A DNA stretch of 44,200 bases, taken from contig RDEW01000057.1 in assembly GCA_011109175.1 (NCBI GenBank), positions 33,605 to 77,804 on the forward strand, written 5' to 3'. Position numbers and translations under genes: made by a program. Positions 1 through 44,200 of the stretch are shown here, piece after piece (position 1 is the stretch's first letter; the number at the start of each line of letters is the position of its first letter). The notes below the pieces were generated by a model. That model was not told where the DNA came from, ran no database searches, and saw nothing but the letters and a program-made list of their open reading frames with translations. This stretch comes from Dicyema japonicum. Its lineage: Eukaryota; Animalia; Dicyemida.

Positions 1-3000
1 GAGAGACTCCTTTTATATCTATGCAAAATCAATCTGGTTTTCCGAAAAATTAATATTTAGATCAAAAAAATATAAATCAACTAATTGATCCAAAACCTAC
101 GTATCCAATGCAACAACAGCCACTTGTTAAAGACACCTTTAATTTTTGACAAAATAAACCTTTTAGCGGAAATTCTACTACTTTCATCCAAAAAACAACC
201 CAGAATTCAAATATTGACGATTTATTTAATTTATAACAGAAATAAACTTTATTTTCCATATAATTTTTTTAAATTACAAAATTAATTTCCGAGATTTTAA
301 CAATCAAGTTTAAGAAGTGAAATACGCGCTGACTTTCACAAAGAATGTCGACTTTGATTTATATGTACTACTGGGAAATCAAAAAATCATTATCGTCTTT
401 GATAGTGAGAACTTCTTCAACATGAGTCATTTTATAACTCAATAGGATAATTACCTTAAAATATCTAAACAATTTTATGGCGATAAATTTATGATGTGAA
501 TTAATCACACTTTTACCCATTTCACAATTGAGTAGTTTTAACATGAATCTTACTTACTTGAGATTTACTCTCCAATGCGAATTTAAATGTAGCGACGTGG
601 TAAAATTACCTACTCATTAAAGTTAAATTCATATATTTTAGTTTTTTTTTTACCAAAGATGGTATTAATGTTACCTTGGTTATATTTACTTTATGTCTTT
701 TGTGTGTGAAGTTGATTTTTTTGATTCTCAATTTACAAATAATTCATATGGTATTCATGCAGTGAGCATATATATCATAGTTAGAGAACTTATTCTGTCG
801 ATGTTGGATAACGTTTTTGAATTACTGTATTTTAAGCAATTGAGAATAGAAAATAAAATCGAATGCGAAACATATATCAAACATACTGATACATTTGATG
901 TAAAAAATTATAATTGTATAATAATATTTTTTAGATTGAACATTCTATAAATTTTGTTATCCAAGACAGTATTGTTGAAACATTTATAATTGGTTCTGAT
1001 CGAATTATTTTAATATACGATTATTCTTTTGTAAATCTAATGAAATGTAAATATGATGTAATACATGGAGTTTCATTCGACGAGCTATCTTTTCATCAAA
1101 TTTCTTTATTTCTTACTAGTGAAGGTTCGCTTTAATAATGACGATTTTGCAAGGTAAAATGGATTTTGTATTTTATCAAAATAACAACATTTTTGTTATA
1201 CGTTCTATTGATAATTCAGTAATTTTTATTTTAAATATATTCAGAAATCAAACAATGATGATAGAATACACGATTTTACACTTTCACACTGCAAGAATTT
1301 TATTGCAGTTAACATTAAAAGTAATAATATTTATGAAAATAATAAATTTAGAACCAAATAATACATATTACGTAGAAATTTATGAAATTCCTAGAAAAAA
1401 TTGGGAGAACGAACTTAATAATATGAAATTTGAAGTGGAAGATAATTTAATAATTGTTTAGAAACCTTTAAAATATTTTTAGGACAAGTCATCAAGTTTT
1501 TCGCCCTTAGTCTTCCTTTTTAAAATTTCTCCTCCAAGCAAACTGAGTCGTTGATTTAATTAACTTTTATTATCCATATAGCTCCTACTATAAACTCAAT
1601 ACAATCGTTGCTAAATAAAAGTGAATATGATAAATGTATTGCAACTGGAAATAATCATTTACTGACGCAAGCCTTCTTTGAAAACTTCCTTTTTAAAATT
1701 TCTCCTCCAAGCAAACTGAGTCGTTGATTTAATTAACTTTTATTATTCATTTAGCTCCTACTATAAACTCAATACAATCGTTGCTAAATAAAAGTGAATA
1801 TGATAAATGTATTGCAACTGGAAATAATCATTTACTGACGCAAGCCTTCTTTGAAAATTATTCAAGAGTATTTAATAAAACAGAGATATCTTATAATATT
1901 GGGTAATTTCAATTTATAATCTTAATTAATTAATATTTATTATGTGATTAATTTTAAGATCAGGAAAAGTTTCGTTTTCTGAAAATGGTAATGGAATATT
2001 TGAAATTATTTTAGGAATTTTACAATTTTACGTGCATTGGGAAGGAGATAATAATATTTATTGTTATAAATTACAGAAAACAAGTATGAACTGTGTATTT
2101 ACTAAATTAGGTGATACAAAACCTATTTCGTTAGTGCCAACTTCAGATAGTATTACATGCTTTTCANGGAATTTCACAATTTTACGTGCATTGGTAAGGA
2201 GATAATAATATTTATTGTTATAAATTACAGAAAACAAGTATGAACTGTGTATTTACTAAATTAGGTGATACAAAACCTATTTCGTTAGTGCCAACTTCAG
2301 ATAGTATTACATGCTTTTCAACAGCAAAAAGAAAATCAATTTTTATTTATAGTCTGGAAGATAACGTATTTGTTATTAAAAAATATTCAACAAGTATAAT
2401 TTTAAATTGTAAAATTTTTAGATGAGACACTTTTGGTCACCTCAATACCTAAAATACATAAAGTTAAGAAAATAGTCTTTATAAATGAGTTTTTTTACAA
2501 AGACGAGAACCATGGAGTCGTTGTTATTTTATTCAAAGATAGTTTTATTTATAAAATAGAATTTTGCAATAAGAAATCTGAAGTATCACTAGTACTTCAA
2601 AGGTGTCGCCGTAAATGACTATTTAAGGAATGAATTTGGAAGAGAGGGGAAAATAGAAAGTTTAAAAACTCTTGATTATTGTAAAGATCTAGTAATTATT
2701 TTTATAACTATTACAGATTTTTGTTGGGCAAACAAATAGAATCATTGCTATTGATGTAATTAAAAACAATATTTTATTCAATTTAAACCTCAAATTCGAC
2801 GATTTTTTCTTTAAAAGTTTTTTAATAACTGAAGATTATAAAATAATTGCATATGGACAAAATGGTCGAGGTTTACATTAAAAAAATTTCCCTGAATTAG
2901 ATGTAAACTCAAGTCGTTTAATAAAATGTGATATAAATGAAAAATTAAATGAATTTGATTTAATATTCAAACCAGATGATTCAGAAGAATACGAAGATAT

Positions 3001-3151
3001 ACTACGTAAAAATGATGAAGATTTGTACCAAATTTATGAAAATAGGTATAGTTTTGTTTTGATTAAAAATAATAGATTTGTGTGCGAAAGGAGTTATATT
3101 AATAGATTAGAAAATAAATGGAATAAATGGTTAGCCTCAGATTTTAACTAA
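1..3151 (+). pseudogene. Unidentified multi-exon gene, 5'-incomplete, with apparent frameshifts
   Basis: Coding-like blocks separated by micro-intron-like GT...AG segments. The final exons read PDDSEEYEDILRKNDEDLYQIYENR|FVCERSYINRLENKWNKWLASDFN*. I could not thread one clean frame and recognise no family. Confidence 0.3.
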
Positions 3152-3555
3152 TTAATTTTAATAAAGCTATTGCATAAAATCAGTTGTTATCTTGTTCATC
3201 GAAATTTTGTTGTTATGTAACGAATAACCAATTGGGCGATTTGCTTCAACAGGAGCTGTTGATATTTTCAAACATGATCATCTTCAACTAGATTCTTATT
3301 AATTTTAATAGTTCTATTAAACAATATAATCGAAAAGTAATAGCACATAACATGAAAATTATTTTGACTTAGCGCTCAAGAATTTCACAAGCGAACGAGG
3401 GCGTCCACAGGTTTCCAATCACCTTCTGCATTCGTCTCACAATGTGTAAGATTAGAATCCCCACTATAGGTCTTTAAACACCAGAGTTTTAATTACATTA
3501 TTTTTTTGGATTTTTATAAATTTCATTAAGTAATAATCGAATTATATGATATGAC

Positions 3556-4128
3556 TAGGGCAACCAAAAGTCAATAAAGTCAACTCAACAAAAAATTATT
3601 ATTCTGTTATAAAAATACTAGAAATACATTTTTTATTTAAAATACTTGGTCAATTTTTGCATTTTTAGGTCAGCTTTGTCAATTTTTGTGTCATTTTGTA
3701 ATTTTCCGTCTAAAAATTTTTAAAAAATTATAAATATTAAATTTTCAACCACACTGACTATTATTCGATTGTTTTTTAATGTCTAAATCGAAAAAATCCA
3801 CCTATTCGAGAGCTTCGAGAATTATCCAAGAATTTCCGAATGAATTTTTTAATTACCCCCGGTGGAGCATTATATTGTAATTTATGCGATATTTGTGTAA
3901 ATCAGCTATCTTATCGATTGTATAGCATTAAATTCTTTGGATTATACAATTCGATGTTTACATTTTGAGAAGAAAAATTTTTCCTCTTTATTGACGGCAG
4001 CGGCAGAGTATAGGGTTTCAGCCGGAAAAAAACTAAAAAATATGTATCCTGACCTTTTCCATGTAACATGTATTACACGTTTGATTCACAATTGTTTATA
4101 TCATATGACTAAAGATTTATTAGATTGA
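3556..4128 (+). mobile_element. Internally deleted hAT-type (CGGBP1/DUF659-like) transposase remnant
   Basis: MSKSKKSTYSRASRIIQEFPNEF..TPGGALYCNLCDIC (BED-like finger, frameshifted) from 3780, then LLTAAAEYRVSAGKKLKNMYPDLFHVTCITRLIHNC, which resembles the hAT D..CxxH segment. A TAGGG-type terminus lies at 3556. Confidence 0.6.
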
Positions 4129-4208
4129 AGATAATTTGAAACTCTTAAATTAAAATTATAAATAAAATATTAACGTTTCTATTAATTCGACGTGTGTTTT
4201 TGAAATAA

Positions 4209-6409
4209 ATGATTACAAATTCTAAAAACTGGAAAAAAGTGGACAATTCAAATTTAAAAAGCAATACTTTCGATGCTGTTATAGAGATTGAGGAAAGTAA
4301 TGACTACTGTCTACTAACAACGAATAAGGTTCCAAATAATAGTATACACATAGAAATCCAGATTCACACTAGTTTGACGTTTTCAAAAAAAAGAAAGCAT
4401 GTGCAGTCACTTAAAGGAAATGGAAAATTAAAAAAGACATATAGTGAAGAAATTGAAAATACAGCAAACATTGGTTTTATTGAACCTCTTTATCCCAATT
4501 TGCCTAGATTCTGGAATTTCTGCTTGGAATGCTTTAGAAATACATCCAAAAATTATTTCTGCACTAAAAAAGCTAGAATTTTATGAACCGACTGAAATTC
4601 AATCAAAAACCATTTCTTCCGCTTTGAATTCCCAATCCGACATCATTGGATGTGCTCAAACAGTTTAATTTGAAAATAAATTCAAAGGGAAGTGGGAAAA
4701 CGTTAGCTTTTGGCATTCCGATAGTTGATTTTATTCTCAAAAATAAAATGAAATCTAATTCCAATGTTGCTTTAAATTTATTAATTTTCAGCCTCAAGCA
4801 CTTGTTTTAACCCCTACTCGAGAGCTGGCGATTCAGATACGCGAGCATATTCTGCATATTGTGAAAACTGCAGATATTAAGGTCATTATTAAACTTGTAG
4901 TTTTTAGGTTGAATGTATTGTAGGAGGAATTGCCCAAGTTAAACAGGAACGGATATTTCAATCTTGCCCTGAAATTGTAGTTGCAACCCCAGGGCGGTTA
5001 TGGCAACTTATCCAAGATGTTGATTTCATACAATTTAAACAAAGGGATTTGATTTTGCATCTAAAGTCCGAAACGTTCGATTTCTGGTGATCGACGAAGC
5101 AGATAGAATGATTGGAAAAGATTATTTCGAACATTTTTCATTCATAATTAACGACTTGAATAGGTAATTCTATATATTTCATACTTACAGTGCTCTTGGG
5201 AGATCAATGAGGCGGACATTTGTGTTTTCAGCCACAATGACCTTTGTTCACGATACAAAAAATCGTCAAAATCCAAATGGAAAAAAGCAAACTCTCAAGT
5301 CAAAACTTAGTGAGTTCAATAGTACTAACTAATAATTAGAATCCCTGGTGAGTAAGACTGGAATAAGACGAAATTATACTTTAATTGATTTATCGAATAC
5401 TTCGTTTCTTGTAAACACTCTTTACGAGCAAAAGCTGTATTGTAAACGAGAAGAGAAGGCATTTTATTTTATAAATTATAAAAGGATCATTATCTTTACT
5501 ATATATTGGAATCTCTGAAAGGGAGATCTATCGTATTCACAAACTCGAAAGATTGCACGCGCAGAATTGCTGCATTTCTTCGAATTTTATCTCCTCCTAT
5601 TACTGGAAGTTTTTCTGTTTGCATTCTACATGCCGACATGCTTCAGAAACATCGATTCCGTAACATTGAGAGATTTCGTGGTTTGTCAAGCTGAGATAGT
5701 TATTCTTCAGCTGCAAAGGGTCCCTCCGTTTTGGTCGCAACGGACGTAGCTTCACGTGGACTGGATATCGAGGATATCGAAAATATCATACACTATCAAG
5801 TATCGACTGTGACTGAAGTTATTTAATTTTAATTATTTTTAGATTTATGTTCATCGTAGTGGAAGAACGGCGAGGGCTGACAAACCTGGGTGTACTATTA
5901 CTATCGTTGGTTACGATGAGCATAAAAGATTTCTGAATATTCAACGCCAACTCAATACAGGTTTATTTTATGTTTTGATTATTAGTTTCTAATATGGCTA
6001 CCTATGAGATAAAGCTATCGTTGGTTACGATGAGCATAAAAGATTTCTGAATATTCAACGCCAACTCAATAGAGGTTTATTTTATGTTTTGATTATTAGT
6101 TTCTAATATGGCTACCTATGAGATAAAGGATTTTGATTTGCTTAAAAAGTCGAAAGAACGAGTTTCACTTGCAGTCAAGATTATGAATTTAGAACATACG
6201 TTTTCCTTATAATAACCAAGTATAGAAATGAAAAGGCAAAACAGCATCATAACTGGATTGAAAAATGTGCTCATGATGCGGAAATAGATATTATCGAGTT
6301 TATTAGTTTTTTGACTGTTAATAGTATGCCTGAAGTTAATGCTTATAAAGAGAACGGTGAAAGAGCAGATACTATCCGTATCTTGCGAACTCAACTAAGG
6401 GGACTTTGA
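4209..6409 (+). CDS. DDX24: ATP-dependent DEAD-box RNA helicase DDX24/MAK5, 13 micro-introns
   Basis: After splicing (4474-4507, 4663-4687, 4766-4791, 4882-4907, 5019-5044, 5164-5190, 5310-5339, 5459-5484, 5681-5710, 5818-5842, 5961-5985, 6200-6225, 6298-6324) the protein shows the Q motif [11 protein letters not shown]|[30 protein letters not shown]|[16 protein letters not shown] and HRSGRTAR. The tail [14 protein letters not shown] is DDX24-like. A 114-bp duplicate (6015-6128) must be removed to keep the frame. Confidence 0.9.
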
Positions 6410-7394
6410 TTTTATTTTGAATAAATTTTTTATTATATTATGTTTAAATGGCGATTTTTGAAGTTATCAAAGTCAATAATACAAAATTGATTAGTCTTGA
6501 TACATACAGCTTCGAGCCAAATTATTATGAAATGAAACAAGTCAGTACAAAAATCAATTTTATTACAAACGAAAACCACTAAACAGATATACGAAAATTT
6601 TAAGATTCACCGAAAACAGTAAAATATATTATTTGGCTTTCTTAAAAGGATCATCGCTTCAAAGTATTTACACGATTTATTAATCGTATCTTAGGAATTT
6701 AATTGCAAAAAATTGATTAACATTGGTTTTCTCAGTGAAAAATATTTTTAAAAATAAAAATAAAATTGTAGATATTTTTACCAAAAAATTATTGAAAGTT
6801 TTAATTTGAAAAAGAAATGTTTCTCATATTTATAAATTTGAACATTCGCAGATCTTATGTTGGAATCCATTCAATTTTTCCAAAGTATAATCTGATTGTT
6901 TTTTCTGACAGGCATGTGCATTTATTTACTAGAAAGAAAAACTAAGAATAAGTACAGTTAATATTTTAAACAAAGTTTAATTTCATTTAAATTCCTAGAA
7001 ATACACAATTGCTCAATCTGGTCTTTCAAATCACAAAGCAAATAGATAGTTTACTATAATGTAAAAAAGCAGCGCTATTACATATAGATAGCAAAAAGGC
7101 CAGTTGGGTAAGTTGAACAAAAATTGTTTCCAAATATCTTTTCTGCTCATAAAAATTCTTTCAGCGGAATATTAAATCAAATGATCCATTTAATAGTATA
7201 GTTTTTTCAAGAGCCAGAACCAAAATTCATCTTTCTCTTACTTAAAACAATAGCATCTATTTTCTATTTTCTTATATTATGTAATTTTTTTTATTAATAT
7301 GTTAAATATTTTTAAATTTTGAAACCATTATTATAAAATATTAATTTCTTGAGTGATTTTGTGGTTGAATCATTTATTAACGAATAAGTTACAG

Positions 7395-8247
7395 ATGCCG
7401 AAAAAATTTAAAACTGAAAATACTAAAGCAGTCATAGCAAGAGAACGGAAAGCTCAGACAAAAAAGGATGCTGAAGATACACAACAAAAACAACGTAACG
7501 ACGAATTGTGGAAGGATGATGATAGATTAGTTTTAAAAAAACAAAAAAGAAATGTAAATTATTTTTTAATTATATATTCATTTAGGAAGAGAAGGAAGCC
7601 AAAAAACAAGAAAAAATAACTCGCCGAAGAGAATTGAAAGAATTTGAATTACAGGAAAACCAAGGCACAGAAGCAATAGTAGAAACTTCTTTAAAAGTTG
7701 AATCTGAATATGTTCCTCAACCGAAGCCTATTAAGGCTCCTAGCAGAATCAGTAAAGCTTTATTTCTCTATTTTAGGTGAAAATAACATTTTATTTGATG
7801 AAGAATTTTCCATTAATAATAAATCTTTGAACATGGAGGAAGTCGAGTATGAAAATGAAAATTCAAGGTAAAATTACGCCTAAAAATTTTAGAAATAAAA
7901 AAGACCAAAAAATTGATCGACATCCAGAAAAAAGAATGAAGCTTGCATTCCGTGAATTCGAGGAAGTTCGGTTACCTGAATTACGCAAAGAATTTCCAAA
8001 AATGCGATATAAACAACATTTGAAGATGATGAGAGACGAATTTGAAAAATCAGATGTTAATCCAATGAACAAGCCTCACATGTCGTATAATGCTCCTGGT
8101 ATTCCATATTTGTGCACTTTTTTTAATATTAGATGAAAGGAAAGTTAAGGTTATTGAGAAGAAATTGGAAAAGTTGAGGTAATTTTGTATTATACTGATT
8201 TGAGTTTCATCAGTTTGGAGGCAGAGTGTGAGAATAATCAGGAATGA
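7395..8247 (+). CDS. CCDC124: Coiled-coil domain-containing protein 124 (Lso2 family), 5 micro-introns
   Basis: N-terminus MPKKFKTENTKAVIARERKA..WKDDD and C-terminal DRHPEKRMKLAFREFEEVRLPELRKEFPKMR..SDVNPMN are CCDC124 signatures. The frame stays open after splicing to TGA at 8245-8247. Confidence 0.9.
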
Positions 8248-8657
8248 GTCGCATTGGTTTTGATTAACTTACAAAATTTTCGGCATTCATGTTTGGTTCG
8301 TTTTTTAATTTGGTATTTGTCAGAATAATCTTTTTTTACTATCTTTTATTTTCAATATCTTAGTTTCAAGAAATATTTTCGCTAGTTACTTTATTAAGTT
8401 CTGTTTATTAATTTGAGTTTATAGTTTTAGAAAATTAATTATATTGTGATCTTCTTCTAAAAAAATATTCATGATTACCGAATTAGATCAAATGTTAACG
8501 ATTTTTTTTGATTTTATAACATTTTAAAACACGTATTTCATGTAATTTGAGCTCTTGTTTTTGAGTTAAAGTCAAGTATCACTTTTCTAACTGGTTTTCG
8601 ATATGTCACCTATCATTTAAATGATATTTGAAGAATTTAAATACATAAACGGAGTAT

Positions 8658-11002
8658 TTATTCGTACTGTTTAATTAACACAGTATTATAACTAGTTAAA
8701 AGTTTTTTAAGCTCATTCCTACTAGGTTGTAATCCTCCTTCATTCATTCTTTGTTGAATGGCTAAAATCACTAAAAAATTTAAAACCTTCTTTGTAAGTG
8801 TAATTGGATTCTGTTAAATGTTTCAAATTTTTTTTCATTGAAGAGATCTAATGGGTTTATTAATCTAAAAAATACATATTTATAATTTTTATTTCCTGAA
8901 AGTCTTGTAGTTATTGATTTAATTTCTTCTGTGATACCTTCCATAAATGGATCATATATTTTTTCAGATCTATTAAACATTTCAATGTCTTCTTGAATTT
9001 TCTTTATAAGTAAAATTTTATCTCATAAAACTTTTGTTTTTTCTATAAAATCTTGCTTTAGTTTATCAAAATCTGAAAGTAGAGGAATGCTAGATTGCAT
9101 CTGATTATACTCAAATTGTAATTTCTGAGCTTCTGCTGCAATTTGTTCTTCAATGTTTTTAAGTTTTTCAAGTTCAGCAGTACGCGATTCGGATTCTAAT
9201 TAATTACAAATCAGCAAAATATATTTTAGCACACTTAATTGTAACCTGCAAGTAAATTTGTAATTGACATTCCTGAGTTGCTAATATTTTTCATATCATT
9301 TCGCATTTGAGATCGTATTGCTCTCAATTCTATCTCAGAAGGAACTGTTCTTGCTTGTTTTTTTTTCTAAAAATATTATTAATATAAAATATACAGATTG
9401 TATGCACATATTCAATTGGTCAATTTGATTTTTAATACTCTTTAATTCTTTCTATTCGTTGTTAGAATTAAATCAGAAAATACATTTTTTTCGTCTTGAA
9501 TATTTGGGTAATCGTACAGAAATTCTGCCATGTAATTAATTTTTTTACCATTTATATATTTTTGCTCAGTATTTAATTCTTCTAATTTGGCTTTTAAATC
9601 CCCTTTAAGGTTAGTTTTGTTTTAAAAACCTTCACTTGAATTTAATTCACAATTCAATTTTGAGAGTTCATCTTCGAGTTGTTGAATCTCAGATTTTGAA
9701 GTTTCAATTCTATATATTTTAAAATAAATGATTCATTACTGTCTTTCTATAATAGATATTTCTTGATTGTCTTGAATCACTTTCGCTAGTAGATCTTCAC
9801 GCTCTCTAGCCGGATCAACTCTGGGAGAGTTTTCATTGTACAATTCATCTCTTTTATTGGTCAGATTGTTTAGTTCATACAGTAGATTGACTATAATTAT
9901 TAATCACACGTTCAATATTTTAATATCGAATTAAACGTCAGTTACCAATTTCGCTTTTGTCTGGGTCTACTGAAAGAGTCTATAAATTCATTTGAATTTA
10001 TAATTAACTTCTAGAATCTCTTGTTTTTCGTTTTGTAGAGATATGATTTGTGAGTGGTCATTATCTAATTTCAATTCACACTGATTTTTTTCCATCAAAA
10101 GGCGTCGATATTCTTGAACCATTACCTCATCCTTCATATATAATAAGCTTCAAATAAACCATATCTGCAATTATATTATCGTAAATTTTATTATTCAGCT
10201 GTGTTTCATAAAATTCAATTTGTCTGTCAAGTCTAAGAATAGATATTTTCGAATATTAATTCATACTCTTTTTTACTATGAAGTAATTTATCGACTTCTT
10301 TTGACAATTTATGGTTATCAAAACTCATCTATTTTTTTTATTTTAATTATACTTCGTTGACTTCTCTTTCTAGATCGCTAATATTTTCTCCCATGTTAAC
10401 CTTCTCCAATAACTAAAAAATTGTCAATAAATAAGACCGTATTATATTGAGCAAGTTTATCTTTTAAATTTTTATTATCTATAGTGATTTGAGTTAATCT
10501 AATGTAAAAATGTTATATTTTTGTACTTTTGTTTGTAAAAAGATTGCATTTCGTTCTCAGTTTTTTGTTTTTCAACTTGTTCTTCCAGACGGTTATTCTC
10601 AGCTTCAATTTCGTTAATCTTATTCCTTCAAAATGATAAATATAAATTGCAACCGCAAGACTCCAATATAATAAGTTTTATCTTGAACAGTTCGGGTGGA
10701 AGCTAAGAATTCATCATTTTGTAAAGCTACCAGTATCCATCCGAAGTCCTCCGAGACCATGCTGAGTCGTAGGACGGTCTTGAATTTTGATTGGCGGGTT
10801 AATGACTATAGTGCAAAAATTGAGATTCAAATAATCAATAAATACCTACTCCAGAAGGCTTAGAAGACTGTTGATTTCTCTATGATATTAAATAAGCTTC
10901 ATTAAATACAGCTGCAGTAGATAAGCGAGTTGCTGTTCCAGTCATTTGTCGATTTGTTGATACTAAAATTGTAAATTGTTGTAAACCATTTTCTTTCTTC
11001 AT
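8658..11002 (-). CDS. IFT74: Intraflagellar transport protein 74, 21 introns
   Basis: Hand-spliced frame is open from ATG 11002 to TAA 8658. It contains IKIQDRPTTQHGLGGLRMDT|ASTRTVQDKTYYIGVLR|NKINEI and PAREREDLLAKVIQDNQEISIIERQ, both IFT74 signature motifs. The remainder is coiled coil. Confidence 0.9.
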
Positions 11003-11259
11003 CACAAAATTTTTTATATGGTTTCTATAACAAAATTATATTTATATAAATAACAAAAAAATGCCAAAATAAAAAACACTAACAGAATTATGTAATTTCT
11101 TATACGACATTGGTAAATAAAAAAATATATAGGCGTATAATTTTTTACTAAAAAACGAATTTTCTTCTAAGACAGCTTTTCTGAGTATTTTCAATTTCTA
11201 AAAAAACTTTAAATAGAATCGATCAGAAGTCTGTTGTAAATTTAGCATGATTTTATAAA

Positions 11260-13235
11260 AACCATCATTGAATGCTTTCCAAATTGAAAGTCTTGTGGGT
11301 GCGATGCTGTCTATGGTTTTTTGTCAAGAAATTTGAGTCCCTGCGATGAATTATTCAAAGTTGTCAGTGAAAGATACTCACCAGACATGTGGTTCTATAC
11401 AGGAGTAACCTATTTAATTTCTAAAAACGAAATTTGAAGATCACCAGATGATTTACGTCTGATCTATTGTATACCAATATTATATAAATTACTCACAAAG
11501 TGTGTTCATTTCAAACTTACTGATTAGTGGGATCTTTCGATCTTATTTCTGACAATCAGCTGGAAGGGAAGAGAAAGTGTCAAGATCCAAAAGAGCAAGT
11601 TCTGAGAGCAGTGTGTGATTGTTCACGTCTTCCAACCTAGATAAAAAACTTTGTGATGAGTTTAACTGGCAGATGGAGAGGTATATTAAATTTTAAAAAA
11701 GAGAGGATTGGAATCATAAAACTAAACCGTTGAATATTGCAAGGAAATTCATTGTCTCCGTAGCTTTTTGTCTTATTTATGAATCCGTTAAGTAAAATTT
11801 GTCAAAACGCCAATCAACGAAAACATATTCAAAAAACCACTTATGACCTGAAAACTCTTGAGGAGATGGAAGATACAATGATTAAAGTTTTGGAAAAGAT
11901 AGATAAATATTGTGACGTTGTTGGTCTAAAAAGTCGGCAACCGATCTAAAATACATAAACGGCGTGAAATGTTTGGATGGATTTTAAGGCTACCTATATC
12001 TCGGGGTTTTAGAAGACAAGGAAAGTAATGTAATGAAACATGAAGTTTTGAAGACTATTTTGAAAAATTTGAGGAAGGAGATTGTGAGTTTGTTGCATAC
12101 ATAACTCAATTTTGTAAATATTTTTAAAGCTATAAACGAATATGCGTTATCTCTTTACAATTACTATATTGGACTAGTAAATATTGAATTAAACGAGTTT
12201 GAAAATATTGATTTTGAAATTCGACCTGTATTTTCTGAGTATAAAATTTATCTAAAACCGGCTAACACGGAAAAACCAAGTCGGCAAGCGGAAATATGCT
12301 GTTTCAATTTACTAATGATTTGGAAAGAAAATCTGACATTTTTACCAGAAAGAATGGAATCTTGCGGGTCTTGAAAGCAAAGAGAACATATAGGACCACG
12401 ATCGCTAGATTTCTATATTTAAAGTTGAATCCAATTCGAGTTGATATCAAAGCTATCAGAGAAACGCAGAAGTTTCTTTTTGAATCAATTGCAAAAAACC
12501 CGCTCAATTCTATTCTTTTTAACAGTTATGAGAATGAGAAGTTGATATTACTGAATCTTCCGAGCCATGCATTGTTTGCTTCGAGATAAAAATTTATTTT
12601 TTAATGAAAAAGAATCAACAGCAATCACTGGTTAGAAGACATAATGAAGTTTTTAGATGCGCAAATCTTCATCTATACGTTACAAGAAACACTCAGTTCG
12701 GTCGATTGTTGCGATACATAGGGTGGAAATCCGAGTGGACACTTCAATTATGACTGACGCTGAAGTGCAACACAACAAACCAGAAATTTCGGTTTATGAC
12801 AGAGTGAAGAATGAGATCGTGATTATAGAAGTTGGAATCATCAAACTGAGGTGGAAAAGCTACACAGATATGACTTGTTAGCTAGTGAATTGAAAATTTT
12901 ATATAATTCTCCGGTCAAAATTGTTTCAATTATTTTAACATGAAATGGAATTGGTACAAAATGCTTAGATAATCATGTGAATGTTTTATTGATTTATATG
13001 TCGAGTAGGTCATATATTCGGTCTTTAGTACTAAAGAAGACCATAGAAAGCATTATCATCGAACATAAAAAATGAGATCAGAACTCCGATTGAGGATATT
13101 CTAGTGCCACAGATCGATTGTAAGAGCGCGCAACTAATTACGTTCACGAAATGACGAGTCCGGCTGTCGAGAACGAGATGGAAATCGGGTGGATTCTCAG
13201 TGAGAATGCTTATAAAGAGGAAGAGTCTGTTAATT
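11260..13235 (+). mobile_element. Degenerate R4/Dong-like non-LTR retrotransposon (RT plus restriction-like endonuclease)
   Basis: Fragments across many stops and frameshifts: WFYTGVTYLI, ILYKLLTKC, SDNQL, LQGNSLSP, YLGVLED, FKAINEYALS, HNKPEISVYDRVKNEIVIIEVGI (RLE) and YDLLASEL. Confidence 0.8.
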
Positions 13236-13416
13236 AAATCATATTAGTTAGTGGGACTTTTCTGTTTGCATTTTATTTTTATTTAGTGCTTAAAACTTTT
13301 CAATAGGTTTTAAATTAAAAATTAAATTAGATGTCAAAGGTCTTAATATTTAACTCCAATTATTGTTTTGGTTCAAATAATACCTGTTCTCTATATTATA
13401 AAACCCAGCTAAAACA

Positions 13417-14410
13417 TACTCGAATATAAATTCTAGTTTTATTTTTTTCTTTGAAATTCCTTGAAAATTAATATAGGCATACTCGAATATAAGCCCTATC
13501 AATTTTTTTTATGAAATAGCTCCCTTGATATTGCCACTAATAATTGTCGTATGTCATAGTGTCCGGGCTGATGAGACCTGATTTATCACATGACAACATC
13601 TAACAAATCATATGAAACTCCCTTTTTTGCAAGATAACAAAAAATATTTTGAGTCGATNNNNNNNNNNNNNNNNNNNNNNNNNNNNNNNNNNNNNNNNNN
13701 NNNNNNNNNNNNNNNNNNNNNNNNNNNNNNNNNNNNNNNNNNNNNNNNNNNNNNNNNNNNNNNNNNNNNNNNNNNNNNNNNNNNNNNNNNNNNNNNNNNN
13801 NNNNNNNNNNNNNNNNNNNNNNNNNNNNNNNNNNNNNNNNNNNNNNNNNNNNNNNNNNNNNNNNNNNNNNNNNNNNNNNNNNNNNNNNNNNNNNNNNNNN
13901 NNNNNNNNNNNNNNNNNNNNNNNNNNNNNNNNNNNNNNNNNNNNNNNNNNNNNNNNNNNNNNNNNNNNNNNNNNNNNNNNNNNNNNNNNNNNNNNNNNNN
14001 NNNNNNNNNNNNNNNNNNNNNNNNNNNNNNNNNNNNNNNNNNNNNNNNNNNNNNNNNNNNNNNNNNNNNNNNNNNNNTTATGCTAAAAGTGATAATGTGG
14101 TTTGGTGAAGGCATAACACTTTCTCCGCAAAGGTAAGAACACTCATTGGTTTATTGTCAACGCGTGCGTCAGCTAATGCGTGTGTGTGACGCCAGACACA
14201 CAGACAGTTGACTTGGCGAATGACTCACGTAGCTAGATTCAATTCAGTGTGTTAAATAAACGGAAAAACGTATGTGGGGATGGATAAAATTAGTGTGGCA
14301 AGGCGGGTGCGGCTTATACACGGTGTATACCTGTAACTCAAAAAACAACCTTCAAAGTTTGGGGTGCGGCCTATACACGGTGGCGGCTTATACACGAGGA
14401 TTTACGGTAA
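13417..14410. mobile_element. pogo/Tigger-type terminal remnants flanking the assembly gap
   Basis: Subterminal CATACTCGAATATAA occurs at about 13417 and 13478. After the gap, repeated GCGGC(T/C)TATACACG units end in GATTTACGG-TA, a Tigger-like CCGTA terminus with TA. Confidence 0.5.
13659..14076. other. Assembly gap (418 N)
   Basis: Run of N. ORF-track entries crossing it are artefacts. Confidence 1.
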
Positions 14411-14493
14411 CTAAAATAAAACAAAAAAATTATTTTTTCCCAAAACCTGATTTCAAAATAAAAAGTTAAAAATTTCTTCAATAAAATTTATTA

Positions 14494-15311
14494 CCGTATA
14501 TTTTCGAATAAAAATCGAAATTTATTATCCTTATTAATTTTCTTCGACTCATATTCCAGTTTCCAGTTTACCTATTCAATATTAACTAAATTGTCTTTAT
14601 ATTCTCATAAAATGTTTTTCAGGAATGTTACGAGTGGCATTGGACAATACACTGCGACCCCGAATTGGGGAAATTTTTCCCCAATTTTGAGGTTTTCCCC
14701 AAAAAGAGGGTTTTCCTTAAATTTATGTCTCTCATGTTCGATATCCTACCTTAATAATATAACCAAGACGGATAACTACAATTTTTATTTTTTATTAACA
14801 AAATCAGTTAATTTTAATCGAGTGTTTTGTTTTTTCACATAGAACTCATAATATTTGCATGCCAATTTCGAACATGAAATAGCATCCAATATTGTGATTC
14901 CCTTTATTGCTTCATCTATTTGTGCTGCAGGATTTTTATCATAGATAATCGTTTTCATCATCCAGTTATTGAAATGATTCTTAAATGCCTTTATTATTTT
15001 CCTTGGTCACATGGCTGAATTAAGGAACTTGTATTTTTTGGAAAAAATATTACGTCGACATTTGAAAAAACAGCATGACAAGTTGCATTGTCAATTAACA
15101 ATGCTATTTTACTTCTTTTCCCCTCGTTAAATCGAGATAACCAATTTTCAAAAATATTTTTTGTCATCCAGGCTTTGTTGCAGGAAGCATCATATTCAAT
15201 GCCGATTTCTTTCAGATTCACACTTTTTAATACTTTTGGTGACTTCGTACGCCCAATTATAACCGGTTTATATTTTTCTCCCGTGTAACTGCAACACAAA
15301 AGAAATGTCAT
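14494..15311 (-). mobile_element. pogo/Tigger DDE transposase fragment with one terminus
   Basis: TFLLCCSYTGEKYKPVIIG..KAWMTKNIFENWL..ALLIDNATCH..FFPKNTSSLIQPCDQG. TA|CCGTATATTTTCG terminus at 14492-14506. Confidence 0.85.
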
Positions 15312-16243
15312 ATGTTCTTTTATTATTTTTTTATTTTCTAGTTTATAAAATATGTTCTTACTTTTTAAAATAATAAAAGTTCTATTTAAGTATTTTTATT
15401 ATTTATGTGTGTTATGCTAAAACTCAATTTATACTAGTTTCTATTGATATGAATAGTATTTGAGCAGATACACATATATGAAAAAATACAGTGAAGATAT
15501 CAGAAATGGAGTAAAAAAAACTTATCTATCCCCTAATACTGAAGCGACAAATCCTGATAATTTAAATGTAAATAAGATTTCTATGTTAGCTAGATAAAGA
15601 TACGCTCATTGAAACCGATTAAAGGGGAAATGCTCGAGTCCAAAGATAATTTCATTGTGCTGCCGTCTTATAAATTAACAAGATCTAAAACAGAATCAAG
15701 TAGCATTTTCTGGAACCATGATATGATAAGACACTGGTCGCAAACTGTTTTATATACTTTTTTAAATAATTTCAGGGAACAGTTTTATTGGATGGTTCTG
15801 GAAAAATTAACAATTTTGAGTGTGCTGGTAAAAAAACCGAAGAAAATGGAGTTTGTTACGAAAATAATATTTTTAGATTATTCCTGATAATTTTGATGTT
15901 AAAAATTCTAAAGTGCGCCGTTATGATAATGGACCAGACACATCTTGAATTGATGTGGGAATTGATTCCATCATTATTATTTACTAAAAATAATATTTTT
16001 AGATTATTCCTGATAATTTTGATGTTAAAAATTCTAAAGTGCGCCGTTATGATAATGGACCAGACACATCTTGAATTGATGTGGGAATTGATTCCATCAT
16101 TATTATTTACTATGTGTTAATTAATCTTTTTTAATTCTGTTTCTTTTTATAAAAATGGAAATATTAAAAAATCCATATTTCTAAATACAAAAAGTAACTT
16201 TTCTTAAAGATAAAGGCCGCACATGGTTTTTAATGATATATTT

Positions 16244-16413
16244 GGCCGGGTGGCTGATTGGTTGAGAGCCCGTTGTTCCCCAGTGGTCCAGGGTTCGATT
16301 CCCAGAGGCTGCCTGTGCCGGAAGCTCCGATCGGGTTTGACGAGTGACGCCGTCATGGACATCTCATCAAACACGGACTCCGCATCGAACGGATCTCCGG
16401 ATGGGATGTCGAG
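16244..16413 (+). mobile_element. tRNA-derived SINE (or tRNA pseudogene head with GC-rich body)
   Basis: A-box TGGCTGATTGG and B-box GGTTCGATTCC with tRNA spacing. There is no clean acceptor stem or anticodon arm. A GC-rich body follows and is cut at an N. Confidence 0.6.
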
Positions 16414-16414
16414 N

Positions 16415-18190
16415 AAAAATTTATTTCGCCTTCAAAGCATTCTTCGGCAAAAACTTCGTTCACCATTTCTGTCATGTCTGTATGAATCTCTGTACTGATA
16501 TTTGATGTTCCCTCGCATCGACACTCAAAAAATTTTTCCCAACAATTTTGAATTTGCACTAAAGTTACATTCGCCCATGCCTCTGAAATTAATTTCATGA
16601 CATTTCGCAAATTGAGACATTTTATTGATTCCAAAAAATGGTCTGTATTTTCACAAAAGCAAACGAATTCAATAAGTAAATTGTTGTAATTTGNAGAAGC
16701 CATTTGTAATTTTCCCTTTTTCGATTATCAGCTTTTAGAACGGTCTCAAGAGCGAATTTGATCGTAGGATGGGTAGAGATTCTTTTGTAACAGTCAAGAA
16801 ATTCCTCGGAGATCTTGTTTTCAAAATAAGACTTAGAGACTAAGAGGTTGGGATGCTTCAAAAAATAATACTCTAAGAGGTTGGGATGCTTTTTGACGAA
16901 CTCTTTGACCTTTAGAGTTTATTGAGACATTTTATTGATTCCAAAAAATGGTCTGTATTTTCACAAAGGCAAACGAATTCAATAAGTAAATTGCTGTAAT
17001 TTGTTTTGAATCCTTTAATTATCCCCATATTCAATGGCTGGATTAATGATGTTGTATTTTTAGGTAAATAAAAAAATTCAATGTTTGAACAATCAACTAA
17101 TCGACGTGGGCTACAACATTAATATTTTTCTTTCTTCTGAAAGCATTTTTGCATTTATTTTAAAAATCCAGGTTTTAAAAATTTCAATCGTCATCCACGA
17201 ATTTTTAGAGGAGGAGTNAACATTAATATTTTTCTTTCTTCTGAAAGCATTTTTGCATTTATTTTAAAAATCCAGGTTTTAAAAATTTCAATCGTCATCC
17301 ACGAATTTTTAGAGGAGGAGTACATGAGAGGAGGAGTACATTCTTTGTGCTGCTTAAAACCGAACGAATTTTAGCCACGCTGCACAAATGACTTAGTTGG
17401 TGTATATTTGAAATAGAGTGCTGTTTCTTCGCAGTTAAAAATATTTTCTTTACCATAAAGGACAACTTTAGCGTCCAATTCTTAAAAAAATCAGCAAGCT
17501 TGGATGAATCTGCAGATCCCTTTTCACCACACAATGTTTTGTATTGTAAATTGTGTCGCTTCTTGAATCTTTGAAGCCAACCATTAGACGATTTAAAATC
17601 ATTCATTGATAATTTAGATGCGACCATGGATCCAATTTTCTTAATCGTAGGACCAGACAGAGGAACTTTTTCAAGTCTCAATTTTTCAAAAATTTCGAAA
17701 ACTTTGAGATCAATATTTTTCAGCTTTTCAGAATCACTTTTATGTTCGAAAGAATTGAAATAAGTTCCATTATCAAGAAAAGGAGCATCCTTTTTTATGC
17801 GTGAGATTGTAGCCTTGCTAACTTTGAAGATGTCCGCAATTCTACGCTCTGAAAGATCCTTTTGTTTGATATATTGAGATATTTCGAGTTTTTTTTGTAA
17901 GCAATTTTCATTTTAGGCATCTATTCAACATAGAACAGTGGAGAATACTTTAACAATGATGACAACGTGACAAGGAAAAATTATCTTTAATTAAACAAAA
18001 AAATATATAAATAAAAAATTAATTATATTAAAAACTATTTAGTTTGTAGAAATTTTTAGGTGGCTCATAACGAGGTCTATTTTTAATTGATTTTTACAAA
18101 TTCCCTAGGAAAAATGCAGTTTTAAAAATCGTGGCTCAAGAATTGAGTTTGTATCATAAAGCGAGTATGGATCATACCCGAGGTCTGGCT
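16415..18190 (-). mobile_element. Degenerate pogo/Tigger element (CENP-B HTH plus DDE)
   Basis: HTH SERRIADIFKVSKATISRIKK, FKSSNGWLQRFKKRHNLQYKTLCGE, TTSLIQPLNMGIIK and ISEAWANVTLVQIQNCW. Frameshifted and locally duplicated at N joins. Confidence 0.85.
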
Positions 18191-18244
18191 CAAACCGAGG
18201 TCCGATTGTATTTGTATTTGAAATAATCAATAAGAGGCAAGATG

Positions 18245-18522
18245 TATATTAATTGGTCGCTTACCCAGGACACGCAGCGAACAAGGCGGAGCACGTGAAA
18301 ACCAACAAATACCATACTCTTACGGCCAACCACCTCTTTGCCCCCGTCGTATTCAAAACTTCGGGGGTAGCCGGAATCCTGACGACGACCTTCATCCACA
18401 ATATCGGGAAAAGAGTTGCTTCCCGCAGAACTGAGCCTCGAGAATCATCATGGCTCTGGCAGAGTATTTTGATTAATATCTACCGCGGAAACAGCCAACC
18501 GATCTTCTCTGCACACGTTTGA
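18245..18522 (+). mobile_element. CRE-clade non-LTR retrotransposon 3' end
   Basis: AANKAEHVKTNKY..FAPVVFKTSG..IGKRVA..EPRESSWLWQSILINIYRGNS matches the C-terminal RLE region typical of CRE elements. Confidence 0.7.
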
Positions 18523-18599
18523 TTCTTTCTCATTTAAAACTTCAAACCACAATTCTTTTTGTAACATTTGTTAAATTTGCATTCCTTGTTTGGTTTCTC

Positions 18600-18910
18600 T
18601 TATCACCCGCATCAGTCAACACACAAATGACATACCTGGCGATTCAACAAATTATATTCTTGTCGCTCTAAAAGCCAAGAATGAAAAAGGAAAATTATAA
18701 ACGACTCATGAACCGTTTCAGTTTTATTCCCGAATCAGTAGAAAATTCCGGAGTTATAAGTGCGCAGACCTTGCACCTCATCAAAAAAATAGGGCTCCAA
18801 GTTTCGAAAAGGAAGAACGACCCTTGGAAAACCTCTTAGTTTTACTATAAGATCTTTCTAGTGATCCTTCTCGGGTACGCTACGTTAGTCTCCGGATCGT
18901 TCTCTTGGGG
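18600..18910 (+). mobile_element. Second, more degenerate CRE-like 3' end
   Basis: NYKRLMNRFSFIPESVENSGVI..IKKIGLQVSKRKNDPWKTS*FYYKIFLVILLG is collinear with the preceding fragment. Confidence 0.55.
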
Positions 18911-18989
18911 ATCAAATTATTTTAGAAAAAAAATTCAATAAAAACTACTATCGGGAATTTAGAAAATTCACTAAGAAACACAATATTAT

Positions 18990-20210
18990 GGACCTCTATG
19001 GTAAATAGTGATTAGGTAGTTTAAAATTTTGTTCCAATTTTATTACACACTGGAAAAATTGTTGCCAGATTCGCATAAAGTAACCAGGTCACCGCTACTT
19101 AAAAATCAAATAAAACTGGATTTTTTAATTGATGATATAAATTAACATGATTCAATATTTTCAGACTTTTTGTTGATTATAGAGAGTCAGTAGCCTGAAA
19201 ATGCACCTCCAGACCATAGTTAGTAAAATCTTTGAGTACTAATTTGTGGGGATCTAAATTCATCAGAATGAACTTCCAGAAACCCTCCAATCACAATAAT
19301 GTAGTATAATAATTTTTAAAAATCACAAGAATACATTCAGTACTTGAAGGCACAATTTTTGCTATAAAAATAGAAAAAACCCCTGCTTGTAAAGATTTTT
19401 TCCAATCATTTAAATATTCTACGTAACGAAAGCAAGAGGAAACGTAAAAGCATGTATTCCCTGCGGAGCCGTAAAAACTCGAAATTTAGATACCAACAAC
19501 TAAATTTTCCCTCTTTTCAAGCTTTTTAAATAATTTTTTTTAATAAATGATCAGCATTTAAGAATAATTAAGATCCATATAAAAACAAAAAATCTGATTT
19601 TTCATAATACATCCAGAAAGAAATATTAGTTATTTTTCTATTTTATTATTGAGTTCAGATATTAAAATAATTAGTTTATCAGCCAAAACGTCTTCCAAAA
19701 TCATTCCGTTAGTATCAAACCATTCCGAATAGCTTATAGTATTACTTACTTCATTCCACAATAACTTATGTTTATAACGTCCTTGAATTTTGATCAGAAA
19801 AATTGAAGAATACCTAAAATATTCCGTGAATAAAACTCGAAAAATATAACTTGAATTTAAATTTAATAATATTTGTAATAAAAATAAATACTTTTGAGAT
19901 TTAATAGAAACTCTGTACTGGATATCAGGAAGATGGCAAGCACAGTCTGCGCTTGTTCCTTCGTAAACAATGTCGCCGATAATAAAATAATAAAGATAAT
20001 AATAAACAGGACAAAAAATGTAATATCTAAAATGAATATTTAATCATAAAATATTACATTGAAACACAAGTTATAAGCAAATTTTTGGATTGTGGAAAAG
20101 GATATGAATAATCATAAACAGTGGCAACGGTAATAGAAAAAACCATTATAAAATCAACTAATAATTTCACATCAAACAAAAAATGATTTTGTTTAGCATT
20201 AAAATGGCGA
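18990..20210 (-). pseudogene. Unidentified micro-intron-containing gene remnant
   Basis: Exon-like blocks (DIVYEGTSADCACHLPDIQYRVS; IVIGGFLEVHSDEFRSPQISTQRF) bounded by GT/AG micro-introns, with stops. The resemblance to FN3 is weak. Confidence 0.25.
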
Positions 20211-20469
20211 CTAAAAATCTAGAATAAATGTAAATTAAATGAACTTTGCTTATAGAATCGGAAGTCGTTTGTTTTGCTGTAACTGAATTCCATTTATCTA
20301 TAGGTTTCATCAAGCACCAGTAAAATCAGATCACAAGATTAACACGTAGTTGTTCTATTTTAAATAATTAATATTTTGAATAATTAAAATAATTTAATCG
20401 ACTAGTTATAAACCAAATAAATGTTAGTTTAATCGAGAAATATTTAATAACTTTTGACTATCGTAGACA

Positions 20470-20978
20470 GCCGTTTCTGAGAATCGTAAAGCGGTGAAGA
20501 CCTCCTAAGAGTAATGGCTTATTCGTTAAAACTCTAAAGATGGAAAAGTATACCTGGTTAAAAAAAGTCAGCCGAAAGTCAATCACTGGTGAAATTTTGA
20601 CATGAAAATAGATTGTCGAAGCTGGATATAAAGACGAAATATTAGCTGATTCTATGCAAAATTTCTTAAAGGATAGCTAGTGTTCGTTTCATATGTTAAA
20701 GCGAATATTCCGAACGGGTGCATACTATTCTGACAAGTGAGAGATGTGGCTCACTTGATTAGATGCACATTTAAAAATAGACCAAATTGGCCAATTCGGG
20801 TAGTTATGACATGCGCTGCAGGATGAACAAAATGCCTGGTTAAAGTAGTTAACTAGACGCAAACAAGATACCATAAAATGTGTCAGTTGATTATGATAAC
20901 TGACAGGTGACCATAAAAATCAGAATTTTCTAAAGAGTGGTTAACAACTCACCTATCGAAATAACTGTCCTTGAAAAT
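20470..20978 (+). pseudogene. Decayed fragment of nuclear 28S (LSU) rRNA
   Basis: Collinear degenerate matches to conserved LSU core sequence: AAAGATGGAAAAGTATACCTGG (cf. AAAGATGGTGAACTATGCCTG), TAGCTGATTC..AGGATAGCT, TAAAGCGAAT, GCGCTGCAGGATGAAC..GGTTAAAG, AAGAGTGGTTAACAACTCACCTATCGAA..CTTGAAAAT. Isolated and AT-drifted. Confidence 0.85.
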
Positions 20979-21372
20979 CAACTCAACTTCTGAATTTCTT
21001 TTCTTTGGAATTATTCGCAAAATTGGCCTTTTCAATGTAGATGGAACATAGTCAAAACTCTATTATGAAATATTTAGTATTAATAAAATATTCAAAAAAG
21101 GAATTCTTAAACACACTTATTCGGATAAAGTCATATCAAGTGCTTCATTTTTGAAACTAAATGGTGTTTTATTCTCCAGTTGAGATTGGATGAAAAAAAA
21201 ATTTATGTGGTAACAAACAATTTCCATTCTTGTGAGATTTTTTTAATCTCTAACTGAAAATCGGATTTGGAATAGACCTCCTGAATTTTTGCTAACTGTT
21301 CTCTCAATATTTCCGGCAATTTATCTTCATATTTGAAGCAGAATTCATCAGAATTTTTTGATTATTAAAGTC

Positions 21373-22292
21373 ATACTGTTAGACAAGGCTGTATTTTATC
21401 TCCCTTTCTATTTAATATTTACACTGAGAAAATTATGGAGGAGTTAAATTGTGAAAATAATATCGGAATCAAAATTGGTGGCCTAAACATAAATAATCTT
21501 CGTTATGCGGACGACACCACGTTGCTTTCGGAAACAGAGGATGGCCTGAGACAGTTAGTATTGAGAGTAAAAGAGAAAAGTGCCTCTTTGGTCTTTTTCT
21601 AAATGTGAAAAAACCAAAATAATGGCAACTTCACTATCTGGAAAAATGAGAGTTATCGTCAACAACGAAGAAATAGAATGTGCCGAAAGCAATATCTTTC
21701 TGGGTAGTCTGATAACTAGAGATGGTGGTTGTGTCTCGGAAATCAATAGACGGATGGCCATGTGCAGAAGTACGATGATAAAACTGAATCGGATCTGGAG
21801 TAGCAAGGATGTCTGTCTCAGGACAAAGATAAGACTTGTTAACGCGATTGTGTTCCCAGTCTTCCTCTATGGTTGTGAATCGTGGACATTGTCCAAAGCA
21901 GACACCAGAAGAGTGGATTCATTAGAATTATGGTGCTGGCGTAAACTTTTGAAAGTAAATTGGTACGACAAAGTATCAAATGACAAAGTTCTTGTAAAAA
22001 TTAAACCATCGTTGTCGCTTGTATCGAAAATATGGAAACAACAATTATCTTACTTGGGACACATACTTCGGGGGGACGGCATAGAAAAGATGATCTTGCT
22101 GTCTTCGTTTACCGGAAAGAGAAAGCAAGGAAGGCCAAAATTAAGTTGGTCTTCGCAAGTCGTTAAAATGGCCGGACATGATTTTCTCGAGATTGTAGAG
22201 CTCGTTAAGGACAGGGGTTCGTGGAGGAATTTGATCAACAGAATCGCCAATGGCCGGAATCGGCTGAATACGGCTAACTTAACTTAACTTAA
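21373..22292 (+). mobile_element. 5'-truncated RTE (BovB-like) LINE
   Basis: VRQGCILSPFLFNIY, NNLRYADDTTLL, VFPVFLYGCESWTL, ELWCWRKLL, YLGHILR and GKRKQGRP. Frameshifts near 21590-21610. 3' (TAACT)n tail. Possible target-site duplication TTAAAGTC/TTAAGGTC. Confidence 0.92.
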
Positions 22293-23193
22293 GGTCGTCT
22301 ATTCTTGAGAAGAGTTTAACGAAATTTAGATTTTTGTGGCGAAGTTGGAAAATTCTCTTTTCCTGTCCTGAGAATCCCAGCATACTTTAGTTCATTTACC
22401 AAGTTTCTCTTTTTATGAAGAAAACCGCATTGTTTTCTGGTCATCTGATTATGAAATTTCTGGTCTAAGAATTATTCTTTATTTAAACAGCTCCAGCTTC
22501 AGATTAAACCAACTTATAAGATATCTTTAGAAGTCGTTAAGAATGTATAGATAATAGGTAAAACCTTCACCTTAGCATTGTGAATTAATCTTAATTCGCT
22601 GACTAGAATGCCATTTTTTAAATTTTTAAAGTTTTTAGATTATCTATTGCCAAAAACTCTTTGACATAATAATCTGAATTGAGTAGTTTTTAATCTTTTA
22701 GAATTGCTTCATTCTAAATCAACGTTTTAAATGTAAATTCCTCTCACAATCTCATTATGTTCAAATGCAATCTGAAATGAGCATTCTATTAAATCTAATT
22801 GCCATATGGTCCATCGAGTTAGTTGAAAATTCCTCAATAAATAATAGTTGATTTCTCGGAATTCTTCTCTAAACCACACAGTTCAACTAAATGTTCACAT
22901 CGTCCATCATAAGTGTCAGAATAGAGCGATTTTTTCATTCACACACATTTTAACTAGTTTATATAAAATTGGCATGCAATTTAATCACTCTATAATCATT
23001 CGGATCAAGAAAAGTTCGATTTTATTCGGATTAGATATGCAATTCCCATATAAGACTATTTTTGTAAATGATTAATACCATTAATAATAATTCTGATCTG
23101 TTGGAATACAAAATTTTGATAAAAGTTTAGCTTTTGGATGAATTAATTATTCAGCTCCATGCTCATGAAATTTATCCGACTGTGACATAGTAC

Positions 23194-25132
23194 TGTCACA
23201 GTCCGATAAATGGACACTTGGCTTAAAAATGTATAAAAAATATATAAATAGCTATTGTATACGTCAATATTAAGAATTAGTTAAATATTTTAGAGAAATG
23301 TTATACTTTTTAATTTATAAAAAAAGCGTGTAACTATACGTATTGTGAAGCTCAGCAAAGAAATTCTTGAAAAAATCAAAAAAATAACTGAAAACCAAGA
23401 AGAAAACACATTAGACGACAATCCAAACAGAAAACAACGATTTAGGCTAAAGCAGCTTGCGAAAAACATATGCTTTGAAAATGGAAATGTATTCTTTATT
23501 AAGAATTCAACCAAATTGCGATTTTTCGCAGAGGATGACATTGAGTTGAAGCTTAAATGCATTGAGGTATCGGATTAATTAACATTAATTAGGCGGAACA
23601 TAATTATAATCATTTTGGTAGAGATCGACTGTTCAGTAAGCTAAAGACTAAGTATTATGGTTTGACTAGAGATGAAATTGCAGGAGTAATTAATAAATGT
23701 GTTCATTGCCAGGTAAATATTAATTCTATAATGTTAGGCTAAGAAATTAATGGCGACTAAGCCACAAATAACCCCAATCATCGCTCGTGGGCCTAGAGAT
23801 AGATATATAGCAGATCTCATTGATCTTCGCAGATATTCTGAAATTAACGATAAATTCTCTTGGGTATTTTAGATGAGATATTTAATATAAAGATTCTTGT
23901 AATCGTTGATTCCTTCTCGAAATATGTAGTTGTCGAATTATCAAAGTCGAAATCTGCGGTAGAAATAGCTAACCTATTCCAAAATATTTTTTATTACATC
24001 GGACCACCAATCATCCTCCAAACAGACAATGGGAAAGAATTCTGTAATTCGTTAATTGACGAAGTCTGTGAAAAATATTCGATCAAGCATGTGCGTGGTA
24101 GGGCACGAGCGCCCTGGATACAAGGTCAAGTAGAGAGGTTGCCTGATGGTTTTAATTTTTTAAGGTTCAACCAAAGCATAAAACGTTGGATATCTTCAGC
24201 AAGTGCCTCTCGTGGATATTTTGGGCGATATTGTACCATAATCAAAGACATTGTTTATGATTACAATAACACAATACATTCCACAACCGGAAAAGTCCCG
24301 TTCTACTTGTTTATGGGTGCTCAAAATCCGAATCCAATAACGGAGTCGGAAATGGAACAATTATTATCGGGAGATGTCGACAGTGCAATCGTAGATGCAC
24401 GTGAAGAAGCGTATTCAAAACTTCTTATCGCTGGAGATAAAATGATAGAAAGGAGAAGATGGAAATATGATGAAGATTCCATAAAAGTCGGAGCTACAGT
24501 ATTACTAAGGTAGTAATTTTTTAATACATTTCCAAGACAAGACAATGATGCCAATATTCGAAGGTTCCCATTATACGATGGATTATCAACCAACCAATAT
24601 GTTGTGGTAGATCAACAAAATGACATGTACTTGATCGAAGATGAGAATGGTGAAAAAACTAACGTACATATATCAAGAATTACAAAAATTGACTAACGAT
24701 TTTGTTTAAAATTTTTCATCTAAATTTTTTTAAGATTTGGAAGCCCGCATAGGGTTAGTTGTTTAAGATTTGAGTTAGGGTTAGGAGCAGACGAAGCTTT
24801 TATATGGAATCTAGAATTTTTTTCTATTTTCTAATGTAAATTTTAATTATTATCTCAATTTTAACCGATTTTTTTACAATTTTAAATCATTATTTTTCAA
24901 TGGTTAACCAAAAATCATATAGACTTCTCGATAATCAAAAAACACCGTTGATGTTAGTGTGATGTTGGTTTTTCCGTAATTCTGCTTCTTTCAACATGTA
25001 CCAAAATTATTAAAAATGGGTTTAAAGTGGGACTTGAAAAAAATTAACATGTATTTTGTATGGCCATATTTCTCAAAAATGAAATTTTGAAATTGTCCAT
25101 TTATTCGCGTGTCCATTTATCCGACTGTGACA
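23194..25132 (+). mobile_element. Ginger-like (retroviral-type integrase) DNA transposon with 24-bp terminal inverted repeats
   Basis: Left TGTCACAGTCCGATAAATGGACAC (23194-23217) versus the reverse complement of 25109-25132, TGTCACAGTCGGATAAATGGACAC (one mismatch). TGT..ACA ends enclose an integrase-only gene with no RT, protease or LTR. Confidence 0.85.
23327..24696 (+). CDS. HHCC-DDE integrase/transposase with 5 micro-introns (start codon unresolved)
   Basis: Introns 23567-23592, 23713-23737, 23864-23892, 24138-24164 and 24510-24536 give a stop-free frame: EHNYNHFGRD..CVHCQ (HHCC), RYIADLID, LQTDNGKEF, QGQVER|FNQ, YNNTIHSTTGKVPF and an SH3-like tail ending VHISRITKID*. Confidence 0.88.
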
Positions 25133-25139
25133 TAGTATG

Positions 25140-25613
25140 ACCCTTTTTAAAAAATATATTCATTTAATTTAGGCAAATATCATATGGGATTCGTATCGTG
25201 CCCATATTTCTTTAAAAGTCAAAGAGCATTGTCGAAAAAGGAATATCCAACTTATTGTTATCCCTGGTGGATTGACTCCCTATTTACAGGCTGGTGTCAT
25301 AAAGATATTTAAGGAGTTTAGGGATAAAATTTCCCTTATTATTAATGAATGGGAAAACTCCTCAGATATTGAATATATTAGTGGTGATTGTAGTAAACGG
25401 TTAGGTTAAATCTTCTTGGAATACTTTAAGCAATGCTACAATTTTGAATTATATTAATTCAGCAGGGTTCTTAAACTCGACTGAAAATTGGCATATTATT
25501 AACTAACTTAACTGTCCCAAACTGGGATCATCAAAAATAAATATAATGAAAAATTGACTGTTTTCAAAAACTGCCCCTAAAAGCGGGGGTGCCCCAAACC
25601 GGGGCCGTACTGT
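25140..25613 (+). mobile_element. pogo DDE 3' remnant with right terminus
   Basis: QLIVIPGGLTPYLQAG..IFKEFRDKI. Ends CCCCAAACCGGGGCCGTACTG-TA. Confidence 0.65.
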
Positions 25614-25639
25614 AGTGATATTTTGATATTGATTGAAAT

Positions 25640-27000
25640 TGTTGTTAACAAGGAAAAAGAGTAAACAAAGTAACTAATAACTACAGCATTATCAAGAAGA
25701 TCGTGATTCGTGTCTCGGATCCAGTAGTTTTTGTGAATTGATATGTTGATCCCTACTTTCTTGTACTGTTTCTTTATTGAAAGTCATTTTAGTGGGAGGT
25801 GTATTTGTAGCACAACTATTTGTTGTAGAGTTTGGTGTATTAGGTATTGTATTCGGTCGAAAACATGTTTTTTGGTTGAATACGACATTCTACTGGTTCC
25901 AAGAGAAGCTATAAAAAGTAATTAAATTTGGAGACCACCAACCTAAATTGATTTTGTAGATAATTGGTGTCTATATCAAACTGTTAACCAGTTCGAAATT
26001 GATGAAAGACTTGAGTGTATGTTTGATCTAACATATAAATCAATTTATTTTGTGAAATACAATAATAGACAGCAGGGAAAGGAATTAAGATAATTGAATA
26101 TCCATAATATGTATCAAACGTTTCGGCCACGAATTGAGTTTCTGCAGAATTTTTTTTATTTTCAGAATCACCCTTAAAATGTGTTATGATCACCAATACA
26201 GTGGTATTGTAGTTATTCGCCATGTATAGAGGCATGTATGTATCTCCTAATGTAAACTAACTGATTATTTTGAAATTCAACACTGTCAGCCGGGAGTATT
26301 GTGACGATGCAGTCCGTGAAATAGTTATCCGCGTATAAAATTCACTTATCCTCGAACATTTTCCATCCAGTCAAGTAGGCCCGGGAAACTCTATTGGGAG
26401 TAAGCATGTTGTGCCCTAATAACTGTCAATGATTACAAATGACAATACTTTTTCAGTACTCATTTTAATTCTTTTGAATATACCTTTCACTTCAACGACT
26501 CTTGTGGAAATGATTACTTTGACTTTTGTTTGGGTCGATGTGGTCCCAGAGTAACTGTCAATGAATACAAATGACAATACTCTTTCACTACTCATTTCAA
26601 TCCCGTTGAATACTCTGTTCACTTCGATGACTCTTGTGGAGATTATTCCTCTGGCTTTTGTTTTGGTCGGGTCAGAAATAAGGAAAGATGAGTCTACAAA
26701 TGTGAACAAACCACTTTTCAAACTATAAGTGGATATCAGTTATTCAACTATTATTGTTTTTAATCCGAAACATGAAAGAATACACATGTGCAGCATCCAA
26801 AGTAATTTTCTCCTCCATTTTCACATGTTAAATGAGATACTATCTGGGCAGGAATTGCAGTTTATGTTAAGGAAAATGGCGAAATTTGTTTCAAGACTTT
26901 TATTGAGATAAAGAATATCACGGAAAACTTCTTAGGGAAATTTTATATTATTAGAAATTATTTCGATAGAACTCTGTTCATGACTGTCTTATCTTGTTGT
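25640..27000 (-). pseudogene. Decayed Ser/Thr-rich surface-protein gene with an internal 132-bp duplication
   Basis: RPNTIPNTPNSTTNSCATNTPPT stalk followed by a hydrophobic C-terminal tail interrupted by a frameshift and a stop. Two 44-aa repeats (..IISTRV(I/V)EV..VLSFV.IDSY) at about 26420-26670. Micro-intron-like GT..AG segments. Confidence 0.4.
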
Positions 27001-27089
27001 AAATTACAATGGAAGCCAGCATTGTTAATCAACATAAGCCAAACTTGAAGGTTAATTTCATAGCATATCTTTTTGTTTTGTCAAAAATG

Positions 27090-28870
27090 TCAATAATCAG
27101 TTGCTTTTCGTCGGAGAACATTCAACATTCGCATCCATATAAAAGTCCTGGTTCGATCACACTCTTTTAGATATAAACAAACGTGTCGGTATTCAAGTCG
27201 AAGTGAATCAGGCTCTTTAGGATTCTTGTTGCCTTCTTTTTCTTCAATACGCATCCATTGATCCTTTTTCCATGGTTGTCGAAAACCATTCCAAGATAAC
27301 GGACTCTGAGTCCGAACCAACTCTGATATTAGACTATCAGCCTGTCTCTCACTTATTTTCTTCGATATGTGCGTAACTGTACATTTTTCCGACGCCATAG
27401 AGAGACCCTTCCTTGTACACCAGTTTTGATTCTCGAAACTATACCATTTAACTTTCAAAATGAGAATAGCCACTTTCAAAATGAAATAGTCACTTTCAAA
27501 ATGAGAATAACCACTTTCAAAATGAAATAGTCACTTTCAAAATGAGAATAGTCACTTTCAAAATGGAATAGTCACTTTCAATATGAGAATAGTCACTTTC
27601 AAAATGAGAATAGTCACTTTCAATAGTTTGAGAAGCCTGCGTTGTGAATCCACCAATCTTCAAGACATGTCCGTTATGAGCACATCATCCGCATAAATGA
27701 TAAGATTGCCATTCTGGTGTTCTGGCTTTGGAATATCCGCCATGTAGATGTTGAATAATAGTGGACTAAGAGGATATCCTTGTGGAACTTCTCTTTTCAA
27801 CATCAAGACTTTTGAAACATTATTTCCGCATCGGAAGTAGGATTTTCTATTTTCTATGAAACTTCTGAGCCAGTTGAAACATGTTTCGTCGATTTTTGTG
27901 TGGGCAATTTGGACAAAAAGTTCCAAATGCCACACACTGTCAAACGCCATTGAAATATCCAGACAAACGGTGATAAGAGTCACATCACTTGTTTAGAATT
28001 GTTCAATTTCTTCGTGAACCTAGAAAAGGCAGTCGCCACGTGATCGTACACGCCGAAAACCCCATTGTTGATCGCAAAGAAATTTTATGCTCTCAACGTG
28101 GGCGGATGATTTTCTGAACACGAATTTCTCCATTATCTTGACAGTGAGCAGATAAGGCTAATAAATCTATAGTTAAAAGCTCGGTCTTTGCTTTTCTTCG
28201 ATTTTGGTATCATCCGTACTTCTGACCGTCTCCAGGCTGATGGTAGATTTTCATTTAAAATCTCAATTATTAAAAGAAGCAGTCTAGCTGTTGCATTCTT
28301 GTATACCGCCATTGGGATCCGGCCAAAACCAGGTGCGTTGTTTTTGCAGGTATTTATCATATCAGATAATTCCTTTATAGTGATCCCGTCATATTTATTT
28401 GACAAGTATTTCATAAAATCTTCCAGTCGCATTCTTTGTCTTCAAAAGTATCGATGGATACTATATTTCTTGGGTCGACCTCTTGGACTTTTTCTAACTG
28501 TTCTCGAAATAGAGATGGGGCATCCTCTTTTGCCATCGACTGACCATCCTCATTCTTTAGAGAAATCTCTTCTCCTTTAGAATCCTTATCATTTAGACGA
28601 TTGTTGGCCTTCCAAAAATTTGGATTCTTTTTATTCTGCTTCATACATTTGCCCCTCCAAAATTTATTCTCTTCTTCTTTAGGTTGTGTGAAAATGATCT
28701 TCTGAATATTATAAATTCTGATTCTAAGTTCTTGACGATCCAAGGGATTGACACATCTTCGCAATTTCTTGCATAATCTTTGTTTTTTCTCAATTTGAGC
28801 GTTCCTGTTATTTGGTCCTTTTTTAAGGATAACTTTTGGCGAATACATTTCAAGAAAAACCAAAATTAGT
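27090..28870 (-). mobile_element. Degenerate Jockey/L2/I-type LINE ORF2 (RT)
   Basis: KNNAPGFGRI, LPSAWRRSEVRMIPK, NYRFISL, QWGFR, LDISMAFDSVWH, VPQGYPLSPLLFNIYMAD and YADD, with many frameshifts. Clade not resolved. Confidence 0.88.
27451..27624. repeat. Minisatellite, about 8.4 units of ACTTTCAAAATG(AG)AATAGTC (21/20 bp)
   Basis: Units start at 27451, 27472, 27492, 27513, 27533, 27554, 27574, 27595 and 27616. Confidence 0.95.
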
Positions 28871-29221
28871 TTCCTGAAAAAAACAAAGATTATGCAGGAA
28901 ATGAGGTCAGAATCAATTTTTCCGATTTTCCTATTGATTTAATTGGTTCAATAACTTCTTTTTGGGACACCTAGTGCGCCAAAAACAAGGGTTTCCCCAG
29001 ATAGAGGATTTTTTGATACTAACAAAAAAATTAAAGTTTTGTTACTTTAAAACCAAAAAGATGTTTATTTTAAATTTCATTTAACGATTTTAATCTTTAG
29101 TCTTTCTTCCCGAATTTGTACTATTGAATTATTAACTTGTTCTCTTGCTGTTGCAAAACTGTGTGGCTTGCACGTGCGTAGTTTAGGCACGTACGTGCCT
29201 TGGCTATGCTCTAAGAGCTCT

Positions 29222-29410
29222 ATTGATTATTTATTATTATTATTTAAACACCAAGACCACGGTAAAAACCGAACAAAAGTCACGTGATCCCGATGCACTC
29301 AACCAGGGACCGCATCCTCTCTCGGTGCTTTACCCACGAGCCCACACAAGATTGTACCGGGCGGCTAGCCGGTTTCGCCGCGACATTGGCCGGCAATCTG
29401 GAGGTCTGCT
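29222..29410 (-). mobile_element. GC-rich retroposon-like 3' end with a (TAA)n-like tail
   Basis: GC-rich island in an AT-rich background. On the minus strand it ends TAAATAATAATAATAAATAAT. Family unknown. Confidence 0.35.
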
Positions 29411-29581
29411 TCTAAAAAGAATTTCGAAAACGAAATTAATGTCAAAATTAGATTTGACTGAATTTCATTAATCTTTTAATTAAAATGAATTCCTCATTAA
29501 AATTATATACTTTTTTTAATAATAATAAAATTTGTTCGAATTAAATTACATTAAAATAATTAGGTCCGCTTGTGATTATAT

Positions 29582-30108
29582 ATGCTAATAACAATTTTAA
29601 TTTTTATTCTGTCTAATGTGACTTGTGGTCCAGTACTATTTGAAACATGTGGGGGATCATCTTCTATAACAAGCATTGATGTTACAGACTGCAACACGAC
29701 TTCGTGTATTCTATATGGAGGAGAGAATTTAGACATAAAAATAAATCTAACAATATGTATAGCTACGACTTTATTTTTAGCAAAATCACTCAACAATTTA
29801 AAAGCGGAAGGATTCGTTAAAACACCTCACATTACTATTTTTCCAACTTCTGACGCATGTCCTTATATTTCAGGGGAGTGTCCACCTGTGGAAAACGATA
29901 AAATCTGCTTTGACTATAAAACGAAACTTCCCAATATACGTTTGATAGTATTTTTAATATATTTATCATATAGCGGATGAGTCTAGAAGTTTTTTGGAGG
30001 TTTTTTGAAGGTAATGAAATAATCGCCTGCGCAAAATTTGATGTAAAGACCACCTCGCACAAAAATAATTTCAAAGAGGGAATTGATGTCAAAATTAGTT
30101 TTGAATGA
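29582..30108 (+). CDS. NPC2-like / ML-domain secreted lipid-binding protein, 2 micro-introns
   Basis: Signal peptide followed by FETCG..IDVTDC..CIL..DAC..GECP..IACAKFD, the six-Cys ML pattern. Introns 29757-29780 and 29948-29973. Stop at 30106-30108. Confidence 0.85.
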
Positions 30109-30129
30109 ATTTCATNAAATATAGTAAGT

Positions 30130-31375
30130 TTATTGAGAGGTGCATTGAGTAGTATGTGACTGACCATGAAAATGGCTTCTTTCTTCATCCTCTTGTTCAT
30201 CATCAGACTGAGTTCCTCCAGTAAATCGAGTTTGTTCAACAAAGCTATCCATTTTGACAAGAACAGCATCAGATTGATTACATTCCTTTTCAGGCCCAAA
30301 GTTTCTATTCAAATGTTTTTTCAAAATCTAAAAATAAGAATCTCAAAATAAAACTAAAAGGTCCGATTCTGATGCAAAGTTGTCAGGAGGATACTCCACT
30401 GTGAAACAAATATAAAGATTGCCTCGAGGTCCGTCATTGGGAGGCATTCCTTCATTCTTCACTATCCGAATATCGTCTACACTACATATACCAATAAAAC
30501 CATTTTTTATTATCTTGTTGACATGCAAATAGAAACACGTACCATCCAAACGTTGGACGGGAAATTTAGCCCCACAGATGGCTTCCGACATTATCACAGT
30601 TTTGTTCATTATCAAATCACCACGTTCGCATCTGAATGTATCATGTGGTTTCTGATCAACTTTAATTACAATATCTCCAGCCTCCATTCCCGGCTATAAA
30701 TAGTGAAACCCCAAACCAACCAATTGGTCGCCTTCTCCTCTCAAAGTAATACACGAGTCTTGACAGGATCCGGGTGGGAAGGTCACTTCCACCGTATTGC
30801 AGGATGCAATTACTTTATTTCCCTCACATTCCGAACACCGGTCAGAATAGTCAACCGACTCCCCTTAAAAAAATTATTAGTAATGAAAATTATTTAAGTT
30901 TTGGATAAATGGTACAATCGAATATTTATACCTTGTCCTCCACAGTCATCACATTGAGCTTGAACCTGAGTTCTTAGTCCGAGACCAATTTGTTGGACAC
31001 GAATGACTCTGCCTTTTCCTCTACAGGTAGAGCAGGAATAATTTCGACCAGATTTACTCCCAGAACTTAATAATGTAATGATTATTCTTACCCACGGCAT
31101 GTTTTACAAGTAACTTTCTTTTTAATCATAAGTTTTGTTTTTTTGCCTTTGTAGCAATCCTCTAAAGACAGACTTAAGGAAATAAAGCTCATTTGGGGGT
31201 TACCCGAATGGTATATATGTCATCTCAGATTTACGAGATGACCTGCTTCTTCTTGAATTTCCTTGACGACCAAGAAAACTCTCAAATATTCCTTCACCAA
31301 AACCATCCCCAAAAACTAAGAAAATGTTATTAAGACATTACAGTCATCAGATGAAGTAAAAAATCTGTCGACCAT
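30130..31375 (-). CDS. DnaJ subfamily A (type I)-like protein without a J-domain
   Basis: The spliced frame is open: G/F region, LSLEDCYKG, four zinc-finger repeats (CKTCRGSG, CSTCRGKG, CDDCGGQG, CSECEGNK), GEGDQL|PGMEAGDIV, EAICG, NEGMP, GNLYI and C-terminal CaaX CTSQ*. Confidence 0.88.
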
Positions 31376-31499
31376 CTTCAACTATTTTAAAAAATAGAAA
31401 TATTAACAAGACCACGTAGAATGAAACGAGCAAGAATTAAGTTCCTAGAATTTTCGATAATTATATAATTTTTAGAAGATAATTAGAAAAAACTAATAA

Positions 31500-31905
31500 C
31501 AAAGACAATATATGTATTTAATTTCCCGAAAATCAATCATTTCAGAAGAACTGGAACAAACCTTCCAGTGTCGAACGTTGTTTTTTGGGCACAACATACG
31601 CAGATACTTTCGCTCAACATCCCTGGACTTTTCTGTCATGACTCCTTGATATACATTTTCGGGAAAAAGAGACAAAGATAAAAATATATGCCTTTCTCCC
31701 AATGTCAGTTTTTGTTCCCCTTGCCTTTGAAACCAGTGGTTTTGTTGGCAAGCGTGCACATGTGTGTCTTTCTAAGCTCGGGTACAAATCATTGCGAAGA
31801 TTCATGACTATTTCAAGACCATCTAGCTGTTCCAAATGGTCTCATTTACAATCCTTCGTGGGCAATGCTAGTCAATCTGATTGCCAACTGTTTGTTGGAT
31901 GTTAA
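31500..31905 (+). mobile_element. CRE-like non-LTR 3' remnant
   Basis: VFVPLAFETSGFVG..LSKLG..GNA, the same motif order as at 18245-18522. Confidence 0.55.
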
Positions 31906-32229
31906 TTATTAACTTTTTTACATTTAAACAGACAAATCAAATTAATCTAATAATTGGATTTATTCTCCTTTTTGGTAATCAATTCGCTGATCCATCAAGT
32001 CCTGACATATTTTCTCGTCATATTTCAGTAAGGTAGCTGACTCCTCTGCAAGCTAACTGACATTCGCAGTTCTCATTTAGCAACTGACTGTTTGTTACCA
32101 TCACAATTTGATTGTTATAGTTTTTTATTTTCATGCCATGTTCTGTGTTCACTAACTATTTGTAAATAATTTAATTATCAGCTGACTCTGTCCAACTTTA
32201 TTCTTTTAGAAGTTAGTTAGTTATTAACC

Positions 32230-32570
32230 CTGACTTCTTATGGACGAAGACGGCGGCTATTAGAAAACTGTGCAGGTATTACTGGTCGCTTCCGGAGATG
32301 TTGAGGTCAGATGTGGAAAGAGAATGACGGTGGGTTTGGGCAGGTGAAGAGGTGGTGGACATCATAAACAATGCCCTGGGACTATCAATCAAAGAATAAA
32401 TAGTTCCCATATGACGGTTCAAATATCCATTAGTAACTAAACACGGAAGGCAAGGCTCTCTAAACCGAAAAAGCGACTTTGGCCAATAGTCAAATTAAAC
32501 TCCCCTGTCTTTCTTGGAAAATTTTGAATAACCTGAATGTATTCAAATTCCTACACAGTTTAACCTTTAT
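32230..32570 (-). mobile_element. Probable LINE 3' remnant (CCHC knuckle)
   Basis: The minus strand reads ..YDVHHLFTCPNP, which resembles the LINE ORF2 C-terminal zinc knuckle. GC content is elevated. Confidence 0.35.
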
Positions 32571-32599
32571 TGCTCGCCATTTAAAAAATTTTAGCCAAC

Positions 32600-32819
32600 T
32601 TTTAAATTTTCATTAATACTTTGCGCAAATATGACTTGATATGATAAAAGAACCCCATCGATGATCGGAAAGTCTAAGAAACCAAGGTGTTTTAAAAACA
32701 TGAACGTTGATGAGGAGTATTTACAATACAACAATTCTTCAAAGGCTTGGGTTGGATAATTGTATAATTGGAACATGACTGTCAAACAAAAACAAAGGAG
32801 GATACTTTTGATTGTAGAC
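32600..32819 (+). mobile_element. pogo/Tigger DDE remnant truncated by the hAT end
   Basis: NSSKAW..LYNWNMTVKQKQRRILLIVD stops exactly at the hAT terminus. Confidence 0.55.
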
Positions 32820-33467
32820 CAGCGGTTCTCAACATTTGGGTTGTGGAAGCCAAATCAATATTTAAATTTCCTTACCGGGGCCGCCATAATTCTTAACAAT
32901 AATTTGGGCGGCGGCCAGCATTCTCCCTCTCTTACGGATCGCTAAGGAGTTCGCAACCTGTTTGCAGATCATGGAATTAAACTTTTATTTCCTTTAAATT
33001 AAAGTATTATTTGTTTATTAAGTTATTGAAATCAAGAATAATTAAGGTTGAAGATGTTCGTAGCAGCTGATTCAAGTGATTATCTGTGAGTTTGTTGCGA
33101 TATTTATTTTTTATTCGAATCATTTTACTAAATATTGATTCGCATACATATGTAGATCCAAACATTGATATATTCATATATGCATTGTATGTTATATTTT
33201 CGAACTTTTCTTGAGAAAGTAATTCGTAAAAATTACATTTACATAAATGCACCCCAAAACGTGCTTCAAATTGATTAATTAAATCAGAAATTATAGATAT
33301 GTATTTTTCATAGTCAGCGCCTTCATTGTTTTCAGATAGTGAATAAAATCTCCGTCTTTAAGTAAAGTCATCCATAAATATAATTTTTCGATAAACGAGG
33401 AAATATATCCATATAAATGATAACAAATATATCCAAAAGAGCTCTTCAAGAGTTGCAACGTGTTACA

Positions 33468-35224
33468 TCTTAATAATAAAATGGTATGTGTGTGTGTCTG
33501 TCTGTCTGTGTGTCTGTCTGTCTGTGTGTCTGTGTACACCAACTTCAAATTGGCAAAATACAGATAAATTGTCAGAATCCTTTCCTTTTATAATTAGCCA
33601 ATAATGGGGAACAAAAAATGATGAGGTCCCTAAAACCTTCCCGCCAAGAAAATTAAAAAAATTTTCTGCATTTTGGTTAAAATGAACAGCAACGATGTCC
33701 TCGACTTACATGATGAGGTCCCTAAAACCTTCCCCAAAAAAATTAAAAAAACATTTTCTGCATTTTGGTTAAAATGAACAACAACGATGTCCTCGACTTA
33801 CATGATGCAGTCCCTAAAACCTTCCAGCCAAAAAAAATTAAAAAAACATTTTCTGCATTTTGATTAAAATGAACAACAAGCATGTCCCCGACTCACATGT
33901 AGGTCCTTTAAAATTAAATGCCAATATATCATTATCGACCATGAATCAAGATTAAAGCTATTATCATATTTGACCTTGCCAGAGTGTGCAATTAATAGAT
34001 TGCACGACCTTGAATAGACTGTGTAATTAACAGATTTGACAACCACTTTAACACTTATTAACCACATTAGCACAATCATTAACACAATTGACCACCAATT
34101 GACAGCGAAATTAGAAGAATTTTCGTAGAAATATTAACTATTTAATTAAGTTTTTCGTAAAGATACAAATTATTTTCGGTATGCCTCTCTTCCTAATCTT
34201 TTTTATTATTCAAAAATAATTTTTTCAATAGATAACCGATGGAAGGAATACGAAGTTGAAACGAAGTCGAATTTATTTTCGGTATGCCTCTCTTCCTATT
34301 CTTTTTTATTATTCAAAAATAATTTTTTCAATAGATAACCGAGGGAAGGAAAACGAAGTTGAAGAACAGAAAGCTCAGCATAAGGTAATTAATGATGTTG
34401 CCTGCCTCTTTTTTGCGTGCCGCTTTTTTTGCTGCTGCAAATCCGCCTGCTGCTTCTTTTCCTGCTCTTAATGTGTAAGTTATTTATTTATTTAATTTGT
34501 CTGTTTGATTTTGTGTGTTTGATTGGTCTGTTTGATTGTGTTTGTGTTGTGCTACCTTCAAAAGCTCCTCCACTGCTCCAAAGAAACCAAAAAAGACCAG
34601 AAAGAAAATCCTCAAAATCAAAAAAAACACACAAAAATAAAAAAAAAAGCACAAAATAAAAAAAACTAAAAAAAATAAATTCCTTAGATCCCTTTGGAAT
34701 GCCTAATCATTTTTTAAAATTAAAGATAGGCGTTCCAGTGGTTTTATTACCAAATCTTGCGCCACCTAAATTATGCAACGGAACGAGGTTAGTTACCAAA
34801 AATTTGATGGCTACGTAATAGAAGCGACGATATTAATAGGTAAGTATAGAGGTGAGGATGCACTACAAATTCCGATGATTACCGTTTAGATTTAAAAGAC
34901 TGCAATTTGCGTTGAGGATGAGTTTTGCGATGACAATAAACAAGGCCCAGGGACAGTCATTAAAGGTAGTTGGCTTATTTTTAGAAAAGCGAGTGCTTTT
35001 CACATGGACAGCTGTATGTGGATGCTCAAGGGTAGGCAGAAGAGAAAATTTATTCATATATGCCAAGGAAGGACGGACGACAAACATCGTTTATCAACAG
35101 GCGTTAGAATAGGGTTACATCAAACCAGGTCGTTTTATATATCTACATAAACTTATAGTTGTTTGATGAAACAGGCCCTCCGCAGGAGCTAGGTCGCGGT
35201 GAGCGAAGCGAGCTGCCGAGCTAG
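33468..35224 (+). mobile_element. Non-autonomous Helitron retaining the Pif1 helicase C-terminus
   Basis: A|TC 5' end, (GT)/(GTCT) microsatellite at 33485-33535, and a 3' GCGAAGC-centred hairpin followed by CTAG|T. Helicase motifs LKLKIGVPV, KLCNGTRL, FAMTINKAQGQSL, HGQLYVGCSRV and TNIVY (34680-35112, frameshifted). Confidence 0.92.
33619..33905. repeat. About 3 copies of a ~92-bp tandem repeat inside the Helitron
   Basis: Recurrent TGATGAGGTCCCTAAAACCTTCC..ATTTTCTGCATTTTGGTTAAAATGAACA..TGTCCTCGACTTACA. Confidence 0.85.
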
Positions 35225-35843
35225 TTATATAATAATAATTAATCTAATTTTCGTGTGTTCTCTCGTTCTATAATTAAAACCGAAAAAAGAGAGAAATTAA
35301 TGAGACAAAGTATGCCTCTTAAAATTATATGTTCATTTTCATAATTTTTTCATTCAAAATCTGAATTTTTCTGTGGCTCCCCTAAAAAGTTCTGTGGCTC
35401 TCAAAGGGGGCACTGGCTCCCCTTGGCAGGGCTGGTTTAGACTGTATATATTTTGTCATAAAAGAGAAAACAGAATCCTAACCACCAATAATACATATTC
35501 AAAAAACAGGGAACAATACAAAAATTTAGAACATGGAAAAGTACATTATTTTAAATGTTAATGACATATTGCTGTCATGAAAGGATTTTCCTCATAACAG
35601 CCTCTCTTATTTATTTAAAATAAAAATTTTGTTGTTGGTATCAAAATATTCTTTCACACAAAATTGTTTTTGGAAAAAATGCATTAAAGTTGACTATCTT
35701 TTCTGACATCGATATACATTTTCTTCATTAATATAATTAACCAATTTATTTCTGACATCGATATGAAAAAATAAAAAAATGAAGATAATAAACGCGTGAA
35801 ATCTTTGTTAGTATAAATAATTTATTATTATTTTAGTTTAAAT

Positions 35844-37570
35844 TCATAGGTGCTGCTGCTGAGTTAAATTTCTTTAAATAAAATTTGAATTTAAAATTAC
35901 CGTTCTAAATTATTCGGTTTACGCGATTTTCTGTTTTTTCTTATTATAAAGACGACAATGACACAGATTATCAAAAGTGTAATACCAATAGGTATGAGAA
36001 AATACATTTTAGATCTTTTAACACTTAGTGCGTTCAAATTTGTATTTTTTCTACCCGAAGTGAAACGATTTACAAAATAATAATAAATATTTTACATTTT
36101 GAAATGTGGAATTTTTTTGTTGAATCAGAAAGTGAGCCGTCTAAAAAAGTGATTTGGAAAATAATATTTATAAAGAAATATTTTTACCAATTGTAGCCGG
36201 AGATTTTGTCAGAACATGTGAGCTCTTATGGACTAAAAGGTATTATTCAGTAGATATTTCACTCTCTAAAGTAGTCGGAAATGTTGTCGTGATATTTGTG
36301 CTCTTATGGACTAAAAAGCGATTATTCAGTAGATAATTTACTCTCTAAAGTAGTCGGAGATTTTGTCGTGATATTTGAGCTCTTATGGACTAAAAAGCGA
36401 TTATTCAGTAGATAATTTACTCTCTAAAGTAGTCGGAGATTTTGTCGTGATATTTGAGCTCTTATGGACTAAAAAGCGATTATTCAGTAGATAATTTACT
36501 CTCTAAAGTAGTCGGAGATTTTGTCGTGATATTTGAGCTCTTATGGACTAAAAAGCGATTATTCAGTAGATAATTTACTCTCTAAAGTAGTCGGAGATTT
36601 TGTCGTGATATTTGAGCTCTTATGGACTAAAAAGCGATTATTGAGTAGATAATTTACTCTCTAAAGTAGTCGGAGATTTTGTCGTGATATTTGAGCTCTT
36701 ATGGACTAAAAAGCGATTATTCAGTAGATAATTTACTCTCTAAAGTAGTCAGAGACATTGTTGATTGCTTCTCTGTTGGTGTTATTCGACTTTCAAAAGA
36801 AGTGATAAGGTTGCTAAAAATTTTAATTTTTAATTACTGTCATTTTTAAGTGGTCCATATTTCGAAGATAATTAAACTCATTTTTTGACAATATTCGATT
36901 ACTTAGATAAGAATGACATAGAATTACCACAAGGTATTATTCATAACATAATTTTTATTGGTCGAATTAGGCAAACCAAGCAAGTGTAATATATTATATA
37001 GAATTGCTCCATCATATTTCTAGATAAATTTAATTTCTAATACATTTTTATCGTTGTATTTTACGTATATTACATTAATCTCATTCAAGGTTTGTATATT
37101 ATTCCCACCTCTGTTTTCTTTACTTTAAAAAATGAAAAGTAATAGAAAGAACTCTATTTTGATAGTCAAGTAATTTAATTCTTTTGAATTCTCATCAACT
37201 TCGGTTATTTCAATTACATCACAAAGAACCTATTATATATCCAAAAATTATTACTGTTTTAATCATTAAACTATCGTTTGTCTATAATTATTAGTTATAA
37301 AGCAAACAGGGACTTCTCCGAAGGAAATTTTTAGGTTCCATGGATAGCCTATGCATACATTTCACATTAAATTTTAAATTACCGAATGATTGAAAAGCTA
37401 ACCCTCCTAATAATAAATAGATATATACCATTTCTTTTTCACGCTAAAGTCAAATATAAATGTTTCATGCGGAAATTTCGAATACATTATGACGATTATC
37501 TCAGAAATATGAATAATTCATTCATTCTTGACATTATTATAAGAATCAATTCACCATATAAAGCCCACAT
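35844..37570 (-). pseudogene. Single-pass membrane mucin-like gene (5' limit approximate; at least two apparent lesions)
   Basis: Spliced Ser/Thr/Pro stalk, transmembrane segment MYFLIPIGITLLIICVIVVFII, basic stop-transfer RKNRKSRK and tail NLTQQQHL*. It needs a 1-nt correction near 36795 and a GT..AA intron at about 36070-36095. Confidence 0.6.
36188..36752 (-). repeat. 79-bp tandem repeat, about 7 units, each a 48-nt exon plus a 31-nt intron
   Basis: Period 79 (same register at 36351, 36430, 36509, 36588, 36667, 36746). Minus-strand intron GTAAATTATCTACTGAATAATCGCTTTTTAG. Confidence 0.92.
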
Positions 37571-37622
37571 GTAATTTTATCTTTATCACTGCTTTGTTTA
37601 ATACTATAAATCTGGAGTTATA

Positions 37623-37750
37623 CAGTCTGTTCAAAAAAAACGTGACCACTTGAAAATGTATGTTTTTTTAATCTGTGTGACTTATTTTTGAAAATTTCCA
37701 AAGAATACTAAATTTAAAATCTTTTTATTTACACAATTCAATTTTTATTT
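37623..37750 (+). mobile_element. Tc1/mariner-like terminal remnant
   Basis: TA|CAGTCTGTTCAAAAAAAACG terminus. No partner end found. Confidence 0.35.
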
Positions 37751-37754
37751 TTGT

Positions 37755-38077
37755 CACGGTCGTCTTGGAACAACATCGTCTAGACCTTTCCTGACAAATG
37801 TGGGAACTCCTCAAGGCGACTCTCTCTCGCCTCTGCTGTTTGTGATCTACCTCGAGGCTGCCTTGCGAGAGTTGAGAAGCCTATATGAGGGGTCAATCAC
37901 CGAAGTAATTTACGCCGATGACGTCGACTTTGTGTCGGCCGACAAATCCGCGCTCCTCAAACTATTGGAGATTGCACCGGGAAAACTCGGGGAATGGTTT
38001 CTAACCATGAACACGGACAAGACTGACGTTGTTAATGTATCACGTTCGGATACCCAACTTATGGAAACATGGAGACT
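37755..38077 (+). mobile_element. Non-LTR reverse transcriptase fragment
   Basis: VGTPQGDSLSPLLFVIYLEAAL..IYADDVDF..LTMNTDKT. Ends at an N join. Confidence 0.85.
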
Positions 38078-38269
38078 NTTGTAACTTGGAACTACCGACT
38101 GAAAATCCCAAAGATTGGGAATCATCCCTGGTTGAGCAATACCAAACAGTCTCAGGTTCTTAAGATAATGATAGTGACTCAAATTCCGATGGATGGTCGG
38201 AGAGAAGGTCGCTTGTCTCAGAGCAGTGTCGGGTCAAATCCTCGGTTAATATCAGCCTTACCTTACCAT

Positions 38270-39280
38270 TAGTTGGGGGTTCCGTACTTGCATGAACGAC
38301 CGAGTCTGTTCAGTCTTTATTTTTCCGCCATTATTAGAAGATTTTGACCATGAGATCAAAAATCGAATTTACAATCAGTTTGAGATTATCGAAAATGCAC
38401 GATTTTGTTGTGCCTCAAGAGACTCGAGATCGTCCTCAGTACTCACTTAAAGGGCAACCTGAAGAACGGAGGTCTCAACGGAGAAGCCAGGAACTTCTCC
38501 TTCAACGTCAGATTAAAGGATGTGATGTACAAGTCAGTCGAAAACCACCTACTCGGTAATATTTTCCATAACTGTCCAGAACAGCAGAATTCTGATGAGC
38601 AATCGAGGACACGGATTGACCCTCCCCCAGAAGCAAGACAGCCTCCGACCATTCCTATGTGGACCCCAATGGGGAACCCTCAGGAGATGTTCAATCCAGG
38701 CTACCCCGGGTACCTCATTGACCCCTGCTAGCCTATATACAACAGTCGTACCAAATGTTGTATCAAAATTACATGATAAATCAAAGAATGATACAATCGG
38801 TTTTTTATGTGCGAAATTGTCTATATTACATATTTATGGCTGCGAATGGCTTCCCACCGCAACTCGCCTTACAAAATGAAGAAATGGCCAGGTCAGGGCT
38901 TTCTGAACTATATGAAATGTGATACGATTTAAATTTAGTGCCAGAAACCAGCCCGTCGTGTTTCCAAATTTCATATTCCAAAAAGGCATGGTTAATAATC
39001 GATTCGGAGCGACTCAGGAAAATAACATTAAAGTTGCTCCACCAGCAGAGGCAACCATGGAGGAGTCAACCCAGGAAGTTAGGGGACAACATTTAATGGA
39101 TACGGTGGAGACTGTTGTTTGAGGAGTTGCAGCCCAATATTGATGGGAGTTTTGAAACATATTATTCCAGCAAGACGAAGGACCTTGGAACTAAAAATAA
39201 GTGTGAGACTAGTCCCCTCAAACGGGAGATCCTCTTCCTACAAACTAGTCAAGAAGACAGTGACTACTGCATGTAACACT
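38270..39280 (+). mobile_element. Possible decayed LTR-retrotransposon leader/gag region
   Basis: PBS-like TGGGGGTTCCG at 38274 followed by intronless, GC-richer, Pro-rich ORF fragments. No LTR pair or diagnostic motif. Confidence 0.2.
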
Positions 39281-39399
39281 AATTAGAGATAAAAAGTGGA
39301 ACAAGGAAATATTAGAATGAATAATCAGGTTAGTAAATAAGCGACATCCAAATATTTTATTACGCACACTCCTCTCTGCATATCATATTTTTTGAAAAG

Positions 39400-41060
39400 G
39401 GGTAGCGGCAGAAGTTGCAATCTATTGTGAGTAAACTAACCCACCAAATGCTTCCTCCGTCGTTAACATCGCCTCGGAAGATGAACCTGCGTCTATTCTC
39501 ACACTTTTGTTAGTTAAGGTGATTTTCACCGCAAAAACCGAGTTCGTCGCTTCCGTAATCCTTATATAAGAATATCTAAGTATACATTGTGGGTTGGGAA
39601 CCCTTACTGAATATACACATTTTCTGCCTCTCAGAAATACTACACAGTTAGTAATTTAAACTACTTAATGTTTAGCCTACCACTGATTTTTAGCGACTGA
39701 AAAATGGCATTTCGTGGCATCTCACTTTAATGTTAGAATAAGATTTGTACAGGGTTCTTAAACTGCCTAGACCTGCAACGGCATCTACATCCAGGTAACG
39801 AAGGTTACTACACTCATACAGCAATCTAATGAATTAAAATATTTGAATATACATCCGAGATAAGCTTTCTAACCCATAAAATGAGTCGTTTAGTATTCTC
39901 TTTAATGAGTCTCCTTTACAGTTACTGTTATTAATGATAGGTCTATTACAATATAATCAAGTTGGTTAAATTCGTGAATATTTCTCCATTGAGAAATGTA
40001 ACGCCTCTAAGAATTGCAATAGATGTAGAATGTTCCGCCACATATTCTCGAATGAAATCACAGCCTGACAACTGCCTTATTTAAATTAAGCAATTCTTCA
40101 AAAACGGATTTGTTAAGTCACAGTCACGTTGGATCACTACGTGAACAAAAAATAGGACAAGTGGGAGCATTATAATAAAGGTCATATTTTATTGTGAATA
40201 ACTCATTGGTTAGACATTGAATTAATATATTTATTAAACTTTATTTGTTAATATATATTAGATTGCACTTATTTTCCGCGGAGATTAACTGCGTCAAACT
40301 TACAAAGCGTGGTTCTGCATCGATATTTGCATGGAAGTGTCCTAAATGTCTGCAGCACTGCGCGATAGTTAAACCTCCTGCACGCCCTGCCACCATTCCA
40401 CCTGACGAATTTNTACAAACAATAATGAAAAACTCGAATAAATGATTAAATGTACACAATCCATAAATCTCGTTATCGGCCTTATACAGTTCGTCTTTCT
40501 TTTTAAAAATCTTGATAATACACTTTTGATAACTGAAAACGAAAATGAAGAAAAATTCAAGGAAAGACGATAAACACACGACAATTACGAGAATATGTTT
40601 CGAATTGAGTGACGTATGAATACTCGTGGAATGCGGTGCCATCAATAAGACAGTGAACGAATATCGCATGGAATAATACTTTTTGACAAATATATAATTT
40701 TTAATTAGTAGGTCTTGCCAGTCAAAGGGATTTCACTAATTATGGTCACGTCCCCGGAATATGGATCAATTGTCAAATATTCTAAGGAACCCAGAAAGGT
40801 CCTGAAAATAAAATCACTCAGAAAATTCGGAATTGAAGCAGTATTATCGAGAAACGTATCCCCAACCTTAATTTTCAACAAAGAAATCGTCTGAGATTGT
40901 TTTACTCCATTCCCGTTGATGGAATATGCGAAAATATAGGACAATCCAACTACATGGACCAGACAGTATAAATTGCCAAACAATTTTTGGGGACCTGAGT
41001 CGGTGGATTGGATATGCAGCAGAAAATATCCGGTCATGTCAAGGGTTTCGAGAAGATTGT
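39400..41060 (-). pseudogene. Cadherin-like membrane protein, 3' part
   Basis: LDMTGYFLLHIQSTDSGPQKLFGNLYCLVHVV and YLTIDPYSGDVTI resemble cadherin repeat motifs. Hydrophobic ILVIVVCLSSFLEFFFIFVF follows, then micro-intron-split exons. Frame not fully resolved. Confidence 0.5.
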
Positions 41061-41099
41061 GAGTTTTCTGTTAATGAACTTAGAAAATGGCTGTTTTAC

Positions 41100-41240
41100 T
41101 TATGAAAATTTTCGTTGAGTAGCAGTGGCGGAGTGGATGGCCTAAAACCGATACACCTAAAAGACCTTGTCGCTCCTCTGACAGGGGAATCCGGTGCACG
41201 TCTCTTGAAGTCAATTGCATCTTTGTGCAGCAGAATAATT
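41100..41240 (+). mobile_element. CRE-like RT N-terminal fragment
   Basis: SSGGVDGLKPIHLKDLV..GESGARLLKSIASLC. Confidence 0.6.
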
Positions 41241-41244
41241 ATAT

Positions 41245-42760
41245 AGCGACAGTGCGTATTCGTTTATGGCATGAAACAAGTTTGTAGAGATTAATTATTC
41301 TTTCCATAATTCTCTGCAGGATTGACTCCAGAACTTTTTTTTTAAGAACAATACTCCCTTTGTCTTCTAAAACCCCCAATAACGGTATCCTTCCACCCCT
41401 TCCATAGGTTTACAGGACGGAAGATTGTCCAAATTGGACGCAGATTTTTGAGGATTCATCTCCAACCCGACAGTTTCGAAAAACTTCCGGACTGTTTTCA
41501 TCATTTCTACAATCGTATCCTCTTTATGTACAAGTAGTTTAAGATCGTCCACAAAGAACAATAGTTCGTCTTCATATTAGGGTTACTTTGGTTGATTACC
41601 AATTTGGGAAATTTCGCATTTAGTATTCGACTGAGAGGATCCATGACCATAACGAACAATTAAGGGGATAATGTAAGATCCCACAACCAAGTTCTAACAA
41701 AGAGATCCCTGAACACTCTAGCTCATGGAATAGAAAGTCACGATCTACAGAATCGAATACCTTCTTGACATCGATCCATGCCGAAATTATTCATTGATTA
41801 ATGAGAGTCTGTTCTTTTACATCCTGGCATCGCTTTCTCGTCCCAAGCTGGTTATCGGAAATTTGACAAAATGAATCCACTAAGTCCGATAGTTTCAAAT
41901 TGACGCATTTAGTTATTATCTTGTATAGATTATGGGGGTTTCACAGACTTCTTTTTTGGGATCAAATATGTGATTCCTGTATAAAACCATTTTCCTGGAA
42001 TGTAATCTCTTTGGACTATTCTGATAATCTCCTTACTGGAAGACATGCAGCGAGTCCATTTTTAAAATAAAGTAGCTGTAGACGCCGCCTAAAGTGGGGC
42101 GTGGTAGTCTCGCAGTTAGTTATTCTAATTACGATACCATCGAATTCGGAGTTTTCAGCTTTTCTACTCCAAACGTTTTTCCAAAAATTCATGCATTCTT
42201 ACTCCTCAAAATTCAATTTAGCAACACTATTTTCGCATAGATTTCTGTAGAACCTTCTGCGTTTCGTTCAAAGCATCTGTTGTCTTTTCGGAACTCATTC
42301 CTCGTTTTGTGAACAGATATTTGTTTCTTTTTAATCCGTATTAAGTCTTCAATTAGCGACTGGATAGTTCTCCCTTCTTCGCACCTCTTATAGCCAAATG
42401 CACACAATACGTCCATCACATTTTGTTTTTAGTTGATCCTTTTAGGTTTATCGGCCTTTTTTAAAATCATCAGTTTCTTGACATCACATAGGGTCATGTT
42501 CTTTGAGTATCGTCTATTGTACTTGCTTGAAATAAGTTTCCAACCCCCTCTTAGAATTCTTCTTAGTAGCATCGATAATAAGAGAGATCCAAGTGGATTC
42601 AGAGCCATCAACCTCACTGATGATAGCTGACAGTAAGTGGAGGTTTGATAGTATCTTCCTGACTCTCTCGACGGGACTACCCACGCAATTTTCCGCGACT
42701 CCTCGAGACTCGAACTATTATTTTCCACAGGGCCACCCATAGTATTAGACTTTCAATAAA
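41245..42760 (-). mobile_element. Second degenerate R4/Dong-like non-LTR element, same family as 11260-13235
   Basis: WFYTGITYLIPKK, SDNQLGTRKRCQDVKEQTLIN, AWIDVKKVFDSVD, LFVMVMDPLSR, FFVDDLKL, VGLEMNPQKSA and FHAINEYALSLYN. Confidence 0.85.
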
Positions 42761-44200
42761 GAATTATTTAAAAAAGGGAAAACATATAATTTATATATCA
42801 CAAATTAGTTGATTCGACTCGTCTTCAACCTGAAATGACATACTTTTATTCCCAACCCAATTAACTTGCAAACAAAAAGGTCTGAACTCCCAGTAGAAGG
42901 TCCCCATATACACAAAGGTCCCCACAAATACAGTCCACTCACAGAAGGCACTCCAATCCAAACAGTCCTTATCGATAACATCAGTCTTCACCAACAAGAG
43001 TACCACAATATCTAAATGTGGATTATCAACTCAGTCTGTACACAAAACAAACGAGAACCCCGACACTACAGTGACGAATCACCTCACAGCCACAGTCCAT
43101 CCTTTCTTGTAGTCAGGGTACAGACTGTGAGACACCACAGAGACCAGAAACAAGCCCGTCACGTCTGCAATAAATCCAACGACTGCCCCAGACAAGTGCA
43201 GAGTCTCGAGAAAACGAATCTGCCAGTGAAATCATTACGTAACAAACCTGAAAATTGGCTGAAATTATAAATCCGATGATTGTGATGATAGCAGTGATAA
43301 ACGTAAAGTTGTTTATGATTTTTTAGACAAGGTCAGTTTCCGTCGATTGTCACACAGGTATATGGAGAGGATCAAAAGAGCATGGAGGAAGGAGACTGTA
43401 AAATATAAGGAGAAAAATGAGCTTGGGGGACGGAGGTTGGCGATTTCACTATTTGGATTATGTCCAGGGGTTACCTGATGTAGGGGATTCCTGGTTGTGT
43501 CATGTTTGTGTTGTATTTCCATATTAGAACTGTCCCGGATATGGCCAGTGATCCGCATATTAAATATGTCACCACAAGAAAATGAAAATAAATTATTTTC
43601 ATTATTGTTAAATACTTTATTTATAATATTATTAATATAACAAACTAATATTAAAGACTTAATAAATAGATAATTATCATGTGTTGTTCGCCCTCTTGTG
43701 CTTCCATTTATCTTATATATTCTTCTTGTTAACAAAATGATGAGTTAACTGTCAATCCTTTGATTTGCTGATATTTAACTTTCCTGATTATTATTACTCG
43801 TATAATTGGTCATTAATTTTTACTACTCAATCAGGAAAGATTTACTGAATGGTTTTTAAAATTCTAATTGCCACTGTTGCTAAAAATTGTTTAAGATTTA
43901 TAACTTGCATTTTTGACTGTTAACAGCCATCACTTCTAAGCGGCCAGACTTGTTTGGCAGGATACCGGTGCTTCTATGGGTTGCCGAGAACTCATTCTAA
44001 AAGTGACCAGATTTGTTTAAACAATTNATGAAATTTTCGTTTTTTGCTTTATTCTTTAAAACTACTTTATAAAATAAACGATTAATTATATTAATAGTTA
44101 GAATAATACAAATAAGGAATCTCAAATAAATTATTTTATTGAAAATGATTAAAAATTTGCTTAAAATTAAGCGTTCGGATTTTAATGTCGAGGGGTGTAT

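What the first reader, a model, noticed from the sequence alone, without database searches (positions are those of the whole stretch)
23170..23217. Right-end/left-end junction: the transposon is preceded by an exact copy of its own right end
Seen: 23170-23192 (ATTTATCCGACTGTGACATAGTA) is identical to 25115-25137. The left boundary therefore reads right TIR-TAGTAC-left TIR, a near-perfect 42-bp palindrome. No 4-bp duplication flanks TGT..ACA (GTAC vs TAGT). The ends can alternatively be read as asymmetric TA|CTGTCACA..TGTGACATAG|TA. Inference: this could be the footprint of a circular intermediate with abutted ends (as in IS3-family copy-out/paste-in), self-targeted head-to-tail insertion, or an end structure unlike described Gingers.
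Basis: partly seen in the sequence, partly recalled or inferred. Interest (0 to 1): 0.8.

Follow-up and report, generated by a model that had tools for sequence, protein, structure and literature searches.

The report
One-off end-to-end scar, Ginger-type transposon
A real 18-base scrap of a transposon's own end sits six bases in front of one copy of an otherwise ordinary integrase-type DNA transposon; it is likely the leftover of a second copy that landed beside the first and was mostly deleted, and it is probably not a new end structure or a sign of routine circle formation.

Summary
The 23-bp repeat (23170-23192 = 25115-25137) and the 42-bp palindrome are exact as described. The junction is not a collapse artefact: contigs of two runs of one other sample bridge it on the same left flank, with one changed spacer base and perfect 18-bp arms. 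It was seen at this locus only and is polymorphic: in both samples laid, the flank also runs on from 23169 into other DNA. Other copies have other flanks at TGT and ACA, so the ends are plain TGT..ACA and the asymmetric TA reading fails. The 18 bp are common to both TIRs, so 'right end' is not established. Flanks of seven ends point weakly to a TAnTA-like target and a 5-bp duplication; the spacer is that 5-mer (or its reverse complement) plus one base. Best reading: a self-targeted local insertion made a tandem, and a deletion removed all but 18 bp of the neighbour plus host DNA (0.55). Repair-templated copying (0.2) and an IS3-like end-to-flank transfer (0.1) stay open. The element is a 1.9-kb Ginger-type transposon with five 25-29-nt introns, inserted in a pogo fragment.

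The parts
23061..23169 (.). Left host flank; breakpoint at 23169|23170
   Evidence: X1 rec 1 and X5 rec 13 run to exactly 23169 and continue with nearly the same other sequence in two samples; X4 rec 17 also stops at 23169 with 68 further letters
23170..23187 (+). 18-bp TIR fragment facing the left end (right end in direct, or left end in inverted orientation)
   Evidence: bridged with no difference in X2 rec 10 and X3 rec 11
23188..23193 (.). 6-bp spacer TAGTAC: the 5-bp right-flank target copy plus one base; the other sample has C at 23190, making the 5-mer the reverse complement of the target
23194..25132 (+). Ginger-type DNA transposon, 1939 bp, TGT..ACA
   Evidence: other flanks at both termini; higher depth over the element than over its flanks in X1 and X5 (depth is not a copy number)
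23194..23217 (+). Left TIR, 24 bp, 1 mismatch to the right TIR; other copies carry a further 16-bp subterminal unit
   Evidence: loose ends before 23206 in X1 and X5
23336..24696 (+). Transposase gene, about 410 aa after removing five GT-AG introns (23567-23592, 23713-23737, 23864-23892, 24138-24164, 24510-24536); H2C2 finger and DD(35)E; start uncertain; splicing inferred
25094..25132 (-). Right TIR (25109-25132) with the subterminal repeat unit inside it
25133..25137 (.). Host target sequence TAGTA, likely the 5-bp target-site duplication
   Evidence: X2 rec 16 and X4 rec 24 begin at 25132; X2 rec 16 has 171 other letters before it
25173..25612 (+). 3' half of a pogo-like transposon (DDE_1 from profile position 80 of 177; one terminus at 25589-25612) into which the element inserted; its 5' half and partner terminus were not found in the window
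   Evidence: (E 1.4e-4, 21.9 bits against a cut-off of 22)

Best explanation
The junction is real, was seen at this one locus and is polymorphic, and it is likely the leftover of a single self-targeted insertion: the transposase probably joined this copy's left end six bases outside another end of the same element at a preferred target, and a deletion then likely removed all but 18 bp of that neighbour together with host DNA back to 23169. Shown: repeat, palindrome, presence in an independent sample, alternative allele at 23169, TGT..ACA termini. Inferred: 5-bp target duplication, the tandem precursor, the deletion, and the linkage of the left junction to the pogo flank on the right. The neighbour's orientation (head-to-tail dimer, or head-to-head from the sister chromatid) is not resolved.
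For: (1) X2 rec 10 and X3 rec 11 bridge 23101/23061-23270 without gaps on the same flank. (2) The join is exactly at the intact copy's terminal TGT, as in a normal integration, and the fragment is followed by a normal-looking target (TA[G/C]TA), matching the outward pattern T-A-n-n-A-T of 7 other ends (position 2 A 7 of 7, 5 A 7 of 7, 6 T 7 of 7, 1 T 5 of 7). (3) The spacer 5-mer is the right-flank 5-mer in the window and its reverse complement in the other sample. (4) The allele without the junction does not join 23169 to 25133 (no such joint among the 15 listed of 24; other loose letters), and the pogo on the right lacks its 5' half: DNA is missing, as a deletion predicts. (5) Double insertion at one target with the TSD in between, and deletions near the junction, are documented for P and hobo (bioRxiv 10.1101/158386, passages).
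Against: The spacer is 6 bp but the likely TSD is 5 bp, so one extra base (or a 6-bp stagger plus a later T-to-C change) must be assumed. The TSD length is weak: symmetry scores were n=2 0.96, n=5 0.92, n=3 0.90, n=7 0.86, n=4 0.83, n=6 0.74 on 7 ends, two of them consensus of several contigs, one assuming a changed terminal base, one read from an alignment end. The window's flank has 6 private changes against 1 (plus 1 ambiguous) for the other sample, so the inverted 5-mer may be ancestral and the perfect 23-bp direct match partly luck. No laid contig links left junction and right flank; the assembly shows short-read artefacts elsewhere, so the two flanks could come from different copies. Bridging evidence is one independent sample (two runs), contigs only.
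Confidence: 0.55

Rival explanations
1. Host repair scar: after a break at the left end, the resected flank was rejoined with a 23-nt insertion templated from the element's own left or right junction plus one filler base (synthesis-dependent end joining). No second copy ever sat there.
For: [quoted passage not shown] In the other sample the arms are a perfect inverted repeat and the 5-mer is the inverted target.
Against: No microhomology at 23169|23170 (flank continues CC in the other allele). A simple snap-back should keep the original target copy next to TGT, which neither allele has. The join falls exactly on the transposon's terminal base, which repair need not respect.
Confidence: 0.2
2. 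IS3-like asymmetric transfer as the regular pathway: one end attacks a fixed few bases outside the other end (figure-eight, then circle); a circle recombined with the resident copy or an aborted figure-eight was healed here.
For: Spacer is a copy of flank next to the recipient end and is one base longer than the likely TSD; in ISCth4 such spacers are 6-8 bp and read out the flank (PMC7780238, passages). Excision chemistry of Ginger1 is stated to be unknown (PMC2836005, passages). Closest solved relatives are foamy-virus and Ty3 integrases.
Against: Normal paste-in consumes the junction, so a retained one needs extra events. No high-depth or second-flank junction among the records shown. None of 3 complete distant relatives with TGT..ACA ends has a third end copy. 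The predicted product is the same as for double insertion.
Confidence: 0.1
3. Assembly artefact: the assembler pasted the right end in front of the left end.
For: The window has six near-exact two-copy duplications of 83-173 bp with 0-2 mismatches, three with an N between the copies; X1 shows no cover of 23172-23187.
Against: Independent contigs from a sample about 6% different in the flank bridge the junction and carry their own spacer base.
Confidence: 0.05
4. A new asymmetric end structure with TA duplication (TA|CTGT..ACATAG|TA), or a 23-bp TSD as in IS481EU.
For: Both parses are formally possible in the window; TA directly flanks 5 of 7 ends; IS481EU has TSDs of about 25 bp (PMC10045372, passages).
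Against: Other copies diverge right at TGT and ACA (loose ends at 25132, 25134, 23189, 23193, 23195); TAGTA belongs to the pogo flank (X2 rec 16 begins at 25132); a 23-bp TSD would leave the element without a right terminus and the allele without the element does not contain those 23 bp after 23169; the protein has an H2C2 finger, which IS481EU lacks.
Confidence: 0.03

Closest known systems
Ginger2/Tdd DNA transposons (Bao et al. 2010, PMC2836005)
   Same: TGTNR..ACA ends, H2C2 finger plus DD(35)E integrase-like transposase, AT-rich target, no OTU/Ulp1 extension, no literal GPY/F; named relatives are annotated KRAB-A domain-containing protein 2-like, a gene derived from GINGER2 (PMC3575427)
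   Different: Shorter (1.9 kb; TIR 24-39 bp against about 50-180 bp); target pattern T-A-n-n-A-T rather than RTATAY; relatives show a YPYY-like motif by eye, which Ginger2 is said to lack; five 25-29-nt introns; not placed on a tree with reference Gingers
Tandem dimers by double insertion (P, hobo; bioRxiv 10.1101/158386)
   Same: Two ends facing each other across a copy of a preferred target, with deletion near the junction
   Different: Spacer is one base longer than the likely TSD; almost the whole neighbour and host DNA are gone; orientation unknown
IS3/IS256-type copy-out/paste-in junctions (PMC7780238)
   Same: Abutted TIRs separated by a few bases copied from the flank of one end
   Different: Here chromosomal, seen on one flank only, with only 18 bp of one end; no circle or figure-eight shown
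SD-MMEJ templated insertions (PMC2943611)
   Same: [quoted passage not shown]
   Different: No primer repeat or microhomology could be identified; join is exactly at the transposon end

Membership tests
Ginger2/Tdd | TGTNR termini with TIRs | tested here: met
   TGTCA..TGACA; TIR 24 bp (39 bp in other copies), shorter than the 50-180 bp described (paper)
Ginger2/Tdd | H2C2 zinc finger plus DDE integrase core | tested here: met
   zf-H2C2 26.9 bits and rve 45.4 bits, both above cut-off; D2-E spacing 35; triad invariant or nearly so in A1
Ginger2/Tdd | 4-bp (Ginger2) or 5-bp (Tdd) TSD, AT-rich target | tested here: inconclusive
   No clean TSD at this copy; 7 outward flanks fit 5 bp or TA about equally; distant relatives gave 5 bp (L013) and 4 bp (L078; L035 with only 4 flank bases)
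Ginger2/Tdd | Lacks GPY/F and YPYY motifs | tested here: inconclusive
   No GPY/GPF in the two exons scanned or in the last exon as printed; a Y/F-P..F..Y pattern is visible by eye upstream of the finger in relatives, degenerate here
Ginger2/Tdd | Phylogenetic placement in the Ginger2 clade | not testable with these tools
Ginger1 | CCGG/CCGT 4-bp TSD | tested here: not met
   All 7 outward flanks are AT-rich, none CCGG/CCGT
Ginger1 | GPY/F motif and OTU or Ulp1 C-terminal domain | tested here: not met
   Protein ends at about 410 aa; no such Pfam hit in the 413-aa relative P0001 or the exons scanned
IS481EU | No HHCC finger; TSD about 4, 15 or 25 bp | tested here: not met
   H2C2 finger present; the 23-bp repeat is TIR sequence, absent from the other allele
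Copy-out/paste-in (IS3-like) pathway | Free circles with abutted TIR junction | not testable with these tools
   Only contigs were available; no raw reads
Copy-out/paste-in (IS3-like) pathway | Recurrent junctions with spacer copied from one flank | tested here: inconclusive
   One junction on one flank; none other among records shown, but tables were cut and contigs drop rare forms
Double-insertion tandem dimer | Spacer equals one TSD | tested here: inconclusive
   Spacer = likely 5-bp TSD plus one base, or 6 bp with one mismatch

The most novel reading that the evidence does not exclude
The junction is a fossil of IS3-like asymmetric strand transfer by a eukaryotic integrase-type transposase: one end attacks six bases outside the other end, so Ginger-type elements leave their donor by a figure-eight or circle step rather than by cut-and-paste.
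Probability: 0.1. Interest if true: 0.75.

Novelty: new member of a known kind. Interest (0 to 1): 0.25.

Why it matters
As it stands it is a one-locus rearrangement scar of a kind known from other DNA transposons, on a compact Ginger-type element with tiny introns whose closest relatives found are 50-64% identical. It would matter if the same end-to-end junction recurred: how integrase-like Ginger transposases excise is stated as unknown for Ginger1 (PMC2836005), and a recurrent flank-copied spacer would link them mechanistically to bacterial IS3/IS481 elements and give a direct PCR test.

Tried and rejected
No whole genome is held for this window, so copies in the same assembly could not be compared. 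TIR pattern in metagenome contigs: 0 matches. No RNA holder listed, so introns and expression are untested. Related loci (80 metagenome, 15 viral) were only 23-39% identical; 85 of 95 were scanned for TIRs, 9 gave an inverted repeat above the score cut, 3 had TGT..ACA ends that could be read. The sequence that follows 23169 in the other allele was not found in the window (one 18-nt motif, up to 4 mismatches). The 5' half and partner terminus of the right-flank pogo were not found in the window. The protein atlas gave no result. Earlier-findings look-ups were empty. Literature searches for Ginger or Tdd circles listed no paper that reports them by title or abstract; only PMC9587614 and PMC7780238 were opened, the library lacks most subscription papers, and no supplements were read. 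Rejected: LTR retrotransposon remnant (TIRs, introns, no reverse transcriptase inside the 1939 bp); 23-bp TSD; TA-flanked asymmetric ends; 4-bp TSD.

Full report
Observation. 23170-23192 equals 25115-25137 over exactly 23 bp; chance is negligible. The left boundary is an 18+18-bp palindrome around TAGTAC with one mismatch. No 4-bp duplication flanks TGT..ACA; 6 bp gives one mismatch, and 5 bp is exact if the C at 23193 is skipped. Only three TIR-like places exist in the window: 23170-23187, 23194-23217 and 25109-25132.

The element. 23194-25132 is 1939 bp with 24-bp TIRs. Removing five GT-AG introns of 25-29 nt gives an open frame of about 410 aa (splicing inferred, no RNA). It has an H2C2 finger and an rve core above Pfam cut-offs and DD(35)E. 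The closest full-length relative is 50% identical over the core exon region, and named ones are annotated KRAB-A domain-containing protein 2-like; 5696 representatives match at E<=0.001, 5 at 1e-30. The closest solved structures are foamy-virus and Ty3 integrases. The codon that aligns with the relative's first Met is not ATG, so the start is uncertain. This works like a Ginger transposon (PMC2836005, passages); Ginger1 fails on TSD and C-terminal domains, Ginger2/Tdd fits but TSD, YPYY and tree placement are open.

Is the junction real? The assembly has short-read artefacts: six two-copy duplications of 83-173 bp with 0-2 mismatches, three with an N between. No genome was held, so I used public runs: 8 of 11 listed hold part of the stretch, best share 0.53. 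I laid five runs of two samples, all contigs. X2 rec 10 and X3 rec 11 (sample S1) cross the junction without gaps on the same flank. Within 23170-23217 they differ only at 23190 (G>C) and 23204 (C>G), which makes the arms perfect. S1 differs from the window at 7-8 of about 110 flank bases, so it is unlikely to be the window's source. Against: the deep run X1 of the same sample shows no cover at 23172-23187; the tool notes that filters leave holes, and assemblers tend to drop short low-depth links into high-depth repeats (my knowledge).

Is it general? In X1 (S1) and X5 (S2) the flank runs to exactly 23169 and then continues with nearly the same other sequence, so an allele without the junction exists in both samples. 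Of 26 records laid on 23060-23270, the two that bridge the junction have this flank; 8 pieces and 2 loose ends were not shown. Other left ends have other flanks (X1 rec 2 = X3 rec 12; X5 recs 15, 16), and other right ends diverge at 25132 and 25134. X2 rec 16 and X4 rec 24 start at 25132, X2 rec 16 with 171 other letters before, so TAGTA is host sequence; it lies at the start of the 3' half of a pogo-like transposase. The termini are therefore TGT..ACA, and the asymmetric TA reading and a 23-bp TSD are rejected. Other copies also carry a 16-bp subterminal unit at the left end that matches the right end. Since left ends with G at 23204 exist, the 18-bp piece may be a right end in direct or a left end in inverted orientation.

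Target and spacer. Seven outward flanks read T-A-n-n-A-T. Symmetry scores do not separate a TA from a 5-bp duplication (0.96, 0.92) but disfavour 6 bp (0.74); 2 of 7 ends lack TA, which favours 5 bp. These data are thin: two flanks are consensus of several contigs, one assumes a changed terminal base, one is read from an alignment end. Distant relatives (25-30% identical) gave TATTA 5 bp (L013), TGGT 4 bp (L078) and AATT (L035, only 4 flank bases), none with a third end copy. The spacer is the 5-mer TAGTA plus C in the window and its reverse complement TACTA plus C in S1. The window has 6 private flank changes against 1 (plus 1 ambiguous) for S1 and 3 for S2, so the S1 form may be older and the perfect 23-bp direct repeat partly a later coincidence. 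One S2 copy also matches the window's right flank to 25138 and then diverges (X5 rec 32), which shows that the target preference alone can repeat this motif.

Mechanism. The join lies exactly on the intact copy's terminal base, and the fragment has a normal target outside it. The simplest reading is that two transposase-made ends came to face each other at one preferred site (double or local insertion; head-to-tail, or head-to-head via the sister chromatid), and that a deletion removed all but 18 bp of the neighbour plus host DNA. DNA is indeed missing: no joint 23169 to 25133 was listed (15 of 24 joints shown) and the pogo lacks its 5' half in the window, although a misjoin of two loci through the repeat would look the same. 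Tandem dimers separated by a TSD, often with deletions near the junction, are described for P and hobo (bioRxiv 10.1101/158386, passages). The unexplained point is the sixth spacer base. Rivals: repair-templated insertion (PMC2943611, passages), and IS3-like end-to-flank transfer, whose spacers copy the flank (PMC7780238, passages; also invoked for KolobokP, PMC9587614, passages). The last gives the same sequence as a double insertion and cannot be excluded from one junction, but normal paste-in destroys the junction and nothing here shows recurrence.

Papers seen: passages of PMC2836005, PMC10045372, 10.1101/158386, PMC7780238, PMC2943611, PMC9587614; first third of PMC3575427; search listings only for the rest. 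No supplements were read; TSD tables there could bear on the family's duplication length. Searches listed no report of Ginger or Tdd circles.

Verdict. Observation confirmed; interpretation partly supported. A real, polymorphic, apparently single-locus scar on a new member of a known transposon kind. Interest 0.25; the copy-out reading has about 0.1 probability and would deserve 0.75.

Noticed in passing
window 1512-1857, 2014-2320, 5901-6128, 15861-16112, 17115-17321, 16611-17003: Two-copy duplications of 83-173 bp with 0-2 mismatches, three with an N between the copies: likely contig-overlap artefacts of a short-read assembly.
   Followed up: partly
window 23567-24536: Five predicted introns of 25-29 nt in the transposase gene; the host seems to be a eukaryote with very short introns. 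No RNA check.
   Followed up: partly
window 23194-23425 and 24918-25071: The window's copy matches the main family of sample S1 exactly in the middle but differs at many sites in both outer parts, and lacks a 16-bp subterminal unit at the left end: a mosaic or separate subfamily.
   Followed up: no
P0002, P0014 and cluster members: The closest named relatives are annotated in an octopus assembly; whether they belong to the octopus or to a co-sequenced organism was not tested.
   Followed up: no
window 14997-15395, 17298-17912 (minus); 21571-22287; 27663-27992; 33010-33357; 37692-38081: Other mobile-element pieces: pogo-like DDE_1 and HTH, a retroposon-like 3' fragment (by eye), two RVT_1 fragments and a hAT dimerisation domain.
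   Followed up: no
window 7831-8133, 19633-20043, 30346-30693: Host gene pieces: Ccdc124, SPC25 (below cut-off) and DnaJ_C.
   Followed up: no
window 36193-36755; 27451-27623; 33618-33906: Tandem arrays: 79 bp x 7.1, 21/41 bp x 8.4/4.2, 92 bp x 3.1.
   Followed up: no
L013:2111-5012, L078:842-3603, L035:5-5059: Complete Ginger-like elements in metagenome contigs with TGT..ACA ends and 5-bp, 4-bp and at least 4-bp duplications.
   Followed up: partly

What the first reader, a model, noticed from the sequence alone, without database searches (positions are those of the whole stretch)
23194..25132. Apparently intact Ginger-like DNA transposon whose integrase is split by five host-type micro-introns
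Seen: 24-bp TIRs with one mismatch, and five 25-29 nt GT-AG introns whose removal restores a stop-free HHCC + DDE + SH3-like integrase. One removal turns GQVER-LPDGFNFLR-FNQ into the canonical GQVERFNQ. It is the only undamaged transposon gene in the window, and the only one where I found introns. Known: Ginger elements are integrase-only DNA transposons with TGT..ACA ends, and some carry introns. Inference: this family has fully adopted the host micro-intron code. It is either recently active or a domesticated recombinase that kept its ends, which would matter if the host performs programmed DNA rearrangement.
Basis: partly seen in the sequence, partly recalled or inferred. Interest (0 to 1): 0.85.

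Follow-up and report, generated by a model that had tools for sequence, protein, structure and literature searches.

The report
Ginger2 transposon with five spliced micro-introns
This is a 1.9-kb jumping gene whose integrase is split by five 25-29-base introns like those of its host, likely a tiny octopus-kidney parasite; this copy has lost its start codon, and the family likely passed between this host and microsporidian parasites and likely gained its introns in the host.

Summary
The TIRs and all five introns are real. Each GT-AG removal scores at or within 1 point of the best homology score. Contigs of a related sample lack exactly introns 1, 3 and probably 5 (runs not recorded as RNA). 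Diverged relatives keep introns 1, 3 and 4 at the same sites with other sequence.

The copy is not intact. Its start codon reads ATA where most copies read ATG. It has no target duplication. Its left end abuts a stub of a second right end.

The family is multi-copy, with deletion derivatives, and its spliced copies carry damaging changes. It is therefore best read as a selfish Ginger2-type transposon, not a domesticated recombinase.

The 408-aa HHCC/D-D-35-E integrase sits inside a clade whose named members are microsporidian or octopus-labelled. The two nearest octopus-labelled models retain the same micro-introns, which points to a dicyemid host (inferred, about 75%). Likely history: horizontal exchange with microsporidia, then intron gain in the host (about 45%). 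Introns in Ginger transposases are already known.

The parts
23170..23187 (+). Stub of a second right end (18 nt, carries the right-end-specific base)
   Evidence: the junction is spanned by X1 record 1 and X3 record 18
23188..23193 (.). 6-nt spacer between the stub and the left TIR; 5 of 6 identical to the 6 nt that follow the true right end (25133-25138)
   Evidence: sequence
23194..23217 (+). Left TIR, 24 bp, starts TGTCA (TGTNR pattern)
   Evidence: resembles the end of Ginger2-type locus L002
23336..23566 (+). Exon 1; first codon is ATA in this copy and ATG in the run majority
23567..23592 (+). Intron 1, 26 nt, phase 0
   Evidence: absent from 3 of 3 listed spanning contigs of X6-X8, gap placed in this bin by depth; other 27-28 nt GT..AG introns at this site in relatives (loose ends)
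23593..23712 (+). Exon 2, zinc finger H80-H84-C113-C116
   Evidence: Pfam zf-H2C2 and Integrase_H2C2 above cut-off
23713..23737 (+). Intron 2, 25 nt, phase 0
   Evidence: no listed spliced contig of this subfamily; a diverged relative reads through without it in X6 and X8 (loose ends)
23738..23863 (+). Exon 3, first catalytic Asp (D143, assigned by alignment)
23864..23892 (+). Intron 3, 29 nt, phase 0
   Evidence: missing in X8 record 22, kept in X6 record 9; 9-residue retained insert at the same site in P0037
23893..24137 (+). Exon 4, D204 and E240 (D-35-E)
   Evidence: Pfam rve 1e-11
24138..24164 (+). Intron 4, 27 nt, phase 2; in frame, stop-free, weak GTT donor
   Evidence: kept in X6 record 10; a different 27-nt GT..AG intron at this site in an X5 relative and an intron-free reading in an X6 relative; retained insert in P0023
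24165..24509 (+). Exon 5, end of the catalytic core and helical linker
24510..24536 (+). Intron 5, 27 nt, phase 2, two in-frame stops
   Evidence: X8 record 27 has 31 gap letters, at least 11 of them in this bin
24537..24696 (+). Exon 6, predicted SH3-like beta barrel, stop codon
   Evidence: homologue model; whole-chain fold matches PFV and Ty3 integrase
25093..25104 (-). Second, subterminal copy of the 12-nt inner TIR motif (right end only), likely a transposase binding site
25109..25132 (-). Right TIR, 24 bp
25133..25613 (+). Target: 3' half of a decayed pogo-like element; its 5' half is not on the other side of the Ginger element
   Evidence: Pfam DDE_1 E 1.7e-4, just under the cut-off

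Best explanation
This is a start-codon-dead copy of a multi-copy, likely selfish Ginger2-type DNA transposon family whose integrase gene is likely spliced by the host like any host gene, and whose protein would bind the 24-bp ends and cut and paste the element. Shown: the ends, the five introns, the HHCC and D-D-35-E motifs, many variant and deleted copies, and the loss of the ATG here. Inferred: that the intron-free contigs are mRNA; that a retroviral-type intasome acts on the TGT..ACA ends; and that the host is a dicyemid (about 75%). History, inferred (about 45%): the lineage was exchanged horizontally with microsporidia in an intron-free form. It then gained five introns, four of them after an exon AG, in this host before splitting into the subfamilies that share them. 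This copy landed in a pogo element. A second end-directed event made a head-to-tail junction, and a deletion later removed the left neighbour and the left target copy.
For: Introns. Exact intron-length gaps appear only in listed contigs of X6-X8, whose cover is concentrated on the coding region; listed spanning contigs of X1-X5 keep the introns. Same-site introns with different sequence occur in relatives. Selfish family: variant contigs and internal-deletion joints in X2 and X5; damaged spliced copies. Ginger2 type: TGTCA ends, no GPY/F or YPYY, TIR like that of L002, which has a TATA duplication; the tree puts the lineage beside the L002/insect/nematode clade, 95/88. Host: 24-34 nt host introns; nearest relatives P0023 (64%) and P0037 are filed under Octopus sinensis yet retain micro-introns at sites 3 and 4; dicyemids have a 27-nt median intron and about 5 introns per gene (PMC6543705). 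Horizontal exchange: window plus octopus-labelled rows fall in three places among microsporidian rows, and one clade is rejected, AU p = 0.0003; microsporidia are known to infect dicyemids (PMC8262960, PMC4150386).
Against: No run is on record as RNA, and the gaps are counted per contig, not shown base by base. Introns 2 and 4 have no spliced contig of this subfamily; introns 3 and 4 are also seen retained. No TSD could be read. No genome is held, and the tool says depth is not copy number. The host is not proven: no host protein could be tied to a named species, most 1-kb bins are 25-39% GC against 36.7% for Dicyema japonicum (PMC6736024) and 29% for Henneguya (PMC13644364), and myxobolids have equally short introns. 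The direction of intron change is open, since microsporidia lose introns. P0001, P0007 and P0024 come from contigs of unknown kind. The group tested was named after a first tree had been seen. The support for window+P0023+P0037 falls from 99/90 to 74/68 under the simpler model.
Confidence: 0.75

Rival explanations
1. The introns are ancestral to this Ginger2 lineage and simply shrank with the host's introns. The microsporidian relatives lost them, and no gain took place in this host.
For: Ginger1 transposases carry 0-4 introns, some conserved into host genes (PMC2836005). Microsporidia are intron-poor (recalled). L002 appears to carry an intron near its 3' end. Diverged subfamilies share sites 1, 3 and 4, so the introns are old.
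Against: Inserts of 6 or more residues occur at site 3 in only 1 of 140 and at site 4 in only 1 of 156 covering proteins, both in the window's own clade (biased, since frame-breaking introns and spliced models are invisible). L002 reads through the zinc finger and core without a break.
Confidence: 0.3
2. The family supplies the recombinase for programmed somatic DNA excision or circle formation in a dicyemid host, either domesticated or working in trans from many copies as ciliate transposons do (recalled).
For: Dicyemids are reported to undergo chromatin elimination and to form extrachromosomal circles (PMC6543705, citing Noto 2003). The family appears transcribed and spliced. The window holds an end-spacer-end junction of the kind that circles would give.
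Against: Spliced copies carry 10 non-synonymous and 6 synonymous listed changes, including a stop. There are many deletion derivatives and intact TIRs. Dicyemid circles are described as mostly unrelated non-coding sequences that may share an origin with mitochondrial circles (PMC6543705). The junction is equally explained by a local hop next to an old end.
Confidence: 0.05
3. The 'introns' are never spliced. The locus is a decayed or mis-assembled pseudogene, and the intron-free contigs are separate intronless DNA copies.
For: No RNA label on any run. Retained forms exist. The window shows short-read assembly artefacts (two-copy duplications at single Ns), and the core may be a collapsed consensus.
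Against: Five GT-AG segments of host intron size sit exactly where homology demands, with GC 22% against 36% in exons. GT..AG and length are kept in relatives whose intron sequence has turned over. Contigs 96-97% identical lack exactly these segments.
Confidence: 0.05

Closest known systems
Ginger2/TDD DNA transposons (Bao, Kapitonov and Jurka 2010, PMC2836005; read parts 1-2 of 5 and passages)
   Same: TGTNR termini; single integrase-type transposase with H2C2 and DDE; no GPY/F or YPYY; no RT or RNase H; terminal motif shared with L002, a TATA-duplicating element found here
   Different: 1.94 kb with 24-bp TIRs, against 2.7-6.7 kb for listed autonomous families and 45-297 bp TIRs; five introns of 25-29 nt; C-terminal beta barrel rather than the Cys-rich tail seen in L002; no TSD readable at this locus; belongs to a clade whose named members are microsporidian or octopus-labelled
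Microsporidian Ginger-like integrases (Pseudoloma neurophilia P0006; Dictyocoela, Nosema granulosis, Cucumispora, Nematocida, Enteropsectra). Ginger in Anncaliia is noted in PMC5751038 (passages).
   Same: Same clade (97/92 and 98/95 nodes); about 49-51% identity over the core for P0006 and P0013; same length and domain order
   Different: Their proteins read through without inserts; this element has five micro-introns and lies in an intron-rich genome
Ginger1 and its domesticated genes GIN1/GIN2 (PMC2836005)
   Same: Intron-bearing integrase-type transposase (0-4 introns)
   Different: No GPY/F, YPYY, OTU or Ulp1; no CCGG target; shorter
KRBA2/SCAND3 domesticated Ginger2 genes (PMC3575427; read part 1 of 3)
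   Same: Ginger2-type catalytic core; automatic names of relatives are 'KRAB-A domain-containing protein 2-like'
   Different: No KRAB or SCAN fusion; TIRs kept; multi-copy; spliced copies appear to be decaying

Membership tests
Ginger2/TDD | Termini follow TGTNR | tested here: met
   TGTCA at both ends
Ginger2/TDD | Transposase with H2C2 zinc finger and DDE core | tested here: met
   Pfam; H80/H84/C113/C116, D143/D204/E240
Ginger2/TDD | Lacks GPY/F and YPYY motifs | tested here: met
   motif scan found none
Ginger2/TDD | No RT, RNase H or LTR; one gene between TIRs | tested here: met
   1,939-bp element with one gene
Ginger2/TDD | 4-bp TSD inside an RTATAY target (PMC6839031 reads it as 6 bp) | tested here: inconclusive
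   Left junction is rearranged; the flanks give no 4-bp match, and 5 of 6 for a 6-bp reading. Flanks of other copies were not visible
Ginger2/TDD | TIR length in the described range (45-297 bp) | tested here: not met
   24 bp. A descriptive range: L002, with a TATA duplication, has 26 bp
Ginger2/TDD | Groups with Ginger2 transposases, apart from Gypsy | tested here: inconclusive
   Sister to the L002/sandfly/nematode clade, 95/88, with polyproteins outside; no named Repbase Ginger2 or TDD-4 sequence was available for the tree
Ginger1 | GPY/F and YPYY motifs, OTU or Ulp1 tail, CCGG/CCGT target | tested here: not met
   AT-rich flanks
GingerRoot | TA..TA termini, 100-150 bp TIRs | tested here: not met
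   TGT..ACA, 24 bp; definition from PMC6839031 passages
Polinton/Maverick | AG..TC termini and a DNA polymerase gene | tested here: not met
Domesticated transposase (GIN1, KRBA2 type) | Single copy without TIRs | tested here: not met
   TIRs present; many variant and deleted copies
Domesticated transposase (GIN1, KRBA2 type) | Purifying selection across species at an orthologous locus | tested here: inconclusive
   Only 16 listed coding changes in organism C, 10 non-synonymous and 6 synonymous; no orthologous loci available
IS3EU | Second ORF and IS3-like clade (recalled) | not tested
   No reference sequence available; only one gene fits between the TIRs

The most novel reading that the evidence does not exclude
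A Ginger2 transposon imported from a microsporidian hyperparasite gained five host-type micro-introns in a dicyemid. It moves through end-to-end circles like its bacterial IS3/IS481 relatives, and now supplies the enzyme that cuts the host's somatic DNA circles out of the chromosomes.
Probability: 0.04. Interest if true: 0.85.

Novelty: new variant of a known kind. Interest (0 to 1): 0.42.

Why it matters

What has value is the history. If an intron-free lineage shared with microsporidia gained five 25-29 nt introns in one host, while other lineages in the same genome stayed intron-free, it is a small, datable case of spliceosomal intron gain in an animal with the shortest introns known. It would also be a case of transposon traffic between a hyperparasite and a parasite.

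A practical by-product: some 'Octopus sinensis' KRBA2-like protein models are likely parasite transposons with unspliced micro-introns. A link to programmed DNA rearrangement would be important but has no support here.

Tried and rejected
No genome is held, so copy number, empty sites and dN/dS could not be computed.

No RNA holder was listed; this is no evidence either way.

Extra 5' introns joining an upstream ATG to the frame are possible on paper. I rejected them because homologues start at the ATA codon and other copies read ATG there.

Host identification: the DnaJ search gave one unnamed 41% hit among 60 candidates. The Atlas did not answer. An LSU rRNA fragment could not be compared with named eukaryotes.

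The metagenome scan gave 80 loci, only 21-39% identical. Seven of 78 with a hit had an inverted-repeat candidate, and only L002 showed a clean TGT..ACA end with a TSD.

Four exact TIR matches in viral contigs were not followed up and are taken as chance.

Contigs that begin at 25132 with unlike sequence before first looked like an empty site. The flank is a pogo repeat, so they may be other pogo copies; I did not count them as polymorphism.

Our earlier findings held nothing on this genome or its relatives. Noto 2003 is not held.

Literature searches listed no paper on Ginger elements in dicyemids or myxozoans, and 'Ginger' occurs 0 times in the main text of PMC6736024. Supplements, including its repeat tables, and Repbase were not seen and may list the family.

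Tree rows: 137 of 179 hits were kept; 55 hand-picked rows; 32.

Full report
1. Observation. The element runs from 23194 to 25132, with 24-bp inverted repeats that differ at one base; shuffles give no such match. Removing five GT-AG segments of 26, 25, 29, 27 and 27 nt gives one stop-free frame. Read from 23336, it has 408 codons and is 50% identical to P0001 end to end, with no gap at any junction. At each site I scored every frame-restoring deletion of 0-44 nt starting within 15 nt (168-461 per site) against three homologues. The GT-AG removal tied for the best score at four sites and was within one point at intron 2. The joint chance is about 1e-9. Introns are 22% GC and exons 36%. Pfam finds H2C2 and rve, and the spacing is D-35-E. 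A model of homologue P0001 (mean pLDDT 81) has a C-terminal five-strand barrel and matches foamy-virus and Ty3 integrases best. The SH3-like label is my reading of the strand pattern; that domain was not searched alone.

2. The copy is not intact. No in-frame ATG precedes the zinc finger. The codon that aligns with the homologues' Met is ATA. Base 23338 reads G in all depth of X1, X3 and X4, in 1617 of 1728 in X2 (these four runs are one sample) and in 928 of 1079 in X5. The flanks give no 4-bp duplication. Directly left of the left TIR lie 18 nt of a right end and 6 nt that match the true right flank at 5 of 6; two contigs span this junction. The right flank is the 3' half of a pogo-like transposase whose 5' half is not on the left. 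The simplest reading (inferred) is an insertion into pogo, a second event beside the old right end, and a deletion. Both ends differ from the run majority by about 4-7%, while most listed contigs across 23640-24715 differ by 0-2 letters. The window also shows short-read artefacts. The clean core may therefore be a collapsed consensus.

3. Splicing. No run is recorded as RNA. In runs X6-X8 (organism C, two studies), cover is concentrated on the coding region. Among listed contigs that span an intron by at least 31 letters on each side, intron 1 is missing in 3 of 3 (26, 26 and 27 gap letters), intron 3 in 1 of 2 (29), intron 5 in 1 of 1 (31, read as 27 + 4) and intron 4 in 0 of 1; none spans intron 2 (28 records listed, 311 not shown). 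Bin depths place the gaps on the introns: 4.05 expected against 4.04 seen for intron 1 in X7. Listed spanning contigs of X1-X5 keep the introns. Loose ends show diverged relatives with other 27-28 nt GT..AG introns at site 1 and site 4 (X5), and intron-free readings at sites 1, 2 and 4 in X6-X8. I infer that these are spliced transcripts; intronless DNA copies are the unexcluded alternative.

4. A selfish family. X2 depth is 162 on the left flank and about 440-1,800 in most element bins. X5 shows at least ten internal-deletion joints among the 15 rows listed. The tool warns that depth is not copy number, so I claim only several variant copies. Of 16 listed coding changes in organism C, 10 are non-synonymous, including a stop and a conserved Gly, and 6 are synonymous (only 40 of 287 table rows were shown). 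This fits decaying copies that are still transcribed, not a conserved host gene.

5. Relatives and host. Host genes in the window have introns of 24-34 nt in 10 of 11 cases, read by eye. Among animals such introns are reported only in myxobolids and Dicyema (PMC13644364, parts 1-2 of 3 read). The best hit among 1.84 billion representatives is P0023, at 64%. P0023 and P0037 are filed under Octopus sinensis but keep in-frame inserts at exactly intron sites 4 and 3. An X7 loose end encodes the same insert as P0023. Micro-introns are not octopus-like, and dicyemids live in octopus kidneys, so I infer parasite DNA in that assembly and a dicyemid host (about 75%). Dicyemid genes have a 27-nt median intron and about 5 introns per gene (PMC6543705, passages); this gene has five. 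Against this, the window's GC is mostly below the 36.7% of D. japonicum (PMC6736024, passages), and the one host-gene search was uninformative.

6. Tree. In a 55-row tree the window groups with P0023 and P0037 (99/90). They sit inside 28- and 29-row clades (97/92, 98/95) whose other named members are Pseudoloma, Nosema, Dictyocoela and Cucumispora proteins and further octopus-labelled models. The larger 39-row group is sister (95/88) to a clade holding L002 and sandfly and nematode proteins; polyproteins lie outside. L002 is a 2,362-bp element with 26-bp TIRs, a TATA duplication and an end motif like ours. The six window and octopus-labelled rows fall in three places, and forcing them together is rejected (AU p = 0.0003; group chosen after a first tree). 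Microsporidia are known to infect dicyemids and myxosporeans (PMC8262960, PMC4150386, passages). Horizontal exchange is thus likely if the octopus-labelled rows come from one parasite genome. Its direction, and gain versus loss of the introns, are not shown.

7. Mechanism. Shown: ends, gene structure, motifs and family behaviour. Inferred: the host spliceosome removes five introns from the mRNA of ATG-bearing copies. The integrase binds the TGT..ACA ends and the 12-nt inner motif, present twice at the right end, and cuts and pastes the element. This copy could move only in trans. Intron 4 alone is in frame and stop-free and has a weak donor; its retention would put nine residues into the helix after the catalytic Glu, likely disabling the enzyme. 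Whether that is regulatory is untested. The end-spacer-end junction resembles IS3-family circle junctions (recalled), but one rearranged locus cannot show a circle pathway.

8. Comparison and verdict. It works like Ginger2/TDD and meets four sequence criteria. The TSD and named-reference phylogeny are inconclusive, and the TIR is shorter than described, so I call it Ginger2-type rather than a proven member. It fails the tests for Ginger1, GingerRoot, Polinton and a domesticated gene. Ginger1 elements with up to four introns are in print (PMC2836005). My ten searches listed no account of Ginger elements in dicyemids or myxozoans; supplements and Repbase were not seen. Verdict: real feature, new variant of a known kind, interest 0.42. 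The programmed-rearrangement reading stays open at about 4-5%.

Noticed in passing
window 23170-23217: Right end + 6 nt copied from the right flank + left end: a head-to-tail junction like an IS3-type circle junction (recalled) or a local hop beside an old end. Spanned by two contigs.
   Followed up: partly
proteins P0023, P0037, P0002, P0026, P0028, P0165-P0168: NCBI 'Octopus sinensis' models on contigs of 64 kb to 1.3 Mb belong to this transposon clade. Two retain micro-introns, so they are likely parasite contamination of the assembly. P0028/P0165-P0168 are near-identical copies of an insert-free lineage.
   Followed up: partly
window 20657-21040: Fragment of eukaryotic LSU rRNA (Rfam 84.9 bits), likely a pseudogene; could help place the host.
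   Followed up: no
window 30130-31375 (-): DnaJ type I gene with seven introns (26, 31, 26, 68, 27, 30, 27 nt); my model has no J domain, which may lie further upstream or be lost.
   Followed up: partly
window 7396-8200 (+) and 29585-30110 (+): Ccdc124 gene and an NPC2/ML-like gene (label by eye, no Pfam hit), each with micro-introns of 24-34 nt.
   Followed up: partly
window 11800-13000 (+) and 41200-42100 (-): Two decayed non-LTR retrotransposon copies of one family; their motifs recall elements annotated in microsporidian genomes (from memory, untested), which would be a second shared family.
   Followed up: no
window 24750-24782: Telomere-like TTAGGG words in the element's 3' non-coding part; the run majority has one more unit.
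   Followed up: no
window 1512-1857, 2009-2320, 5901-6128, 15861-16112, 17115-17322: Near-perfect two-copy duplications of 100-170 bp, two with a single N at the joint: likely gap-closing artefacts.
   Followed up: no
L002 258-2619: Complete Ginger2-type element with 26-bp TIRs, TATA duplication, Cys-rich tail and an apparent 3' intron.
   Followed up: partly
runs X1-X8, organisms A, B, C: The element is 96-100% identical across three organism labels; these may be close species, mixed infections or transfer between co-infecting parasites.
   Followed up: no
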